A stretch of 52,224 nucleotides of DNA from Candidatus Omnitrophota bacterium (GTDB taxonomy: Bacteria; Omnitrophota; Gorgyraeia; VGKN01). Shown here piece by piece: positions 1 to 52,224 of this stretch; the first letter of the stretch is position 1; every line of letters starts with the position of its first letter. The notes beneath the pieces were generated by a model. It had not been told where the DNA came from, searched no databases, and saw only the letters and a list, made by a program, of their open reading frames with translations. The translations under genes and the position numbers were made by a program. The DNA lies in NCBI GenBank assembly GCA_020052955.1, contig JAGVOB010000137.1:1-52224 (forward strand), written 5' to 3'.

Positions 1-1687
1 GAATCGCCAACAATTGCTTTTTTAAATTATCAATAATCGTTTTTTGTCTAATATGAAGCTGAGTGGCTATTGATGAGTTTATACGATTCTTTTCTTCTGC
101 GATTTTTTGATAAATAGCAGTCAAATATTTTTTAGAAGCATCAATATTTTTTATAAGATCTTTGCGTTTTTTTGAATTTAACAGTTTAGAATTAACAATA
201 GTTATGGTTTCTTCAAGGCTTTGTTTTAATTCGATACATGCTTCGCGTAAACGATACAATCCAGTTTTGTTATTCCGAATTAGAAAATTCCACAATATAT
301 TTTCGAGATTAGACACATCATCGTCAAGGGAAGACTTAGACTGCCGGTTCTCCCATGCCTTTTGTGCACTGAGCAAAATAGGAGCTGATGGAAGTAAATT
401 GGTTATCCCGTATTTATTAAATGTATTTAATACGTACTCCAATAGTAACTTTTTTTGTCCATTTGTTAAATTATCAGCCTTATTAAGAACGAAGAAAAGC
501 CTATCAACCCCTGAAACTATTTTCTTTAAATCATCAATATGATATTTCGTTATAGAGAAACCGCCGGTAGCCATGGTTGAAGCATCAACTACATAAATTA
601 CAGCATCACTAAGACTTAATGCTGCCGATGTAATATTCTGAATATCAGGACTAGGATCATCAAGCCCCGGGATATCAAGAAAAGAAATTCCTTTATCTAG
701 ATTGGCGTTAATTAATTTTACAGTAATAAGCCTAACTCTTTTTTTATTATCTGGATTTTCATTCTGAGTGACGTAAGGTTTTAATGATCTTGAAGTCGCG
801 CTTATTTTTAGTGTCTTTTCGTCCATAAAGATAACTTCAACTTCATCTTTAGTACCACCAACAACAAAAACTGGAAGTCCCGTTGTCGGTAAAACATCTA
901 CGGGGCTAATTTCATGTCTAACAAGAGCATTAAGAAGGGTGCTTTTCCCTGCGCGACTTGGTCCAGTTACTGCAATTGTATATGTTGCTTGCTCTATTTT
1001 TTTGGTTAGCTCATTTATGCTTACTTTTAGAAATTGAGAATCAATATCTGATGTGCATGCTGCAATATTTGTGCAAAGTGTTAAAGCATTTTCTCTCAAC
1101 TTAAAATACTCACCTGGAACTAAGGGTATTCTAGCTTCTTGCTTCCAGTTAAACACATATGCCGCTATATCGTCAAAGGTGCTTGATGACAATTCAGTCG
1201 TGTTTTTAAGGTGTAAGCATATATTTTTCTGAACCAACCATTTCGGATTTTTCTTGGTAAGTTCTGATGCAAAAGATTTATCGATCCAACAATAGTGTAT
1301 TCTTTTTGAATTGATATCAAATCTGCAAAGCATTACCGGTTCTGTGGAATTAAGCCAGTATCTAATCGTATTTACTTTTTCCTCAATACAAAAAACACCA
1401 TCTATGGTAGGTTTATCACTTCTTGCTTTAAGTTGAACTGAAAACTTTTTGCCAGTTGCAATATTGTCTTCAGAATTAACAATCGGTTTAGTAATTTCAA
1501 CCATCGCATCTATGCCATAATCATGAGATTGCCATCTTGTGACCATCCAAGGTGCAATTATTAATTCGAAATAATTTTGGGAAATTATTTCTTTAGTTTT
1601 TTTAGACGACACTATTGGCATCCCCACCTTTCCGCCTAATTGTTTCTTTTGCTTCTTTTTTGCAAATACACGTTTTTTTACATTCAT
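1..1687 (-). CDS. DUF4365-type nuclease-like domain fused to a dynamin-family GTPase; the 3' end leaves the window (absent from the supplied ORF track)
   Basis: Own translation of the minus strand from ATG 1687-1685 (alternative ATG 1621-1619 preceded by AAGGTGG). It reads MNVKKRVFAKKKQKKQLGGKVGMPIVSS...WMVTRWQSHDYGIDAMVEI...FSVQLKARSD (D...QxK core). GTPase motifs follow: G1 AVTGPSRAGKSTLLNALV, G3-like FLDIPGLDD, G4 VLNKAD. The frame stays open to position 1. The P-loop codon phase was checked against the ATG. Confidence 0.75.
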   Translation of the reverse strand, partial: MNVKKRVFAKKKQKKQLGGKVGMPIVSSKKTKEIISQNYFELIIAPWMVTRWQSHDYGIDAMVEITKPIVNSEDNIATGKKFSVQLKARSDKPTIDGVFCIEEKVNTIRYWLNSTEPVMLCRFDINSKRIHYCWIDKSFASELTKKNPKWLVQKNICLHLKNTTELSSSTFDDIAAYVFNWKQEARIPLVPGEYFKLRENALTLCTNIAACTSDIDSQFLKVSINELTKKIEQATYTIAVTGPSRAGKSTLLNALVRHEISPVDVLPTTGLPVFVVGGTKDEVEVIFMDEKTLKISATSRSLKPYVTQNENPDNKKRVRLITVKLINANLDKGISFLDIPGLDDPSPDIQNITSAALSLSDAVIYVVDASTMATGGFSITKYHIDDLKKIVSGVDRLFFVLNKADNLTNGQKKLLLEYVLNTFNKYGITNLLPSAPILLSAQKAWENRQSKSSLDDDVSNLENILWNFLIRNNKTGLYRLREACIELKQSLEETITIVNSKLLNSKKRKDLIKNIDASKKYLTAIYQKIAEEKNRINSSIATQLHIRQKTIIDNLKKQLLAI

Positions 1688-1731
1688 GTTTTCACTCGCC
1701 TTTGAGCGATATCTGTTAAACAAAACATTAT

Positions 1732-4700
1732 TTATAGGACATGATCCCTTAACAAATATCCTGTTATTGAGCCCCTTTCCACTAGAAAATTTAATACGAC
1801 AATGATTTGTGTTTTAAGCGGTAAGGTTGTTTTGATTTTTTGGCGATTTATAAAAACATATCGTCTGATGATATTTTCTATATAATAAAGGGTGTTTATC
1901 TCTAATTCTCCTGAAATATGGTGGTTATTTTTCTGTAAGATATTGCTTATCCAAGCTGTACCGTCTTCAATAAAATTACTTCCAATGTCATTGAGGATTT
2001 TTGAAATAGAGTATAAAACTGAAGGATGATAACCAATGTCTTCCGCAACTTTTTTGTAGAATAATTTTTCTCTTTCCTTCAGTGTATGCCATTCTTTTGC
2101 CTCCTCTTTCCAATATGGCCATGCTAAAAGATAATTATGTATAATTTCTTTTACATAATATGGTCTTTGGTTCTTGCATATTTCAACTATTTTGGGGTAA
2201 AAAGCATTCCACACTATCCAAAAGTTGTCATATTGATTTAATCTGTCTTCTACAGAAATAAATTCTTGGAAAAAGTCAGCCATTTCTCTTGAGGCGCTAA
2301 AATTATCAACGAAAGGTTTTAAGTATATCGCGATTTCTTCCTTAGTCGAAGTTAAAATAAAATATGCTAGTTTTTCCAAAAACCTTTGCTTTAGAGTATA
2401 GTCAAACTTATCATCATCTTGCAAAAGTTTTTTAGAGAAGACGGAGAAAATAACGTTTAAGAATTTTTTATGGTCTTGATTTTTTGTTCCCAAGGGCAAA
2501 AGTTCAAATGCGGTTTTTAAAGTGTCTAAATCTAATTTCTCCAAATTGTTTAATTCATCATAAGTAATCTTATTCGAAACCATTTTTATAAGTTCATTTT
2601 CATACTTCTTCTCAAAAAATTCAAAAACCTGCGTCTCGACATGTTCATAGATACCCTTTTCGTGATTTTCTTTCCTGATTTGTGCTCTTAAATCATCACA
2701 TTTTGGCTTTAACAAAAGATAGCCCAAAAAGATAGCATGAGCATCATCAAAATTCGTTTCCCACAAACTATGAAGAATACCTCTAATAGCAAAAGTCGAT
2801 ATTTCTCTCCATTGATTAAGTAATAACAGTAATAATAATGTTTTGACTTTTCCCTTATCTTTTGGGAAACGCTTTATAATCTCAGGCAAAATAATAATAG
2901 CTGCTTTAGTACCGTCGGAGATTTGGTAATGATACTGCTTGGCCCTGATTGGGAGGGCCGCAAAACCAACAATCATTTCTTGACAAAATGCTTTGTCAGC
3001 ATCATTTAATTTATCAAAAAAGTCACGTATTAGGACAGAGCAGGCGTATGATGGGATTGAATAATTAAATAAGTAGAAATCTTCTTCGGGCTTATTTTTT
3101 AGCCTCTCGACAATTTCTTTTGTTTCACTAATTATCAATTGTGCGTTGCTTTCGTATTGTTGATATTTTTGATATTTATCTTTTTCCCCTTCGAGCCTAT
3201 AATCAGCCCATATTTTTAACGGCGTGTATTTCATTGGGGCAGAAGATTTCATTAAAGAGTCTTCACTATACTTCTTTAGCTCCGGATCGATTTCGGGGTT
3301 AAATTCTATTAAAACTTCTTCATCTTTCTTTTCAACCGTTGGACGCATTTTTCTTCTGTCCATTCTTGCTAAATATAATCTCCATATTTTATCAGAGTCG
3401 GTTTCCAGAGACTTGTCCGGTAAATTTAAATAATATTTATCTAATATTTCCCATATGGTTTTTTGTCTTTCCTTGACTTCGTTTTCGCTTTCATCTCCTA
3501 ACCTAAACAACTGATAACGGAGCGCCAAGTCTTCTAATGAAAGCTTCCGATGACAATCATCGCATGATTCAATTCTTTCGTTTTCGTATATTTCATTTTT
3601 ATAGTTACTTGGAAACCCATTTTTAAATGCTACTAGATGACTTTTTTGCTGTTGATCGAGCATCATTCTGCCTGCATCATAAAGAAAAAACTCTTTTGTC
3701 TTAAAAAGGATTTTTGCGATATTGAAAAGCTTAGAGGGTTGAGCAAGAACTATACTTGTAACTATGGCAGTTATTGAAGAGGATTTTGAATTTTCAATAA
3801 GATACTGACACCATTTTTCGATGTTTTCCTTTGATTGTGATTTTGCATATTCAAGAAACCATTTTTCGAGTGCCATATGTATGGATTCAAGAAGAGATGT
3901 CGAGACTTGTGTGCCTCTGTACATGTTCCAGAGTCTGTTGCTTATATACTGTTTTATCGGTTTTGCTTCACCAACAAAGATATTCACTTCTTCTATTTCA
4001 TCATTGAGTTCAGATTTTGCGTAGCATTCAATGGACTTATTTGTAAACGATAGAATAAAATCAACTGTTTCTTTAGGATCAACTCTTAAGAGCTGAAACA
4101 CTGGGGTTTGGAATGCACTTGCCGGGAAGTAATCAAAATCGTGTTTTTCGGAAAGACCAAAATCTTTTTCAACACCTATTGAATGATACTCATATCTATC
4201 TGCTTTTTCAGGGGGATGAAACCAAAAAGGATCTGCCAGTTTTATAACATAATTGGGAAGGCTTTTTACAACTTCAAATCCATCTGTTATTGATGTTAAA
4301 ATTGTTTCGACGATTTCATAATATTTATCTCTATGGCCAGTTTGTTTTTTAGAGATAATTTCATCAAATATAGATTTTAGCTCATCGATAATTTCTGAAG
4401 CGCCCTGCAGAATTACTCTTATTAACTGTTCTTTCCCATCGTTACGAAACCCGTATCCGAAACCACCATTTTTTGCGATTTTATCATAATAAAACAGTGC
4501 TATTTGACTTGCCTTTTTTGTTGTCTCTCCTGTTTTGTTTTTATTATTCCAATCATCTAGCAATGGAAGAATAGTATTTATATTCTGCGAATCAAGGGCG
4601 TCTTTGTTTTTGTGTATTAAACCTATTACAGATATCCAACCTTTTCCTTTAGGTCTTGTAAATAGAGTCTTTAATGCAATATTTGTTGTTTTGCGTATAC

Positions 4701-6498
4701 CGAGCAAACTCAAAAAACTTTCGTCAATGTCCTTGCAAGCTATCCTAAGCAGAAAAATAAGCCTCATTAAAAGATTTTGCTTATTTTCTAAAAGTTTGCT
4801 TTCAAATAATTGGAAGAACCTCTCTGAATAATCGGATAGCAGTACTGATATATAAATCTCATCTTTCCAATAATTTTCGATTCCATTATCTGTGATAGAA
4901 GCATCTATTAATGAACTGACTTCGCTCTGGTTGCTAATCAATTTTTCCGAAAGCCAATTTCTAAAAGCTCTTCGAATTGGCAATGAACTTCCAATTTCAT
5001 GAAAAAAGTCCGCATATTTCACCGAATTACAAAAGCTCCGTTCTATTATCTTATCCAATGCCCATTCCTCATAAATATCATGTGCAATAAAGTATCCGCC
5101 GGCTTTAGAGTCATATTTAATAATTTCATCGGCTTCTAGATTTTGAAGTATCACATTATCATAAATATCAGACTGGACAAAGAGATGTCCGTCATTAGCC
5201 CTTTTTTGTGCAATTTTCAGAAAACATTCTTCTCTTCTTCTATGGATATTATCTTTTTGGTATGCCGATTTTGATATTTGCTTATTCCACATGATTTCTT
5301 TGAAATCAGCAAAGCTTGTTTTATTATTTAGCTTGTCGTAACTCTGGAGATACTCATTAAGATAAAAAGGGCATTGTAATAACTCTAGTAGCCTTTCATT
5401 ATTTGGTAGAATAAAGTTATTCTTATTCGAAATAGCAGTGAGATCCTCAGCCGTTAGATTATCAATATTTAATGCTTGGAAACTAATGTGATAGACTGCT
5501 ACAAATTGAAATTTAAGGTCATCTAAATAACTATATCTTGTTGCAAATATAATCTTCCACTTGTTCGCGAGCAGAGCAGATAAAAATTCCTGAAAAACTT
5601 CTTGATTTTCAACGTCAGATAATTTTTCAGCAGAATCAATGACTATATATTTTTCATCTATGTTTTGATGTTCTTCGATGAAGCCCAACAACGTAAACTG
5701 CCCATAATTAGCAAAGAGATGGTTAATATTAGGGACATTAAATTCAATAGCTTTAAAGATAAAAAATGGGGTTTCCTCTTTTAACGAGCCATAAAGGTCT
5801 TTAATTACAGCGGTTTTCCCGACACCAGCTTTACCACTTAAAATTAGTAGCGGAGATTCAACGACAATACTTTTGATATTTCCAATAATCGAAGACCTGT
5901 CAATTTTAATTGACTGCCCTTTGAATTTTATTTCGCAATGTATCGGCGTAAGGATTGATTCGGTATGTAGAGTCAATTCGTTAATAAAATCAATTATGCT
6001 TTTGTCAAGGCTGAAAAAGTGTTTCGCTATTCTTGCATTTTTTTCAAGAGCAAGTTGCGCTTCAAAATGGCTCGGAATTCTCCAGTCTATTTCAACATTT
6101 TGAGTTTTAGCGTAATCCTCAATGTCTATTTTGTAAGATGGTTCCTTCTGGTTTCCTTTACTGCTTTCTGAGAATTCCTGGTTTATATAAAATAGGATTT
6201 TATCGAGCTTTGAATTCTTGGCTTTTGCCTTAGCAATAGAATCTTTTATGTCTGTTTTATTTTCACTAATTTTTGTTTCATAAAACTTTGCTTGAAACCC
6301 TATTAATTTGCCTTCATATTCAATAGGTTCTGATTCTATACCCGCCTGATTTTTATACCTAAATAGCCCCGTTTTTATATTAAATTCACTACAAAATAGA
6401 AGGGAGCAAAGCCATTCAAAAGACTTTTGTTCTTTCCCGTTAAATTTTGCCTTAAAGTTATTCCAGTTTATCTCTGTTAAAGATGAATTTGTTTCCAT
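1732..6498 (-). CDS. Giant Avs-like STAND NTPase: N-terminal Mrr-like (QxK) nuclease module, P-loop NTPase, >1000-aa helical C-terminal array
   Basis: 1588-aa ORF. N-terminus AGIESEPIEYEGKLIGFQAKFY; Walker A LSGKAGVGKTAV; Walker B YIVIDSAEKL; long helical repeat-like tail. Only 44 nt separate it from the downstream GTPase gene. Confidence 0.7.
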   Translation of the reverse strand: METNSSLTEINWNNFKAKFNGKEQKSFEWLCSLLFCSEFNIKTGLFRYKNQAGIESEPIEYEGKLIGFQAKFYETKISENKTDIKDSIAKAKAKNSKLDKILFYINQEFSESSKGNQKEPSYKIDIEDYAKTQNVEIDWRIPSHFEAQLALEKNARIAKHFFSLDKSIIDFINELTLHTESILTPIHCEIKFKGQSIKIDRSSIIGNIKSIVVESPLLILSGKAGVGKTAVIKDLYGSLKEETPFFIFKAIEFNVPNINHLFANYGQFTLLGFIEEHQNIDEKYIVIDSAEKLSDVENQEVFQEFLSALLANKWKIIFATRYSYLDDLKFQFVAVYHISFQALNIDNLTAEDLTAISNKNNFILPNNERLLELLQCPFYLNEYLQSYDKLNNKTSFADFKEIMWNKQISKSAYQKDNIHRRREECFLKIAQKRANDGHLFVQSDIYDNVILQNLEADEIIKYDSKAGGYFIAHDIYEEWALDKIIERSFCNSVKYADFFHEIGSSLPIRRAFRNWLSEKLISNQSEVSSLIDASITDNGIENYWKDEIYISVLLSDYSERFFQLFESKLLENKQNLLMRLIFLLRIACKDIDESFLSLLGIRKTTNIALKTLFTRPKGKGWISVIGLIHKNKDALDSQNINTILPLLDDWNNKNKTGETTKKASQIALFYYDKIAKNGGFGYGFRNDGKEQLIRVILQGASEIIDELKSIFDEIISKKQTGHRDKYYEIVETILTSITDGFEVVKSLPNYVIKLADPFWFHPPEKADRYEYHSIGVEKDFGLSEKHDFDYFPASAFQTPVFQLLRVDPKETVDFILSFTNKSIECYAKSELNDEIEEVNIFVGEAKPIKQYISNRLWNMYRGTQVSTSLLESIHMALEKWFLEYAKSQSKENIEKWCQYLIENSKSSSITAIVTSIVLAQPSKLFNIAKILFKTKEFFLYDAGRMMLDQQQKSHLVAFKNGFPSNYKNEIYENERIESCDDCHRKLSLEDLALRYQLFRLGDESENEVKERQKTIWEILDKYYLNLPDKSLETDSDKIWRLYLARMDRRKMRPTVEKKDEEVLIEFNPEIDPELKKYSEDSLMKSSAPMKYTPLKIWADYRLEGEKDKYQKYQQYESNAQLIISETKEIVERLKNKPEEDFYLFNYSIPSYACSVLIRDFFDKLNDADKAFCQEMIVGFAALPIRAKQYHYQISDGTKAAIIILPEIIKRFPKDKGKVKTLLLLLLLNQWREISTFAIRGILHSLWETNFDDAHAIFLGYLLLKPKCDDLRAQIRKENHEKGIYEHVETQVFEFFEKKYENELIKMVSNKITYDELNNLEKLDLDTLKTAFELLPLGTKNQDHKKFLNVIFSVFSKKLLQDDDKFDYTLKQRFLEKLAYFILTSTKEEIAIYLKPFVDNFSASREMADFFQEFISVEDRLNQYDNFWIVWNAFYPKIVEICKNQRPYYVKEIIHNYLLAWPYWKEEAKEWHTLKEREKLFYKKVAEDIGYHPSVLYSISKILNDIGSNFIEDGTAWISNILQKNNHHISGELEINTLYYIENIIRRYVFINRQKIKTTLPLKTQIIVVLNFLVERGSITGYLLRDHVL

Positions 6499-6779
6499 AT
6501 GTCACTTTCGATCCATAAATTAGTCATTCTTTTTATTGATGCTTCGTCGCGCGCATTTTTACTACCTTGATTACTAGAAATAATCAATCAAAGTTAAGAT
6601 TATTCTCTCAATTTACTAGTTGATATAATCTATCATTTTTAAAGAAGTTTGACAAGACTATCTAGTGACATCGGGAAAGTAGATAGTCTATTTAACCAAC
6701 CCGTTCGCAGTTCACCGTGATATCCTTCCAAAAGCGAAAGGTTTATTAATGCTCTTTACTACTCTATAATTACAACAAA

Positions 6780-7349
6780 ATGTACACGAATAATCCCAAA
6801 GACAAAGAAAGCATTAAAGATACTACTGAGAAATATGCTGAAAGTTATGCGACAAGCAAAACAGAGGCTTCGGATTTCCCTGAATCCGGAGATTTTGTAA
6901 GTAACTTGTTCAGAGATAAACTTGCTGAACAAAAGGAATTAATGAGCCAAGCCTTGTATCTGATAGATGAAAGGCAGATGCTTTTCAAAAGAAACCTTAA
7001 GGAGCTGGAAAACGCAATTACCAGAACTCATAACCTTGAGTTTTCTATTCCATCACCTCTAATGTATGAGCCTCCTTCACTTGATAGCTGGAAGAACAGG
7101 GTTACCCTGGAAAAAACAATTACTGATATTGAAACAAAGAAATCTGCTGAATATGTTCGCTCCTGGCAAGATATTGCGCAGTTGAAAAAAGACTTGTGGC
7201 CGGTTATTTCAGAATATGTCAGGACAAAGAAGAAATTGGAGATGATCGCAGGAGAAAACAGTCAAGATGAAATCTTCAACCCGCGCAAGAAGGAACCGGA
7301 AAATCGCAAGGAAACTATGATATATATCCTGCCGAGGAGAATACCTTAA
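6780..7349 (+). CDS. Hypothetical coiled-coil protein, translationally coupled to the HerA-like gene
   Basis: 189-aa ORF, charged and heptad-like (KELENAITR..., KKLEMIAGE). Its stop lies 1 nt before the next ATG (7351). Confidence 0.5.
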   Translation: MYTNNPKDKESIKDTTEKYAESYATSKTEASDFPESGDFVSNLFRDKLAEQKELMSQALYLIDERQMLFKRNLKELENAITRTHNLEFSIPSPLMYEPPSLDSWKNRVTLEKTITDIETKKSAEYVRSWQDIAQLKKDLWPVISEYVRTKKKLEMIAGENSQDEIFNPRKKEPENRKETMIYILPRRIP

Positions 7350-7350
7350 A

Positions 7351-9411
7351 ATGCCCACCAGAACTAATGACTCAGACATTAAAGAAATGCTATTAAAACT
7401 ATTGCCTGTCTTAGGCAGAAAAGACATTGAACAATTATGGCTGACTTATTGCGTATCTGATGAAAAAGAAAAGGCTGAAATATCCCAAAGACTAAAACTT
7501 ATGCTGGTACAGAACCTTGACCAGGGCGTTACCAATCAGACATCCTTATTTCTTCCCCCGAGTGAATTAGGCGCCTCCGGTAAGTATCGGGTCGGAAACG
7601 TAATTTATGGAGGCAAAACACTTTATCCTTTCGGCCTTGAAGACAAGGAAATCTGCGAGCATATTTCCATCTGCGGCAGGACAGGCGCCGCGAAAACAAC
7701 GGTGCTTTTTCACATATTGCTGGAGATGATGAAAAAGAACCCGGATGTTAAAATACTGGCATTTGATTGGAAAAGGGAATTGCGTTCCTTGCTAAATGAA
7801 CCGTCTTTGGCAGGTAATGTAAGGGTATATACAGTCGGCAGGGATAATGTTTCTGGAATTAGTTTTAACCCGCTTATCCCGCCGCCAGGAGCGATCATCA
7901 CTAACCATCTTGAGAATTTACTCGATATAATATGCCGCTGCTTTTATGCCGGTGAAGGAGTTTACGACATCCTAACAAGGGCAATTGATGAATGTTACAG
8001 GGAATTTAAGGTTTATGAAGGCAAGGCTAAAAGGTACCCTACTTTTTTGGATGTCCATAATAAAATACAAAGCTATCAGCTTAAAGGAAGAGAGCATGAG
8101 TGGAAGAGTTCTGCATTAAGGATTACCAGGACGCTTGGGTTCGGTGAGTTTGGTAAAATCGTCAATATTCCTCAGCAATATCCATTGGAAGAGTTGTTCA
8201 ACCAGCATGTGATATTAGAAATGGATGTTCTGCCGATGGCGAAAAGAGTGTTCTTTGTAAGCAGCTTACTTTTGTGGCTTTATAATCATGCCTTGTCCAA
8301 AAGAAGTAATGAGCAGAATTATGACCAAAACCTCAATAGGATAGTGGTTATTGAAGAAGCGCATAACATCGCAACGAAACATGTCACCAGTACCAGAGAG
8401 TCAGTAGTTGAGATGCTCATAAGACAGGCAAGATTTCTTGGTCTCGGTTTGATACTGATAGACCAGACTCCAAGCCAGCTTTCACCGGTTGTTTTAGCAA
8501 ATACTCATGTCCATATTAATCTTAACCAGAAAAATGGACCAGACATTAACACAGCCTCAAGCAATCTTTTGCTTGATGATAATCAAAAAAGGTGGCTATC
8601 CCAGCTCAAGGTGGGCGAGGCAATAATAAGGCTATCAGGCAGATACCTTTTGCCTTTTGTGATTAGGGTTGACCCTGTTAAAATCAAAGAGAAAATCGTA
8701 ACTGATGAAGTTGTCAGCGAGCATATGAAGTTATTGCGGTTAAGTTATTCTAACGATTCGGCTTGCGAAACAGTAAATAATGGCAGCAATGGTGTTATTC
8801 GTAACGGGGCTAAGTATAAAGACAAATTAACAGAAAAAGAGATAGTATTATTCAAGGATATAATAGAGCATTCCTTTATAGGGATTGCCCAGAGATACAA
8901 AAATTTAGATATGACAGCGGAACAAGGTAACAAGACAAAATTGGGATTATTTAATAAAGGCGTGGTAGACGAAGAGAAGGTAAATACCGGTAAATCCCAG
9001 ATTCTGTTATTAAGGCTAACTAAAGTTGGTGAAGAGATAGCTACTGAATTAGGATTTCCGGTTAGCCGAATAGATGGACAGGCCTCATTGGAACACGAGT
9101 ATTGGAGGAACAGAGTTGCTCAATATTGCCGTAACTTTGGCTATCAGGTAAAGTTTGAAGTTCGTGTTAATGGTGACTCGGATATAGTTGCAGAAAAAGG
9201 TGATTTACGCATAGCGCTTGAAATAGAGACGGGCAAGAATGGCGTTAACGATGCCATAGATAACATACAGAAGAACCTCAAAGCAGGGTTTGAGCAAATC
9301 ATATCCGTTGCCACTAATAAGGAGTTTTTTAGGGAATTGCAGAATAAGGTTAAGGAAACGGGACTGGGACCAAATGACCGGGTAAAGGTTGTGCTGTCTG
9401 ATAAATTCTAA
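7351..9411 (+). CDS. HerA/FtsK-superfamily (DUF87-like) ATPase fused to a winged-helix region and a C-terminal PD-(D/E)xK-like nuclease domain
   Basis: Walker A ICGRTGAAKTTV; Walker B RIVVIEEAHN. The C-terminus GDSDIVAEKGDLRIALEIETGK resembles a YraN/Hjc-type endonuclease core, with the lysine displaced. Confidence 0.65.
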   Translation: MPTRTNDSDIKEMLLKLLPVLGRKDIEQLWLTYCVSDEKEKAEISQRLKLMLVQNLDQGVTNQTSLFLPPSELGASGKYRVGNVIYGGKTLYPFGLEDKEICEHISICGRTGAAKTTVLFHILLEMMKKNPDVKILAFDWKRELRSLLNEPSLAGNVRVYTVGRDNVSGISFNPLIPPPGAIITNHLENLLDIICRCFYAGEGVYDILTRAIDECYREFKVYEGKAKRYPTFLDVHNKIQSYQLKGREHEWKSSALRITRTLGFGEFGKIVNIPQQYPLEELFNQHVILEMDVLPMAKRVFFVSSLLLWLYNHALSKRSNEQNYDQNLNRIVVIEEAHNIATKHVTSTRESVVEMLIRQARFLGLGLILIDQTPSQLSPVVLANTHVHINLNQKNGPDINTASSNLLLDDNQKRWLSQLKVGEAIIRLSGRYLLPFVIRVDPVKIKEKIVTDEVVSEHMKLLRLSYSNDSACETVNNGSNGVIRNGAKYKDKLTEKEIVLFKDIIEHSFIGIAQRYKNLDMTAEQGNKTKLGLFNKGVVDEEKVNTGKSQILLLRLTKVGEEIATELGFPVSRIDGQASLEHEYWRNRVAQYCRNFGYQVKFEVRVNGDSDIVAEKGDLRIALEIETGKNGVNDAIDNIQKNLKAGFEQIISVATNKEFFRELQNKVKETGLGPNDRVKVVLSDKF

Positions 9412-9424
9412 AGAAAAGCCGGGT

Positions 9425-9592
9425 TCATAAGTCCTTTGGCTGGATTGTCTTCCTGCGGTTGGCTTTTGCCCTTGAGACCGCTTTTTTAATGAGCTCGCCT
9501 ACCTCTTTACTTAGCGCCTGGGGAAAACTATCAGTTATTCTCATGCCAGCAGCCTTCTTTATTCTCTTTAGAACGATAAGAAGATTGCTCAT
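9425..9592 (-). CDS. Small histone-fold-like protein (55 aa, below the ORF-track size cut-off)
   Basis: Own translation: MSNLLIVLKRIKKAAGMRITDSFPQALSKEVGELIKKAVSRAKANRRKTIQPKDL. The pattern (R-I-T/S..., A...A...RKT-I...D-L) resembles archaeal histone / DUF1931-type single histone folds. Its ATG directly follows the stop of the upstream 112-aa ORF. Confidence 0.45.
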   Translation of the reverse strand: MSNLLIVLKRIKKAAGMRITDSFPQALSKEVGELIKKAVSRAKANRRKTIQPKDL

Positions 9593-9931
9593 TTAACCAA
9601 CCGTTCTTAGCAGCTGGTTTGCTTTTGGTCCCAGTTTGCTTATTAAAGGCGAGTATTCTCTGAAAATTTTGGACATCTCTGGTTTTTGCTTCATAGCCTT
9701 AAGTTCGTTTAATAGTATAAAAAGATTAAGATATACGATAGAAAGCCTTATAATGGCATCTGACAGGCTCGCTTCTGATTCCGACTGAAAAAACCAGCTT
9801 ACGTATGAATTACCCGGATTTTCCGCCTGCTTTAGCCGTTTGAAACCAATACAAAACTCAACTTCTTTTATCCCTGAAGCAAGTCTTTTTAATAAATCTT
9901 CCAATGTTATTTGCATGGTCTTAGCGTTCAT
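9593..9931 (-). CDS. Hypothetical protein
   Basis: 112-aa ORF in the same orientation as the integrase module. No motif recognised. Confidence 0.4.
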   Translation of the reverse strand: MNAKTMQITLEDLLKRLASGIKEVEFCIGFKRLKQAENPGNSYVSWFFQSESEASLSDAIIRLSIVYLNLFILLNELKAMKQKPEMSKIFREYSPLISKLGPKANQLLRTVG

Positions 9932-9976
9932 TTTTTATTATAGAGGGTCCTGTATAAATATTTTTCGTTTTTCTTT

Positions 9977-10198
9977 TTAGTCCCGGCGATACTGCGAAAA
10001 ACTATCGATAATCTCTATCGCGGTATACAGATCCCTGAGCTGGTCTATGATATGGCTCATTTTTTGGTTTATGTCGCTGATAAGATTTGCTAAGCAAGCA
10101 ATGTCCTTGTTGCATTTTTTCTTGGTCCTGTGTTTCTTATAAGTTGCTGTCATTTTTGAGTGCGTTTTTCGAAATACCTTTTGAGGGTCGAAACCCAT
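9977..10198 (-). CDS. Small basic hypothetical protein (probable true start ATG at 10153)
   Basis: ORF track gives 73 aa. An internal MTATYKKHRTKKK start overlaps (ATGA) the stop of a 46-aa upstream ORF. Confidence 0.3.
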   Translation of the reverse strand: MGFDPQKVFRKTHSKMTATYKKHRTKKKCNKDIACLANLISDINQKMSHIIDQLRDLYTAIEIIDSFSQYRRD

Positions 10199-10290
10199 TC
10201 CGGAACCAGATCGTCAATGCTATCCCTTGAAGTGGTTATTTCATAACGGTTGGATATCTCCTCATAAAGGTTTTTGGTGTCATCTGTCAT
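10150..10290 (-). CDS. Small hypothetical ORF (46 aa, below track cut-off)
   Basis: Own translation: MTDDTKNLYEEISNRYEITTSRDSIDDLVPEWVSTLKRYFEKRTQK. There is an ATGA overlap with the next small ORF. Confidence 0.25.
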   Translation of the reverse strand: MTDDTKNLYEEISNRYEITTSRDSIDDLVPEWVSTLKRYFEKRTQK

Positions 10291-10344
10291 TAGCCTTTGA
10301 AATTATCCAAGTATAAATAGTTTGTAAAGCAGTTGTAATACGGC

Positions 10345-10587
10345 TTAATCGTGAGAAGAAAAATATCTTGGCTTTCCCTTTGAATAGTCGCCGACAAGTT
10401 TTTCGTAAAGACCCGCGATTATATCGCGAGTCTGATAAATAACCTTCATCTGGTTATCCGGAGTATAAAGAAGCTTGTCTAGCGTGAATTGTGAAAGATT
10501 TGTCTGTCTTTCATACTTCATTCTATCAATAATCTTTTCTTTTTGCTCTTTCGTGAGTCTTACATTCAAGCTGGTGTTTTTAGGCAT
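10345..10587 (-). CDS. Ribbon-helix-helix (CopG/MobC-like) DNA-binding protein
   Basis: N-terminus SLNVRLTKEQKEKIIDRMKYE is a typical RHH beta-strand plus helix. It lies directly downstream of the integrase. A 7-bp inverted repeat (10589-10595 / 10608-10614) sits just upstream of its start. Confidence 0.5.
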   Translation of the reverse strand: MPKNTSLNVRLTKEQKEKIIDRMKYERQTNLSQFTLDKLLYTPDNQMKVIYQTRDIIAGLYEKLVGDYSKGKPRYFSSHD

Positions 10588-10657
10588 TTTGGTGTTACTT
10601 TAAAGGGACACCAATCGTATATAAAGTTTTCGTTTCAAAAGATAGCCGTTTACCAGT

Positions 10658-11785
10658 TTACAAGCTTTGTACCTTTCCGACTAATCCTAACTTTGCGATG
10701 GCCTGGGCAATCATCTTTAAGGTTTCAGGGTTACCGGTTAACTCGTTAATCAGCTCGTCAGAAGATTCCCTTTTCTTTTCAAGCTCTTTCATTCTTTCTT
10801 TTAGCGTTTCAACTTCTTGTTCTAACTCGTGTTTTTTCTCTTTTGGCAAGTCTTCGAGATTATAAACTGATTTCAACATTGCATCCTTAACATCTTTGCT
10901 TGATAAGTGGGTATAGAAATCACTCATATCTTTTGAATGTCCCATAAACTTCTGAGCTGTCTTTTGCGGTATCCCGGAATTGAGATAGAGTTCTGTTCCT
11001 CTTGTGTGCCTCAAGAGATAAGGGTTTATTCCTCTCCCCAAAACCTTCTTACTCAACACAGTTAACCATAATGAGAGAGCTCCTTTATTCAAAGGTTCAT
11101 TCTTATCCATCTTTGAAGGGAACACAAGTTCAACATCTTTCCCCTTTTCTTCCTTTAATTTTTTGAGGTAATAGGTTGCCTCTTTTACATAAACATTCCT
11201 AGCCCTCTTTGTCTTGGTTGCATAGATACTAAGTTCAGAAACATCTCCTTCAACATCAAAGTTCACATCTTTCCACTTCAAATTTCTCAATTCAATAGGT
11301 CTAAGAGCCGATTCATAGAGGGTTATAAAAAATGTTTTCCAAAACAAACGAGGTTCCGCCTTCATCATTTTCTCGATTTCTTCTTTCTTAAGAATTGTGT
11401 TAGAATTTATTTTTTTCTCGTTAAATGCCCGTTGCATCTTGATATCTTTAAGCTCTTCAAATTTTTCACTCCAATCCTTGTATTTCCATTTCAAAAATCT
11501 TTTAAGGTAGATTTTGATGCCGTTGGTTGTCCACTTCTCGCGATTACTCTGGTTAAGCAATGCAAGATACTCCCTAATATCCTTTAAGGTAAGATTATCA
11601 AGGGGTTTCTCAAGGGTATCTCTTATCTGAATTATACTTCTTCGGATATCCTTGAGTTTTCTCTCTCCTGCCCCAATGCTACAATACGAAATAAATTCGT
11701 TTATTATTTTTTGTTCTTTGCCAGGCAGTCTTGAGAACACCTTCTCTAAAGCTCCTTTCTCATATTCAGGGTAAACTACTCTCAT
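10658..11785 (-). CDS. Tyrosine recombinase / phage-type integrase with coiled-coil C-terminal extension
   Basis: Motifs ALRPIELRNLKW (Arg I), LLRHTRGTELY (H-x-x-R) and HSKDMSDFYTH (catalytic Tyr region). Confidence 0.85.
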   Translation of the reverse strand: MRVVYPEYEKGALEKVFSRLPGKEQKIINEFISYCSIGAGERKLKDIRRSIIQIRDTLEKPLDNLTLKDIREYLALLNQSNREKWTTNGIKIYLKRFLKWKYKDWSEKFEELKDIKMQRAFNEKKINSNTILKKEEIEKMMKAEPRLFWKTFFITLYESALRPIELRNLKWKDVNFDVEGDVSELSIYATKTKRARNVYVKEATYYLKKLKEEKGKDVELVFPSKMDKNEPLNKGALSLWLTVLSKKVLGRGINPYLLRHTRGTELYLNSGIPQKTAQKFMGHSKDMSDFYTHLSSKDVKDAMLKSVYNLEDLPKEKKHELEQEVETLKERMKELEKKRESSDELINELTGNPETLKMIAQAIAKLGLVGKVQSL

Positions 11786-12384
11786 ATCTTATTGAGTTAG
11801 TAGATATTTATAAACCCTTTGAAAGTTTAGTTTTTTAACAAACCCGTAAAGAGGAGGTTTCAATTTCCTAAACTTTTGTTAGGGTTTGTTATCTTAATTC
11901 CTGCAAGTCCATAGGGAAGCTAAGATAAGCCCAATAAACTACAACCGCCAATGATATTTTACCCTTACAACCTTTGCGGTGGGCTTGCGGTTGGAAGGAT
12001 AATAAACAGGAGTAGTTAACTGTCTTTTAAAATGTTGCTTTGAGAGCGACGCCTCACCCGGACAGGGCAGGAAAAGTTAACTCACGACGGGAATTGTATT
12101 GCAAATGTAATACATGCACTTTAACCTTTATTTACTCGATGAAGAAACCCAACGCCGTTCCTAGCAAAAGAAATATGTGGATTTCTGGCTGTATCGTTAG
12201 AGGAATATCAAAAGGTTCGTGTTTCTCGCGAAAGACGAACCTTTTCAATAAAAAATCTCTGTGTTAATAAACCCAACATTTCGCCTGAATTTCTTGGATA
12301 CTCCATTTCGAAAAAAGTATAATGTACAATAATACCATCAGTTTTCTTTGCATCTAGACGATATTAAGGTATAAGATAAAAACT

Positions 12385-13008
12385 ATGTCTTCTACAAACG
12401 ACAAAATCATACGGGCAGCTCTCCGAAATGTTTTAGATAAAGATCAGGAGAAGTACCGTTCAGAAAATGGGCATCCTGCAGAAATTTTTGAAGAATTAGG
12501 GGTGCGGCACGGAACAGCAAGGATAGATATGGCTGTTATTAATGGTGTTATGCATGGATATGAAATAAAAAGTGATTGCGACACACTTGACCGATTACCA
12601 GAACAGATGAACGAATTCAATGATGTCTTCGATAAGCTGACTTTGGTTGTCGGAAAGCGTCATTTATATGATGCAATATATATCGTTCCTGACTGGTGGG
12701 GTATTATTCTTGCGAAAATTGATGCAAACCAGGAGATATTTTTTCAAACCATTCGTGAAGCCGATGTTAATCAAAGCCAGGTCGGAGTTTCTATAGCACG
12801 GTTACTTTGGAAAGAAGAAGCACTTCAGATTTTAGAAGAACAAAACAAGGCACAGGGGGTACGCTCCAAGCCACGCGAATTTATATACCAAAGACTATCT
12901 AATGTATTAGATGTTAATACTCTTAAAGAGAAAGTAAGAGATGCATTGCTGATTTCTAGGGGAGCTTGGCGATCTGATGTGCCGTTAATGTTAAATGGTG
13001 ATTTATAA
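12385..13008 (+). CDS. sce7726-family / MmcB-like PD-(D/E)xK protein
   Basis: ARIDMAVINGVMHGYEIKSDCDTLDRLPEQ (D...E-I-K core followed by the D-x-L-x-R-L-x-x-Q signature as I recall it for this family). Its 3' end overlaps the convergent beta-protein gene by 53 nt. Confidence 0.65.
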   Translation: MSSTNDKIIRAALRNVLDKDQEKYRSENGHPAEIFEELGVRHGTARIDMAVINGVMHGYEIKSDCDTLDRLPEQMNEFNDVFDKLTLVVGKRHLYDAIYIVPDWWGIILAKIDANQEIFFQTIREADVNQSQVGVSIARLLWKEEALQILEEQNKAQGVRSKPREFIYQRLSNVLDVNTLKEKVRDALLISRGAWRSDVPLMLNGDL

Positions 13009-14071
13009 AAGCGTCAAGCCACTGTGGGGTATTGCCCGTGCCTTTCACTCCCGGATTTTTAATATAAGTTTCGAAATGTTTTGCTTTTTCAGCAATAAAT
13101 TTATCACCGTTACTAAATTTTCCCCCACCAAATCTTCCATCTTTTACCAACAGAGCCGCACTAGCTAAATATAGTTCAAATCGTTTTATCTTACCTTTGA
13201 GAATAAGCCAATTGTCTTCAAGCGCGTATTTAATGCTTGATGTAGGATGATAAAACTGCAATGTTTCATTATAGATAGGGTTTCTTATTGTGTAATCTGC
13301 AAAGGTTGGAACCCTTTTTGTTTGTTTATTTCTCATGTTTAACCAACTAAGCCATTCAATTCTAGGGATAAGTTTTTCCTCATCGACTGTACATTCAGAT
13401 AAGTCTTCTGGAAATGTACCGCAAGCAAAAATAAAATTTCGATACTTCGTCAAGTCCTTAATGTCCTGACTAAGATTGAAATATTTAAAATAGCATTCCC
13501 CCTTCTCCTTAATATCGACTACTAAATCAATATTACCACAGCTAGTGTCGAGATATTTTAAAACAACATCGAGTTCATTGTTTAGTTTATTTGTATTTTC
13601 TAAATCACTCGAAACAATTCGGAGGCAGACTCCTCTTTTATATTTTTTTAGGGCTTGTCTAATTTCTGTTTTGATTTTTTCGCTGTCGCTTAGGTTCAAA
13701 ATGGGTATGAGTATTACCCCCTGTTTGGCTGCTTCCTCTAGAATTTTTCCTATACTTTCTGCCTTTAGTTCAACAGTGTACAGTAGACTAAAATCGATAA
13801 AAGCTAGCCTAGTGCCCCAATATTCAGCTATCTCTTTTGGAATCTTAGGAATTCTTTTCGTTATAAATTCTGTAATTAACTCTTGGAATAACTCTTCTCG
13901 AGTTTTTCTAATTTTCTTCTCTTTATCTTTAAATAAAGATTTTGGTTTCGGCATAACAAGCTCTATAAGCGGTGATATTTGATCCTTATATTCATCTACC
14001 AATCCCGCTAAAGCATTTTGCTCGGCGTATTTCCATTTTAATATTGGGACATAGTGCTTTGAGTCAAACAT
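12956..14071 (-). CDS. Beta-protein family (sce7725-like) protein
   Basis: N-terminus HYVPILKWKYAEQNAL matches the hallmark start of Pfam Beta_protein as I recall it. It is the usual partner of sce7726-family genes. Confidence 0.65.
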   Translation of the reverse strand: MFDSKHYVPILKWKYAEQNALAGLVDEYKDQISPLIELVMPKPKSLFKDKEKKIRKTREELFQELITEFITKRIPKIPKEIAEYWGTRLAFIDFSLLYTVELKAESIGKILEEAAKQGVILIPILNLSDSEKIKTEIRQALKKYKRGVCLRIVSSDLENTNKLNNELDVVLKYLDTSCGNIDLVVDIKEKGECYFKYFNLSQDIKDLTKYRNFIFACGTFPEDLSECTVDEEKLIPRIEWLSWLNMRNKQTKRVPTFADYTIRNPIYNETLQFYHPTSSIKYALEDNWLILKGKIKRFELYLASAALLVKDGRFGGGKFSNGDKFIAEKAKHFETYIKNPGVKGTGNTPQWLDAFINHHLTLTAHQIAKLP

Positions 14072-14072
14072 A

Positions 14073-15311
14073 TTATTTATTCCACTTTATATCAGGGAAG
14101 CACTTTCTAGCTTTTGCTTCGTTTACAATTTTGTTCAAGTAAACGTATTTATTGCCTTTATGTCTAATCTGCCCAGCAATAATAGCTACGTGCACTCCAA
14201 GCTCTTGGGCTAGGCTATTTGCCGCCATAGAAGAAGGGACGAGTCTAGCTGGACTGACCTCCCATTTTGCTCTTGGCAAAAGAACTTCTTCTGCTAATGC
14301 GTCTGCTTCTCGTTCCTTCTCATCTATATCAATTATTTTTATTCCTTCGATTTCATCGTAAAAAAGGCTGATGCCACTATCGTAATGTCGAGCAATGTGT
14401 GCCAACTCATGTATTAATGTAAACCAAAAATTGTCTAATCGATCATACCTAAGGGTTAATCCTATAATTGGATTATCTTTATTAATTAGAATGGTTGCCC
14501 CATCTAAGTAAGTTTTAGAAAAGTGCGGCTCGATGATTAATATGATTCCATACTCTTTCAGGTATTCTTGAGCCAATATGGGGCTATTTTCTTTCGTACT
14601 TAACTTTACCAATTTTTGCATAAAATCAAGATCGATAGTCCCATGTTTATATCCCTTTAATGTTTTTACCTTCTTCGCCTTTTTAGACACCCAAATAGCC
14701 CAAGCAGTTAAGGCATGTTTGTCTGTGAGTGGTGAAGATCTATAATTGGATTTGCGCAACATTCCAACAAGCTGCGCAGAAGAATCAATTGATGAAAAGA
14801 AATTTTTGAGTAGATCGAGTTTGCTATATTTTTTTAATGGAGCATTGCCAAAATAACCCCTTGTCTCCATTTCTACTACAAGACGGTTGTCCCAATTCTG
14901 GTATTCGTAATTTTCGCCCGAGTCTGGTTTCCTTATAAGTACTTTGGCTGGAATCCCTAGACCTGCTTCTAGAGCTCTCACCATTTCAAGAGTTAGTTGA
15001 CGTTTGCCTGAAAGAATTTCTGATACTCTGCTTCTGCTGCCAATGTAAGGAATAAGGTCGCTTTGTGTAAGGCCAACTTGTTCCATTCTGAATTTAATCG
15101 CATCGATAGGATCGGGAAGTGTCTCTGGAAATACTCTCGTTTCGTAATCTTGGATAAGAGTACTAAGAAGGCTAAGCTGCTCCCCTTCCTCTGAATCAGG
15201 ATCTGGGTCACCTCGCATTAAATCCTCAAGTAGTTTAAGGGCCTCTTTGTAATCTTCTTCAGTTTTTATAACTTTAATTTTACTCATATTTTTGTCTAAT
15301 CTATTTTCCAT
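14073..15311 (-). CDS. higA: HigA-type HTH antitoxin fused to an ImmA/IrrE Zn-metallopeptidase domain (likely start ATG 15287, MSKIKVIK...)
   Basis: IKVIKTEEDYKEALKLLEDLM...DPIDAIKFRMEQVGLTQSDLIPYIGSRSRVSEILSGKRQLTLEMVRAL is a HigA-like HTH. It is followed by FTLIHELAHI (HEXXH). Confidence 0.8.
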   Translation of the reverse strand: MENRLDKNMSKIKVIKTEEDYKEALKLLEDLMRGDPDPDSEEGEQLSLLSTLIQDYETRVFPETLPDPIDAIKFRMEQVGLTQSDLIPYIGSRSRVSEILSGKRQLTLEMVRALEAGLGIPAKVLIRKPDSGENYEYQNWDNRLVVEMETRGYFGNAPLKKYSKLDLLKNFFSSIDSSAQLVGMLRKSNYRSSPLTDKHALTAWAIWVSKKAKKVKTLKGYKHGTIDLDFMQKLVKLSTKENSPILAQEYLKEYGIILIIEPHFSKTYLDGATILINKDNPIIGLTLRYDRLDNFWFTLIHELAHIARHYDSGISLFYDEIEGIKIIDIDEKEREADALAEEVLLPRAKWEVSPARLVPSSMAANSLAQELGVHVAIIAGQIRHKGNKYVYLNKIVNEAKARKCFPDIKWNK

Positions 15312-15583
15312 TTATCATATTCTTTATGCGTGCCTATCTTCTTTATTTGCACAATCTCGTTTTTGTAACTGACCTGTACTAGCAAGCGATACTTGTTCCA
15401 ACAAATATCGAAAACTACTTGACGATCCTTTAAGAAACTGGCCTTTGGGTATCTTTTTCTAATATCATGTGGGGTATTCCACTGTGATCCCTTCACTTCC
15501 GCTTCCCAAGACTCAATTTGTGATCGCGCTTCTGCATATTTTTCTTTGAAATAGTGCAATATTTCTCTGCCTAATAATTTCAT
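15296..15583 (-). CDS. higB: Type II toxin HigB (mRNA interferase)
   Basis: 95 aa with WNTPHDIRKRYPKASFLKDRQVVFDICWNKYRLLVQVSYKNEIVQIKKIGTHKEYDK, the canonical HigB_toxin family pattern. It lies upstream of higA. Confidence 0.85.
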   Translation of the reverse strand: MKLLGREILHYFKEKYAEARSQIESWEAEVKGSQWNTPHDIRKRYPKASFLKDRQVVFDICWNKYRLLVQVSYKNEIVQIKKIGTHKEYDKWKID

Positions 15584-15616
15584 ATTTTTTCAATGAACAT
15601 TGTATCTTTCTGTTTG

Positions 15617-15658
15617 TTCCCATATTGGGAATATACATCATACAGTATAGATTGTCAA
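15617..15658 (-). promoter_or_regulatory. Sigma70-like promoter with overlapping palindromic operator upstream of higB
   Basis: Read on the minus strand: TTGACA (plus coordinates 15653-15658), 17-nt spacer, TATATT (15630-15635). The palindrome TTCCCA-tat-TGGGAA (15617-15631) overlaps the -10/+1 region. Confidence 0.45.
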
Positions 15659-15697
15659 GATATTTTTTTATCCATCTCTTATATTTATAGCGCACTT

Positions 15698-15735
15698 AAA
15701 AAATGTTCGTGATTCGCTGGAATTACGAACTTTTT
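15698..15735 (-). terminator. Bidirectional-looking rho-independent terminator downstream of the PLD nuclease gene
   Basis: 10-bp stem gttcgtgatt / aattacgaac (one G-U pair), 6-nt loop. It is flanked by A6 (15698-15703) and T5 (15731-15735). Confidence 0.4.
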
Positions 15736-15845
15736 CTTGTGACCATTAAAGGTTCACATTTCATAAGAATTAGGAACCTTTTGGTCTGCCTTAAATCATA
15801 TCCTGTAATGTGCGGGATTCGTTTCATCTTTTAGGTTATGGCTAT

Positions 15846-16415
15846 CTAATATTTTTCACTATGCCCTTTATGCTTCAAATAGTTTTCCTCGTATCTCCTC
15901 ACCAAATCCGGTTGATCCTTTATTATAAGTAAATTCTCCGCATTCTTTTCTTCTGCCCCTTTGGTAAAGTTAAAACTTCCTGTAATTATCACTTTACTAT
16001 CAATTATCATTATTTTATTATGCGCAATAGCATGTCTTGAATCAATAAAGGTTGGAATACCTGCTTTAGCAACGTCACTTATCTTAGAGTACCTTTCTGT
16101 TTTCTGGCTCTTGTCCAAAACGATCTCAACATCAACACCGCGCTTATGTGCTTTTATCAGTGCGTCTGCTATCGGTTCTGATGTAAATGAATAAGCTTGG
16201 ACACAGATTGTTTTTTGAGCAGCCCTTATTTCATTAATTATGGCTTCTGTGCATCCGCCGTTGGGTGAAAAATAAGCATTGATTTTTGAGTTAACAGGAC
16301 TGCTATTTTCAACAACCGCAGTAGAATGAGAATTAGCTGATTGTTGATTGAGATACCAAAGACCAATACCACCAAGGATAAGAATAAAAATGAGAATGAT
16401 GAAAAATTTTCTCAT
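15846..16415 (-). CDS. Phospholipase-D-family endonuclease (Nuc-like) with N-terminal signal/anchor
   Basis: HKD motif HNKIMIIDSKVIITGSFNFT; hydrophobic N-terminus MRKFFIILIFILILGGIGLWYL. Confidence 0.8.
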   Translation of the reverse strand: MRKFFIILIFILILGGIGLWYLNQQSANSHSTAVVENSSPVNSKINAYFSPNGGCTEAIINEIRAAQKTICVQAYSFTSEPIADALIKAHKRGVDVEIVLDKSQKTERYSKISDVAKAGIPTFIDSRHAIAHNKIMIIDSKVIITGSFNFTKGAEEKNAENLLIIKDQPDLVRRYEENYLKHKGHSEKY

Positions 16416-16616
16416 AAATTAGAGCCTTGCTTATTCATGATAATACATAATCTTGGATACCATGTAAATATTAACATTATTGTATCTTAAAACACCATTC
16501 AAACTAGAACAGAGAATAAAATGTTACTATTCCTTTGATTTTATTCTGAATTTTGGGTAATATTTTATTCTACTATCGTTTGTTGTAATTTAACATCAAC
16601 TTATTTTATAGTCGGT

Positions 16617-18431
16617 ATGAATGAATTAGAAAAAGAAAATAAAGAGCTCTTAACGACCATTGAGAAATTACAAAGACAAGTTAAGGCGCTAAAATCCAGA
16701 AAAACATATGGGCTTGTTTGGGAGGAGGAAAAAGAACCCGAACAAGTAGTTTTGGACTGTCAGCATAAAATCCCAATTCTAAAAGAGGTAAAAATAAAAG
16801 ATATTGACTCAAGAGGAATCCTTCCAACAAATTTCATGATAGAGGGTGACAATTACCACTCATTATCGGTTCTGAACTACACACATAAGGGTAAAATCGA
16901 CTTAATTTATATTGACCCCCCTTATAATACTGAATCTAAAGAATTTGTATATAATGATAAATACATAGATAAAGAAGATACATATCGGCATAGTAAATGG
17001 TTAAATTTCATGAAAGCAAGATTAAGCTTAGCAAGAGAGCTTTTAAATGCTACTGGTGCTATTTTTATCTCAATTAATGAAAATGAATTTTGTCAATTAA
17101 AATTACTTTGCGATGCAATATTTGGGCCATCTAACTATATGTCTACCTTTACGATAAAAGTTAGGCACGAAGAGAGAATTTTAAAGGGTGATAAAGATTT
17201 TCATGAAGTAGTCGAATATTTATTGATGTATCGAAAAACCCAAGAATACATCACTACAAAGAGAATTAGGGATAATACTTCCAACCAAGAATATGTTTAT
17301 GAGATCCAAGAGTTGATTAAGAAACCTAAACATATCGAACTTGGCTCTAAAAAGGTTTTTGTTTTCAAGCCAGGACAATATAAAATCATAAAGGGCGCAC
17401 CTGACGAAAAGAAATTAAAGAAAATCAATATTCGAGGTAGTATTAAGGAAGGTAATAGCAGTGGAAGATTTTATATGGCTCATCTCGAGAAAAAGAGGAA
17501 AGACATTGCTTATCTATACAAAGTTCCCAATATGGGTGGTGATGGCCTTGGTTACAGGTATTTTTTAGCTCCTACTTCTGAAAAAAAATCTAATGGCGAT
17601 TACTTTCAAGGAGTACCCCAAGATAGATCTGATGTGAAAGAAATCCCTTATCCCAACTATTTTGATTTTGAAGAAGATTTTAATAATGTTGGATATGAAG
17701 GAGAGGTGGATTTCAGAAACGGTAAAAAGCCCATCAATTTTATTATGAAGGTATTTGAAATGGGCGGATTAATTAATAATAAAAACGCCCAAATCGTAGA
17801 TTTCTTTGCAGGTTCAGGTTCTACGGCGGAAGCCTTATTAAGACTAAATGCGGTTGATGAGGGAAAAAGACGATTTATTATTTGCACAAATAATGAGGTA
17901 GAATACAAATCCGATCAAGAATTGAAAAAGCAAGGATACAAACCAGGAGATAAAGAATATGAAGCTGAGGGTATTGCTCAAAAAAAGTGTTATCCGCGAT
18001 TAAAAAACATTATAAATGGATACGGCGATTATAAACCATTGTCATTTAATTTAAAGTATTTTAAAACAGTTTCATTAGATATAGACCATATCTCGCATGT
18101 TTCCGACGAGCAAAAAATAAATTTGACTCACAGAGCAGGCGAAATGATTGCTTTAAGAGAAGATACTTTTGAAGAGGTTGAGAAAAATGAGTATTGGCAG
18201 GTATTTAAAAACAGAATGAAATATACGGCAATTTATTTTAAGGAAGACAAATTGAAATTAAATGAATTTACTAAAAAGTTAGGGAATCTAAAAGAACCGG
18301 TCGTTCTTTACATTTTTAGTTGGGGCAAAAATGAATATAAGAACGAGTTTACAGAATATAAAAATATAAAGGTTGAGGATATACCCGAACCTATTATTGA
18401 TGTTTATAAAGAAGTAAATCGTTTGAGCTAG
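16617..18431 (+). CDS. mod: Type III R-M DNA methyltransferase (Mod, N6-adenine beta class)
   Basis: Motif IV DLIYIDPPYNT precedes motif I VDFFAGSGSTAEA. The res gene follows after 6 nt. Confidence 0.85.
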   Translation: MNELEKENKELLTTIEKLQRQVKALKSRKTYGLVWEEEKEPEQVVLDCQHKIPILKEVKIKDIDSRGILPTNFMIEGDNYHSLSVLNYTHKGKIDLIYIDPPYNTESKEFVYNDKYIDKEDTYRHSKWLNFMKARLSLARELLNATGAIFISINENEFCQLKLLCDAIFGPSNYMSTFTIKVRHEERILKGDKDFHEVVEYLLMYRKTQEYITTKRIRDNTSNQEYVYEIQELIKKPKHIELGSKKVFVFKPGQYKIIKGAPDEKKLKKINIRGSIKEGNSSGRFYMAHLEKKRKDIAYLYKVPNMGGDGLGYRYFLAPTSEKKSNGDYFQGVPQDRSDVKEIPYPNYFDFEEDFNNVGYEGEVDFRNGKKPINFIMKVFEMGGLINNKNAQIVDFFAGSGSTAEALLRLNAVDEGKRRFIICTNNEVEYKSDQELKKQGYKPGDKEYEAEGIAQKKCYPRLKNIINGYGDYKPLSFNLKYFKTVSLDIDHISHVSDEQKINLTHRAGEMIALREDTFEEVEKNEYWQVFKNRMKYTAIYFKEDKLKLNEFTKKLGNLKEPVVLYIFSWGKNEYKNEFTEYKNIKVEDIPEPIIDVYKEVNRLS

Positions 18432-18437
18432 TAAAAT

Positions 18438-20795
18438 ATGACAACAATTCACTTAAAACCATTTCAGGAAAAAGCCATTTCAAGCCTAAGGAAGCAATTT
18501 TTAGAATTGTGGAAAACCAACAGGAAACAAATTTCCTTGATATTTAAATCACCAACAGGTAGTGGGAAGACCGTAATGGTTGCGCAATTTTTGAAAGACA
18601 TAAGTAATGACCCACAGTTCAGCGTAGATAAAGCATTTTTGTGGTTTAGTTTTAGCGAGGAATCATATGCTCAAAGCAAGAAGAAGCTTTTTGATTATTA
18701 CGGAGGTGCTAATGAGCTTAATCTTCTAGATCTAAACGACTTAAGTAAAGGCAAGCTTAGTACTAATAATGTTTTTTTCATCAATTGGCAAAAAATAAAA
18801 TCTTCCACAAAAGAAGGACGGATACTCCGTAATCCTACTGAATACACTAGCAGCGACTATGGTATTTTTGACGAGTTCATCAAAAGAACACAAGAAGAGA
18901 AAAGAGAATTGATCCTAATTATAGATGAAGCACACAGGGATACAGAAACTGAATTGGCAGATGAACTAATAGCACTAATTAATCCCAGAATTATTCTAAA
19001 GATAACAGCAACTCCTACGATAGAGCCAACAGCATCAGATGTCCTTCAAAAAAGAATGGGTTTTAATGAGGTCCTGCGAGAAGATGTTATTGAAGCTGGT
19101 TTAATAAAAGAAAAAATAGTTACCCAAACAAAAGAGGATTTGGATAAATTGGCACAAAAAGAGATTGATCAGGATTTAATTCTTTTAGAACTAGCGTTCA
19201 AGAAACGAATAGAATTAAAAAAGGCATATAAAGAGCTATGCTTGGAGATTAATCCAATAGTTCTTATTCAATTACCTAACGATGACCAAGCAAGAAAGGA
19301 AACACTAGATAAATCAAAACTGGACATAGTTAAAGATTTCTTAAAAAATAAAAATATTGATGAGCACGATATTGCTATCTGGCTATCAGAAAAAAAAGAA
19401 AACCTGGAAGAAATCGAGAAAAACGATTCTTTGGTTTCGTTCTTAATTTTCAAACAGGCTGCAGCAACAGGTTGGGATTGCCCACGAGCAGCAATCTTAG
19501 TAATGTTTAGAGAAATAAAAAGCCCAGTATTCCATACGCAAACGGTAGGCAGAATTTTAAGGATGCCTGAAGCAATTCATTATTCGAAACCGGAATTGAA
19601 CATAGGTTATTTATATACAAATTACGAAAGGAATCAAATACAGTTACCTGATAACAAACAAGGGCAGAACAAACCATTTATTTACGAAAGTAAGAGAAAG
19701 GCCGGAATAAATCCTATCATTCTTCAGTCTACTTTTATGCGAAGGACCGACTACAATGACTTAGGTGACTCTTTCCAGAATACATTTGGGGAAGTTGCGG
19801 ATACTTTTTTCAATGTAAAAGGAAAGGGATTCCTTGGGGATGCGAGAGAAAAAATCATTAAAAAGGGAATCGAGTTATTTAATGTGAAAGTTAAGAACAA
19901 ACTGATTGTAGATGCTGAGATTGAAGACTATGACAATTTTGTAAAAGAAATTAGAGAAAAAGGTGCCGATTTAAGCGAAGAAACATCAAGGAATGATATT
20001 GAAAGAATGTATAACTTGCTGTGTTTTAATATTATCGCAAAACAAGAAGAAGAAAATAAGAAATTTGCGCCAGAGAGATCTTGGGGAAAACTAAAGACTG
20101 CGCTTAATGTTTGGTTTGCTGAGAAGATACAAGAGAAAAGAATCACATACTATACGATAATAGTAAGCGATCTACTAAAACCAGATAGTGTTTTAAGAAA
20201 TGTTGTTGCCGAGGCATTGGAAAAATATAGACCAATCAGACAGGAGGAGGTTAAGACAAAAGAATCAAGAGCCAAAAGAACGGAAGTTTTGGATATTCCA
20301 AGGGATATATTGTTTTATACTGATGATTATGAAGAAATTAAGGGGCTAAAGAAGAATAGCATGTCTCCATTCTATATTGCTAAAAAATATGATGGGAAAA
20401 AGAATGAAACAGCGTTTATTGAGTATATAGAATCCAAACATATTGATTGGTGGTATAAAAATGGGAATTCTGGTAGCGAACATTTTTCGATACCCTATTA
20501 TGACGACATAGAAAAAAAGGAGAGGCTGTTTTATCCTGATTGGATAATAAAAATTAAAAGTACAATCGTAATATTAGACACGAAACAAGGATTGAGTGGA
20601 ACAGTTAACGCGCCAGACACTAAAAGAAAAGCTGAGATATTGCAAAAATGGATCAAAGAGCAGAATAAAAAAGGGACTAAAGTTAAAGGTGGTATAATCA
20701 CGAAGGTGTCTGAAATATGGAAAATAAACGATAACGACGAATACAGTGTAGATTCAAATTATACTACATGGAAAAATCTTGGTGAAATTTTTTAA
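18438..20795 (+). CDS. res: Type III restriction enzyme Res subunit (SF2 helicase plus C-terminal PD-(D/E)xK)
   Basis: Motif I FKSPTGSGKT; motif II LIIDEAHR; C-terminal YPDWIIKIKSTIVILDTKQG (PD...D-T-K). Confidence 0.8.
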   Translation: MTTIHLKPFQEKAISSLRKQFLELWKTNRKQISLIFKSPTGSGKTVMVAQFLKDISNDPQFSVDKAFLWFSFSEESYAQSKKKLFDYYGGANELNLLDLNDLSKGKLSTNNVFFINWQKIKSSTKEGRILRNPTEYTSSDYGIFDEFIKRTQEEKRELILIIDEAHRDTETELADELIALINPRIILKITATPTIEPTASDVLQKRMGFNEVLREDVIEAGLIKEKIVTQTKEDLDKLAQKEIDQDLILLELAFKKRIELKKAYKELCLEINPIVLIQLPNDDQARKETLDKSKLDIVKDFLKNKNIDEHDIAIWLSEKKENLEEIEKNDSLVSFLIFKQAAATGWDCPRAAILVMFREIKSPVFHTQTVGRILRMPEAIHYSKPELNIGYLYTNYERNQIQLPDNKQGQNKPFIYESKRKAGINPIILQSTFMRRTDYNDLGDSFQNTFGEVADTFFNVKGKGFLGDAREKIIKKGIELFNVKVKNKLIVDAEIEDYDNFVKEIREKGADLSEETSRNDIERMYNLLCFNIIAKQEEENKKFAPERSWGKLKTALNVWFAEKIQEKRITYYTIIVSDLLKPDSVLRNVVAEALEKYRPIRQEEVKTKESRAKRTEVLDIPRDILFYTDDYEEIKGLKKNSMSPFYIAKKYDGKKNETAFIEYIESKHIDWWYKNGNSGSEHFSIPYYDDIEKKERLFYPDWIIKIKSTIVILDTKQGLSGTVNAPDTKRKAEILQKWIKEQNKKGTKVKGGIITKVSEIWKINDNDEYSVDSNYTTWKNLGEIF

Positions 20796-20875
20796 GCGTC
20801 TGAAGAATTGGAGGAGAAATAAAATCCTATTGATATTTAAGTATTATTTAATGTATATTCCCTTATATAAATAAA

Positions 20876-20912
20876 ACAGTCACCTTTCGGGATGAAAGAT
20901 GACTGTTTTTTT
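20876..20912 (+). terminator. Rho-independent terminator of the mod-res operon
   Basis: acagtcacctttc-ggga-tgaaagatgactgt imperfect stem, followed by a T-run (20907-20912). Confidence 0.6.
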
Positions 20913-21191
20913 ATCTAACTTTCACGTCTTTTATTATCTATAAAATACCTCCTAATCCTTATCTTGTCAAGGATTATTTTCAGGATTATCAATAAAAGTC
21001 AGTCCATTCAAGAATTATCCAAAAAATTTATAAACTCCCATGTTTTATCATCGCTAAAACAGCCTTAACCTCAATAACTTCAAGGCATAACAGCCAATTT
21101 TAACGCATCACAAACAGGCATACTTCATCCCGAAGTGTGTCTTTTGGTGCTATAATTGAGTAAAAAGGAGGCTTGAGTATGTTTAAAAAAA

Positions 21192-21815
21192 ATGACGCGC
21201 ACAAAAAGGCAAAAATGGGAGTTAGATGAAAGCAAGTTCCTTACAAGGAATGAGGTAAAAAGATTAAGACGTATTTGTAGACGTAGAAGCAAAGTTCATA
21301 AGGTAGGAGTTAGGGATTTTTTAATTATTGATTTAGGACTATATTGTGGGCTGAGAGTGCAGGAAATAGCAGATTTAAAAGTGGGAGATATTCTGATAAG
21401 CGATGAGCGGTCGTCATTAATAGTCCGCAATGGAAAGGGTGGCAAAAGACGGGTTGTTCGTTTCAATGGGGAATTCAAGAAACACTTTAAGGATTATTTA
21501 AATTGGAAAGTGGCAAATAAGGAATGGGTTAAAGAGGAAGACCCATTAATTATTTCAAGTAATACAGGAGGACATTTAAGTAAAAGGGCCGTACAGCGTG
21601 CTTTTGAACGTTGCTCAAGACTGGCAGGAATAGATGGACATAGTTCGCACCATTTAAGACACACATTTGCCTGCCATTTCTACAAGGCTAGTGGATATAA
21701 CCTTAGGGCCGTGCAAAAGCAGCTAGGACACTCAAATGTTAAAACCACCCAGATTTATGCTGACGTATTTAATGAAGATGTGGAGCTAGCACTGGAGAAA
21801 TTGTATATGAATTGA
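21192..21815 (+). CDS. Small tyrosine recombinase (catalytic domain only, Xer/invertase-like)
   Basis: GLRVQEIADLKVGD (Arg I), HHLRHTFACH (H-x-x-R), LGHSNVKTTQIYA (His/Tyr). Confidence 0.8.
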   Translation: MTRTKRQKWELDESKFLTRNEVKRLRRICRRRSKVHKVGVRDFLIIDLGLYCGLRVQEIADLKVGDILISDERSSLIVRNGKGGKRRVVRFNGEFKKHFKDYLNWKVANKEWVKEEDPLIISSNTGGHLSKRAVQRAFERCSRLAGIDGHSSHHLRHTFACHFYKASGYNLRAVQKQLGHSNVKTTQIYADVFNEDVELALEKLYMN

Positions 21816-21868
21816 AACTATGAGAGAAAAACCAAAAGGTCTTTTTCCCTTAAGAGATAGATAATTTC

Positions 21869-21970
21869 TAACTGCACAGTAAGGGGGTAAAGACTGCACA
21901 AACTATGCCGTCCTGAGAAGATCGGGATGGCTAAGGGGCGGCAGTTTTGCTCGGATTAACTGTGCAGTTA
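21869..21970. repeat. Perfect 12-bp inverted repeat enclosing 78 bp between the recombinase and the first lipoprotein gene
   Basis: taactgcacagt (21869-21880) versus actgtgcagtta (21959-21970). A third partial copy actgcaca lies at 21893-21900. Confidence 0.6.
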
Positions 21971-22066
21971 CCGGGATGAGATTTGCTTAGCCCCTTTTTT
22001 GTTGGGGAGAGAAAGAGAGTTCTGAATGGATTGTTTAATGTTAATTTTAGAGAAAGGAGACATCCT

Positions 22067-24322
22067 ATGAGAACGTGGAAAATATGGGTTGTGATTCTGA
22101 TGTCGGTAATAATAATTACAGGTTATGGTGGATTCTGCAAGAAGGATGATAAGAATAAAGATACTATCGCCGGGAGTAGCGCACCTGCTCCAATTACTGT
22201 TAAACAAGCAATGACCGATCCAAATGGTGAAGCATATTTTACAGATAATTCAACTGGTGCGCCTGTAATAATAAAACCTCAAGATAGTGATACTCTGTTA
22301 CCTCTCGCAGGTATTAGCGTTACATTTTATGATGGTGATGGGTCAGAAATCTTTATGTTGAGTGACCCTACTAAAAACTATCTTCCTTCTATGGGCGTCT
22401 ATACCAGCAATTCTGAACATATTATAAAAATGGGAAAAGTGAGCGGAGGCGCTTATCCGGGTACCTATTATGTAGCACGTATTGATGATGAAGAAAGAGG
22501 GAGTGCCTTATGGAGTTGGGAAAATGCGAACCATATGGGGCACAAAGATATTACTTATATAAAAACAATTAATTATAATGAGACCCAAGAGATTTATGAA
22601 AGAACTGAGACAATAATCAAAGTGTGTTGGATAGTGACCGGGAAAGTGGTTACCTGGCTTTTTGGAATAAACATTCCTTTTTCCCCAGTTGACCTTATCA
22701 ATACAATCGCTCCAGAAGACCCAAATCCTCCCCAGCGATGGGATATGTACACTACTCAAGAATCTGGGGGAACTTCATATACGCATCTTATTCCAAGCAA
22801 TGTCCCTGAAGTATCAATAACTTCTTTGACTGTAGATGGTGCTAATATATCTGTCTTATGGCAGGGTACTGATAGAACTACTTACCCTGATGATCTTTAC
22901 TATACTAAACCCGTGCCTGATAGAGAGGACCTTACGGTCGCCCTGGGTCCAACTGGTAATCCCGACATTATGTATAGTTATAGAATAACAAACACTTCAA
23001 CTGGAAACGTATATTTTGATTGGACAACATGGGAATTGAGTAAAATTTCTGTCGAAATATTTTCTATACCCTATGGAAATTACCGCTTTGAGGTAAAAGC
23101 ACAAGATGAGGTAGAAAATGTATCAAATATAGAATTACAAAATTTCTCGGTCACAACCGAAACCATAAGTACTTCAAATCAACCAACCGGCATAACTTCG
23201 GGTGATATTGGTACAAGTTACGATTATTCTACGGGCGGTTCATCTTCTAATTTAGAACATACAGTACAGTATCAATTTGACTGGAAGGGGGATGGAACTG
23301 ATCTTTCTGTCTGGGGCTCTGCCACACAATCAAAAACATGGTTTTCGGGTGGCACTTATTCTGTCCGGGCAAGGGCTCGTTGTACCACTCATACCACAGT
23401 CGTTTCTGATTGGTCGTCAGGACTATCGGTTACTATATCGTCTCCACCAGCTGTGGATGACTACGTCTGGGTTGCAAATTGGGGTAATGGTACTGGTAAT
23501 ACTGTCACCCGCATCAAGAAATCAGATTTAAGCACAACCGCGATTACAGTAGGAACTGGTCCATTTGGAATTGCGGTAGATGAGACTTATTGCTGGGTGA
23601 CAAATAATAATTCTAATAATGTCACACGCATCACGAAGTCCACATTAGCCACGACCAATATTACAGTGGGAGGTAACCCCAATGGAATCGCGGTAGACCA
23701 GACCTATTGCTGGGTAGCAAATAAGGGTTCTAATAATGTTACACGCATAACGAAGTCTACGTTAGCCACAACTAACATTACAGTGGGAAGTTACCCTGTT
23801 GGAATCGCAGTAGATGCAACCTATGTCTGGGTGGCAAATTGGGGTTCTGATAATGTCACCCGCATCAAAAAATCAGATCTAACCACAACCCAGATTGGTG
23901 TGGGAAGTAACCCCGAAGGAGTCGCGGTAGATGAGACCTATGTCTGGGTAATAAATGTTGTTTCTGTTGGTACTGTTACTCGCATCAAAAAATCTGATTT
24001 AACCACAAACCAGATTGCTGTGGGAAGTTGGCCCATGGGAGTCGCGGTAGATGAAACCTATTGCTGGGTAACAAATGGTAATTCTAATAATGTTACTCGC
24101 ATCAAGAAATCAGATTTAAGTACGACTACGATTGCAGTAGGAACTTGGCCCTATGGGATTGCTGTAGATACGACTTATGTCTGGGTGGCAAATGCTAATT
24201 CTAACAATGTCACCCGCATCACGAAATCAAATTCTGCCACGACCAATATCACGGTGGGAACGGTTCCCGATTCGATTGGAGATATGACCGGTTATGCCTA
24301 TGATAATTACAGTAACCAATAA
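22067..24322 (+). CDS. Lipoprotein with a C-terminal array of ~40-aa YVTN-type beta-propeller repeats
   Basis: Start re-set to MRTWKIWVVILMSVIIITGYGGFC (lipobox Cys) behind AAGGAG. It carries about 8 repeats of VG..P.GIAVD.TY.WV.N..SNNVTRI.KS.L.TT.I. Confidence 0.75.
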   Translation: MRTWKIWVVILMSVIIITGYGGFCKKDDKNKDTIAGSSAPAPITVKQAMTDPNGEAYFTDNSTGAPVIIKPQDSDTLLPLAGISVTFYDGDGSEIFMLSDPTKNYLPSMGVYTSNSEHIIKMGKVSGGAYPGTYYVARIDDEERGSALWSWENANHMGHKDITYIKTINYNETQEIYERTETIIKVCWIVTGKVVTWLFGINIPFSPVDLINTIAPEDPNPPQRWDMYTTQESGGTSYTHLIPSNVPEVSITSLTVDGANISVLWQGTDRTTYPDDLYYTKPVPDREDLTVALGPTGNPDIMYSYRITNTSTGNVYFDWTTWELSKISVEIFSIPYGNYRFEVKAQDEVENVSNIELQNFSVTTETISTSNQPTGITSGDIGTSYDYSTGGSSSNLEHTVQYQFDWKGDGTDLSVWGSATQSKTWFSGGTYSVRARARCTTHTTVVSDWSSGLSVTISSPPAVDDYVWVANWGNGTGNTVTRIKKSDLSTTAITVGTGPFGIAVDETYCWVTNNNSNNVTRITKSTLATTNITVGGNPNGIAVDQTYCWVANKGSNNVTRITKSTLATTNITVGSYPVGIAVDATYVWVANWGSDNVTRIKKSDLTTTQIGVGSNPEGVAVDETYVWVINVVSVGTVTRIKKSDLTTNQIAVGSWPMGVAVDETYCWVTNGNSNNVTRIKKSDLSTTTIAVGTWPYGIAVDTTYVWVANANSNNVTRITKSNSATTNITVGTVPDSIGDMTGYAYDNYSNQ

Positions 24323-24367
24323 AAAGTAATGGAAAAACATAATTCCTATGAAAAAAGGAGATGTTAT

Positions 24368-26215
24368 ATGATAAACACAAAATGGCTTAGAATAGGAATG
24401 ATTTGCCTCTTAATGGGTATTATGATGCTGGGTTTCGGCGGATTATGCAGTAAAGAAGGTGGTAATAAGGATACCACCAGTGGTAGTAGTGAACCAACAC
24501 CTCCTTCTCCCGTTACCATATCTAATCCAGTTGATGGAACAACTAATGTTTCAATTTCTGAATCATTAAGTTGGGGTTCTGCCGCAGGAGCAACATCTTA
24601 TGATGTTTATTTCAGTGTTAATATCCCCCCAATAACTCTCGTGTTTAAAACAAATACCTCTGGAATAAATTATAACCCGGGTCCTCTTGATTATAACACC
24701 ACTTATTGGTGGCGGATAGATTCCGTGAATAGTGCCGGTTCGACCACTGGTAATGTCTGGAGTTTCCAGACTGAAACCGCACCCACTACACCACCTTCAG
24801 CCCCCTCGGGTGTTTATGCTTCTGCGGGCAATCAACAAGTTACTGTAAGTTGGAATAACGTCTCCGGCGCAACTTCTTACAACATTTATTGGTCAACTGT
24901 TTCAGGCGTGACAAAAGCAACCGGTACAAAGATTAGTGGTGTTACCGGTCCTTATGTTCATACCGGCAGAACCAACGGCACTACTTACTATTATGTAGTT
25001 ACTGCTGTAAATAGTTACGGTGAGAGCAGTGAATCATCTCAGGTATCGGCAACGCCTGATACAATCCCCTCAGCACCATCAGGTGTTTCTGCTACTGCTG
25101 GCAATACTCAAGTTACTATAAATTGGAACAATGTTTCTGGTGCAACCTCTTATAATGTCTATTGGTCAACTACTTCAGGTGTAACAAAAGCGACAGGTAC
25201 AAAGATTAGCGGCGTTACCAGTCCCTATGTTCATACCGGCAGAACCAACGGCACTACTTACTATTATGTAGTTACTGCTGTAAATAGTTACGGTGAGAGC
25301 AGTGAATCATCTCAGGTATCTGCCATACCCACCGCAGGAGGCGGAACTGCCGTGGATGACTATGTCTGGGTGACAAATCAAGAGTCTGACAATGTTACTC
25401 GTATCAAAAAATCTGATTTAACTAAAACTACAATCGCTGTGGGAGATTGGCCCATGGGAGTCGCGGTAGATGAAACATATTGCTGGGTGACAAATTGGGG
25501 TAGTGGTAGTGGGAATACTGTCACCCGCATCAAAAAATCAGATTTAAGCACAACCACGATTACAGTAGGAACTGGTCCATTAGGAATTGCGGTAGATGAG
25601 ACCTATTGCTGGGTGGCAAATCAGTTGTCTGGTAATGTTACCCGCCTCAAGAAATCAGATTTAAGCACGACTACGATTACTGTGGGAACTGCTCCCACTG
25701 GAGTAGCGATCGATGTCACCTATGTCTGGGTGGCAAATGCGAGTTCTGCTAATGTTACTCGTATCAAGAAATCTGATTCCAGTAAAACCACTATTTCAGT
25801 AGGGCCAGATCCTATTGGAGTCGCAGCAGATGCTACCTATGTCTGGGTAGCAAACAGTGATACTGATAACGTCACCCGCATTAAGAAATCAGATTTAAGT
25901 ACAACCACGATTACTGTGGGAACTTGGCCCTATGGGGTCGCGGTAGATTCAAACTATATTTGGGTAACAAATATGGGTTCTGATACTGTTACCCGCATTC
26001 TGAAATCTGATTCCAGCACGACTACTATTAATGTGGGAACTAGCCCAATTGGAGTCGCGGTAGATGCTACCTATTGCTGGGTAGCAAACTCAAATCCTGA
26101 TTATGTCACTCGTATCCTGAAATCTGATTCCAGTAAGACGACGATATCGGTAGGACCTGCCCCATTTGCGCTGGGTGATATGACCGGTTATGCCTATGAT
26201 AATATTCCCCAATAA
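24368..26215 (+). CDS. Paralogous lipoprotein: FN3-like domains (two near-identical) plus a YVTN beta-propeller repeat array
   Basis: Start re-set to MINTKWLRIGMICLLMGIMMLGFGGLC behind AAGGAG. FN3-like units read PSAPSGV.A.AGN.QVT..WNNVSGATSYN.YWST.SGVTKATGTKISGVT.PYVHTGRTNGTTYYYVVTAVNSYGESS. It shares the C-terminal GDMTGYAYDN with the preceding gene. Confidence 0.75.
   Translation: MINTKWLRIGMICLLMGIMMLGFGGLCSKEGGNKDTTSGSSEPTPPSPVTISNPVDGTTNVSISESLSWGSAAGATSYDVYFSVNIPPITLVFKTNTSGINYNPGPLDYNTTYWWRIDSVNSAGSTTGNVWSFQTETAPTTPPSAPSGVYASAGNQQVTVSWNNVSGATSYNIYWSTVSGVTKATGTKISGVTGPYVHTGRTNGTTYYYVVTAVNSYGESSESSQVSATPDTIPSAPSGVSATAGNTQVTINWNNVSGATSYNVYWSTTSGVTKATGTKISGVTSPYVHTGRTNGTTYYYVVTAVNSYGESSESSQVSAIPTAGGGTAVDDYVWVTNQESDNVTRIKKSDLTKTTIAVGDWPMGVAVDETYCWVTNWGSGSGNTVTRIKKSDLSTTTITVGTGPLGIAVDETYCWVANQLSGNVTRLKKSDLSTTTITVGTAPTGVAIDVTYVWVANASSANVTRIKKSDSSKTTISVGPDPIGVAADATYVWVANSDTDNVTRIKKSDLSTTTITVGTWPYGVAVDSNYIWVTNMGSDTVTRILKSDSSTTTINVGTSPIGVAVDATYCWVANSNPDYVTRILKSDSSKTTISVGPAPFALGDMTGYAYDNIPQ
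24794..25339 (+). repeat. 273-bp tandem duplication (two FN3 units) inside the lipoprotein gene
   Basis: The period of 273 nt comes from aligned landmarks (tcagc at 24797 and 25070). About 97 nt read identical by eye at 24953-25049 and 25226-25322. Confidence 0.8.
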
Positions 26216-26367
26216 GTTGGGGCAAAGAATCAATTTAGAAAATGTCTAAAATAGGCATCTGAGGTATTAGAAAAAGCGGTTTATAAACATTGAATATTGA
26301 AAACTATACGGAACTGGACCCGTAGTTTAATTTGACATTTTATAGTCAATAAAATAATAATACTAAC

Positions 26368-26748
26368 ATGGCTGACGAAAAACCTAAGATAACGGTTTTA
26401 GACGACGATGCAGCAATCGGCGACTTGTTAACGAAGTATTTGACTAAAAGAAATTATGCAGTCGCAAGTTTTGTAAGCGCTAAACAAGCATTAAAATACA
26501 TAGAAAACAATCCGGTTAATTTAATGATAGTTGATGTGAATATGCCTGAAATGAACGGATTTGAGGTAACCAAAGCAGTTAAAACATTGAAGCCCAATTT
26601 ACCCATTATGATTATGAGCAGTGATTGTCTCCAAGAAAGAAAGGATGAGATGGCTAAATTGGGCATCTGTGATTATATCCAAAAGCCTTTTAATCTAAAT
26701 TATCTGGAAAACAGAATCGCTTTAAATCAATCTGTCAATCATCGTTAA
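26368..26748 (+). CDS. Stand-alone response-regulator receiver (CheY-like) domain
   Basis: ITVLDDDAAIGDLL...LMIVDVNMPEMNGFEV...DYIQKPF: acidic pocket, phospho-acceptor Asp and conserved Lys. Confidence 0.8.
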   Translation: MADEKPKITVLDDDAAIGDLLTKYLTKRNYAVASFVSAKQALKYIENNPVNLMIVDVNMPEMNGFEVTKAVKTLKPNLPIMIMSSDCLQERKDEMAKLGICDYIQKPFNLNYLENRIALNQSVNHR

Positions 26749-27217
26749 AGCTTCCTGAGTCCGCCAAACTCGTATAAGAATTTTCTCCGATTATAATGTG
26801 GTCAAGAACTTGAATATCTAACAATTTCCCGCACTCTCTTAATCTCTGGCTAATCTCAATATCCTCTCGGCTTGGCGTGCTATCGCCCGATGGATGATTG
26901 TGAGTAAGGATAATTGAGGCCGCATTGCCTACGATAGCTGGCTTGAAAACTTCACGAGGACAAACTATTGAGGCTGTAAGAGTTCCTACGCTCACCACAT
27001 TTATTCCCGTCATCCTACTCCTGGCGTCCAGAATCAATACGACAAAATATTCACGATCAGCCTCAAATAAACCTTTGAAAATTTGATAGACGTTTTCGGA
27101 ACACTTGAATATCGGATATCTTTTCAATTCGTGTTCTCTGACCAGCGAGACGTAAACATTTAGTTTACTGAATTTCTTATCTATTTTTAAGCCATTAAGT
27201 CCGAGTAAGTCTTCCAT
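26735..27217 (-). CDS. radC: RadC-like JAB/MPN domain protein
   Basis: Start re-set to MEDLLGLNG behind AAGGAGG. JAMM motif ILTHNHPSGDSTPSREDI. Its 3' end overlaps the convergent receiver gene by 14 nt. Confidence 0.8.
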   Translation of the reverse strand: MEDLLGLNGLKIDKKFSKLNVYVSLVREHELKRYPIFKCSENVYQIFKGLFEADREYFVVLILDARSRMTGINVVSVGTLTASIVCPREVFKPAIVGNAASIILTHNHPSGDSTPSREDIEISQRLRECGKLLDIQVLDHIIIGENSYTSLADSGSFNDD

Positions 27218-27332
27218 AAAAATCCTCCTTAAGAAGTGAAGGAGACAGCCAAGATAATAGTATCTCAACTGCCTCCTTTATGGTTAGAAGCGGCTACTTT
27301 GATGTGAAGTGTCTTGGAAGGATGGAAAAAGG

Positions 27333-27548
27333 CTAATTCCCTTTCACTCCTCCTTGTTTGACCCACTCAATTTCGTCATCAGCCCGAACGACGGTTTGCA
27401 TATCGCTTATCTCATTAGAGTTCAGCAATACTCTCATATCATCCGAGATATTGAGCGCTTGGCGTAACCCATTCCTAGCATCGGAGATTGCTCTCCCGTC
27501 GAATGTGGTAACGTCCGTTTCGTTACACCCGCAAATAAACTTTGCCAT
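27333..27548 (-). CDS. Small ubiquitin-like (beta-grasp, PRTRC-C/BilA-like) protein with an internal Gly-Gly near the C-terminus
   Basis: 71 aa ending ...EWVKQGGVKGN. Assignment rests on size, position after the E1 gene and the GG plus 4-residue tail. SD AAGGGGGTGA. Confidence 0.55.
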   Translation of the reverse strand: MAKFICGCNETDVTTFDGRAISDARNGLRQALNISDDMRVLLNSNEISDMQTVVRADDEIEWVKQGGVKGN

Positions 27549-27610
27549 CTGTTATCACCCCCTTTCAAATTAGGCGTTAGAGTTTTAATAAGATGTGATG
27601 ATGGACAGGA

Positions 27611-28294
27611 TTACCTTTGCCGGGGCAGTGCCTTATTCCGTTCAATGTCAAAATAAACCTCAGCGTACCTCACCGGTTTCTCTGCAACGATTGTGTAAAA
27701 AGCATTCAGCATTAAACAGGCAGCGGTTAAATTGGTGAAAATGATTTGCTCTGAGCCGGATAGTCGCGCCAGTTCCTCGCAGGAAAGTTCAGCAGGATTC
27801 TTATCCCTTGGCTGGGCAATTTCCGGATGAAATCTTTCTATGGGCGGATTTCTACTTCGACCGTTTTTCTTAATGTAAACTTGGATATTGCCGTCACTGA
27901 TTTCATTCCCGCCAGAAACAAGAACAACGTCCTGCAAACGCTGGCATCGTTCAGACACAATCTTTCTTGTAGCATGATTATCCACAGCCAAGAAAACTAC
28001 GCTCTTTTCACCAATAACCTCAACTACATTCTTCTCAGTCACAAACTCAGGAATTGGCACAATCGTAAGCGTATTAAATAACGACTTGAGATAGACTGCC
28101 TGCGCCTCTGCCTTGTTTTTGGTTTCTTCCAAAGCAGAGATATTCTGCCTGACAAAGTTTTCCCTACCGTATCTATCTCCATCCACCAAGATTACCTTCT
28201 TGCAATGCTGTGTAAAGTTAAGGTATCGACACAGCACCAATGCCAGGAACGAACCAATACCACCCAGCCCAATCACGACTATTTTTCCAATCAT
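27611..28294 (-). CDS. ThiF/E1-like adenylyltransferase
   Basis: Rossmann loop VVIGLGGIGSFLA and ILVDGDRYGRENFVRQ (D-x-D...N-x-x-R-Q). There is an ATGA overlap with the JAB gene. Confidence 0.75.
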   Translation of the reverse strand: MIGKIVVIGLGGIGSFLALVLCRYLNFTQHCKKVILVDGDRYGRENFVRQNISALEETKNKAEAQAVYLKSLFNTLTIVPIPEFVTEKNVVEVIGEKSVVFLAVDNHATRKIVSERCQRLQDVVLVSGGNEISDGNIQVYIKKNGRSRNPPIERFHPEIAQPRDKNPAELSCEELARLSGSEQIIFTNLTAACLMLNAFYTIVAEKPVRYAEVYFDIERNKALPRQR

Positions 28295-29133
28295 AGTTTA
28301 ATCTCCTTTCTTTGATTGCCAAAAAGCCGTTGATTTACAACATCTTTCTCCTTGCTGTAATCAAAAAAATCACAAGGGCTTCCTGGTTCTTTAATATCCT
28401 CCTGAATGCAGACATCCTCATGAGAGCAACAAAAGCACTCATCATCCAATGGTACATTTCCCTTGTCATCTTCTGGCTTTTTGTCAGTTTCTGGCTTTCC
28501 CAATACATCTTCCCTCTCACCAAAAGGCTCTTGGAGTGGCTTTACCTTTTTGAGCCATTCCTGATTAACCATCCTAATAGGCTCATTAAGACCCTCAATA
28601 ACGCTTTCAGGCTCTAATTCAGCCCTCTTTCCGTTAATTACCACGTAACAGGCTAATTCAGGCTTAACCTCGTCAAATTTGCTCACTATAAGGTGCAGTC
28701 CGTCAAAGTTTAGCTCGTCCTGATGGTCTGTCCCAGAGGCAAATACCCCAAAGCCCGGGTGAGAATGAACGCTACCCACAACTCTCCTGTTTGTTTCGTT
28801 CTTATACTGTACCCTGGCGCCAGCCACTTCTTGCTCCGGGGCATACGCGGACCAGGTATCCTGCTCATAACATAGCAACACCATTGCTTCTGACTTGTAT
28901 TTCTGATACACGGCGTGGAAAAAGGCCAATACTTCCTTGATTAGTTCATAGGGTATCTTTTTGGCCTTTAACGCAAACGTTTCTTCCTGCTCAGGCAACG
29001 GAAGAGCGTCAATCTTGACACAGGCATCAAACAACTCATTCTTCTTAAGGATATAAAATCCTTCCTTAGCCACAATATAAGCATAGGGCTCATTTCCCGG
29101 GATTGGCTGCCCGGCAAAGTACATCTTTATCAT
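28291..29133 (-). CDS. JAB/MPN (JAMM) metallopeptidase, PRTRC-A/BilC-like
   Basis: Exact JAMM spacing HSHPGFGVFASGTD (H-x-H-x7-S-x2-D) with an upstream Glu (YKSEAMVLL). Strong SD GGAGGTG. Confidence 0.8.
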   Translation of the reverse strand: MIKMYFAGQPIPGNEPYAYIVAKEGFYILKKNELFDACVKIDALPLPEQEETFALKAKKIPYELIKEVLAFFHAVYQKYKSEAMVLLCYEQDTWSAYAPEQEVAGARVQYKNETNRRVVGSVHSHPGFGVFASGTDHQDELNFDGLHLIVSKFDEVKPELACYVVINGKRAELEPESVIEGLNEPIRMVNQEWLKKVKPLQEPFGEREDVLGKPETDKKPEDDKGNVPLDDECFCCSHEDVCIQEDIKEPGSPCDFFDYSKEKDVVNQRLFGNQRKEIKL

Positions 29134-29383
29134 TTTTCACCTCCTCTAATGATTTTACGAGTTCTGCCAAATTGCCAGATTCTTCAATAGCCTCAGGCGT
29201 AATACACGTCTTTTTTTGCCGCAACACCCTGACTGCCTGCGTCAAAATCAGGTCTTCTAATTTTCCACTGAAATCCTCAATCTCCTCATCAGAACGTTCA
29301 ATGAAATCCTTCAAGACATCTTTAACAGAGTGAACACTATTGGCAATAGCAACCTTTCGTATGATTTGTTTAAATATTTTCAT
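29090..29383 (-). CDS. Hypothetical helical protein within the Ubl operon
   Basis: 97-aa acidic helical ORF. It overlaps the JAB gene start by 44 nt. Confidence 0.4.
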   Translation of the reverse strand: MKIFKQIIRKVAIANSVHSVKDVLKDFIERSDEEIEDFSGKLEDLILTQAVRVLRQKKTCITPEAIEESGNLAELVKSLEEVKNDKDVLCRAANPGK

Positions 29384-29386
29384 TCG

Positions 29387-30058
29387 CTACTCCTTTTCCA
29401 GAACGTTGTCAAGACACCGGCTAAGGCTCTGGTAGGGAAACCATTCCACAGAGCAAACATTTTCTAAGTTGAGCCGTTGCCAGGTGTCAAAACAATGCTC
29501 TTCCTGGTTTTGTTTAAGCAGGGCTATCTGTTTTGGTATCTTTTCCCTGAAAAACTGGTTTAAATCAGTGTTAAAGGTTGAGGCAAAAAAGTAACCAATC
29601 AAGCTATTAATCTTTTCCGGCGCCTCAGCCGTTACGCTATACCTGAAGTCGCCCAGACAGACAGCTGAATCCGGGCTGTGGAGATTCGGGATTGGCGGGG
29701 TGAACAGTTTATCTTCGCTACTGTTTAATCTCTGGTTTCTAAAATAAAAGAAACATTTTTCAAATGCATAGTTTTCAAAGAGTATCAGGAAGTAATGGTA
29801 CGGGAAGGCCAACGTATACTCTTTGGAATGCGCTCCATTGTGGGCATAAAGCACCTTTACCATTGTAGGTTCTTGTTCTATCAGATATGCCTTTTTGTAA
29901 TCCTTTGAGGCGTAGAAAATCACGCCTTTTGGCAGGATTGGTGTTCTTAAACCGCTTGACTGAATCAAGGCATTCTTAAAGTCAGTTAATTTTACCCGCC
30001 TGACTGTAGAAACTTCCTTTAATTCAACAATACCTTCACTGATTTCAATTATTTCCAT
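29387..30058 (-). CDS. Prokaryotic E2/UBC-like protein (start re-set; the ORF-track N-terminal extension is rejected)
   Basis: Starts MEIIEISEG behind AAGGAG-6nt. FTPPIPNLHSPDSAVCLGDF resembles the E2 (H)PN...x-C-L/W-G catalytic-Cys flap of Prok-E2 families. Confidence 0.55.
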   Translation of the reverse strand: MEIIEISEGIVELKEVSTVRRVKLTDFKNALIQSSGLRTPILPKGVIFYASKDYKKAYLIEQEPTMVKVLYAHNGAHSKEYTLAFPYHYFLILFENYAFEKCFFYFRNQRLNSSEDKLFTPPIPNLHSPDSAVCLGDFRYSVTAEAPEKINSLIGYFFASTFNTDLNQFFREKIPKQIALLKQNQEEHCFDTWQRLNLENVCSVEWFPYQSLSRCLDNVLEKE

Positions 30059-30080
30059 AAACAACTCCTTTCTAAAAATA

Positions 30081-30456
30081 GGGAAGGGGCACCTCGCTAG
30101 TCCGCAACCGTAAAGCCGCAAGCGAAGCCGAGTAACAGGTATCAAACGAGGCGAGCGGGCGGCTCGGAGGTGCGGTAAGCTAATTGTGTAATATATTGAT
30201 ATTCGGGACTGACGAAGCATCAGTCCGGCTTATTCCTTGAAACAAATGGTCAGGCCACGAGATGCTATTACTCTCGTCGTTATCGTGTTATCATCAGAAA
30301 AGATTATATCCTTTCGGAAATAATGGATTCTGAAAGGCGACAGACCTATAACCCTCGTTTCGTTTCTACAAAGCATTAACCCTCGGCCCAATTTTCATCG
30401 AGATGATGGTATGGACTTAGCAAATGGAACAAACCTAAAACCAAGGTGCCCTTCCC
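30081..30456 (-). ncRNA. Candidate retron msr-msd non-coding RNA bounded by a1/a2-like inverted repeats (strand assignment tentative)
   Basis: gggaaggggcacct (30081-30094) pairs with aggtgcccttccc (30444-30456), with one bulged C. Internal hairpins lie at 30206-30226, 30257-30277 and 30310-30337. A GC-rich imperfect long hairpin at 30102-30175 abuts the 30081 repeat. No credible ORF is present. Confidence 0.5.
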
Positions 30457-30464
30457 ATGATTAT

Positions 30465-31337
30465 TTAGCAGACTTTAACCAGATTGTTTTGTAAGGCTAA
30501 CAGGTTCTTTATCTCATTCACATCCTGAACAAGTCTTTTCCCTACATCAGGATTTATGCTTTTGATAAACGAGGCCTTGCCTTGCAATTTTGCCATATTA
30601 AAGGCGGTGTTTTCCCCTTTGATTAGTTTTGTTTTGATATTATGCAACTCTGCCCTGAATTTCCTTTTCTCTTTACGAAGAATATTTGGTGTTTTATTCA
30701 CCACCACGCCAGTTACAACTTGTCTATTGCCGTTTCTCATCACAAGAGTCTTTGCCTTGTTAATCTTAAAGCCGGTTTCGCACACGAATTTTTCAACAAT
30801 AGGCAGAATCATGTTCAGTTTGGTGTCCCTCGAAGAGAAAATCATATCGTCAGCGTATCTTGTGTAAGCGGTATTCCTCATGGAATCTGTCCATCTCTTA
30901 GCCAGTCCTGCCAGGCGATAATCCAGTTTCTTCAACACCATATTCGATAAGAAAGGGCTGGTAGGTGCTCCCTGAGGCAGATATGCGTTAACCCCATTGT
31001 TAAGAGTACAAATCTCAGCAATTCTTTGGGCATCCTCTGCGCTTATTCCCTCATTCTTCAGGGCATTAAGTACATGGTCCTTGGTTATTGAACCAAAGAA
31101 ATCCTTTATATCTGCTCTGATTACAACCCTCTTATTCGTATGAACCTGCGCATTAGTTGAGATGCTTCTATTTTTTATAAACGCGTGAGCGTATTTTGAA
31201 GGACCGATTCTCCTTGCCATTAACCATCTTAAGACAGATCTCTGTAATGCCTTTAACTTTGGTCTTGGTTCGGCTATCTCCCTAAATTCACCGTTACCCT
31301 TGGGAATCTTGCGAATAATGTAACTTCGCTTATCCAT
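30465..31337 (-). CDS. Retron-type reverse transcriptase
   Basis: 290 aa with IPKGNGEFREIAEP, SISTNAQVH (NAxxH), LPQGAPTSPFLSN, YADDMIFSS (YxDD) and QVVTGVVVN (VTG). It has no maturase or endonuclease domains. Confidence 0.85.
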   Translation of the reverse strand: MDKRSYIIRKIPKGNGEFREIAEPRPKLKALQRSVLRWLMARRIGPSKYAHAFIKNRSISTNAQVHTNKRVVIRADIKDFFGSITKDHVLNALKNEGISAEDAQRIAEICTLNNGVNAYLPQGAPTSPFLSNMVLKKLDYRLAGLAKRWTDSMRNTAYTRYADDMIFSSRDTKLNMILPIVEKFVCETGFKINKAKTLVMRNGNRQVVTGVVVNKTPNILRKEKRKFRAELHNIKTKLIKGENTAFNMAKLQGKASFIKSINPDVGKRLVQDVNEIKNLLALQNNLVKVC

Positions 31338-31381
31338 AAATCACCCCCTTTTTTTCTCTGTTTTATTGGTTAGTTCATCTT

Positions 31382-31693
31382 TTAATAATCCTCAGGCTTC
31401 ATGTAAGTAAATCCTTCTCCATTCCAGATAACCCAAATCTTGTCTTTCGAAATGACTCTAAGTTTCATATATGGTGTATCCTCCGAATCTGGTTGCCTGA
31501 GCAATTCCAATCCACGATTAACTAAATCCTTACGTTTCTGCTCATCTTCATAACCTTCCTTGAAAAGATTCGCAGTAATCACAACAGACTGATTTCCGAT
31601 AAAACCTACCGGAACTAAAATCCCATCCTCGATCGCTTGTTTCCTAGTGTAGGTGTATATGACTTCCGGCTCATCTTTATTATTCGTGTTCAT
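31382..31693 (-). CDS. Small conserved protein of the type seen in plasmid/ICE leading regions (start re-set to MNTNNK)
   Basis: IYTYTRKQAIEDGILVPVG...IWVIWNGEGFTYMKPEDY. I recall this Y-T/S-R-x-Q-A-I-E-D-G-x-L-V pattern from plasmid-borne hypothetical proteins, but the family name is not certain. SD AAGGAG-6nt. Confidence 0.5.
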   Translation of the reverse strand: MNTNNKDEPEVIYTYTRKQAIEDGILVPVGFIGNQSVVITANLFKEGYEDEQKRKDLVNRGLELLRQPDSEDTPYMKLRVISKDKIWVIWNGEGFTYMKPEDY

Positions 31694-32317
31694 ATTTCGC
31701 TCCTTTCTTAGCTTATTTCTCAATTATAGAAGTAAAAAGTTCTGACTATATAAACTGATAGATCCAATGGAATAACCCTAAAAAGGAAGAGATACCTTCC
31801 TGCTGTAGGGTGTTATGAGCAACATCTTAGGCGATAACCTTTAATGTTTTATTTGCTCGATTGTTGTTAGTGCTTGCGCACTTTTAAGTGATGGCATTAG
31901 AATGGGTTGTGGGTTTATATATTTTATTGTGATACAAAATATATATTATGGCTTGAACTTAGGAAATGATTGGACACTGACAGGGAATATTTTGGTGTCA
32001 GTATTGGCTTTTCAGGACAGTGGAAAAACATAAGAATACCTGAACTTAGCGTACCCTAGCTCCCTCTATCAAGAGAGGCCAGTGCCGGTCAAGAAACCGC
32101 TGTGGAAAAAAGGGGGAAAGCATGCTTGAAGTTGGTGTTTAAAGGTGGTGTCTAATATGGTACCTTAGGAACCACCCCTGTTTGCTCTAACCCCAAATCC
32201 TGCATATAATTGTATAGTTTAGGGTTCCCCTAATCGCTTCGCTCGGCTTCGCCTCGCTCAGCGCCCCCCCCTGTTTAGCGTAAAGTTTATAAAGTAGTGT
32301 GTCTTATAGTTTATCTT

Positions 32318-32551
32318 ATGCGTAAATCAAACCACTGGGATAAGGATATTTTAAGTCAATCGGCATTTGAGATAGAGATTAGCCCTTATTTACTGCGTCT
32401 TTTTACTGATTACGAAACCCATCTGCTTCGCAAGAAGTTAAGAGACGAGGTTCTTACTAAATCAGAGCAGGTTAAGTATAGTGCGAGGATAAAGAAAAAA
32501 ATATTGGCTATTATGAAGCTACAGAGTTTAGGACGACTTTTGGAAGAATAA
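32318..32551 (+). CDS. Hypothetical small protein (ATG start chosen over the track's GTG)
   Basis: 77 aa, helical and basic. It is the first gene of the plus-strand cluster. Confidence 0.35.
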   Translation: MRKSNHWDKDILSQSAFEIEISPYLLRLFTDYETHLLRKKLRDEVLTKSEQVKYSARIKKKILAIMKLQSLGRLLEE

Positions 32552-32644
32552 AAAATTTATTTGGTGTCATCAAAACTATCTTTTCTAACCTATATTTCTT
32601 AAAACCGAAACATTTATATAGTTCATACCCTTTAGACAGATAAC

Positions 32645-33040
32645 ATGGGAACAAGAAGCACAACAAAGATATACGATAATGGAAAGTTTCTGTTAGGAAT
32701 ATACAAGCAATTAGATGGATATCCAGAATATTGGGGTAAAGAATTAAAGAAATTTATAGATAATGGAGTATTTATAAATGGGATTAATGGCTCTAAAAAA
32801 GGAAATGAAAAGTTTATGTTTAATGGAATATCTGATTTCGCTTTAATGTTAGTAAAAGAATTTAAAGAAGGAACAGGAGAACTTTATGCTACAACTGAAG
32901 ATGACGAACAGGAATATAATTATATAATAGAATACGAGGATACTTTAAACGAGAACGGCATACATACTGAATATAAATTAACTTTAAGATGTAAAGAGAA
33001 CAATAATTTTAATTATTCTTGGGAAGGGAAACTAAAATGA
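32645..33040 (+). CDS. Hypothetical protein
   Basis: 131-aa ORF in a visibly more AT-rich stretch. There is an ATGA overlap with the next gene. Confidence 0.45.
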   Translation: MGTRSTTKIYDNGKFLLGIYKQLDGYPEYWGKELKKFIDNGVFINGINGSKKGNEKFMFNGISDFALMLVKEFKEGTGELYATTEDDEQEYNYIIEYEDTLNENGIHTEYKLTLRCKENNNFNYSWEGKLK

Positions 33041-33327
33041 AATATTGTAAAAAACATAAAGAGTTTTATCCAGCGATAAGTAAATGCTCTTGGTGTGAGG
33101 CAAATAAACTTGTAATGATAGACAACATAAATAGATATAAAAACAAATATTGCGAATGCACTAAATCACATTTTAAAATAACAGACGAGGGAGTAGCACA
33201 TAAAGGAGTTTTATTTTTAAGATTTGAGAACGAGAACGAAAAATTAAACTTATTGAATATGGGGGATAAAGAAATGTATGAATTTCTTAACTACAAATGG
33301 AATTTATATATGTCTTTAAATGATTAA
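33037..33327 (+). CDS. Hypothetical Cys-rich (zinc-binding?) protein
   Basis: MKYCKKHKEFYPAISKCSWCE...YCECTKSH. ATG re-set; overlaps both neighbours. Confidence 0.45.
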   Translation: MKYCKKHKEFYPAISKCSWCEANKLVMIDNINRYKNKYCECTKSHFKITDEGVAHKGVLFLRFENENEKLNLLNMGDKEMYEFLNYKWNLYMSLND

Positions 33328-33520
33328 AGTGAGACATATAGCAGAACGATATTTTGAGTTGGAAGAATGCCTAAATTGTAAATCCGAGAAGTTCAAAGCA
33401 ATCGTGACATTACCTACGATATATTATAAAGATGGAGATGAATATTGGACTGATAAAAATATTGATTACGAAGATGTAAAAGTTTTTTGTTCTAAATGTA
33501 ATTTGAGGGTTGAGGAATAA
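33320..33520 (+). CDS. Small zinc-ribbon protein
   Basis: CLNCKSEKF...CSKCNL (two CxxC pairs). Confidence 0.45.
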   Translation: MIKVRHIAERYFELEECLNCKSEKFKAIVTLPTIYYKDGDEYWTDKNIDYEDVKVFCSKCNLRVEE

Positions 33521-33607
33521 AATGAACCACGAAATGTGTAATTACGTTCTCATAAATGACAAGTGCCTGAATAGTTGTAAGCAAGCAAGGTTTTTCGAGG
33601 TGTTAAG

Positions 33608-35725
33608 ATGGACATAAACGCCCTGCGAGTGTTCAACTCACTCTACGATTTGGGAATAACCGAGAACGAGTTCAAAGAGGTTGAAAACGAACAAGAACAC
33701 ACAGAAAGGACAGGGCTTTCTATCAATTTAGTTAAAAAGGGCAAGATTATAGGAGTAAGCCACGACGAGAAACATCAGGTTGTAATCAAAGAAACAAAAT
33801 GCAGTATTAAACCCGCACCGAATAGCCGAGTTCTTTTTAAAACCCTGATAACTTTTGTGGAACTCCCAAAGGAAGTGTATGTTCTCCACCAGATAGCACA
33901 ATACAGGGCTTTGGATACCGACATAAAGTATATTGCGAATAATTTAGAGGAACTCAAAGACAGGATTTGCGACAGGTTTATTGATGAGTATCCTAAAGAA
34001 TTAGGCAGTATCTATGATGAGGCGTATGACGATTTTGACGAAAGAGAAAAAAACAAGATATTAAAGGGAAAGGTTGCAGAGGAACAACTAAAGGCACTTT
34101 TTTGGTTGTTTGACGAGGACTATCATACATTCGAGCCGACAGAAGCGAGGGAAAATATAGCGAAAATCGTCAAGGTATTCTCCCGCAACAACAGAAGGTT
34201 AGCCATAATCCAAACCAACGCAAATTGGAAGAAGCAAAGAGGCGGATTTTTCAAGGCAAGACGGACAGAACAAATAAAGAGAACGACATTCAAAATAATA
34301 ACATTCACGCCACGAGATAGGCAATACAATTATGTCTGCCCAAACAGAGAGGTTTATATTAGAGAGTATGGCGGAAACTCTGATATTTGGCTTGATGAAG
34401 ATTTAAGCGGAAAAATAACCGCCACAGAATTGGGAGTGCTGTCGAAACGATTAAAAGAAGGATTTGTGTTTCTAACTGCTGACGAGTATAACAACCAGAA
34501 ATCAGGGATAAGAATTGAATTGATGAGTGCCAAGCGAGAGGAACAAGAGCAACAGGCAAGGCATACTTTGGTTAAGTCCATTCAAAAGCAGTTTGGTAAG
34601 GGGAAAGTAACAAGGCAGGGCATAACCTTCACCAAGAACAGCGTAAGTTACGAAAGAATTATTTTAAAGGGCAGAATGATAGGCGAGTATCTTTGCCAAC
34701 AGAGTATAATCTTACAAGAACGTCCTGACTTCAACAAAATCTTTGAGGGGTATGTTGATTATCTTTTAAATTATGAAATCAGCCAAGACATCTATGGAAA
34801 TTCCTTGATTAAAGGGTGTCGGTTTACGGGTAAAGAGATAATAGAGATAGGAAAGATAAAAGTAATTCTCGAGGAAAGAAAAAATATCCTGTTTATCAAT
34901 AACCACAGGATACGCAAAGAGGACATAGGAACGACGATAAAAAGAGCAATCAATTACAATAGCCAAGAGCAATACAACGAGTTTGTTTCTGATACGAGCA
35001 AAGTAAATCTTGCTTTCCAAAAAATTCTGACGCAAGGCGGGGTTAGTTTCAAGTTAAAGATAGACAAGACAAATGATAATTGCCTGATGACAGAAAAAGA
35101 CGAGGCAAATATACTTCTGTCAATCCCGATAGTGAGAAAAGATAACAAGAACTACGCCCAGATTGACGGACAGGAATACAGAATTAGGGACACAACCGCC
35201 CTGCTCGATTTAGGAAAAGATATTGAAAGACACCGACTACAAGGTGGTTATTTGCAAAGGACAATCAAACTGCTGTATCGGGCGATTGAGGGAATAACTC
35301 ACAAGGAAATAGGCGAATTAATCAGAAATGGTAAGACAGAACACGAAAAAATGATGACGAGAATTAAACAAGAACAGGAAGCCAAACTGAAACGAAGCGA
35401 GGAATTTCTTGCTCACGCCGTAAAACTCACTCACGCAACGAGGGTTAAGAATGGTTATTTTGTGAAAGGATTAAACTGCATTACCTATTATGTCGGTGAT
35501 GATTTGGGAGTATGGACAATCAAAGGTGGGAAGCAGGAAAAATACCTCTGCATAATTGACATAAACAGCGAGAGAGAAGACAAGGCAGGGAAAAACGATT
35601 GTATCGCCAAGAGGTTATTGGCGTTGTCAAAAGACAGAGTGGTGGCAAAAGAAATTTATGAACAAGGCGACAAAATGGATAGTTGGTGGAACGAAATCCA
35701 AGAACCTTGTAGGGTGGTAGCATAG
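33608..35725 (+). CDS. Large hypothetical protein, first gene of the coupled 705aa-E1-Ubl-89aa-ATPase string
   Basis: 705-aa ORF with no motif recognised by eye. Its stop is immediately followed by the E1 ATG. Confidence 0.55.
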   Translation: MDINALRVFNSLYDLGITENEFKEVENEQEHTERTGLSINLVKKGKIIGVSHDEKHQVVIKETKCSIKPAPNSRVLFKTLITFVELPKEVYVLHQIAQYRALDTDIKYIANNLEELKDRICDRFIDEYPKELGSIYDEAYDDFDEREKNKILKGKVAEEQLKALFWLFDEDYHTFEPTEARENIAKIVKVFSRNNRRLAIIQTNANWKKQRGGFFKARRTEQIKRTTFKIITFTPRDRQYNYVCPNREVYIREYGGNSDIWLDEDLSGKITATELGVLSKRLKEGFVFLTADEYNNQKSGIRIELMSAKREEQEQQARHTLVKSIQKQFGKGKVTRQGITFTKNSVSYERIILKGRMIGEYLCQQSIILQERPDFNKIFEGYVDYLLNYEISQDIYGNSLIKGCRFTGKEIIEIGKIKVILEERKNILFINNHRIRKEDIGTTIKRAINYNSQEQYNEFVSDTSKVNLAFQKILTQGGVSFKLKIDKTNDNCLMTEKDEANILLSIPIVRKDNKNYAQIDGQEYRIRDTTALLDLGKDIERHRLQGGYLQRTIKLLYRAIEGITHKEIGELIRNGKTEHEKMMTRIKQEQEAKLKRSEEFLAHAVKLTHATRVKNGYFVKGLNCITYYVGDDLGVWTIKGGKQEKYLCIIDINSEREDKAGKNDCIAKRLLALSKDRVVAKEIYEQGDKMDSWWNEIQEPCRVVA

Positions 35726-36301
35726 ATGAAAATCTTACAGATAGGTTGCGGTGGAATTGGAAGTTATCTTATTTCCGAGATAACGGAGTGCTTTGAGCAA
35801 GAGCAGATAAACGCTTTCACAGATATATCCATAGCCGATAGCGATATGATTGAAATGGAACAATTAAGGTATCAGAACTTCAAGTCAAACGAAATCGGAA
35901 TGAACAAAGCAAAGGCATTAGGTAAAAGATTTGATGTCAAGGCAATAATGAAAAGAGTTGAGAAAGAAAACCAAATTAAAGATTATGACATCATTATCCT
36001 ATGTGTTGATAACGAAAAAACAAGGGAGATGGTAATAAGATACTGCCACAAGAACGACAAGGAGTTTCTTGATTTGAGGGCAACAGGCAGAAGAATATTT
36101 GCTATGCCCAAAACAACCCTTGAGGGCAACTTAAAGTTTGTGGATAGCAGGGATTGGAAAGAATATAGTTGCCAAGACGAAATGGATTTAGAAAAAGGAC
36201 TAATCCAGAAAGGCAACAAGATAGTGGCGTTGATAGGCGTTCAAATGCTACTTAATCTGTTGAGAGGACACAATAATAGAATAATAAACGAGGTAATCTA
36301 A
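35726..36301 (+). CDS. Short ThiF/E1-like adenylyltransferase (second copy in the window)
   Basis: ILQIGCGGIGSYLISE Rossmann loop; ISIADSDMIEMEQLRYQNF (D-x-D...L-x-x-Q). Only 191 aa. Confidence 0.7.
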   Translation: MKILQIGCGGIGSYLISEITECFEQEQINAFTDISIADSDMIEMEQLRYQNFKSNEIGMNKAKALGKRFDVKAIMKRVEKENQIKDYDIIILCVDNEKTREMVIRYCHKNDKEFLDLRATGRRIFAMPKTTLEGNLKFVDSRDWKEYSCQDEMDLEKGLIQKGNKIVALIGVQMLLNLLRGHNNRIINEVI

Positions 36302-36302
36302 A

Positions 36303-36581
36303 ATGAGGACAATAAAAATGTTTGTGGAAAGCCCGAATGGACACGACACGATAGAAGTGCCTGAAAACAAAGTCCAAGAGGAAGTGGAAAAGCAACTGAA
36401 AGACGATAAATGGGTTACGATAGAAAATGAGCAAGGCACAGAACTCCTGACAGAAAAGGACATTCCCGCTACCAAGACAATAAATGAAACAGGAGTGGAG
36501 AAAACCGACGAGGAAAAGTGGGCGGAGAAATTTGAAAATGTCAAAAGCGTAACAGCAACGAACAAGGTGAAGGGTGGATAA
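36303..36581 (+). CDS. Ubiquitin-like protein ending in an exposed C-terminal Gly-Gly
   Basis: 92 aa ending ...TATNKVKGG-stop. It starts 1 nt after the E1 stop. Confidence 0.6.
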   Translation: MRTIKMFVESPNGHDTIEVPENKVQEEVEKQLKDDKWVTIENEQGTELLTEKDIPATKTINETGVEKTDEEKWAEKFENVKSVTATNKVKGG

Positions 36582-36582
36582 A

Positions 36583-36852
36583 ATGAAACTTACCGAACTG
36601 ATAAAGGAACTGCACGATAAGAAAACAGGGGTTTTCATTAATGGTATGGGTTTGGGGAAAATTACCGAGATAGAAAGCGATTTCATCAGTTTTGAAGTCG
36701 TCAGAAAAGAGGAAAACAAGAAGGGAACAACGCTGAAAAAAGAACTAACGCACATTCCTATTGACAAGATAGAAACCATCTCGGAAGGGGAAAAGGAACT
36801 GCCAAAGAGCAACGAAGACGCAAAGATAGAGGACGCACTCGGGGGGATATAA
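36583..36852 (+). CDS. Small protein ending ...ALGGI (possible second Ubl-like or adaptor)
   Basis: The ATG at 36583 lies 1 nt after the Ubl stop (the track's GTG start at 36574 is rejected). The C-terminus is LGGI-stop. Confidence 0.4.
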   Translation: MKLTELIKELHDKKTGVFINGMGLGKITEIESDFISFEVVRKEENKKGTTLKKELTHIPIDKIETISEGEKELPKSNEDAKIEDALGGI

Positions 36853-38073
36853 ATGCTAACCAAAGACGAGGAACAACAACTAACCAAACTTGTTATCAAG
36901 GCAAAAGAAAAATGCAAAAACGAGTATGGCGTAGAAATCAAAAAACCAATTCAGATAGATACAAGCAAATCATTTGAGCAAAATAAAGTGTTAATCGTTC
37001 AGGCAATCAAAGATGAAAAAGATTTGCAGTTAAAAGACAAGCCAAAGACGACACCTTCGGCAATTTCGGAACGCAAGAAGCAATCGGCGTTGGAACAGGC
37101 AAAAAAGAACGAGGAGTTACAGCGTATGAAGGCAGAGGAACAAAAACTTGTTGCCGAATGGAAAGCCACGCCACCCCAAGATGTCCAAATACCTGAATTT
37201 GAAACCGCCAAGCATTTAATCCTTGCTACTGCGAAAGGGGACGGCAACGCTACTCTCATTACAGGCGAGGGCGGAATAGGTAAGACATTCTTGGCTATCA
37301 ACACCATCAAGGCGGTTACGAAGGATTTTGAGTTCTTTAATGGATACACTACGCCTCTTTCCTTCTATAAATTCCTCTACGGACACAGGGACAAGCTAAT
37401 TCTTCTTGATGATGTGGAAGGAATATTTAATGACGAGAAGGGAATGGCTTTGTTGAAAGGGGCTTTATGGGACGCTGATGGAAAGAGAATAATCAACTAT
37501 GCCTCAACCAGCGACAAGGCAGAAGGATTACCGAGTATGTTTGAGTTTAAAGGCAAATTAATAATGCTCTGCAACAAAGTCCCCAGAGAAAACGATATTA
37601 GTGTAAGTGCTATGATAAGCAGAACTATCAGTTACGAACTTTCATTTAGCCATTTGCAGAAAAAGAGGATAATGTATGAAATCCTTGATAAAAAACAAGG
37701 GCTTACAGATGAACAGAAAATATTGGCAAAGCAACTGATAGACAAACACACGAACCTTATCACCAAACACTTTAATTTCAGAACCCTTGAAAGATTACTC
37801 GTATTTATCCGCTATAATTCTGTTCTTGCAGAACAGCTATTTACATCAACCATCAAGCAAGACGAGGACGAAACGATAGTGTGGGAACTAATGAACTCGC
37901 AGAAAGGGATTAGCGAACAAATAGCTGTTTTTCACCAACTGACAGGCAAGTGTCGCAGGACATTCTACAACATTAAGAGAGGATTGCAGAAGCAAATGGA
38001 AGCAGACAGGAAAAGTGCAAAAGTGCAACCAAAGGAAGATGTTGCACTTGCACAAAATGAGGGTGGGCAGTAA
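36853..38073 (+). CDS. P-loop (AAA-like) ATPase
   Basis: Walker A LITGEGGIGKTFLA; Walker B KLILLDDVEG. The N-terminal ~120 aa are charged and coiled. Confidence 0.7.
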   Translation: MLTKDEEQQLTKLVIKAKEKCKNEYGVEIKKPIQIDTSKSFEQNKVLIVQAIKDEKDLQLKDKPKTTPSAISERKKQSALEQAKKNEELQRMKAEEQKLVAEWKATPPQDVQIPEFETAKHLILATAKGDGNATLITGEGGIGKTFLAINTIKAVTKDFEFFNGYTTPLSFYKFLYGHRDKLILLDDVEGIFNDEKGMALLKGALWDADGKRIINYASTSDKAEGLPSMFEFKGKLIMLCNKVPRENDISVSAMISRTISYELSFSHLQKKRIMYEILDKKQGLTDEQKILAKQLIDKHTNLITKHFNFRTLERLLVFIRYNSVLAEQLFTSTIKQDEDETIVWELMNSQKGISEQIAVFHQLTGKCRRTFYNIKRGLQKQMEADRKSAKVQPKEDVALAQNEGGQ

Positions 38074-38120
38074 CAATAACAGCAAACAACACCAATTTGT
38101 TCTAAAAAGCCGACGAAAAG

Positions 38121-38693
38121 TTAAATCCGCCCTAATGCGAAGCGAATATTTCTGATTACTGCCAGATGAGTTTCAATAACGCTTTCGTAATTAGCCGCCA
38201 ACTCCAGAGCAGTTCGTGAGTTGACGCCATCAGGCAGGTTTCTTGAGAACCGAGCCAGATACTGCTCCATAAGTGCTACCCTGTCGTCAAATGACAGGAA
38301 ATTGCAGTAATAACGGAGTTGGGCTTCGATATAAAACCGCTCATCTTCCTTCTTGAATGCTTCAGCAAGCAGATTGAGAATAGTAATAATTCCGCCTCTT
38401 AACCCCGTCACGGCTATTTGATATGCCCCTTGAACTCCCCCCAAACTCTGAAAGGCAGAATCTAATATCCTCATCCCTTCGCTGTTAGCAGCATACGAAG
38501 GTATGTCCCCCATCCCTGTCGACCTTCTATGGTAAATCACATAGTCCTCAACCAAACGCATAAATACGGGATATGAAGAAACGGTCAAAGAGGATACTTT
38601 ATACCGTTCCCTTGCCAGGTCGTGTCTTTGCGTAACATTTTCCGTAATGGTTTGTTCGTCCAAAGCCATTAAAAGACCCTGTAAATCAGCCAT
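38121..38693 (-). CDS. Hypothetical helical protein, last gene of the eight-gene operon
   Basis: 190-aa ORF, 14 nt downstream of the 804-aa ATPase. Confidence 0.45.
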   Translation of the reverse strand: MADLQGLLMALDEQTITENVTQRHDLARERYKVSSLTVSSYPVFMRLVEDYVIYHRRSTGMGDIPSYAANSEGMRILDSAFQSLGGVQGAYQIAVTGLRGGIITILNLLAEAFKKEDERFYIEAQLRYYCNFLSFDDRVALMEQYLARFSRNLPDGVNSRTALELAANYESVIETHLAVIRNIRFALGRI

Positions 38694-38707
38694 ATCAATC
38701 TCCTTTC

Positions 38708-41122
38708 TTATACTTCGTCGTATTTTATTCCATTCATCTTTATCTTATGAATAGATGACTTTCTTAATTTAAGTTTTTCAGCAGGCACATAATAGAGTTT
38801 CCGAGAACGCTCGCGGATGGCTTTCTCAATTTGCGGATCCGGTGACGGCGGAGGGTATATGGTGCGGAAACTAAAGGCGCGATTCTCAAAAAGCGCGAAA
38901 GCCTCACCGACATCCTGTTGCAAGAAGGCGTCCGGCTCAATTGACTTGCCGAACTCATTATATACTGATTGGACATCCTGCCAGGCTATTCCAAAAGTAA
39001 TCAGAGATCCCATATTGCTTAACGCAGCGGTTACGCCCGGGTGCATTTGGTCAAATTGCTGGAAACTGAGGGTAAGACGTATTTTAAACTTCCTTAATTC
39101 TCTAATGGAATCCTCAAGCGAGGCATTGGCATACCGCGCCATTTCGTCAATGTAAACATAAACCTCTCTGCGTTGATCGGGCGGTTGTGAGATTCTTGCC
39201 AGACCAAGATGGTATATCTGGCTCAAAAATATTGAGCCGAAAACATTTACGCAATCACCTCCGACAAGACCAGCCGGGGCGTAAATCAGGATGATGGAAG
39301 GTTTCCTGTTAAGATGTTCCTCGAGTTTAAATTTGCCTTTAACTTGGCTGAACATCCGGCCAAGCACCCGATGACCGAGCAAACGGTCCAGTTTGGCCAT
39401 AACACGGTCAATTGAGTCCTTAGCCAGAGACGGGAACTCATCAATCCAGAATTTTTCAGTTTCTGTGCCCTGAAGATATTCAAGGGCTGTTTCACGCAAC
39501 GCTTCTCCCTTAAGGGTTTTTGAAAGTAATGTCTTGCCGGATGCCAGAGTTAAGCCTGGAACAGATAAAACCGTCTGAATATCGAAGCGTAGCACCCGCT
39601 CTATGGAAGAACCCCAGCTCTTGGGGTCAAAGAGCCGCTTGATGCTCAGTAGCATTTCATCGGTCAGGGCGTCAAAACGGTTTCGCGGATTTTCATTAAC
39701 CGGATTATAGCTGAAAATATGAGTTTCATCTGTCAGGTCAATCAGCACCGTATCATTAATTCTTGACTTAGGAATTCGGGGAAGCAGGTCATTAGTTAAG
39801 TCGCCGTGCGGTTCAATGACTATTACAGTGTGGCCTGCCGCAATGTCCGAGAGAATCATACTCAGTAGGAGATGGGATTTCCCTTTCCCGGTTTTTCCGA
39901 AAATAACCACGGGTAACTCTCTAACCCTTGTTGGTAAGATTAACGACTTATCAATGCTATTAATTCCGATCACAACCCCTGATTCTTTCGAATGCTGAAC
40001 CGGGAGGCTCCCACGATAGATTTCGCAGTGAAACAAAGGTGATTTTAAGGTCTCCGGGTCGGGAAAGTGAGAAAAGCCGGATAGTTCTTTTGAACATACT
40101 ATCATACCGGCCCGATAACACAATGACTCGATAAGCATCTCTTTTACGAGTTCCGCGTTTTTAAGTACATTTAGAAAGGCTTGTTTTGACAGGCTGACCA
40201 GAGGATATCCCCCAGCCATAAAGGGCTGAAGCGCTATTCCGAGACTGTTAAGAGCCGATGATAGACGAGATCCGGTTTTTACTTCAACTCCTATTCTTAT
40301 AATACAGGCAAACAGAGGTTGGTCAGGATTGGTTTTAAGACTATCGTTATGAAAAGGTATTGTTTCTTTTTCAGGAATGCCCACCGTCCTTATCGCCTTT
40401 ACCATAGTCCTGATGTGCTGAATATTGGCTTTCCAATCATTCCTAACGGGCTGGAAAATGACCTGATAAAATCCTTGTTCTCCTTTCTCAATCTGGGATA
40501 GAGCGGTATAGACAGGAATCAGAAGCGAACGGTCTTTAGATGAGAAAACAGTAAAGTCACTCCAATATGGGCTATTTGGGTAATATTCGCGGAAATCCCA
40601 GTGCTGACCAGAAAACCACGGAACTTCGCCTTTGACGTTTGTTTTTATCTCCAATGGATTACCAGAGTGTCTTTGAAGCCATGCAGAAGGAAAATGTGAT
40701 TTCAGGACCGTCGTAATAACTTCCGACAATTCTTTATCATAGGTAAGGGAATGTGTGATACACTGGGAATTCCCCTGGATGGTTAAGATAATGGGACTTT
40801 TTATTCCGGAGAGGCTCTTAATCACGCCTTCAAAACTTGACCAGTGGGGTTGCTGTTCCGGCTTGAACCATATTTGAACGGTCTCAGGCGAACAATTAAC
40901 CACCGCAGGAACTATGGTATTAGGAGTCATCTTAATTGTTGGCTCTAAGAAATTCGGCTCGCGAAATGGAGAAAACGCCGGTTCTAACTCGACCGGATAC
41001 GGGTAAATAGTTGGATCACGGCTCTTCACACTTTCTATCATGAGCGCATCTTCTGCGGTTAAGGAAATCCCTTTACTAATCATGTCCTGAATTTTCGGGT
41101 TTAAACGAGACATAATAATCAC
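38708..41122 (-). CDS. FtsK/HerA/TraD-superfamily P-loop ATPase with a ~380-aa unknown N-terminal region
   Basis: Walker A VIFGKTGKGKSHLLLS; Walker B VYVYIDEMARY. There is a 4-nt overlap with the upstream wHTH gene. Confidence 0.7.
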   Translation of the reverse strand: MIIMSRLNPKIQDMISKGISLTAEDALMIESVKSRDPTIYPYPVELEPAFSPFREPNFLEPTIKMTPNTIVPAVVNCSPETVQIWFKPEQQPHWSSFEGVIKSLSGIKSPIILTIQGNSQCITHSLTYDKELSEVITTVLKSHFPSAWLQRHSGNPLEIKTNVKGEVPWFSGQHWDFREYYPNSPYWSDFTVFSSKDRSLLIPVYTALSQIEKGEQGFYQVIFQPVRNDWKANIQHIRTMVKAIRTVGIPEKETIPFHNDSLKTNPDQPLFACIIRIGVEVKTGSRLSSALNSLGIALQPFMAGGYPLVSLSKQAFLNVLKNAELVKEMLIESLCYRAGMIVCSKELSGFSHFPDPETLKSPLFHCEIYRGSLPVQHSKESGVVIGINSIDKSLILPTRVRELPVVIFGKTGKGKSHLLLSMILSDIAAGHTVIVIEPHGDLTNDLLPRIPKSRINDTVLIDLTDETHIFSYNPVNENPRNRFDALTDEMLLSIKRLFDPKSWGSSIERVLRFDIQTVLSVPGLTLASGKTLLSKTLKGEALRETALEYLQGTETEKFWIDEFPSLAKDSIDRVMAKLDRLLGHRVLGRMFSQVKGKFKLEEHLNRKPSIILIYAPAGLVGGDCVNVFGSIFLSQIYHLGLARISQPPDQRREVYVYIDEMARYANASLEDSIRELRKFKIRLTLSFQQFDQMHPGVTAALSNMGSLITFGIAWQDVQSVYNEFGKSIEPDAFLQQDVGEAFALFENRAFSFRTIYPPPSPDPQIEKAIRERSRKLYYVPAEKLKLRKSSIHKIKMNGIKYDEV

Positions 41123-41985
41123 TCCTTTTTTTCATCTGTCTTAACAATAGCCCGATATTCTTCAGTTCCGGCCACCGTCCAGATAGGGGTCAGGATGGTT
41201 GAAGGATTAATCCTATCAAAAGTCGTTAACCAGAACATCGTTCCGAATTCTTTACATAATAATAACAGGTGTCTTAACCTGGTTTGTCCAGAGGTTACGA
41301 TCAATGTGCGGAAGCCATTGAAAGAAAAATCAAATTCCTTAGAATAACGCTGAAATCTTCCCCTCGCATAACCCGTATAAGCCAAAAGTTTGTTTTTGAG
41401 AGAGATTACGGACTCAGTGCCATTGTCTATCTCAAGAAAAAACAGCGCCTTCCGACCTGATGCGGGGTTTTTTATGGCAAAGACGGCGTCCGGAATAAAA
41501 CTAACTTCCCGGTAAGGAGAAACCGGTAAGGCCACACGATCGCTGATATATTTTTCATTGGCTTTAAGAATCTTATGGCGGCCTCTTCCGTATTCCGGGA
41601 TACACTCGAAGGAATATTTCTGTCCTAACCCGCAGATTAACGCAATGATAAAATCATTGATTTTGAAAAGGTGTCCAATTTTTACCGGATTACTGGGCGG
41701 GCGCATGATTAGTGGTTGTTCCTGAGGCAGCTGTAATAATGCCCTGATTTCTAGAGCCCGTTTCGGGTTGGGGTAATAGACTCTTTCTAACCTGCCCGCT
41801 TGTCCTATTATTGGTGGAGAAGAAAACCAGCTCAAATACCCCTGTCTAACCTTATTTCTCAACCATCGCTGGCAGGTTTTGCTGTTTTCAAACCCAAGTT
41901 CCTTAATTTGGGACGTAGTTAAAAACTTGTATTCAGCAAGGACACGCATGATTTTTACAAGACGTTCAGAAGTTTGCACGTTCAT
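41119..41985 (-). CDS. Replication-relaxation (Replic_Relax-like) winged-helix protein
   Basis: N-terminus ERLVKIMRVLAEYKFLTTSQIKELGFENSKTCQRWLRNKVRQGYL is typical of the family as I recall it. Pairing with an FtsK/TraD-like ATPase is also typical. Confidence 0.6.
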   Translation of the reverse strand: MNVQTSERLVKIMRVLAEYKFLTTSQIKELGFENSKTCQRWLRNKVRQGYLSWFSSPPIIGQAGRLERVYYPNPKRALEIRALLQLPQEQPLIMRPPSNPVKIGHLFKINDFIIALICGLGQKYSFECIPEYGRGRHKILKANEKYISDRVALPVSPYREVSFIPDAVFAIKNPASGRKALFFLEIDNGTESVISLKNKLLAYTGYARGRFQRYSKEFDFSFNGFRTLIVTSGQTRLRHLLLLCKEFGTMFWLTTFDRINPSTILTPIWTVAGTEEYRAIVKTDEKKE

Positions 41986-41990
41986 AAGTA

Positions 41991-43646
41991 TTAGTCCTCT
42001 CCTTCCGTCGAGTTATCTTGAGGAAGAATGCCCAAACACCTAAGGTCATCTAGATAATTTCCAGAACGTCCTGTCTCTAATATAACCGGCCCCTGAAACC
42101 CGGTTTGTTCAATGATTTTCAGCAACCGCTGATACGGAATGGAAGCAGAACCCAGTGTGGCATGAGCATCGCTGTAGCCGTCGTTATCTGAAAGATGGAT
42201 CATGCTGACAAGCCCGTCTTGCTGAAGAAGTTTCAGACATTGATTGACGAGCCAGTCATTGAAAAAATCTGTTCTATTTTCAGAACCATCCGTGAGAAAA
42301 GCGTAAAAAAGATTAAGGTGCGCAGGATCTAATGTGGCTTTTAAATGGGTTCGTGCCGATTCTTTAGCTTCTTCCCTGGAATACCCTTCCTTCCTCAGGG
42401 AATATGCCATCTTTTCCCTGGATAAAGAAACCAGTTCGATAACTTCATCGGCCAGCGAGGCATAGCGGGGAGGAAACATATTCTCAATTGATATGACCAG
42501 CGGCCGTCGGCATCCTTTTGAATAATCCAAGGCATATTTGCCGAGTTTGGCAAAAGAATCGCTGGCACGGTCCAGGGCCAGGTCATATACTGTTCTTGCA
42601 TTCTTTAGGACTTCTAAAATGTCGTTAATCTGTCTCCGTTCCATACTTGATGCTTCAACTGATTCAGCCATCTCTCTTTGAGTATTACCTATTTCAACAC
42701 GAAGAATGTTCGGGACCGTGTCGAGCCTGCCTGGAACAGGAATATTCAGTGAGTTAAGACTATCCGATACCAACCTTTCATCTCGCCAGCGGTCAGACGA
42801 TGGCAGGTTTTTTGAGACTTTATCAGAATATTTATATGTTTCACGAAGTCTTTCCAGCCGTTCAGAACCTAATTTGTTAAGACGCTCGCGTTCTCTAATG
42901 CGAAAATAACCCAGGCTCATCCGGGCTAATTGTTGCTGTTGGAATAACTCAAAGGCGATTTTTGCCGCTTTTTTTCTATTGCCCTGACCGGCAATTTGTT
43001 GGCGGTATTCGGAAAAAATTACTCTCTGGACCTGAGGAATTCCCGAGGAGTCCGTGGCCTGTACTGGAATTCGTTCTCCTGTAATTTCACTAATCAGGGG
43101 ATCTCCATCAGGGGTGTTAATCCATAACAAGTTGCCTTGTTCATCTATGGCCTGAATAGGTATTTCAACAGTCTCAGTTTCCCCGATTAGTCCTATCGGA
43201 CGCCCGGTTCTTTGGTCTATGAAATAATGAGACGTTTCAGCTGGCTCAGAACCTGATAGCTGGAACATCCCGTCTGCCAGGTCAAAGAGCGGGCGGTCAT
43301 ATAAATCACTATGAACTGTAACGAGACCTCCCATGCGTAGCTTAGAAGCAAGGCCAACTACCTGGAATGCTCTTCTTAAATCTTCACCTCGTGAGACTTC
43401 AGAGAAAGAGCCTTGTTCCAGCCCGGTGAGATTGACGATGGTAACAGGGAAATGAATTGAAATAAAAACATTAGTCAGTCGGCTGAGCTCAGATAACGTC
43501 TGCATATCTCCAGGGGTTACCGTTTCAGGATTGGAAAGTAAGACCTCGATATACTTGAATCCCGAACTAATTGCCCTGCTGACACTCTGAACTATCTCCG
43601 AACGGCCATCTATGCCAACCGAAATCCCAATTTTAAGCTTAGTCAT
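41991..43646 (-). CDS. Xylose-isomerase-like / AP-endonuclease-2 (EndoIV-like) TIM-barrel protein split by a large insertion
   Basis: N-terminus KIGISVG...GFKYIEVLLSN...ISIHFP and C-terminus MIHLSDNDGYSDAHATLG...PVILETG match the family's ends. The middle is charged and coiled (RERERLNKLGSERLERLRE). Confidence 0.6.
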   Translation of the reverse strand: MTKLKIGISVGIDGRSEIVQSVSRAISSGFKYIEVLLSNPETVTPGDMQTLSELSRLTNVFISIHFPVTIVNLTGLEQGSFSEVSRGEDLRRAFQVVGLASKLRMGGLVTVHSDLYDRPLFDLADGMFQLSGSEPAETSHYFIDQRTGRPIGLIGETETVEIPIQAIDEQGNLLWINTPDGDPLISEITGERIPVQATDSSGIPQVQRVIFSEYRQQIAGQGNRKKAAKIAFELFQQQQLARMSLGYFRIRERERLNKLGSERLERLRETYKYSDKVSKNLPSSDRWRDERLVSDSLNSLNIPVPGRLDTVPNILRVEIGNTQREMAESVEASSMERRQINDILEVLKNARTVYDLALDRASDSFAKLGKYALDYSKGCRRPLVISIENMFPPRYASLADEVIELVSLSREKMAYSLRKEGYSREEAKESARTHLKATLDPAHLNLFYAFLTDGSENRTDFFNDWLVNQCLKLLQQDGLVSMIHLSDNDGYSDAHATLGSASIPYQRLLKIIEQTGFQGPVILETGRSGNYLDDLRCLGILPQDNSTEGED

Positions 43647-43657
43647 ATCGGTACTCC

Positions 43658-45391
43658 TTAACTCAATGATTGCAGTTCTTCGGGGTTTAACCAGCCTTTT
43701 TCCTTAGCCCACTGAATAATTTCTTGAACGGTTTCAGGGGTAACAGATGTTTTTTTTACCTGAATGGCCCGTAATACGTGCTCGGTACTGATTGGAACTC
43801 TCGTATCTTGATGAAAAGAAGTATTAAAGACATTTTCCGCTGCCATATCACAAATACCCTCTATATCGGCACCGCTATAACCTTTGAGGAGAGAAGATAA
43901 CCGTTCGAAATCAAAAACAGGTGCTAAAAGACGGTTTCTCAGATGAATTTTCAAGATCGCTTCGCGTGTTTTTAAATCTGGCAGGCCTACAAATATATGC
44001 CTCCCGAGCCGACCGGGTCGCAGGAAGGCTGAATCTATTAGCCATGGTTTATTCGTCATCCCAATAACTAACATGAACTGATCACCCCCTTCAGGGATCT
44101 TAGTCCTTATCCCATCAAGCTCGGCAAGAAATTGGGAACTAACTCTTAGCATGAAATTCGAGTCTGTGGTATCGCGATTAGGTAGAAGTGATTCAATTTC
44201 ATCTATGCAAATAATACTTCTCTTGAAGGAAGACGCAGTCGCGAATAGTTGTTGGATCTTTTGTTCTGTATCACCGACCCATTTAATAATTAAGTCGCTG
44301 ACGCTTACAGGGAAAAAGAATGAATCTAATTCGCCTGCCATAGCTTTGACGATGTACGTTTTCCCATTACCGGGCGGACCATAAAATAAAGCGCCTAATT
44401 TACCGCTGAGCCCATATGCCTGAGCTAGTTCCGATTTTTTGAGAGGTTGGATTATTCGTTGAGTAATAAAACTTTTGGCATCTTCAAGACCGCCGACGTC
44501 CGTAAACTTAATGGTCGGTTTTTCTTTTATAATCATCCCAGAATTTTTAGCTTTCAATGAATCTATATCGGCCATAGATTTTCGGATTTCTTCTATATTC
44601 ATGCCCGTCCCTTTCCCAAGATACTTGGTGAGAATGCCTTTGATCTCGTGGTATGATAAACCCAATGACTCTTTTGCTAATGCTTCGATGGAACTCCCTT
44701 CAAAAGTCCTCGGGTAAATTGTGCTTAGGTAAAGATATAATGTTTCCAGTCCCTCTTTATCAGGCATTCCCCACGTGATAACCTTGATTTGGCGGTCCAG
44801 AACTAGTTGAAAAGAAGGATGGATATCCTCCAGATTATCAGTTAAAAAAAGAATGAAATGGAGTGTGTTGGGGACATCGTCAAGCCATTTTTTTATGATA
44901 TCTACAAGCGTTAGGTCAACGCCTGATTTGGGCAGAAGTATATCTATCCGTGAAACGATAAGGGCTACTTTAAGTTTTGTTTTAGTGAGAAACCGCGATA
45001 TTACCCTACCGCACTCAACTGTATTATTCGGAATTTGGAAAAGCCTGTTACCTTGGACTTCTGCTCCTAAAATGCTATATTCGTCCTGCGGATTAACTGG
45101 GGAAGTACTGGCATTAAAAAAGGACTTGAATTCTCGCTCCATTTCTAGCGAGGGAAACTGAATATTTCCTGAGAGAGAAAAAATAATGATTAGGTCATAA
45201 CCAGCTAATTCTAAACATTTACAGAGAATCTCTTCTGCATTCGACCACTTGAAACAGAAAATGCCTTCTTCTAAATAAGGAAAAGACCCTTGTCCCGCTA
45301 CATTAACTAGCACACAGTTTGCGCTCTGTTGCTCTCGCAAGTTATTAATCTCACGCCAGATTTTTGAGCCCTCATAACGAGTTGGTTCCAT
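43658..45391 (-). CDS. Classic-clade AAA+ ATPase (Cdc48/FtsH-like single AAA module) with a ~290-aa N-domain
   Basis: Walker A FYGPPGNGKTYIV; Walker B IICIDEIESL; second region of homology RPGRLGRHIFVGLPD. Confidence 0.85.
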   Translation of the reverse strand: MEPTRYEGSKIWREINNLREQQSANCVLVNVAGQGSFPYLEEGIFCFKWSNAEEILCKCLELAGYDLIIIFSLSGNIQFPSLEMEREFKSFFNASTSPVNPQDEYSILGAEVQGNRLFQIPNNTVECGRVISRFLTKTKLKVALIVSRIDILLPKSGVDLTLVDIIKKWLDDVPNTLHFILFLTDNLEDIHPSFQLVLDRQIKVITWGMPDKEGLETLYLYLSTIYPRTFEGSSIEALAKESLGLSYHEIKGILTKYLGKGTGMNIEEIRKSMADIDSLKAKNSGMIIKEKPTIKFTDVGGLEDAKSFITQRIIQPLKKSELAQAYGLSGKLGALFYGPPGNGKTYIVKAMAGELDSFFFPVSVSDLIIKWVGDTEQKIQQLFATASSFKRSIICIDEIESLLPNRDTTDSNFMLRVSSQFLAELDGIRTKIPEGGDQFMLVIGMTNKPWLIDSAFLRPGRLGRHIFVGLPDLKTREAILKIHLRNRLLAPVFDFERLSSLLKGYSGADIEGICDMAAENVFNTSFHQDTRVPISTEHVLRAIQVKKTSVTPETVQEIIQWAKEKGWLNPEELQSLS

Positions 45392-45405
45392 TTATAAACC
45401 CTCCT

Positions 45406-46572
45406 TTACGAATAAGATTTAAGTCTTTTATCGTCGGTGTCTTTCCTGATTATTGGTTTCCTGTCCATTGATGCGACGCCGGTCAACTGAGCTTTCGTAA
45501 TCTTTATACCATATTCTTTCTGAAGCGCCTCAACCAGGGCGTCCTGTTCGGCATGGGCTTTATCCTCATTATCTGCAATACCACTAAACTGGATCTTCAA
45601 CCTGCCATCCAAGTTATATTCCATTGTTACCGTGGCCCCTGAAATGTGTTTGCCTGTAATAATTACTGCCCCTTTAGGATTGGCTTTATCGATTGATTGA
45701 ACGGATATATTAGCCCAGCCTCCGATGTAGGCTAATGCCTTTACCAAACCGGTGACTCCATATTTGCGACTTGTATCCTGTTTGGTGTATTCAAACGCCG
45801 TTTGGTCAATCTCTTTTAACAGGCTAGAAATCTGTCTGGATGTTTCAATAGCTGTTTTGAGGTTACCTCTTGATAATGCTTCCTGGGCCTGTATAATTTT
45901 CCCTTCAGCCGCCTTTAACTCTGATTTCTGCCATTTCTGAACAATTGGTCCAGAGATAATCTGATATAATGCGTTGGCGTTGTCGATTTCTCGTTGTGCC
46001 TCGTCTTTCTTGCGTTCCTGTACCTCTTTTGAGCGCTCGAGTTCGTTTGATACCAATAGCTGTTGTAATTCGTTAGTCGTTTGCCTTAACGATGCGTTTT
46101 CCTGAGACATCTTCTTGACGGATTGAGACAATGCCAAGGCTTGTTCAATTGTTTTTTGAACCTCTTTCTTTTTGATCTCCAGCTCTTCTTTTAACCGGTC
46201 GCGCTCATCGTCCGCCAGCGAACGTTGAAGCCCACTAGTCCTTAATGCACTCTCCCGGGATGTCCTCGTGACGATTTCTTGCTGGTTCGAGATAGGTAAG
46301 GTTTGCTTTTCCAGTGACGCCGAGAGTTTTTTTAGGGCAGACTCCTTTTGAGCCAGCGCAAGTTTTTCCCTTTCCTCACGTTGCCTAACCCTTTCTGTTT
46401 CCTTGTCATCGAGATCTTTTTGAGCTGATGCTTCCCGTGCCTTTTTGTCTGGAAGTTCTTTCGTAATAATAGCCGAGTAGTCTTTATTAATGGATGACAG
46501 GGCACTTGGCGCAAAATCAATCCAGCGCCATCCTTCATACCTTCCCGCTCCTATCCTTATAAAACACGGCAT
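45406..46572 (-). CDS. Coiled-coil protein with a globular C-terminal domain (start re-set to MPCFIRIG)
   Basis: The track's TTG start lies inside the SD AAAGGAGG; the ATG at 46572-46570 follows it. A long charged heptad region precedes a ~110-aa C-terminal domain. Confidence 0.5.
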   Translation of the reverse strand: MPCFIRIGAGRYEGWRWIDFAPSALSSINKDYSAIITKELPDKKAREASAQKDLDDKETERVRQREEREKLALAQKESALKKLSASLEKQTLPISNQQEIVTRTSRESALRTSGLQRSLADDERDRLKEELEIKKKEVQKTIEQALALSQSVKKMSQENASLRQTTNELQQLLVSNELERSKEVQERKKDEAQREIDNANALYQIISGPIVQKWQKSELKAAEGKIIQAQEALSRGNLKTAIETSRQISSLLKEIDQTAFEYTKQDTSRKYGVTGLVKALAYIGGWANISVQSIDKANPKGAVIITGKHISGATVTMEYNLDGRLKIQFSGIADNEDKAHAEQDALVEALQKEYGIKITKAQLTGVASMDRKPIIRKDTDDKRLKSYS

Positions 46573-46599
46573 AAAACCTCCTTTCAAATCTCTAAATCC

Positions 46600-47913
46600 T
46601 TAAGAGACCGTTTTGACTAGTTGTAGCAGCTCCTGCGTGCGCCTCATAATCTCATTAGTTTTTTTATCTTTATCTTTAAGAGCTTCTAAACTTTGCCGAA
46701 TAATTCCTAACTTCCGCTCTCTTAGAACGGTATCTTTGCTTGCCTGTTGAAGGGCTTGCTCAAGATTCGTAATTTCCTGCTCGATATCCTGTTTTTTAGC
46801 CTGTTCCAGAGATAATTCTTGTTGCAGTTTTGGTATCTGTTTTGTGAGTTGCTGCGCCTCTTTTTTAAGATTGACATTTTCCTGTTGGATCTGGGACAAA
46901 CTGGTCGACTTCTGTTGAAGTATCCTTTTAAATTCATTGTTTTGATCTACGGATTCTTTAACTTGGGTCTCAAGTGTAGTTACAGATTCCTTTAGCCCTG
47001 AATGTTCAACTCTGAGCGGCTCAACCAGTGGTAAAAGCCGGAAGTTTTCTGCTTTTAACTCTTGGCATTTCTTCTGAAGTGAGGTAAGTTCTTCCTGAAG
47101 CTCTGTGGGATTAGGTTCGGTAGCAATGATTTCCCTACACTTTTTAATATCTGCTTTTAGCGGCTTATTCTTGGTTATTATTTCTGATTCTTCCTTTTTG
47201 AGTTCAGCAAACGTTTTACTCGATTCTTCGTATTCCATCTGTAATTGCTCGTAACTTGCTTTAATCAGAATAGATTGTGACTTTGTGGTAGTCAGTTCTA
47301 GTTGCAGATTTTCAATTGTCTTTTGTTTTTCTATTATCGCTTTTTTGAGGACATTAAGTTTGGATAATTCATTCTCAGCTAGTTTTTTAAAATCTTTCGC
47401 GGCTTTCTCTAATTCCGTTGTTTTCAACAGCTTATTGTTATAGTCCTGCTTCAATTGCTGGAGGTCCTGTGTAGCTTTTTCACATGTTTCGTTAACTGTG
47501 TTCAACGAGACTACTAATTGGTCTTTTTGCTTAATGAGCGAGTCTGTTTCAGCAATTTGGATATTGAGTTTTTCTTTTTTATCAATAACAGTATCTTGGA
47601 GTTTTTTATGTAGTTCAGAGAATTTTCTTTTTAGATATTCATAATCCCTTAATTTCCAATCTCTGATTACTCCTAGTATAGTCCTCCATAACCTAATCGT
47701 TCCCCAGCAGAATAAAGAGACCGATAGCAGTATAAAAAAGATTTGGATAACTAGTTGCGAATAATTAAATGACCATAATCCCGCCAGATCATGGGTCATT
47801 TTCATGCAGAAGATAACAATGTTTGCTCCATTGATTGAGATTATCACGATGTTGAACACTACAAACCAAAGTTTTCGAAACATATCCTTTTCTCCTTTCT
47901 TCAGATTTACCAT
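46600..47913 (-). CDS. Membrane-anchored (2 TM) long coiled-coil protein
   Basis: Start MVNLKK behind AGGAGA (alternative MFRKLW at 47883 behind AAGGAG). TM segments are FVVFNIVIISINGANIVIF and IQIFFILLSVSLFCWG, followed by ~330 aa of coiled coil. Confidence 0.5.
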   Translation of the reverse strand: MVNLKKGEKDMFRKLWFVVFNIVIISINGANIVIFCMKMTHDLAGLWSFNYSQLVIQIFFILLSVSLFCWGTIRLWRTILGVIRDWKLRDYEYLKRKFSELHKKLQDTVIDKKEKLNIQIAETDSLIKQKDQLVVSLNTVNETCEKATQDLQQLKQDYNNKLLKTTELEKAAKDFKKLAENELSKLNVLKKAIIEKQKTIENLQLELTTTKSQSILIKASYEQLQMEYEESSKTFAELKKEESEIITKNKPLKADIKKCREIIATEPNPTELQEELTSLQKKCQELKAENFRLLPLVEPLRVEHSGLKESVTTLETQVKESVDQNNEFKRILQQKSTSLSQIQQENVNLKKEAQQLTKQIPKLQQELSLEQAKKQDIEQEITNLEQALQQASKDTVLRERKLGIIRQSLEALKDKDKKTNEIMRRTQELLQLVKTVS

Positions 47914-48320
47914 TTCTCCTGAGAAGACGGTAACTGATCTTTCGGAACATTTTTCTTGTCGACATATATTTGAAGGATTATTAACCCGCAGGCAAGCAAG
48001 ACTGCCAATCGGAAGACCAGGAGAAGTTCTCGGCAAATACATATATTAACCAATGAAACTTCCGATACGACCATTGTAAATAGGGCCAGGTAGATCCCAA
48101 TAATGATAGGATTTAGATATCTCCAGGGTACGATCAGTTTTTGTTTATTCCAGACAAGACTGACCTGATAGATGGCTATAACTATTAATATGAGATAAGT
48201 TACCAACATGAAATTGGCGGGAACGCCCACAACATGCAAATATTGAGATCGCGACTCAACCCAAATCCCAAAAAGGATTGCCCAACCGACTAAACTGATT
48301 AACCGAATAATCCTGTCCAT
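47907..48320 (-). CDS. Small polytopic membrane protein (about 4 TM)
   Basis: 137-aa hydrophobic ORF. It overlaps the next gene's start by 7 nt. Confidence 0.5.
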   Translation of the reverse strand: MDRIIRLISLVGWAILFGIWVESRSQYLHVVGVPANFMLVTYLILIVIAIYQVSLVWNKQKLIVPWRYLNPIIIGIYLALFTMVVSEVSLVNICICRELLLVFRLAVLLACGLIILQIYVDKKNVPKDQLPSSQEKW

Positions 48321-48408
48321 TTTATTAGTCTCCTTTCATATTGTTCTCATTTTTACTATTGGATTGTTTATCTGAGTAATTAACTGCAACATCGTTATAG
48401 AGTTTAAA

Positions 48409-48609
48409 TTATTTTTGAATCAGATTCCGGATAATATCGTTATCTCTAAGTTCGCTGGGTTGTATGTAGAACCACCGTTTGTCTCGCTTCACGAGTAGCA
48501 GCTCTCCTGTTTTCAAGAGCCTTTTAGTAGCTTCGTTAATGCTTTCCAAATTATCTAAACCTTTGTTCTTCAATATCTGAGAAAATGCTGAACTTGTGTA
48601 CGGCATCAA
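48409..48609 (-). CDS. Small hypothetical (possible winged-helix) protein
   Basis: 66-aa ORF upstream of and co-oriented with the operon. Confidence 0.3.
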   Translation of the reverse strand: MMPYTSSAFSQILKNKGLDNLESINEATKRLLKTGELLLVKRDKRWFYIQPSELRDNDIIRNLIQK

Positions 48610-48631
48610 AATCTCCTTTCTTAATTACGAT

Positions 48632-48859
48632 TTATTTATTAGTACCTTTCACTCGGTTCATATTGCCTAAATTTTCTTTTCTTCGTATAGAGCCAGTTAC
48701 TAACGGAATATTATCAGTCGTTTTAATGGTTTTTTGATTGTTAACTGGACGATTCAATACTTCGTTAAACAATTTAATAATCTGCGCAGTAGAGAATTCT
48801 TCTCTCCACCGCTCAATGCGCTTGAATTTGTATATTATTTTATAACTACTATGTATCAT
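48632..48859 (-). CDS. Small hypothetical protein
   Basis: 75-aa basic ORF. No motif recognised. Confidence 0.25.
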   Translation of the reverse strand: MIHSSYKIIYKFKRIERWREEFSTAQIIKLFNEVLNRPVNNQKTIKTTDNIPLVTGSIRRKENLGNMNRVKGTNK

Positions 48860-49017
48860 GTTGTTGCTTAATTAATCTATACACGAACAGCAGCTTAAAT
48901 TTACTTGAAAAAACCATTTTAATCATATACATCTAAGTAAGCCCCCGCGGGCATGACTGTACTAATAACATATACCGAGGTTCCCCAATAGACTCATTGG
49001 GAAAAGGGAAAATATTT

Positions 49018-51927
49018 ATGTTGAGTGATATGGAATCACAAGGTTCTGGTGAACCATTGTCTTTGCCAGACATTTTAAAACAAGGCGAAGAGTTTCGCGA
49101 TGCTTATAGCCAAATTACTCGACGATGGAAAACCACAAAGTTTTTAAAAGATGTATTCAATAAAGCTAAAATTACTATTTTTTTAAAAGCTGAAATCTTT
49201 AACGGGTTGCAGAATGTCAACAAAATAGTATTTGGATGGGCTAATGAAGAAAAAACGATAAGTGTCCCGTCATCCGCTGTCCAATCAAATATTATATATC
49301 TTATTGTTTTAGCCACTCTTAAAGTTAAGTATGATCGCTTGCGGAATTGCTCTACTACAGGTCTTCTATGTAATAAGGATATCGAAGTGCTTGAAAAAGT
49401 CTTAATCAAAAAAACACACAGAATCAATCTATTAAAATACCCCTTAAAAAATATTTATACTCCCTGGAATGAGTTTGGAAAGAACCGGAAACTTACTCGG
49501 GCACCCAGTCTTAATAGTCTAAAGAAATCTTATTTTCAGCCAACGAAATGCCCAAAAGATGCGTTTTTATGTTATGTGAAAACTACTACGCCCAACCAAA
49601 CTCTTTGCCTTTTTAATGTTCATCCCGAGAATATTAGCCTTTATAGCCCATACGGCGATACGCAGATGAATATACCAGCAATCCAATCTGCGATCAACCC
49701 GTTTTTTGATGAACTCTGTCTCAAAGCTTATGCAACATCAGATAAAAGTTCAATTAAAACGGCTCAATCTGCGGAAGAAGAATACAAAAAAGGTTTATTG
49801 AGAAAATATCGCACAGATATACCTACAACATCTCTTGAAAAATATACAGAAGCATTTATACAGGTTGTTAAGAAAAGCATTGCCACAAGCCTGAAAACAG
49901 AAAGCATTAAAAAATCTTCTGAACTCGCTTCTTGGGAAATAACTAATGTATTAAAAGAAAGAGATAAAGGCGAGTTAGATTTATTAAAGCCTGGGGGGCC
50001 AAGTTGGGAAGATTTCATCAGGTCAGATAGCTATATTTATGAAAGACCGGAGGTATATCAAGTAATCAATCTGCTTAAAAAAGGCGTAACTAAATGCTTA
50101 ATAGAAGGTGATGCTGCTTCTGGGAAAAGCACTATTTTAAAAAATATAGGTGTCACGCTTCGTAAAAATAAAACTGTATATTATGTTAACCTAAAAACTG
50201 GTATATTTCCAGACGTTAAATTACTTGATAAATTAACAGAAGATAATTATCTGCTAATAGATGACCTTCACCTCAATAGGACCTACGTTGAATCAATACT
50301 TCAAAACTCAAATATCACCTGCAAAATAATATTATCTTCAAGACCAATCCAAATATCAATATTCTCGGAAAAATATCCTCGGCTTTTAGAGCTATCGGAC
50401 AGGAAAGTTATAGTTAAATCTTCACACGAAACCATGGGAAACATAATAAAAAAAGCATATGGGAAAAATATTGCGTCAAGAACAACAACTATAGATAGAG
50501 GAAATGTTGTTTCTGCTCTTAATACTGAGATTGCAAAACTAACTAACAATTTAGTAAAGAGCACAAACGATCTCTGGCTACTAATTTTTGCTATCGCCGC
50601 CAAGGAAAACACTCACAAACTTACCATTGAGCAGCTAATAAAAAGTTATTTTTTTGATAGATTAATGTCTGATTATAATATTAGTGCCCCGGCAAAAATT
50701 ATACTCCCTCTTGCCGTGTTTAGCTTTTTTGAAATCCCAATGAGACAAGATTTTTTGATAGAGCGTTTGAAAGTATCGCCCAATGAAATTGATATTCTTG
50801 CAAAGACTCAAGAAATTTTATTACACAATGGCTATATTAGTTTGCATCATCGTTCGATAGCTGGTGCAATATTATTCTCATCAAGATCTTCGATTTTTAA
50901 AGATGAATTACACGATTTATTTCGTTGCTGTGCCTGTAAGCAAGGCAATGAAAAATTGGTTCATATAATTTTTTCTGAATATCTATCTCATTATCCCAGT
51001 GATTTCTGGAATATTTTTCGTAAGATAATAGATGAAGGCCTTAGCGAAGCCTCCGTTTCGAATGAAGTATCAAGAGATGTGTACGAGTATTTTTTGCTGT
51101 ATAAAAAAAATGACATCACAATGAATCTTCGTACTGAAACATCACTAACAAATCTTTTTCAAATTTCTTATAATTTATCTTACGTATGTGAAGACAAGGA
51201 ACTTTCAGAAGCCGTGAAGAAAAATACAAAAAGCCTGATTAATGCCTTCGAAAAAATGCCTCTTCTTATAAAGGGCAGACCTCTAGATTTCGATGTCTTG
51301 TTATTATTAAGTTATATTTTTCGAATTGGATTACCCAAAAACTATGCTAAAATATTAAACTGTGTTGCCGATAAAATAAACACTGGTGATATTATTTATA
51401 ACATAAACATTAGTGGTATTTCTTCTGACGAATGTACCGTTGGCATTGCCCAATTTTTCATGGCACTAGCCAAATGGAATTCAAGTAAAATAATTAGAGC
51501 GTTTATTTCTAAATTAAATAATAAATCTATCGTGACTATAATTATGTCAAACGAATATCAACCACCTCATGATTTTTTTACCATTGTAAGCAATCTTATG
51601 GAAATAGATAAAACTAAAGCTAGGGTTATTATTCATCAGATTCCTATAGAATGGTTAAGAATGGCGTACAAGGGTCAATTCATGTTTTTTGGTCCTACCA
51701 AAATCGTAGTCCCCATTTTTTTTGATAACATTAAAATCGCCTATGCATTAGATCCAGACATATTAAAAGATGTTTTTAATAACCTAGATGATCAGAGTCG
51801 TAAACATGTTTTTACTATGCTAAATACTTCCATGGTTGAGTTCAGAAAATATCCTAAAATGTTTGAAAAAGAAAACCTTTCTATCGCAAAAAAAGTAATG
51901 CATTTAATGAAACACAAATCTTTGTAA
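49018..51927 (+). CDS. Large STAND/NACHT-like P-loop NTPase without a recognisable effector domain
   Basis: ATG re-set (the track's TTG is at 48997). Walker A LIEGDAASGKSTILKN; Walker B NYLLIDDLHL. The flanking regions are long and helical. Confidence 0.6.
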   Translation: MLSDMESQGSGEPLSLPDILKQGEEFRDAYSQITRRWKTTKFLKDVFNKAKITIFLKAEIFNGLQNVNKIVFGWANEEKTISVPSSAVQSNIIYLIVLATLKVKYDRLRNCSTTGLLCNKDIEVLEKVLIKKTHRINLLKYPLKNIYTPWNEFGKNRKLTRAPSLNSLKKSYFQPTKCPKDAFLCYVKTTTPNQTLCLFNVHPENISLYSPYGDTQMNIPAIQSAINPFFDELCLKAYATSDKSSIKTAQSAEEEYKKGLLRKYRTDIPTTSLEKYTEAFIQVVKKSIATSLKTESIKKSSELASWEITNVLKERDKGELDLLKPGGPSWEDFIRSDSYIYERPEVYQVINLLKKGVTKCLIEGDAASGKSTILKNIGVTLRKNKTVYYVNLKTGIFPDVKLLDKLTEDNYLLIDDLHLNRTYVESILQNSNITCKIILSSRPIQISIFSEKYPRLLELSDRKVIVKSSHETMGNIIKKAYGKNIASRTTTIDRGNVVSALNTEIAKLTNNLVKSTNDLWLLIFAIAAKENTHKLTIEQLIKSYFFDRLMSDYNISAPAKIILPLAVFSFFEIPMRQDFLIERLKVSPNEIDILAKTQEILLHNGYISLHHRSIAGAILFSSRSSIFKDELHDLFRCCACKQGNEKLVHIIFSEYLSHYPSDFWNIFRKIIDEGLSEASVSNEVSRDVYEYFLLYKKNDITMNLRTETSLTNLFQISYNLSYVCEDKELSEAVKKNTKSLINAFEKMPLLIKGRPLDFDVLLLLSYIFRIGLPKNYAKILNCVADKINTGDIIYNINISGISSDECTVGIAQFFMALAKWNSSKIIRAFISKLNNKSIVTIIMSNEYQPPHDFFTIVSNLMEIDKTKARVIIHQIPIEWLRMAYKGQFMFFGPTKIVVPIFFDNIKIAYALDPDILKDVFNNLDDQSRKHVFTMLNTSMVEFRKYPKMFEKENLSIAKKVMHLMKHKSL

Positions 51928-51994
51928 TCAGCGCTGATTTCTCAGTGGCGACATTTTCCTTTAAATTACACTTGTACTCTTATCCACTTCCTTA

Positions 51995-52224
51995 TCAGCC
52001 TAAAACATATTTCAATTTAGGAAAGATGTTAGATAAACGCCTCGCATAATTCTTTCTTGGTTCCTTGACCCTACCCACCTCCCAATTTATAATAGTCATC
52101 TCGTCGACACCGATTTGTTCGGCCAGTTGCTTGATTTGTAGCCCTGAATCCATTCGGCATTTGCGAATATGCTCGCCCAAGGTTTGAGGGTTTTCAGGGT
52201 AACCTTTAGGTTTTCTTTGAGGTC
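51995..52224 (-). CDS. XRE-family HTH regulator; the 5' end leaves the window
   Basis: LGEHIRKCRMDSGLQIKQLAEQIGVDEMTIINWEVGR. The frame stays open upstream of the track's TTG (…KPKGYPENPQT) to the window edge. Confidence 0.65.
   Translation of the reverse strand, partial: PQRKPKGYPENPQTLGEHIRKCRMDSGLQIKQLAEQIGVDEMTIINWEVGRVKEPRKNYARRLSNIFPKLKYVLG

Follow-up and report, generated by a model that had tools for sequence, protein, structure and literature searches.

A retron-type reverse transcriptase (RT), a long structured RNA and a complete set of genes for ubiquitin-like (Ubl) conjugation, arranged in one gene string, raise the question whether the two modules form a single system or only share a piece of DNA. 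We analysed this arrangement in a stretch of 52,224 nucleotides from a Candidatus Omnitrophota bacterium (contig JAGVOB010000137.1), referred to here as the window. The locus is real and apparently represents an undescribed retron variant, and its layout indicates that the genes form a single operon within a mobile element of the conjugative type. The reading that we favour, to which we give about an even chance, is that the retron module is a fixed partner of a minimal 6D/PRTRC-like cassette, in which RT-msDNA would sense or regulate and Ubl ligation would be the output.

Gene content and catalytic motifs

By ORF and sequence inspection, every sequence feature listed in a first-pass annotation was found, position included, on the minus strand between 26735 and 31723, where a single string runs from a 103-aa gene through the RT gene and a gap to six further genes (all coordinates below refer to the minus strand). 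The first protein (31382-31693 from its ATG, 103 aa; 113 aa from an upstream TTG, to 31723) is weakly DUF6573-like, with a Pfam match (E = 0.005) under the cut-off. The RT (290 aa, 30465-31337) carries the motifs STNAQVH (NAxxH), YADD and VTG and matched Pfam RVT_1 at 2.5e-21 and NCBIfam retron_St85 at 225.3 bits, just under the cut-off of 235. Its top PADLOC matches were all retron RT models, including RT_XIII at 2.1e-81, with no clear match to one PADLOC retron type; it aligned to positions 144-426 of the 469-position type XIII model. A profile of the RT clade searched against the PDB retrieved Ec86 (4.8e-53), then Ec67, Kva2, Ec83 and Ec78, and group II intron RTs reached only about 1e-13. 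The suggestion that the RT is of the retron type is thus borne out, and these profile matches place it in the retron clade and not with DRT/UG-type enzymes.

The E2-like gene (29387-30058; 223 aa from an internal ATG) encodes a protein containing PNLHSPDSAVCLGD. The window protein had no direct match in Pfam and its AF2 model was of too poor quality; its Prok-E2_D type was assigned through homologues, 9 of the 13 aligned matching that profile with a best E of 5e-12. Cys134, Pro122 and Asn125 are invariant among the E2 proteins, the Cys lying within PxPNxxxDGxVCLG. Next comes a gene for a fast-evolving, helical 97-aa protein (29090-29383), which overlaps the start of the JAMM gene, and a small protein occupies this position in most related loci. 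The JAMM/JAB metallopeptidase (280 aa, 28291-29133), which has an extra N-terminal domain and contains HSHPGFGVFASGTD, matched Pfam Prok-JAB and NCBIfam PRTRC_A only weakly (1.6e-4 each, both under the cut-offs); its HxHx7Sx2D motif is kept in 18/18 cassette JABs checked. The E1 gene (27611-28294), which overlaps the JAB gene by 4 nt, encodes a minimal adenylating enzyme (227 aa) that has only one ThiF domain and carries the motif GLGGIGS. It matched Pfam ThiF at 2.8e-21 and scored 44 bits with NCBIfam PRTRC_ThiF, whose cut-off is 144.75. Neither the GxGGxG motif nor Cys172 varies, and relatives in the PDB include ThiF, MoeB, SAE2 and Cap2. The remaining NCBIfam PRTRC protein models (PRTRC B, C, E and F) had no match.

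The Ubl (71 aa, 27333-27548, ending QGGVKGN) has a predicted beta-grasp fold: its AF2 model (pLDDT 87.3) retrieved SAMP1, MoaD, ThiS and ubiquitin at the top of a Foldseek search (probability 1.00, TM 0.6-0.72). It had been proposed that VKGN must be trimmed to expose a GG terminus. However, the first G of this pair is not conserved, what is conserved at the C-terminus is G-x-K-G with a tail of 0-2 residues (one in the window), and ...KG is the exact end of two close homologues and of a tandem di-Ubl, so at most the final N would be removed. The last gene of the string encodes a RadC-type JAB protein (26735-27217, or to 27268 from a TTG start) containing HNHPSGDSTPSRED, with a Pfam RadC match of 4.5e-41. 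Among the related loci RadC is adjacent in L004, elsewhere in L169 and without a match in the others, which makes it an inconstant neighbour and not, as had been assumed, a constant part of the unit. By sequence, the catalytic motifs of the cassette are intact (E2 Cys, E1 Cys and nucleotide-binding motif, JAMM motif, Ubl Gly). No toxin-like effector is present in the RT-cassette unit.

The structured RNA between the RT and E2 genes

Sequence inspection places a gap of 406 nt (30059-30464) between the RT and E2 genes, and within it, as had been noticed, lies a 376-nt segment (30081-30456) closed by inverted repeats, whose 13-nt arms (30082-30094 and 30444-30456) are 85% complementary. The gap folds with z = -5.08, and 0/100 shuffles folded equally well. 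When the RNA was aligned with four relatives (74% column identity), RNAalifold predicted 103 pairs, and compensatory changes occur at 26 of these; 92.5% of the pair cells were paired, versus 35-50% when the partners were slid, and 0/500 shuffles matched the observed value. Rfam, its retron families included, had no match to this RNA or the gap. From inverted repeat, fold and covariation we regard the segment as a candidate msr-msd.

The closing helix (helix 1) comprises 17 pairs, 5 of them changed on both sides, between an a1-like 5' arm (30439-30456, ending ...CTTG-G) and an a2-like 3' arm (30081-30099) defined by the repeat and by covariation. The last G of the a1-like arm stands opposite a G and is therefore a candidate branching guanosine. 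This helix end, C(C/T)TG-G / G-CA(G/A)G, recurs in most RNA copies of the related loci, and L169 has TTCG-G / G-CGAA. Further inside, a 9-bp hairpin, GGACUGAUGCUUCGUCAGUCC, followed by CGAAUA (30206-30226, helix 11), is paired throughout (100%) and includes 2 compensatory pairs. It is the element best conserved across distant loci, being found in L001, both copies of L005, L166, L169 and L170-172, with analogous hairpins in L004, L006, L007 and L168. A long G+C-rich, msd-like 3' hairpin (30102-30175, helices 12-15) shows compensatory changes along its helices and indels at its tip, which varies in length, and a long sequence-variable hairpin occupies the same position in every related copy. 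Related loci hold 1-3 copies up- or downstream of the RT, which differ in their 3' hairpins and have one architecture: a1/a2 helix, G opposite G at the helix end, conserved hairpin and variable long 3' hairpin. In distant loci these copies were recognised by MFE folds and inspection, not by a calibrated model. The RNA follows the RT in the window and precedes it in L004, an unusual placement, and the window-type RNA, at 376 nt, is long for a retron.

Linkage of the RT and the cassette

We collected 13 independent loci whose RTs belong to the clade of the window RT (L001, L004-L007, L104 and L166-L172; RT identity 42-93%) and which form a single group on a neighbour-joining tree. Inspection of these neighbourhoods, which the first-pass annotation had called for, found the cassette, with E1, E2 and JAB, in all 13. 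The order is RT, E2, small protein, JAMM, E1, Ubl, with an insertion between RT and cassette in L168; the Ubl was undetected in L167 and in the truncated L104. Genes flanking the unit are unrelated between loci. By comparison, 229 RT-matching loci had no E1 match, and none of the 228 loci that matched the RT only, which carry other retron RTs, had a cassette match. Within the clade, pairwise RT identity correlates with that of E1 (r = 0.93), E2 (r = 0.91) and JAB (r = 0.84), and 0/2000 permutations reached the observed value in a Mantel test, a co-divergence which may merely reflect co-inheritance on one element. A chance insertion of a retron into a PRTRC cassette, the alternative first put forward, is excluded by this 13/13 linkage and co-divergence (r = 0.84-0.93).

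The linkage is strict on the side of this RT clade only. Among 80 IMG/VR cassette loci on phage or mobile-element contigs (E1 37-48% identical), 79 lack an RT; thus basic cassette activity cannot depend on the retron, and the Ubl module is autonomous. The retron is a lineage-specific add-on to the cassette, and the idea that the Ubl module is a retron-specific effector is not supported. Further retron-type RT groups also adjoin 6D-type cassettes in IMG/VR contigs, as in L216 and L239/L245, where an RT of another group lies directly upstream of E2.

Relation to known systems and possible roles

With known retrons the locus shares an RT with NAxxH, YADD and VTG, an RNA in which a1/a2 repeats and a helix-end G are combined with stem-loops resembling an msr and a long hairpin resembling an msd, and conserved accessory genes whose divergence parallels that of the RT, the last being the criterion for functional association in Mestre et al. 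2020 (PMC7736814). Among their types I-XIII the closest RT models are XIII (myxobacterial Mx162-like, clade 10) and III-A, and the N-terminal extension of type XIII RTs is missing from the window RT. Whereas the accessories of those retrons are nuclease, NDT, PRTase, TM, protease, TIR or SWIM/HEAT proteins, the window has a complete E2/JAMM/E1/Ubl pathway. The statement that none of these types uses a Ubl module proved right in that ubiquitin, ThiF, JAB and RadC are not mentioned in Mestre et al. 2020 (PMC7736814), and the literature searched contained no description of a retron linked to a Ubl-conjugation cassette. Also unlike known retrons, the RNA may lie downstream of the RT, in 1-3 copies with differing 3' hairpins and up to 376 nt long, and the unit is carried on conjugative or phage-like elements.

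The cassette has the same five components as operon type '6d' of Iyer, Burroughs & Aravind 2006 (Prok-E2_D; in TIGRFAM/NCBIfam, PRTRC for ParB-related ThiF-related cassette): a Ubl, a JAB extended by an additional domain at its N-terminus, an E1 of one domain, an E2 with a conserved Cys and without the classical His, and a fast-evolving small alpha-helical protein, the 97-aa protein matching the 'novel alpha-helical protein' of that type. Carriage on plasmids, ICEs and phages is likewise common to both, with ParB and RadC as frequent neighbours, but ParB is missing from the window. Descriptions of 6D/PRTRC in the literature searched included no retron RT or ncRNA. As in Bil (BilABCD, Type I/II), Ubl, E2, JAB and E1 are encoded by separate genes, an E3 is lacking, and the conserved Gly of the Ubl precedes a few non-conserved residues that the JAB presumably cleaves off, which parallels how the pre-Ubl is reported to be processed in Type II Bil (PMC10557695). 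The cassette differs from Bil in its 227-aa one-domain E1, in an E2 of another family (Prok-E2_D) and in having an RT and ncRNA. The proposed identity with PRTRC or Bil therefore stands in part: the cassette is PRTRC-like, of the 6D/Prok-E2_D type, with scores far under the curated PRTRC cut-offs, and it is not Bil. Type II CBASS Cap2/Cap3 and Bub (6E) have in common with it E1/E2-type chemistry, a JAB peptidase and conflict or mobile-element contexts, and the window E1 weakly matched the PADLOC 'E1-E2' (Cap2-like) models. Unlike in the window, however, Cap2 of type II CBASS fuses E1 with E2 and has the CD-NTase itself as its conjugation substrate, and Bub relies on a Ser-E2 together with a Tyr-E1 and a DUF6527 protease (PMC11601596).

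In the reading that we favour, the RT would reverse-transcribe the 3' hairpin of the RNA, starting at the 2'-OH of the guanosine that ends the a1/a2 helix, to give an RT-msDNA particle. The JAMM peptidase would cut the one-residue Ubl tail, exposing the conserved terminal Gly of GxKG; E1 would adenylate this Gly, possibly with a thioester on Cys172, and hand the Ubl to Cys134 of E2, from which it would pass onto target lysines. If characterised retrons are a guide, the RT-msDNA particle could be a nucleic-acid-sensing or regulatory subunit that restrains or directs the conjugation machinery, and an invading phage or a competing element that disturbed this particle would turn Ubl conjugation on, in effect a tripartite retron with the Ubl ligation pathway as 'effector'. 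The pairing, which recurs in all relatives examined, may represent a novel type of retron system and offer a way into a tagging pathway that is as yet uncharacterised.

Coupled modules could also serve the element, in establishment, counter-defence or competition between elements once transfer has taken place, rather than abortive-infection defence of the host; msDNA might then be a cofactor, or might inhibit host nucleases or defences or act as a decoy for them, and the cassette would modify host or element proteins soon after entry. The window is itself a conjugative-type element (Replic_Relax, TrwB/DUF87 coupling-type ATPase, AAA and HerA-like ATPases, integrases), and in several relatives the unit sits not in a cargo island but among backbone or establishment genes (ParB, DnaN, ArdC, RadC, relaxase, T4SS ATPases), being co-directional in L005 and L169 with ParB, DnaN, ArdC (anti-restriction), RadC and Prim-Pol genes. 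Such operons were already seen riding mobile elements by Iyer et al. 2006, and 6D-type cassettes abound in phage-like contigs, among which is a cultured Bacillus jumbo phage. In view of this backbone setting, a function benefiting the element fits at least as well as host defence. Yet true defence cargo also rides mobile elements, as do the type III R-M system, PLD nuclease and nSTAND NTPase of the window; defence is the role of every characterised retron and of every characterised bacterial Ubl system (CBASS type II, Bil; PMC7736814; PMC10557695); the unit contains no known anti-defence protein domain; and no oriT or leading-region position is established for the window. We consider an element-serving role possible, if somewhat unlikely.

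That retron and cassette are functionally independent and co-travel in a conserved backbone segment of one element family, the retron being two-component or relying on an effector yet to be recognised, for example the DUF6573-like protein, seems improbable to us. The autonomy of the cassette elsewhere suits this explanation, co-divergence is expected of any genes co-inherited on one element, and a DUF6573-like gene does accompany the RT in the window subclade (homologues of 66-81% identity directly upstream of the RT in L001, L170 and L172), with a clear DUF6573 protein after E1 in L169. However, DUF6573 is missing from most in-clade loci, and RT-cassette adjacency and order are kept down to 42% RT identity between completely different flanks. 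The RNA lies inside the operon, and in L168, where the RT has moved 3.6 kb off the cassette, its two copies stay directly upstream of E2. The several RT groups beside 6D cassettes also make a single ancestral synteny hard to sustain.

The same L168 copies, the RNA's length and place downstream of the RT, the lacking Rfam retron match and an a2-like arm that stops about 10 nt before the Shine-Dalgarno of the window E2 gene would suit a cis-acting leader or regulator of the E2 operon, or another class of RT template, as in DRT2 and DRT9, in place of a classical msr-msd. We think this very doubtful, as the RT groups with retrons and an a1/a2 helix with an unpaired end G and a long 3' hairpin is the defining retron layout. 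Moreover, both RNA copies of L004 lie upstream of the RT, which meets E2 across a spacer of only 35 nt, and in L005 and L166 the copies flank the RT on both sides.

Reverse transcriptase and its linkage to a ubiquitin-like conjugation cassette

As read from the open reading frames, the genes between 31723 and 26735 form one minus-strand string, and all the motifs quoted in the first-pass annotation were found in it. The string opens with a protein of 103 amino acids, or 113 if counted from an upstream TTG, which gave a weak match to DUF6573, and continues with a 290-residue reverse transcriptase (RT; 30465-31337), matching RVT_1 and retron RT models, and a non-coding gap of 406 nt (30059-30464). 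Beyond the gap lie a 223-residue E2-like protein (29387-30058), which begins at an internal ATG after a strong AAAGGAG, and a small protein of 97 residues, neither of which has a family match in the window. The 280-residue JAMM protein (28291-29133) matched Prok-JAB and PRTRC_A, both weakly, and its gene shares an ATGA overlap with that of the 227-residue E1 (27611-28294), which belongs to the ThiF family. The 71-residue ubiquitin-like protein (Ubl; 27333-27548) gave no match in family searches, and the string ends with a RadC-family protein.

The proposed retron nature of the RT was borne out by profile comparisons. In PADLOC the best match was RT_XIII (2.1e-81) and every top match was a retron RT model, the scores being 272 bits for XIII versus 225-240 bits for III-A, II-A, ‘other’ and ‘outgroup’; the NCBIfam model retron_St85 gave 225.3 bits, slightly under its cut-off of 235. 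A profile built from 30 clade members and searched against the PDB found Ec86 first (4.8e-53), followed by Ec67, Kva2, Ec83 and Ec78 (range 1e-34 to 5e-53), with group II intron RTs at about 1e-13. The NAxxH and VTG motifs and the active-site YxDD are present in the window RT and conserved in the RT alignment (A1). Judged from its sequence, the RT is a member of the retron RT clade; it could not be assigned to any of the 13 types of Mestre et al. 2020, no described effector being present and no type model standing out. A diversity-generating (DGR) or group II intron RT was rejected, as the RT profile favours retron RTs by about 40 orders of magnitude, the window holds no second ncRNA or template copy, and no maturase or intron RNA match was obtained.

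The clade of the window RT comprises about 59 clusters of 280-290 residues at 43-93% identity, nearly all of them metagenomic. Among the matches listed in a profile scan of GTDB species-representative genomes two were in-clade, from a Lentisphaerae and a Victivallaceae metagenome-assembled genome, and those listed in a metagenome scan were out-clade retrons only, which served as negative controls. The PLSDB plasmids searched contained no in-clade RT, the closest being 37% identical; E2 had no match there and E1 distant ones only.

Inspection of the neighbourhoods of close RT homologues for Ubl-pathway genes, which the first-pass annotation had proposed, revealed the cassette in every independent in-clade locus (L001, L004-L007, L104 and L166-L172 among the related loci fetched; RT identity 42-93%), with E2, small protein, JAMM, E1 and Ubl downstream of the RT in the same order, the Ubl going undetected in L167 and in the truncated L104. 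Flanking genes are unrelated from one such locus to another, and among the loci obtained by way of other retron RTs, 228 match in the RT only. In L168 a radical-SAM gene and dnaN are inserted between RT and cassette, and despite this insertion two ncRNA copies still stand directly upstream of E2. The in-clade RTs cluster together in a neighbour-joining (NJ) tree, in a group with cassette-linked members only. From pair to pair of loci, RT identity correlates with identity in E1 (r = 0.93), E2 (0.91) and JAB (0.84), none of 2000 permutations in a Mantel test of RT against cassette identities reached the observed value, and r is 0.62-0.76 among the distant members only. The same kind of evidence was taken for functional association by Mestre et al. 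2020 (PMC7736814). Since linkage extends across the clade and RT and cassette have diverged together, a chance insertion of a retron into the cassette, which had been offered as the alternative, is ruled out.

The structured RNA beside the reverse transcriptase

Within the gap between RT and E2, inverted-repeat arms of 13 nt (30082-30094 and 30444-30456) enclose a 376-nt segment (30081-30456), whose fold has a z of -5.08. A gap of similar size occurs in four relatives with RTs at 63-72% identity. In their alignment, which has a column identity of 74%, RNAalifold predicted 103 pairs, 26 of them with compensatory changes, and pair counting found 92.5% of cells paired versus 35-50% with slid partners, as well as 26 double-change pairs versus 4-8 in the slid controls; none of 500 shuffles matched the observed pairing. 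Rfam contained no family for the unit region, either at the gathering threshold or at E < 10.

The RNAs of distant loci are shorter (126-252 nt) and carry the same modules as that of the window. They were recognized by MFE folds and shared motifs alone, since a descriptor search was non-specific, with 928 matches in 4.8 Mb of control sequence; a MAFFT alignment of the distant copies was too poor to serve as the basis of a covariance model. In these copies the 5' strand of the terminal helix ends in C(C/T)TG-G and the 3' strand starts with G-CA(G/A)G, so that two G residues would face each other at the helix's inner end; the terminal helix of L169 differs (TTCG-G / G-CGAA). Their other modules are a variable first stem-loop, a conserved 9-bp hairpin followed by a CGAAA-like sequence, and a long, sequence-variable 3' hairpin. 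The G-opposite-G at the inner a1/a2 end recurs in the inspected copies and is a candidate branching guanosine; in Ec86-type retrons this is where the branching G sits. From its predicted fold, the ncRNA is of retron layout, with an a1/a2 helix around msr stem-loops and an msd hairpin, and folds and inspection find this layout again in copies from L004-L007, L166, L168 and L169.

The position of the ncRNA relative to the RT is atypical for retrons and varies among loci. A single copy, between RT and E2, is present in the window subclade and in L169; two tandem copies occupy this gap in L006 (10869-11278) and L007 (10868-11356), and two copies lie upstream of the RT in L004 (9490-9968). One copy stands on each side of the RT in L005 (9152-9352 and 10862-11020) and L166 (9855-9980 and 10847-11034), and L168 has three (about 12594-12770, 14018-14205 and 14212-14450). 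Thus a single RT is accompanied by two or three copies in L004-L007, L166 and L168, the long 3' hairpins differing between copies, and to our knowledge several ncRNAs per RT are unusual among described retrons. Comparison of the msd-like sequence with the rest of the window for a possible target or oriT gave only chance-level short matches.

Two further sequences were noted near RTs. At least 570 nt of non-coding DNA (31724-32296) separate the divergent operons of the window, of note especially at 31766-31783 and about 32235-32275; this interval includes a G-run and GC-rich segment, GGGGGGGGCGCTGAGCGAGGCGAAGCCGAGCGAAGCG, and a sequence on the same strand as the 5' part of the ncRNA that matches it at 16/18 positions, TTTTAGGGTTATTCCATT (E about 16), which may be left over from a second ncRNA copy or be plain chance. 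The contig of L167 starts with a perfect 23-bp hairpin (1-66) just upstream of its in-clade RT, which itself overlaps the E2 gene; this hairpin represents the cut-off msd hairpin of an ncRNA upstream, or else an artefact of assembly where the contig ends.

Identity of the cassette and its occurrence with and without reverse transcriptases

E2-JAMM-E1-Ubl cassettes of the 6D/PRTRC-like kind have been known since 2006 and are common on plasmids, ICEs and phage-like contigs. The window cassette matches operon type 6d of Iyer, Burroughs & Aravind 2006 in its Ubl, N-terminally extended JAB, E1, E2 without the classical His and small alpha-helical protein, and it has the separate Ubl, JAB, E1, E2 with retained Cys and small protein of a 6d/Prok-E2_D cassette, the 97-residue protein fitting the fast-evolving small alpha-helical component. 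Pfam Prok-E2_D was matched by 9 of 13 aligned E2 homologues, and the E2 Cys is invariant within PxPNxxxDGxVCLG; an AF2 model of E2, made from a shallow alignment, had a pLDDT of 36, too low for use. E1 keeps its nucleotide-binding motif and has an invariant Cys172, the JAMM motifs are intact in all proteins checked, and the JAMM domain begins near residue 88 of 280. The AF2 model of the Ubl is a confident beta-grasp fold (pLDDT 87) whose best structural matches are SAMP1, MoaD, ThiS and ubiquitin.

Trimming of VKGN to expose a GG at the Ubl C-terminus, as first suggested, did not hold up, the conserved end being G-x-K-G plus 0-2 residues and the first G of the window ‘GG’ being unconserved. 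In two close Ubl homologues and in a tandem di-Ubl, KG forms the very C-terminus; because homologues end there, JAMM processing, if needed, would probably remove the final Asn as its sole residue. A tail of this kind is also reported for the pre-Ubl of Type II Bil (PMC10557695).

The suggestion that the cassette is of the PRTRC or the Bil kind was upheld for a distant PRTRC-like/6D likeness and abandoned for Bil. By the curated NCBIfam models the cassette is not PRTRC proper: E1 scored 44 bits with PRTRC_ThiF versus a cut-off of 144.75, the JAMM protein scored 21.3 bits with PRTRC_A versus 101.8, and E2, the 97-residue protein and the Ubl matched neither the remaining PRTRC proteins (B, C, E and F) nor any other NCBIfam model. 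A ParB domain was absent from the window ORFs scanned, and ParB adjoins the cassette in L005 and L169. Bil was excluded because the window E1 (227 aa) has a single ThiF domain and the E2 is of another family, its profile finding no sequence relative in the PDB, which includes BilB structures. Identity with Bub was likewise rejected, and so was identity with CBASS Cap2: E1 and E2 are separate genes in the window versus the fused Cap2 of type II CBASS (Cap2/Cap3), no CD-NTase was found, and the PADLOC E1-E2 matches of the window E1 are weak and cover the adenylation domain only. On sequence grounds, the cassette is best described as a distant PRTRC-like/6D type.

Scanning IMG/VR with the E1 profile yielded 80 loci with an E1 at 37-48% identity, of which 78 have an adjoining JAMM gene, 31 a detectable E2 and one an RT within 10 kb. 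Since only this one has an RT nearby, the cassette stands as a module of its own, common in phages and mobile elements, the dependence between retron and cassette is asymmetric, and the retron is a lineage-specific addition. One of the 80 loci encodes a radical-SAM protein, an 861-residue E2_D, JAMM, ThiF, a ThiS/TGS-like Ubl, a second ThiF and RNA polymerase beta'. The Cytobacillus plasmid NZ_CP065512 carries E2_D, JAB-like and ThiF genes (4771-9463 of locus L253), followed by an RNase H-like RVT_3 protein annotated as ‘reverse transcriptase-like’, a DNA-binding protein and RadC, and the cultured Bacillus jumbo phage vB_BauM_KLEB27-3 has a PRTRC_A-like and ThiF pair (5458-7708 of L254). These cases hint at a repeated association of 6D cassettes with enzymes that act on RNA/DNA hybrids.

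Other groups of retron-type RTs, 31-42% identical to the window RT and some with N-terminal extensions, also adjoin Prok-E2_D/JAMM/ThiF cassettes in large phage-like IMG/VR contigs, L229 and L231 included. The RT lies directly upstream of E2, in the order of the window, in L216 (9998-13820), where strong hairpins precede it, and in L239 (10130-14233) and L245; it is upstream of JAB and E1 in L208 (9902-14686) and L229, and in L173, L175 and L181 the cassette is 2-4 kb upstream of the RT. In a rough NJ tree, the deep branches of which are unreliable, these groups stay outside the core clade. This pattern suggests that retron-type RTs may have been recruited recurrently beside such cassettes.

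Some loci carry additional genes. In the window, a second ThiF-family E1-like gene (191 aa; 35726-36301, plus strand) directly follows a 705-residue ORF without a family match, in an operon (33608-36301, plus strand) that diverges from the retron-Ubl string and is not kept beside the unit at related loci; in IMG/VR, L257 likewise has a second ThiF behind its cassette (11856-12716). In L001, the closest long relative, a 398-residue HEAT-repeat protein (14500-15696) comes after the Ubl gene, likewise in L002 and L003, and in this lineage only. A HEAT/ARM-repeat accessory co-evolves with type XIII retron RTs (Mestre et al. 2020, PMC7736814).

Possible roles and genomic setting

Taking together the readings in which the retron senses and those in which it serves a mobile element, functional coupling of the retron to the Ubl pathway is likely. 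We give about even chances to the unit being a tripartite retron with Ubl conjugation as its output. The RT-msDNA particle would then be the sensing or regulatory subunit, the output would pass from E1 to the E2 Cys and on to a target Lys, and JAMM would mature the Ubl and may also reverse conjugation.

The main rival keeps the coupling and assigns it a role in establishment of the mobile element or in counter-defence, a possibility to which we give less weight. The window is a mobile element: its backbone comprises a HerA/DUF87 ATPase, tyrosine recombinases, a TrwB/DUF87 ATPase, a Replic_Relax protein and an AAA ATPase (7351-9411, 10658-11785, 21192-21815 and 38708-45391), that is, a relaxase-like protein, a coupling-type protein, AAA and HerA-like ATPases and two tyrosine recombinases, and in L005 the unit is flanked by these genes too. 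G+C content is 39-46% from about 21 to 47 kb versus 31-36% in the outermost flanks. Defence-type cargo consists of a Beta_protein gene with an M78-peptidase/HTH protein (12956-15311), a PLD-family nuclease (15846-16415), a type III restriction-modification system of N6/N4 methylase and Res helicase (16617-20795) and an nSTAND NTPase (48997-51927). In L005 and L169 RT and cassette are co-directional among ParB, DnaN, ArdC, RadC and Prim-Pol genes, a placement that looks like element backbone rather than cargo. Comparison with PHROGs added nothing.

That retron and cassette are independent modules travelling together we regard as unlikely, and a structured RNA with a role other than msDNA as more doubtful still. 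Equally improbable in our estimation, and going beyond on/off sensing, is that the msDNA or RT-msDNA particle is the specificity element or a substrate of the Ubl pathway. As specificity element, its variable 3' hairpins would act as nucleic-acid adaptors that bring DNA- or RNA-binding targets to E2, a role that the one to three ncRNA copies with different hairpins per locus would fit; as substrate, the RT-msDNA complex itself would have Ubl ligated onto it, as the CD-NTase is modified by Cap2. If true, this would amount to a nucleic-acid-programmed protein-tagging system and would for the first time offer a way into the function of 6D/PRTRC cassettes in plasmids, ICEs and jumbo phages.

The literature searched describes neither this retron variant nor such a partner of 6D cassettes. 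The statement that no type of Mestre et al. 2020 uses a Ubl module was confirmed in that the paper never mentions ubiquitin, ThiF, JAB or RadC, nor does the 2026 SPIRE retron survey; a search within one library found no relevant pairing of a retron with PRTRC, Ubl, JAMM or ThiF, and no functional study of 6D/PRTRC was in the literature searched. A new retron type with an enzymatic protein-tagging partner instead of a toxin would widen the view of retron control and connect work on retron immunity with that on bacterial ubiquitin-like conjugation, both of them active fields. The dedicated RT and ncRNA partner suggests that the 6D/PRTRC-like pathway deals with nucleic acids and makes it genetically testable, and a compact 290-residue RT with several natural ncRNA variants may interest those producing ssDNA with retrons.

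Next to the unit, the plus strand encodes two large paralogous secreted proteins of 779 and 628 residues with fn3-like modules (21983-26215), which contain many copies of a repeat of about 40 residues (YVWVAN..S.NVTRIKKSDL.T.TI.VG..P.G[IV]AVD) that probably forms a beta-propeller. They are followed by a lone response-regulator receiver gene (26368-26748), which converges on RadC.

What the first reader, a model, noticed from the sequence alone, without database searches (positions are those of the whole stretch)
30081..30456. 376-nt structured non-coding segment closed by a1/a2-like inverted repeats, located downstream rather than upstream of the RT
Seen: gggaaggggcacct (30081-30094) and aggtgcccttccc (30444-30456) are complementary apart from one bulged C, which is unlikely by chance within a 400-nt gap. 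Inside are three clean hairpins (30206-30226, 30257-30277, 30310-30337) and a GC-rich imperfect long hairpin (30102-30175). The latter stands out against the AT-rich surroundings and abuts the 30081 repeat. The ORF-track extension across it (RLRLRLYGCG...) looks non-coding, and the real E2-like start has its own SD. Established: retron msr-msd transcripts are closed by a1/a2 repeats, the long msd hairpin lies next to a1, and a priming G follows a2. Inference: read on the RT strand, a2 (30456-30444) is followed by U-G-G and the long hairpin lies next to a1, so the layout fits msr-msd. However, it lies 3' of the RT and is longer than classical examples. The strand and the branching G remain unresolved.
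Basis: partly seen in the sequence, partly recalled or inferred. Interest (0 to 1): 0.75.

Follow-up and report, generated by a model that had tools for sequence, protein, structure and literature searches.

The report
Retron RNA placed after its reverse transcriptase
The 376-base segment is a real, conserved structured RNA with the layout of a retron template RNA, but it lies after the reverse transcriptase gene and directly in front of a ubiquitin-like protein-tagging gene set on a conjugative element, a combination I did not find described.

Summary

- **Conservation:** eleven related lineages carry the same element, and compensatory base changes support its stems.
- **Strand:** G.U pairs and consensus energy point to the RT strand.
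- **RT type:** the adjacent 290-aa RT is retron-type. It has the NAxxH, VTG and YADD motifs, and its best PADLOC match is RT_XIII.
- **Shared plan of 15 copies:** 5' arm, unpaired G, variable hairpins, a conserved 9-bp hairpin (UGAYGYUUCGUCA), a long GC-rich hairpin, unpaired G, 3' arm.
- **Link to known retrons:** the same hairpin sits in the upstream RNA of type XIII-like retron loci; one was checked and is bona fide type XIII.

I read the segment as the retron's msr-msd RNA. The candidate priming G is at 30441, and the GC hairpin is the predicted DNA template.

Three features are unusual:
- The RNA lies 3' of the RT.
- Its msr part is about 150-190 nt longer than in distant relatives.
- The RT is always followed by an E2-like/JAB/E1/small-protein cassette rather than a known retron effector.

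msDNA synthesis is untested.

The parts
30465..31337 (-). Retron-type reverse transcriptase, 290 aa. It lacks the roughly 140-residue N-terminal region of type XIII RTs.
   Evidence: Pfam RVT_1 2.5e-21. PADLOC RT_XIII 2.1e-81, covering profile positions 144-426 of 469. NCBIfam retron_St85 225 bits against a cut-off of 235. TNAQVH, RQVVTG and YADD are present in the translation.
30081..30456 (-). The whole structured non-coding RNA, the putative msr-msd.
   Evidence: Fold z = -5.5. 91 consensus pairs, 24 of them with compensatory changes. nhmmer and covariance model R1 find exactly one copy in the window. No Rfam match.
30442..30456 (-). 5' arm of the closing stem (a2-like).
   Evidence: Helix 1: 17 pairs, 5 with changes on both sides, 95.8% of cells paired. 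Arm sequences differ between lineages but are always complementary.
30441..30441 (-). Candidate branching (priming) G, unpaired and directly 3' of the 5' arm.
   Evidence: A G occupies this position in all 15 copies. Its role as primer is inferred by analogy with retrons and was not measured.
30227..30435 (-). Expanded, multi-branched msr domain, closed by 30427-30435 pairing with 30227-30235.
   Evidence: Helices 2-9. This part measures 198-219 nt in the close subfamily but only 29-110 nt in distant relatives.
30206..30226 (-). Conserved 9-bp hairpin GGACUGAUG-CUU-CGUCAGUCC, shared with type XIII-like retron RNAs.
   Evidence: Helix 10 is 100% paired, with 3 compensatory pairs. The motif TGAYGYTTCGTCA occurs 11 times in 239 unrelated RT loci, always on the RT strand and upstream of the RT, against 0.07 expected.
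30176..30205 (-). Conserved single-stranded linker (CGAAUAUCAAUA...ACAAUURGCUUA).
   Evidence: Many invariant columns in alignments A3 to A5.
30102..30175 (-). Long GC-rich hairpin, the predicted msd (template for msDNA).
   Evidence: Helices 11-14 are 90-100% paired, with 5 compensatory pairs. Stem length varies between lineages. The hairpin ends four bases 5' of the unpaired G (30097) that precedes the 3' arm.
30097..30097 (-). Unpaired G opposite the candidate branching G, directly 5' of the 3' arm.
   Evidence: A G occupies this position in all 15 copies.
30081..30096 (-). 3' arm of the closing stem (a1-like), with one bulged C.
29387..30058 (-). E2-like protein, 223 aa. The true start is ATG 30058 with Shine-Dalgarno AAGGAG at 30070-30065.
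   Evidence: No Pfam hit of its own. It is 37-38% identical (E = 6e-55 and 1e-56) to the L174 and L171 proteins that hit Pfam Prok-E2_D.
29090..29383 (-). Conserved 97-aa protein of unknown function.
   Evidence: An ORF of 85-102 aa occupies this position in most relatives. No family hit.
28291..29133 (-). JAB-like peptidase, 280 aa.
   Evidence: Pfam Prok-JAB 1.6e-4, below the cut-off. The same weak hit recurs in relatives, and L001 passes the cut-off.
27611..28294 (-). ThiF/E1-like adenylyltransferase, 227 aa.
   Evidence: Pfam ThiF 2.8e-21. PADLOC E1-E2 models down to 7e-9.
27333..27548 (-). 71-aa protein, a possible ubiquitin-like tag.
   Evidence: Present after the E1 gene in six relatives, with a conserved C-terminal G-x-K-G. 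The family profile hits polyubiquitin only weakly, E = 0.006. The AlphaFold model was poor, pLDDT 54. The identity is unproven.
31382..31723 (-). Upstream DUF6573-like gene of the same strand block. Its likely start is ATG 31693.
   Evidence: 72% identical to the 99-aa ORF upstream of the RT in L165. Weak Pfam DUF6573 hit.

Best explanation
The segment is the non-coding RNA (msr-msd) of a retron.

**Proposed mechanism (inferred).** The RNA is transcribed on the minus strand as part of one operon: DUF6573-like gene, RT, this RNA, E2-like, 97-aa, JAB, E1, 71-aa. The two ends pair, 30456-30442 with 30096-30081. This places the unpaired G30441 opposite G30097. The RT made from the gene just upstream recognises the msr part, probably through the conserved hairpin at 30226-30206. 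It would then use the 2'-OH of G30441 to start copying the adjacent GC-rich hairpin (30175-30102) into a branched single-stranded DNA of roughly 80-95 nt.

**Shown here:**
- the structure, its conservation and its strand;
- the retron-type RT;
- the layout shared by 15 copies;
- the hairpin shared with type XIII-like retron RNAs;
- the fixed synteny with the E2/JAB/E1 cassette.

**Inferred, not shown:** co-transcription, priming at G30441, msDNA synthesis, and any functional coupling to the ubiquitin-like cassette.
For: 1. **Real, conserved structure.** 95.7% of cells are paired. 24 pairs carry changes on both sides, against 12.9 +/- 2.1 in shuffles (0 of 500 reach it) and 1-9 in slid controls.
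2. **RT strand.** 86 G.U cells against 9 A.C cells. Consensus energy is -88.9 kcal/mol on the RT strand and -73.5 on the other. Single-sequence z-scores are -5.5 and -3.0.
3. **Retron RT.** Best PADLOC match RT_XIII at 2e-81, and a near-cut-off NCBIfam retron_St85 hit. The NAxxH and VTG motifs that Mestre et al. 2020 (PMC7736814) describe as conserved in retron RTs are present.
4. **Common plan.** Fifteen copies from eleven lineages, with RTs 43-93% identical, all have the order: 5' arm, unpaired G, msr hairpins, conserved hairpin, long GC hairpin, unpaired G, 3' arm. The arms differ in sequence between lineages but always pair, over 9-16 contiguous bp (15 and 14 bp with one bulge or mismatch in the window and L162). 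Model R1 recovers the distant copies at E = 2e-6 to 1.5e-3.
5. **Link to type XIII.** The hairpin motif appears 11 times upstream of type XIII-like RTs, always on the RT strand, against 0.07 expected. L006, the one such locus checked, is a bona fide type XIII retron: SWIM_XIII 1e-242 and RT_XIII 8e-192.
6. **The RNA follows the RT, not the E2 cassette.**
   - In L172 a reverse-strand gene separates the RNA from the cassette, and the RNA stays next to the RT.
   - In L171 both copies lie upstream of the RT and only 35 nt separate the RT from E2.
   - In L174 one copy lies upstream and one downstream.
Against: - No transcript, msDNA or branch has been measured, and no member of this RT clade has been tested experimentally.
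- The RNA lies 3' of the RT, whereas the retron descriptions I read place msr-msd upstream.
- At 376 nt it is longer than classical examples.
- Beyond the one hairpin and the general layout, model R1 does not match the type XIII RNAs.
- The consensus fold also pairs the two bases after G30441 with bases before G30097 in most sequences. The G/G position may therefore be a 1x1 internal loop rather than the end of the helix.
- The covariation rests on only seven full-length sequences from six lineages.
- No promoter or terminator signal clarifies the transcript ends.
Confidence: 0.75

Rival explanations
1. The RNA is a template or cofactor for this RT, but the product is not classical branched msDNA. 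It could be an unbranched or repeated cDNA, as made by some defence-associated RTs, or the RNA could be a purely structural partner of the RT.
For: The RNA is tied to the RT. The RT is unusually short and lacks the N-terminal region of type XIII RTs. The msr part is greatly expanded. Two copies per locus occur in L171 and L174, and I know of no precedent for that in retrons (own knowledge).
Against: The RT scores far better against retron models than against the DRT or Abi models: 1e-81 to 1e-50 against 2e-14 or weaker. The a1/a2-like stem, the G next to it and the hairpin next to the 3' arm are the specific retron priming geometry.
Confidence: 0.1
2. The element is a cis-acting leader of the E2/JAB/E1 operon, such as a processing site, translational control element or attenuator, and has no templating role.
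For: In every copy the 3' arm ends a few to about 30 nt before a strong Shine-Dalgarno sequence and a start codon. In most lineages the gene that follows is the E2-like gene.
Against: - In L172 the element stays with the RT while a reverse-strand gene separates it from the cassette.
- In L171 both copies precede the RT and none precedes E2.
- Its hairpin is shared with type XIII-like retron RNAs, and the checked type XIII locus (L006) has no such cassette next to its RNA and RT.
- No intrinsic terminator follows it.
- A dual role is not excluded.
Confidence: 0.08
3. The element is a single-stranded DNA structure of the conjugative element, such as a leading-region single-strand promoter, a priming site or part of an origin of transfer.
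For: The window and related loci carry conjugation and leading-region-type genes: coupling protein, Replic_Relax, RadC, and in relatives ParB and ArdC. The element is long and highly structured.
Against: - The structure is selected on the coding (sense) strand and includes G.U pairs kept in at least 6 of 7 sequences. A single-strand promoter should fold on the template strand (established knowledge of F-plasmid Frpo, own recollection).
- It is homologous in part to RNAs of type XIII-like retrons, including the chromosomal Chitinophaga retron L006.
- It always accompanies a retron RT.
Confidence: 0.03

Closest known systems
Type XIII retrons (Mestre et al. 2020, PMC7736814), for example the Chitinophaga ginsengisegetis locus L006
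   Same: - It is the best RT model match, RT_XIII at 2e-81.
- The RNA has closing arms, short msr hairpins and a long hairpin next to the 3' arm.
- Both share the UGAYGYUUCGUCA hairpin in msr.
   Different: - No SWIM protein is encoded nearby.
- The RT lacks about 140 N-terminal residues.
- The RNA lies after the RT in most lineages rather than before it.
- The msr is about 150-190 nt longer in the window's subfamily.
- Outside the hairpin, model R1 does not match the type XIII RNAs.
Classical retron msr-msd RNAs such as Ec86 (own knowledge, plus the general description in PMC7736814)
   Same: - Terminal inverted repeats.
- An unpaired G after the 5' arm, facing a G before the 3' arm.
- One to several msr hairpins.
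- A long variable hairpin as template.
- An RT with NAxxH and VTG motifs.
   Different: - Its position is 3' of the RT, inside an operon.
- It is 376 nt long, compared with roughly 150-250 nt (own knowledge).
- Some relatives carry two copies.
E2-family-D / JAB / ThiF cassettes of mobile elements (Pfam Prok-E2_D, Prok-JAB; NCBIfam PRTRC system)
   Same: - An E2-like, JAB and E1 gene order on an integrative conjugative element, with RadC nearby.
- Weak PRTRC_A and PRTRC_ThiF hits.
- Prok-E2_D hits in relatives.
   Different: - Here the cassette is always preceded by a retron RT and its RNA.
- I found no paper that links these cassettes to an RT.
- The window's E2-like protein finds nothing in 72,556 plasmids.
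Bacterial ubiquitin-like defence modules (Bil; Cap2/Cap3 of type II CBASS)
   Same: An E1 and E2 plus a JAB peptidase and possibly a small tag protein, encoded next to an immune-type enzyme. The E1 hits the PADLOC E1-E2 (Cap2-like) models at 7e-9.
   Different: - E1 and E2 are separate small proteins of other families.
- No cyclase is present.
- No PADLOC system model fits.
- Any link to defence is conjecture.

Membership tests
Retron (msr-msd RNA plus RT) | RT of the retron clade with NAxxH and VTG motifs | tested here: met
   TNAQVH and RQVVTG are present in the window RT. A63, H66 and G210 are invariant or nearly so in 55 family members. Retron models score 1e-81 to 1e-50.
Retron (msr-msd RNA plus RT) | RNA closed by terminal inverted repeats (a1/a2) | tested here: met
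   The window has 15 bp with one bulge. Five pairs show compensatory changes. The stem is complementary in all 15 copies despite different sequences.
Retron (msr-msd RNA plus RT) | Conserved G directly after the 5' arm that serves as the 2'-OH primer | tested here: inconclusive
   A G is present at this place in 15 of 15 copies and faces another G. Priming itself cannot be shown by sequence.
Retron (msr-msd RNA plus RT) | Long stable hairpin (msd) next to the 3' arm, with short hairpins (msr) next to the 5' arm | tested here: met
   The distance from the conserved hairpin to the 3' G is steady at 98-131 nt in the 13 copies that carry the hairpin motif.
Retron (msr-msd RNA plus RT) | msr-msd located upstream of the RT in the same transcript | tested here: not met
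   The RNA is downstream of the RT in the window and in 9 of the 10 other lineages. It is upstream-only in L171 and on both sides in L174.
Retron (msr-msd RNA plus RT) | Production of branched multicopy single-stranded DNA | not testable with these tools
   This needs expression and nucleic-acid analysis.
Type XIII retron | Associated SWIM zinc-finger / winged-helix protein | tested here: not met
   No SWIM_XIII hit among the 16 ORFs between 21983 and 38073 that were scanned. L006 scores 1e-242 with the same model.
Type XIII retron | RT matching the full RT_XIII profile | tested here: not met
   Only profile positions 144-426 of 469 are covered. L006 covers 12-434.
Type XIII retron | Type XIII RNA | tested here: inconclusive
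   The hairpin motif and the overall layout are shared. Model R1 matches type XIII loci only at the hairpin. I could not compare with the published type XIII model.
E2-family-D / JAB / ThiF mobile-element cassette | E2-like, JAB and E1 genes in one operon | tested here: met
   ThiF 2.8e-21 and a weak Prok-JAB hit. The E2 is assigned by homology to Prok-E2_D proteins.
E2-family-D / JAB / ThiF mobile-element cassette | Ubiquitin-like tag protein | tested here: inconclusive
   The 71-aa ORF has a conserved C-terminal G-x-K-G and a weak ubiquitin profile hit at 0.006. The structure model was unusable.
Single-strand DNA promoter or priming site of conjugative plasmids | Structure formed by the template (antisense) strand | tested here: not met
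   Pairing is 95.7% on the sense strand and 83.5% on the other. G.U pairs are conserved on the sense strand.
Any Rfam family | Match to a curated covariance model | tested here: not met
   There is no hit in the segment even at E = 10, and none in the window at gathering scores.

The most novel reading that the evidence does not exclude
This clade may be a new retron type whose partner is a complete ubiquitin-like conjugation set (E2-like, JAB peptidase, E1 and a small tag) carried by conjugative elements of mostly uncultivated bacteria. The template RNA has moved to the junction between the RT and the cassette. The RT-msDNA complex would then control protein tagging, or be controlled by it. 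The purpose could be phage defence or establishing the element in a new host.
Probability: 0.35. Interest if true: 0.85.

Novelty: new variant of a known kind. Interest (0 to 1): 0.66.

Why it matters
Retrons are classified, and their biology understood, through the effector that the RT-msDNA complex holds in check. No type with a ubiquitin-like conjugation cassette appears in the classification I read (PMC7736814) or in the full-text searches.

If the linkage is functional, it would join two active fields, retron immunity and bacterial ubiquitin-like signalling. It would also give a defined system in which to ask what such cassettes on conjugative elements do.

The RNA itself matters for surveys that look only upstream of the RT, as the SPIRE survey's de novo step did. 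Such surveys would miss it, so some "retrons without ncRNA" may be search artefacts. Short RTs of 277-299 aa with a well-defined template hairpin are also of interest for retron-based DNA production.

Tried and rejected
- **Rfam:** nothing at permissive or gathering thresholds.
- **BLAST of the segment** against plasmid and phage records: no match. A motif scan of viral contigs found nothing.
- **Large scans with the RT alignment.** Genome, metagenome and viral scans returned almost only more distant, type XIII-like RTs. Only L001 belonged to the clade. Relatives therefore had to come from 12 exact-protein look-ups, which limits the covariation set.
It folds well (z = -4.4) and holds a GC-rich tract that resembles part of the msd. 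Neither nhmmer nor model R1 matches it, so I rejected it as a second copy.
- **A coding reading of the segment:** rejected, because no ORF is conserved.
- **Promoter and terminator scan:** uninformative, with fewer promoter-like sites than in shuffles.
- **The 71-aa protein.** The AlphaFold model was too poor to use (pLDDT 54); the family alignment was not accepted as input.
- **tblastn of the E2-like protein** against plasmids: no match. I could not test whether RT-less cassettes carry the element.
- **The retron census paper** (10.1101/2024.01.25.577267): it has nothing on type XIII or on downstream RNAs.

Full report
**What is in the sequence**

All genes around the finding lie on the minus strand. 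In order they are:
- a DUF6573-like gene (31382-31723);
- a 290-aa reverse transcriptase (30465-31337);
- a 406-nt gap (30059-30464);
- a 223-aa gene that really starts at ATG 30058 behind AAGGAG;
- a 97-aa gene;
- a JAB-like gene;
- a ThiF/E1 gene;
- a 71-aa gene;
- RadC.

The finding occupies 376 nt of the gap. On the minus strand, GGGAAGGGCACCUUG (30456-30442) pairs with CGAGGUGCCCCUUCCC (30096-30081), leaving one bulged C. The duplex is worth -30.8 kcal/mol. No shuffle of 2000 reaches this, and only 1 of 1070 equally spaced pairs of segments from the window does. The minus strand folds better than the plus strand, with z = -5.5 against -3.0.

**Conservation and covariation**

A protein search with the RT found a distinct clade of about 59 clusters. 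Its members are short RTs of 277-299 aa, 43-93% identical to the window's. More distant, longer RTs follow after a clear gap in score.

Exact-protein look-ups gave the DNA around twelve clade members. The genome scan added a thirteenth, the MAG L001. In the close subfamily (63-93% RT identity) the RT-to-E2 gap is 385-415 nt long and aligns throughout.

RNAalifold on seven full-length sequences gives 91 pairs, 24 of which keep pairing through changes on both sides. Counted independently:
- 95.7% of cells are paired.
- 24 pairs have compensatory changes, against 12.9 +/- 2.1 in shuffles (0 of 500 reach the observed value).
- Sliding the partners by 1-3 columns drops pairing to 35-50% and leaves 1-9 compensatory pairs.
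- The closing stem alone has five covarying pairs.
- No ORF is conserved across the element.

**Strand**

On the RT strand the structure contains 86 G.U cells and only 9 A.C cells. It would therefore be 95.7% paired as RT-strand RNA but 83.5% paired on the other strand. Four G.U pairs are kept in at least 6 of 7 sequences. Independent consensus folds give -88.9 kcal/mol on the RT strand and -73.5 on the opposite strand.

**A common plan in distant relatives**

Copies of the element in more distant clade members are only 165-257 nt long. These are L001, L172, L173, L174 (two copies), L171 (two tandem copies) and L258. They keep the same order: 5' arm, unpaired G, one or a few hairpins, a 9-bp hairpin with a UUU or UUC loop, a linker, a long GC-rich hairpin, unpaired G, 3' arm. 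L001 keeps this layout but lacks the conserved hairpin sequence.

Three observations stand out:
- The arm sequences are unrelated between lineages (GGGAAGGGCACCUUG, AAGUGUCUUG, UUUUCCCUG, AAUGCUUCG, GGCCGGAGCGCCCCG and others). Each pairs with its own partner over 9-16 contiguous bp. The window and L162 reach 15 and 14 bp with one bulge or mismatch. Arms pair only poorly with the partners of other lineages.
- The innermost pair is always G-C. It is always followed by a G on the 5' side, facing a G on the 3' side.
- The distance from the conserved hairpin to the 3' G is steady at 98-131 nt, whereas the distance from the 5' G to the hairpin ranges from 29 to 219 nt.

The unusual length of the window's element therefore comes from a multi-branched insertion of about 150-190 nt in the msr part. 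A covariance model of the 3' module (R1) finds one copy in the window (E = 1e-36). It finds full-length matches in L174 (twice), L173 and L172 at E = 2e-6 to 1.5e-3.

**Link to known retrons**

The RT has YADD, NAxxH (TNAQVH) and VTG (RQVVTG). The last two are the motifs that Mestre et al. 2020 describe as conserved in retron RTs (PMC7736814). It scores 2e-81 against PADLOC RT_XIII and 1e-72 to 1e-50 against other retron RT models. It scores only 2e-14 or weaker against the DRT and Abi models.

The hairpin motif TGAYGYTTCGTCA occurs 11 times in the 239 loci that hold other, longer RTs (2.0 Mb). Every occurrence is on the RT strand and a few hundred bases upstream of the RT. Composition-preserving shuffles predict 0.07 occurrences.

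One of these loci, L006 from Chitinophaga ginsengisegetis, is a textbook type XIII retron. It has a SWIM protein (1e-242) and an RT_XIII (8e-192). Between them lies a 235-nt RNA closed by UGUAAAGAGGAA/UUCCUCUUUACA, with the hairpin in its msr part and a long hairpin before the 3' arm. The window's element is thus related to RNAs of this type. Outside the hairpin, however, model R1 does not match them.

**Which gene does the RNA belong to?**

In all eleven lineages with enough flanking DNA, the RT is followed by an E2-family-D protein, a JAB protein and a ThiF protein. In most of them a small ORF of about 85-102 aa sits between the E2 and JAB genes, and an ORF of about 70 aa follows ThiF. The RNA nevertheless tracks the RT:
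- In L172 a reverse-strand PNP_UDP_1 gene has been inserted between the RNA and the cassette, and the RNA remains beside the RT.
- In L171 two copies precede the RT and only 35 nt separate the RT from E2.
- In L174 one copy precedes two small ORFs and the RT, and another follows the RT.

This argues against a simple leader of the cassette. It also shows that the position relative to the RT is flexible, with the downstream position being the most common.

**Most likely mechanism**

I read the element as the retron's msr-msd RNA. By analogy with classical retrons (general description in PMC7736814; details of Ec86 from my own knowledge), the steps would be:
- The closing stem presents G30441 as primer.
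- G30097 sits opposite it.
- The RT starts copying at about 30098 and runs through the GC hairpin (30102-30175).
- The product is a branched DNA of roughly 80-95 nt.

These steps are inferred, not shown. Co-transcription with the RT is also an inference. It rests only on gene order and the absence of a terminator-like site between the RT and the RNA.

**Context and novelty**

The window is an integrative conjugative element. It carries an integrase, a type IV coupling protein, a Replic_Relax protein, a type III restriction-modification pair and RadC. Relatives carry ParB, ArdC and sliding-clamp genes. E2/JAB/E1 cassettes on such elements are known as families (Pfam Prok-E2_D, NCBIfam PRTRC).

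Full-text searches found no paper linking them to a retron or to any RT. The type XIII hallmark SWIM protein is absent here. A 2026 survey that assigns many metagenomic RTs to type XIII mentions neither ubiquitin nor ThiF, and its de novo RNA step used only the 300 bp upstream of the RT.

I therefore class this as a new variant of a known kind. It is a retron clade with a 3'-placed, msr-expanded RNA and a new, constant gene partner.

**Limits**
- The covariation set is small: seven sequences from six lineages.
- The collection scans did not return more clade members.
- The identity of the 71-aa protein as a ubiquitin-like tag is unproven.
- Nothing here shows that the cassette is the retron's effector rather than a neighbour on the same mobile element.

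Noticed in passing
window 33608-36301 (+): A second ThiF/E1-like gene lies at 35726-36301 (Pfam ThiF 1.7e-15; PADLOC E1-E2 8e-8). It directly follows a 705-aa ORF with no family hit. The element may therefore carry a second, different E1-based system.
   Followed up: partly
window 31724-32296, especially 32236-32262 (+): The divergent intergenic region upstream of the operon folds well (z = -4.4). It contains a GC-rich tract, CGCTTCGCTCGGCTTCGCCTCGCTC, on the plus strand that resembles part of the msd hairpin. Neither nhmmer nor model R1 matches it.
   Followed up: partly
L174 4150-4354 and 5861-6021; L171 4490-4700 and 4722-4970: Some relatives carry two copies of the RNA per RT, with different closing arms. 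L171 has a tandem pair upstream of the RT; L174 has one copy on each side of it. I know of no retron with two template RNAs.
   Followed up: partly
L172 3887-5308 (-): A 473-aa PNP_UDP_1 (nucleoside phosphorylase-like) gene on the opposite strand is inserted between the RT-RNA pair and the E2 cassette. It might be an extra effector or just an insertion.
   Followed up: no
L177 about 1300-1350: One close relative (RT 78% identical) has an extra 48-nt hairpin (CCCGAUUUUACAUCGGG core) inserted in the msr domain. That domain therefore tolerates insertions.
   Followed up: no
L176 1-2312: This contig is a fold-back palindrome: two inverted RT copies meet inside the RNA, just after the conserved hairpin. 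It is probably an assembly or amplification artefact at a strong hairpin.
   Followed up: no
window 31338-31381, compared with L165 4812-4997 and L175 244-429: Close relatives have a 60-62-aa ORF ending 3-15 nt before the RT start. The window lacks it and has only a 44-nt spacer, so this small ORF is dispensable or has been lost here.
   Followed up: partly
window 10658-20795 and 38708-51927: The surrounding element encodes an integrase, a Beta_protein next to an IrrE/HTH regulator, a type III restriction-modification pair, a TrwB-like coupling protein, a Replic_Relax protein, an AAA ATPase and an nSTAND NTPase. No tRNA gene was found.
   Followed up: partly

Follow-up and report, generated by a model that had tools for sequence, protein, structure and literature searches.

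We analysed a cluster of five ORFs between positions 33608 and 38073 on the plus strand of the window (the whole 52,224-nucleotide stretch of DNA). The genes follow one another with junctions of 0-1 nt, and an ORF check reproduced the five reading frames and the tight stop/start junctions that the original prediction had described (Table 1). The module span proposed there, 32318-38073, held for the five-gene part, but the start at 32318 did not, as it takes in small upstream genes that lie outside the module. For the 89-aa protein (p89), an in-frame GTG at 36574 offers an alternative start and a 92-aa product. The ATPase contains a Walker A motif (GEGGIGKT) and a Walker B motif (LILLDDVEG), as had been proposed.

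Table 1. Position and reading of the genes at the locus.
Feature	Position	Strand	Remarks
84-aa protein	32297..32551	+	upstream of p705; possible accessory or regulator, weak linkage
p705, 705 aa	33608..35725	+	large, obligatory partner in the cassette; family uncharacterised, with several domains
Short ThiF/E1-type adenylating enzyme, 191 aa	35726..36301	+	0-nt gap after p705
Ubl, 92 aa	36303..36581	+	1-nt gap after E1; ends ...TATNKVKGG-stop
p89, 89 aa	36583..36852	+	ATG at 36583; 1-nt gap after Ubl
P-loop ATPase, 406 aa	36853..38073	+	0-nt gap after p89; accessory gene

The upstream zinc-ribbon genes had been counted with the module. In a sibling contig of 97% identity, 156 bp stand in place of the region that carries them (32648-33549), and they are a strain-specific insertion rather than a part of the module. 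The 84-aa upstream protein was conserved 5' of p705 in the sibling contig (locus L005, 96% identity) and in L009 (42%), was undetected in the remaining loci of the L001-L018 set, and had no family match.

The 191-aa protein was confirmed as a ThiF-like E1, with a Pfam ThiF (PF00899) score of 57.2 bits over residues 2-184 (cut-off 28.1), and both the GCGGIGS and the DSDMIEMEQLRYQ motifs were located in it. The best NCBIfam match was PRTRC_ThiF (TIGR03736), at 44.7 against a cut-off of 144.75. Scores against equivalog models of cofactor pathways were 40.7 against 275 and 15.9 against 377, and the UbaA equivalog model gave 20 bits for a cut-off of 450. The protein belongs to a subfamily of 776 members of ~190-209 aa each, whose profile, over its first ~120 residues, matched the solved E1s UBA2 (SUMO E1), Cap2, UBA5, UBA3, TcdA, MccB, ThiF and MoeB (1e-8 to 1e-4). 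Among sequences with solved structures, the best match to the single 191-aa protein was Cap2, and the best match to the subfamily profile was the SUMO E1, with Cap2 a close second.

Across the subfamily, the invariant residues were G7, G9, G10, S13, D38, D40, Q50, K61, D95, R100, D116, R118, C149, Q173, N177 and R180. The nucleotide-binding features were intact in 18 diverse members, in which GxGGxGS, the D38/D40 Asp pair, K61 and D95 (in CVDN) did not vary; we take D95 to be the equivalent of the Mg-binding Asp of MoeB, D130. In ThiF and MoeB, a C-terminal Zn/beta domain grips the Ubl, and the canonical Arg of NLxRQ contacts ATP. This Arg is replaced by Tyr or His in every subfamily member, and the C-terminal Zn-binding domain (two CxxC motifs) is missing from the subfamily, whose members end just past the post-SCQ helix. 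A separate catalytic-cysteine domain is also absent. Because the ATP-contacting Arg and the Zn/beta domain are missing, we treat the activity of this E1 as an assumption.

We predict that the 92-aa protein is a Ubl with a beta-grasp fold, made with an exposed, mature C-terminal Gly-Gly as in the original prediction. Its AF2 model (pLDDT 79.8, from an alignment of only 9 sequences) showed the order b1-b2-a1-b3-b4-(disordered loop)-a2-b5-tail, with strands at residues 3-10, 13-20, 36-41, 46-49 and 82-87 and helices at 21-33 and 69-75. Foldseek was consistent with the beta-grasp; its top matches, at a best E of 0.015, were mainly beta-grasp/Ubl domains, and the bacterial Ubl of a Ubl-DUB complex (8tyx_A) was one of them. 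Because these statistics are weak, the fold stands as a prediction. The tail K[ST][AVI]T[ACV]T[HNQ]K.KGG-stop was kept in all ten fully read orthologues, in which the linker varied from 0 to about 110 aa, and similar KGG tails occurred in most other close-family loci. The Ubl can carry internal insertions rich in Pro, Lys and Glu, of as many as about 110 aa. No Pfam family, ThiS and MoaD included, matched it.

The largest protein, p705, had no match in Pfam, NCBIfam, PHROG or PADLOC, and the suggestion that it is ParB or a PRTRC-D/E/F protein found no support in these searches. The family spans 600-770 aa. It includes 92 close homologues, again without a Pfam domain, and a profile search reached 523 clusters at E<=1e-3. 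The AF2 model (pLDDT 83.8) contained long coiled helices and helix-rich segments; at full length it had no PDB fold match at E<0.001, and in BFVD it matched three unnamed viral proteins at E of about 3e-7. Among 84 diverse p705-like proteins, Y627, C648, L673 and D676 were 100% conserved and R669 was 99% conserved, and no invariant Lys was present among positions conserved at 85% or more. In the model, Cys648 sits in a C-terminal alpha/beta domain, after a beta-meander and before helices. Similarity to E2/UBC was sought in p705 and gave an hhalign probability below 1% and empty PDB profile searches. Pfam/NCBIfam-type searches for a known sulfurtransferase motif in p705 were also negative.

The gene set recurred in dozens of independent contigs with 38-60% protein identity and mostly conserved order, and because of this recurrence the arrangement is, on comparative grounds, not a product of chance. 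Junctions in these loci were 0-1 nt or 4-nt overlaps, a pattern of translational coupling. The same short E1 adjoined a p705 relative in 47/47 non-redundant loci with enough flanking DNA, a count over loci that are not phylogenetically independent. When sampled from the E1 side, all three E1 relatives had a p705-like neighbour, a Ubl and a JAB, and in highly diverged p705 relatives (profile E of 1e-23 to 1e-54) the linkage to E1/Ubl persisted. By gene neighbourhood, the conserved core is p705, the short E1 and the GG protein, with p705 as the strictly co-inherited partner; together with p89, these make up four of the five genes, which by the same comparison form a conserved uncharacterised cassette. 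This role of p705 had been overlooked in the original prediction.

Hosts of the cassette were Methanoperedens plasmids (L001 is a locus of this type), DPANN archaea, an integrative element (L038) that has an ATPase, coupling-protein and relaxase backbone in common with the window, and uncultured viral contigs of up to 215 kb. In the IMG/VR viral contigs the cassette lay near recombinase, exonuclease, sigma-factor and polymerase genes, and the p705 neighbourhood included replication and transfer genes. Plasmid, integrative-element and viral loci thus bear out the connection with mobile elements and phages that had been suspected earlier. ThiG/ThiH, MoaE, rhodanese and desulfurase genes were sought within the window and none was found; likewise, ThiG, MoaE, rhodanese, desulfurase, PP-loop and SirA/TusA proteins were neither fused nor adjacent to the cassette in 12 Pfam-annotated loci. 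A ThiS/MoaD cofactor pathway with its partner enzymes, the reading that had been named as the refuting case, was therefore not what these loci contain. Because archaeal plasmids, integrative elements and large uncultured phages also carry it, the cassette is an independent mobile-element system, neither a vitamin pathway nor a satellite of the neighbouring operon.

Searches with Pfam, NCBIfam, PHROG and PADLOC agreed with the original prediction that the cassette of the window has no recognisable E2 or JAB. A JAB peptidase was present in viral-branch relatives, which had been overlooked. It occurred in 9/9 loci whose Ubl has residues (1-2) after the GG and in 4/39 loci with a GG-ended Ubl (Fisher p = 4e-7, not corrected for phylogeny). 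JAB presence follows the Ubl C-terminus, which indicates that the GG end is the functional one. JAB, E1 and Ubl also co-occur in the sulfur-carrier pathways CysO/Mec+ and QbsE/QbsD, so the JAB alone does not prove protein conjugation.

p89 directly followed the Ubl in 29 loci and was missing from the JAB-containing viral branch; by this distribution it is confined to the archaeal-plasmid/ICE branch. Its profile matches were weak (SH3/KOW-like, E 0.13-0.67; MM0924 family, E 0.019), and p89 is probably a small SH3/Sm-like beta-barrel. The ATPase matched phrog_1250 (E 3e-25) and was about 27-28% identical to T4-like NrdC.10 and Bacteroides phage DAC16 proteins. It was present in only about 10/41 loci with enough sequence, L038 included, which argues against a core role for the ATPase and against its being the preferred target.

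From these results we favour, at a probability of about 0.55, a self-contained cassette for Ubl activation and conjugation on mobile elements, with a core of three co-inherited proteins of which p705 is the obligatory third. The short E1 would bind the free Gly-Gly tail of the Ubl and adenylate its last glycine with ATP, a step suggested by the chemistry common to all ThiF/MoeB/E1 enzymes and by the conserved nucleotide- and Mg-binding residues. The activated Ubl would then pass to p705, with Cys648 as the likeliest acceptor through a thioester, and p705 would act as a non-canonical E2/E3-type transferase; alternatively, the reaction may proceed without an E2, as with archaeal SAMPs, and p705 may be its adaptor or first substrate. 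The Ubl could finally be placed on lysines of p705, or on host or element proteins tied to DNA replication or transfer, targets to which gene context in the plasmids, phages and integrative element points. In the phage relatives, the JAB metalloprotease would trim the residues past GG and would probably reverse the tagging. In the branch of the window, the need for a JAB may have been lost, and the 89-aa barrel protein, and sometimes the ATPase, may serve as accessories instead.

It is possible, though doubtful, that the cassette is a sulfur carrier in which the E1 converts the GG protein to a thiocarboxylate and p705 is a new thiolation enzyme with Cys648 as a persulfide relay, the sulfur going into a nucleic acid, nucleotide or cofactor of use to the mobile element. 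An E1 and a GG-ended beta-grasp protein without an E2 form the classical ThiS/MoaD/TtuB arrangement, this E1 lacks the separate catalytic-cysteine domain, the cassette lies among DNA-metabolism genes of phages and plasmids, and C-terminally extended carriers with a JAB have a precedent in the CysO/Mec+ and QbsE/QbsD pathways. Operon types of this kind are listed in PMC1779556. However, the Pfam-annotated contexts contained none of the sulfur-pathway partners (rhodanese, cysteine desulfurase, SirA/TusA, PP-loop ATPase, ThiG or MoaE), the Ubl is not matched by Pfam ThiS/MoaD models and has long insertions atypical of sulfur carriers, and p705 shows no known sulfurtransferase motif. We consider it unlikely that p705 is not an enzyme and is instead the protein set aside for tagging, or a scaffold, as would be a replication or partition factor of the element whose activity or stability is controlled by SAMP-like self-tagging with the E1 alone. 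Archaeal SAMPs and UbaA are an established case of conjugation without an E2, and the coiled and helix-rich segments of p705, its replication and transfer neighbours and its lack of detectable E2 similarity would suit such a role, but invariant Cys, Tyr, Arg and Asp residues over more than 80 highly divergent members are unexpected for a mere substrate, and the positions with at least 85% conservation include no invariant Lys.

The original prediction also held that the module might borrow the E2 and JABs of a second operon (27611-30220), which encodes a 227-aa ThiF and a JAB. About 3.4 kb separates the two operons, in the sibling contig L005 as well as in the window, and they were described as facing each other; they are in fact back to back, divergently oriented. 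The two modules are distinct as had been stated, with E1s about 28% identical over 108 aa. They co-occurred only in the near-identical L005: by tblastn the opposite operon was next to the cassette in 0/17 other related loci (L001-L018), Methanoperedens plasmids included, and it was also absent from L038 despite the window-like backbone of that element. Since the opposite operon is missing from the related loci compared, the cassette is autonomous; relatives of the cassette also bring their own JAB, and cross-talk with the divergent operon is the most improbable of the readings. Very improbable, too, is a hijack in which the element-borne ThiF works on a Ubl of the host (SAMP, ThiS or ubiquitin) and has no relation to the neighbouring GG protein. 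Three papers on archaeal elements read their ThiF as acting on host Ubls, on Methanoperedens plasmids (PMC9674854), jumbo extrachromosomal elements (PMC13444090) and Asgard Nidhogg viruses (bioRxiv 10.1101/2021.07.29.454249), and an AlphaFold3 complex of an element ThiF with a host ThiS (ipTM 0.80) is reported in this literature. However, a cognate GG-ended beta-grasp protein follows the E1, through coupled junctions, in virtually every locus of this cassette, and its tail state correlates with JAB presence.

We compared the cassette with known systems. With PRTRC (TIGR03734-TIGR03742) it has in common a ThiF-family protein and small proteins on plasmids and integrative elements, but its E1 stays below the PRTRC_ThiF cut-off and the module has no ParB. 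Apart from TIGR03736, no PRTRC model (NCBIfam; proteins A-F, ParB) matched any of the nine proteins searched, and the sole, weak PRTRC_A match was to the JAB of the opposite operon. ThiS/ThiF and MoaD/MoeB have the same E1 fold and GG-ended beta-grasp carrier; in contrast, this cassette has no nearby partner enzymes and no ThiS/MoaD Pfam match, and its E1 falls far under the equivalog cut-offs and lacks the CxxC zinc site and canonical Arg. Features common with SAMP/UbaA and TtuB/TtuC are an E1 and a GG-ended beta-grasp protein without E2 or E3, archaeal occurrence, and the dual possibilities of conjugation or sulfur carriage. However, the E1 lacks the C-terminal domain and scores far below the UbaA model, and the cassette is plasmid- or phage-borne and always tied to p705, unlike chromosomal housekeeping systems.

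Bil (BilABCD), Bub and type II CBASS Cap2/Cap3 are characterised descendants of bacterial Ubl operons. Operon types 6a-6e, which combine an E1, an E2-like protein, a JAB and a small Ubl on mobile elements, were described by Iyer, Burroughs and Aravind in 2006 (PMC1779556). The cassette resembles these systems in its rhodanese-less ThiF-type E1, small beta-grasp protein with C-terminal Gly, JAB in many relatives, sporadic spread on mobile DNA and fourth protein with a conserved cysteine. It differs in that this fourth component is 600-770 aa long without UBC/E2 similarity or a PDB fold match, the E1 is truncated to ~195 aa and unfused to E2 or JAB, and the cassette of the window has no JAB; in PADLOC, only the E1 matched, weakly, to E1-E2 models, and the other four proteins were unmatched. 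Unlike Bil, Bub and CBASS, which belong to bacterial defence islands, this cassette is hosted by phages, archaeal plasmids and an integrative element, and for this reason the mobile element itself is the likely beneficiary.

Five plus-strand open reading frames occupied positions 33608-38073 with junctions of only 0-1 nt, as the original prediction had described, and the sequence motifs quoted there were all present. The interpretation placed on this arrangement held in part only. The proposed ThiF-like E1 passed the Pfam ThiF model (57.2 bits against a cut-off of 28.1), the proposed Walker ATPase was a P-loop NTPase, and the suggestion that the 92-aa protein might adopt a beta-grasp agreed with its predicted strand order, with weak structural matches; the suggestion that the 705-aa protein might be a ParB or PRTRC-D/E/F protein was not borne out, as there were no matches. 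A Shine-Dalgarno-like GAGGTG lay immediately 5' of the first ATG of the cassette, and 47 nt separated the cassette end from a convergent minus-strand operon encoding a 190-aa protein, a TrwB/TraD-like coupling protein and a Replic_Relax protein. Scanning for promoters and terminators gave no excess over shuffled sequence, and no plasmid or phage DNA matched the region in blastn searches.

Genes of the cassette and selected features of the surrounding window
Feature	Position	Strand	Remarks
705-aa protein (p705)	33608-35725	+	ORF; first gene of the block
191-aa protein (E1)	35726-36301	+	ORF; 0 nt from previous gene
92-aa protein (Ubl)	36303-36581	+	ORF; 1 nt from previous gene
89-aa protein (p89)	36583 (ATG) to 36852	+	ORF; 1 nt from previous gene; GTG at 36574 gives 92 aa
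406-aa ATPase	36853-38073	+	ORF; 0 nt from previous gene
Type III restriction-modification pair	within 1-26000		methylase/Res
Beta_protein with M78/HTH protein	within 1-26000		
PLD nuclease, HerA-like ATPases	within 1-26000		
1588-aa protein	within 1-26000		no Pfam match
fn3/Ig-like proteins	within 1-26000		
RadC/JAB gene	26735-27268		just past the opposite operon
Retron-type reverse transcriptase, 290 aa	within 30465-31723	-	best PADLOC model RT_XIII, E 2e-81
Two integrases (within 1-26000)			
STAND and AAA ATPases			
Coupling-protein/relaxase block			

We compared the E1 with 18 diverse members of its subfamily, in which the GxGGxGS loop, D38/D40, K61, D95, R100, D116/R118, C149, Q173, N177 and R180 were invariant. 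D95 is the equivalent of MoeB D130, and C149, which lies in an SCQ motif, was judged the counterpart of ThiF C184, the 'PxCT' position. The Arg position of NLxRQ was Tyr or His. The protein ended short of the Zn/beta domain, which grips the carrier in ThiF and MoeB. Solved relatives (SUMO E1, Cap2, UBA5, UBA3, TcdA, MccB, ThiF and MoeB) were roughly equidistant (1e-8 to 1e-4). Judged from its sequence, the protein is a member of the E1 family with conserved predicted nucleotide and Mg residues.

Neither Pfam, NCBIfam nor PHROGs gave a credible match to the 705-, 92- or 89-aa protein, nor did PADLOC for the first two. The AF2 model of the Ubl (pLDDT 79.8) was ordered b1-b2-a1-b3-b4, a disordered loop, a2, b5 and a KVKGG tail, and so has its strands arranged as in ubiquitin. 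Its Foldseek matches were mostly beta-grasp domains (EAP, the bacterial Ubl of a Ubl-DUB complex, ubiquilin UBL, PB1 and FERM-F1), the best with an E-value of only 0.015. Conservation among orthologues covered the N-terminal half together with the ~20 C-terminal residues (W..KF..[IV]KS[AV]T[AC]T[HNQ]K.KGG), and 0 to ~110 low-complexity residues were inserted at the disordered loop.

The p705 family ranged from 600 to 770 aa. The AF2 model of p705 was multi-domain and of good confidence (pLDDT 83.8), and had no Foldseek match in PDB at E<0.001; in BFVD it matched three unnamed viral proteins (E ~3e-7). In 84 members drawn from close, distant and viral relatives, Y627, C648, L673 and D676 were conserved in 100% and R669 in 99%, all within the C-terminal domain. 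The model placed a long helix and a 4-5-strand meander before C648, which followed the meander directly, and helices after it, an order that may be reminiscent of UBC-type E2s. No sequence method supported E2 homology: PDB profile searches with the full-length protein and with the C-terminal domain were empty, and hhalign comparison with an alignment of four UBC sequences gave a negative result. Pfam searches with p705 itself, with 10 distant members and with 35 distant members identified no credible domain; the top match was DUF7737 (3 of 35 members, E = 0.0017).

Sub-threshold SH3/KOW-like similarity was seen for p89, and a test of p89 as an Sm/SH3 barrel likewise gave no match above threshold. 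The 406-aa ATPase matched phrog_1250 (E 3e-25), was ~27-28% identical to T4-like nrdC.10 (NrdC.10) proteins and had matches in more than 1,100 phage records. Some records label the nrdC.10 proteins 'thioredoxin' by mistake.

Co-inheritance was measured at related loci. Close homologues of p705 numbered 92, at 38-59% identity; all lacked Pfam domains, and they were labelled mostly Candidatus Methanoperedens (plasmid records included), Nanoarchaeota and Micrarchaeota, with a few bacterial MAG bins. A ~195-aa ThiF, a protein ending ...KGG-stop and a p89 homologue accompanied p705 in every related locus with enough sequence. After the metagenome scan, 47 non-redundant genes for p705 or p705-like proteins had 2.2 kb or more of flanking sequence, and a short E1 lay beside every one of them, a raw count over loci that lack phylogenetic independence. 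The E1 was detected downstream by HMM in 45 and by tblastn at one locus (L061), and at two loci (L058 and L060) it lay directly upstream. By the same raw counting p89 was present in 29 loci. Only ~10 of 41 loci carried an ATPase of the window type, which is therefore accessory.

The association extended well beyond close homologues. Searching 1.84 billion representatives with the p705 profile gave 523 clusters at E<=1e-3, with distant relatives aligning from about residue 150-230 through the C-terminus, and their contexts again included a short ThiF together with a small protein that has a GG tail. One such locus, L019, encoded a 62-aa protein ending ...EIQGG-stop and a NUDIX protein; the phage-like locus L020 encoded a Ubl ending ...LLGGVR-stop and a Prok-JAB. 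The short-E1 subfamily comprised 776 members, all of ~190-209 aa and with no annotation beyond 'ThiF family adenylyltransferase', and the three distant E1s sampled each had a JAB, a Ubl and a p705-like protein as neighbours. The cassette is a widespread Ubl cassette of mobile elements in which p705 is a new, obligatory partner, and we put the probability that E1, Ubl and p705 function together as a cognate trio at about 85%.

Several loci departed from the simple layout. A 90-kb contig (L036, Logan SRR12113425) carried two paralogous cassettes 2.3 kb apart beside a PCNA gene, one at 3756-6661 (605-aa protein, 66-aa protein, ThiF, 88-aa protein) and one at 9001-12820 (720-aa protein, 59-aa protein, ThiF, and 94-, 120- and 83-aa proteins), which suggests cassettes of differing specificity. 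In one branch an additional conserved protein of 59-81 aa, a further accessory component, lay between the p705-like gene and the E1 (L020 7325-7561, L108 4754-4999, L036 11160-11339), and those of L020 and L108 had the common motif ...LFNTLAN.D.ILVALNDK.... The 406,522-bp contig JGI1356J14229_10000009 held four identical cassette copies (L052-L055) spaced ~108.8 kb apart and very probably represents a circular element of ~109 kb that was assembled as a concatemer.

Viral cassettes were found on 15 IMG/VR contigs (<=215 kb), where the p705-like gene was accompanied by genes for a short ThiF, a Ubl and a protein with a JAMM motif. The viral Ubls ended in GG, GGN, GGC, GGQ, GGHK or GGTK and were encoded before or after the large gene. 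Neighbouring genes encoded a UvsX/RecA-like recombinase, an exonuclease, a sigma factor, a clamp-loader-like ATPase, a ribonucleotide reductase and a DNA polymerase, so these cassettes sit in a DNA-metabolism region and not in a structural module. The viral contigs were recovered with the distant-family alignment A5 only; the IMG/VR scan with the close-family p705 alignment found nothing, and tblastn of p705 and two viral p705-like proteins gave no match in GenBank phages. The p705 family is known only from uncultured sequences, and the cassette carriers were uncultured large phages, Methanoperedens plasmids, DPANN-associated elements and one integrative element.

A JAB accompanied all nine Ubls bearing residues after the GG and 4 of 39 Ubls ending in GG (Fisher p = 4e-7, from counts without phylogenetic independence), as would be expected if the Ubl reacts through its free GG end. 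No sulfur-pathway partners accompanied the cassette in the window or in the Pfam-annotated contexts of related loci, and curated models ruled out PRTRC, ThiS/MoaD and UbaA/SAMP identities. On balance we lean slightly towards protein conjugation over sulfur transfer as the output. The E1 would adenylate the Ubl glycine and the activated Ubl would be handed to p705, either as a thioester on C648 or with p705 as the adaptor or the substrate of a SAMP-like reaction that needs no E2. Targets would be tied to element replication or transfer, or to host defence, and in the phage branch the JAB would mature the Ubl and reverse tagging.

That p705 itself is a thioester-forming transferase is a tentative proposal, which we hold to be rather doubtful; if it were correct, p705 would be a new fold for Ubl conjugation. 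In a further reading, which we consider unlikely, the family would be a new, non-UBC class of Ubl-conjugating enzymes, E2 and E3 in one through C648, which phages, archaeal plasmids and integrative elements would combine with a minimal E1 and a Ubl of their own to modify proteins of the host or of the element, perhaps so as to neutralise host defence or to regulate replication and transfer. The prokaryotic Ubl systems Bil and CBASS type II were recently shown to be antiviral defences. Here prokaryotic Ubl chemistry appears on the opposite side of that conflict, and ubiquitin-like tagging, if this is what the cassette does, would arm mobile elements and not host immunity alone.

Genes throughout the window were of mobile-element and defence kinds. 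The opposite, divergent operon (27611-30220, minus strand) encoded a 277-aa protein, a 97-aa protein ending ...NPGK and not GG, a 280-aa JAB with a weak PRTRC_A match (E 1.6e-4) and a 227-aa ThiF, and resembled an E1/JAB/Ubl/E2-like operon type of Iyer et al. 2006 (PMC1779556). Upstream of the retron reverse transcriptase, a 113-aa gene had a weak DUF6573 match. A sibling contig (L005/L039, labelled Candidatus Paceibacterota) was collinear with window 27207-43725 at ~97% identity, with 156 unrelated bp in place of 32648-33549. This segment, an insertion, held three small overlapping AT-rich genes of 131, 102 and 66 aa; the 131-aa protein had a weak phrog_1987 match and the other two had CxxC...CxxC zinc-ribbon patterns.

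A 334-kb metagenomic contig (L038) carried all five cassette genes (p705, E1, Ubl, p89 and ATPase), and after them came the minus-strand block known from the window (here a 195-aa protein, coupling protein and Replic_Relax), with an integrase upstream and the ThiF/JAB operon absent. The cassette is therefore a backbone part of an integrative or transferable element, and only in this lineage does it adjoin the small genes, the retron and the opposite Ubl operon. The window showed no terminal overlap indicating circularity, and it contained no tRNAs and so has no taxonomic anchor. Cassette contigs L005/L039, L009, L013 and L017 were binned as Paceibacterota, Planctomycetota, Methylophilaceae and Ignavibacteria, labels that are unreliable as MAG-bin assignments, and most relatives were archaeal; the Methylophilaceae record and one Methanosarcinales record (L010) had neighbouring accession numbers. 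The mobile elements were likely mis-binned.

A full-text literature search found no description of the cassette (Burroughs et al. 2009, on the E1-like superfamily, lay outside its scope), and with ~776 short E1s and more than 500 large-partner clusters it is uncharacterised. Passages of three papers on archaeal elements (PMC9674854, PMC13444090, bioRxiv 10.1101/2021.07.29.454249) report ThiF only and propose that host Ubls are hijacked by it, and those passages mention no adjacent Ubl or large partner. As L036 has two cassettes, so the Asgard Nidhogg virus is reported in the last of these papers to have three ThiF copies. A Methanoperedens plasmid-type locus (L001) had RadC and UvrD neighbours as a passage of PMC9674854 describes for HMp plasmids. 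An adjacent cognate Ubl and an obligatory large partner would alter this 'orphan ThiF' reading for ThiFs of the cassette's subfamily, and they give a directly testable three-protein system. The closest known systems are the E1/E2-like/JAB/Ubl operons on mobile DNA (Iyer et al. 2006, PMC1779556) and the characterised members Bil, Bub and CBASS type II, which are alike in logic. The cassette differs from these systems in its fourth component, in its minimal unfused E1 and in its carriers, which are phages, archaeal plasmids and an integrative element.
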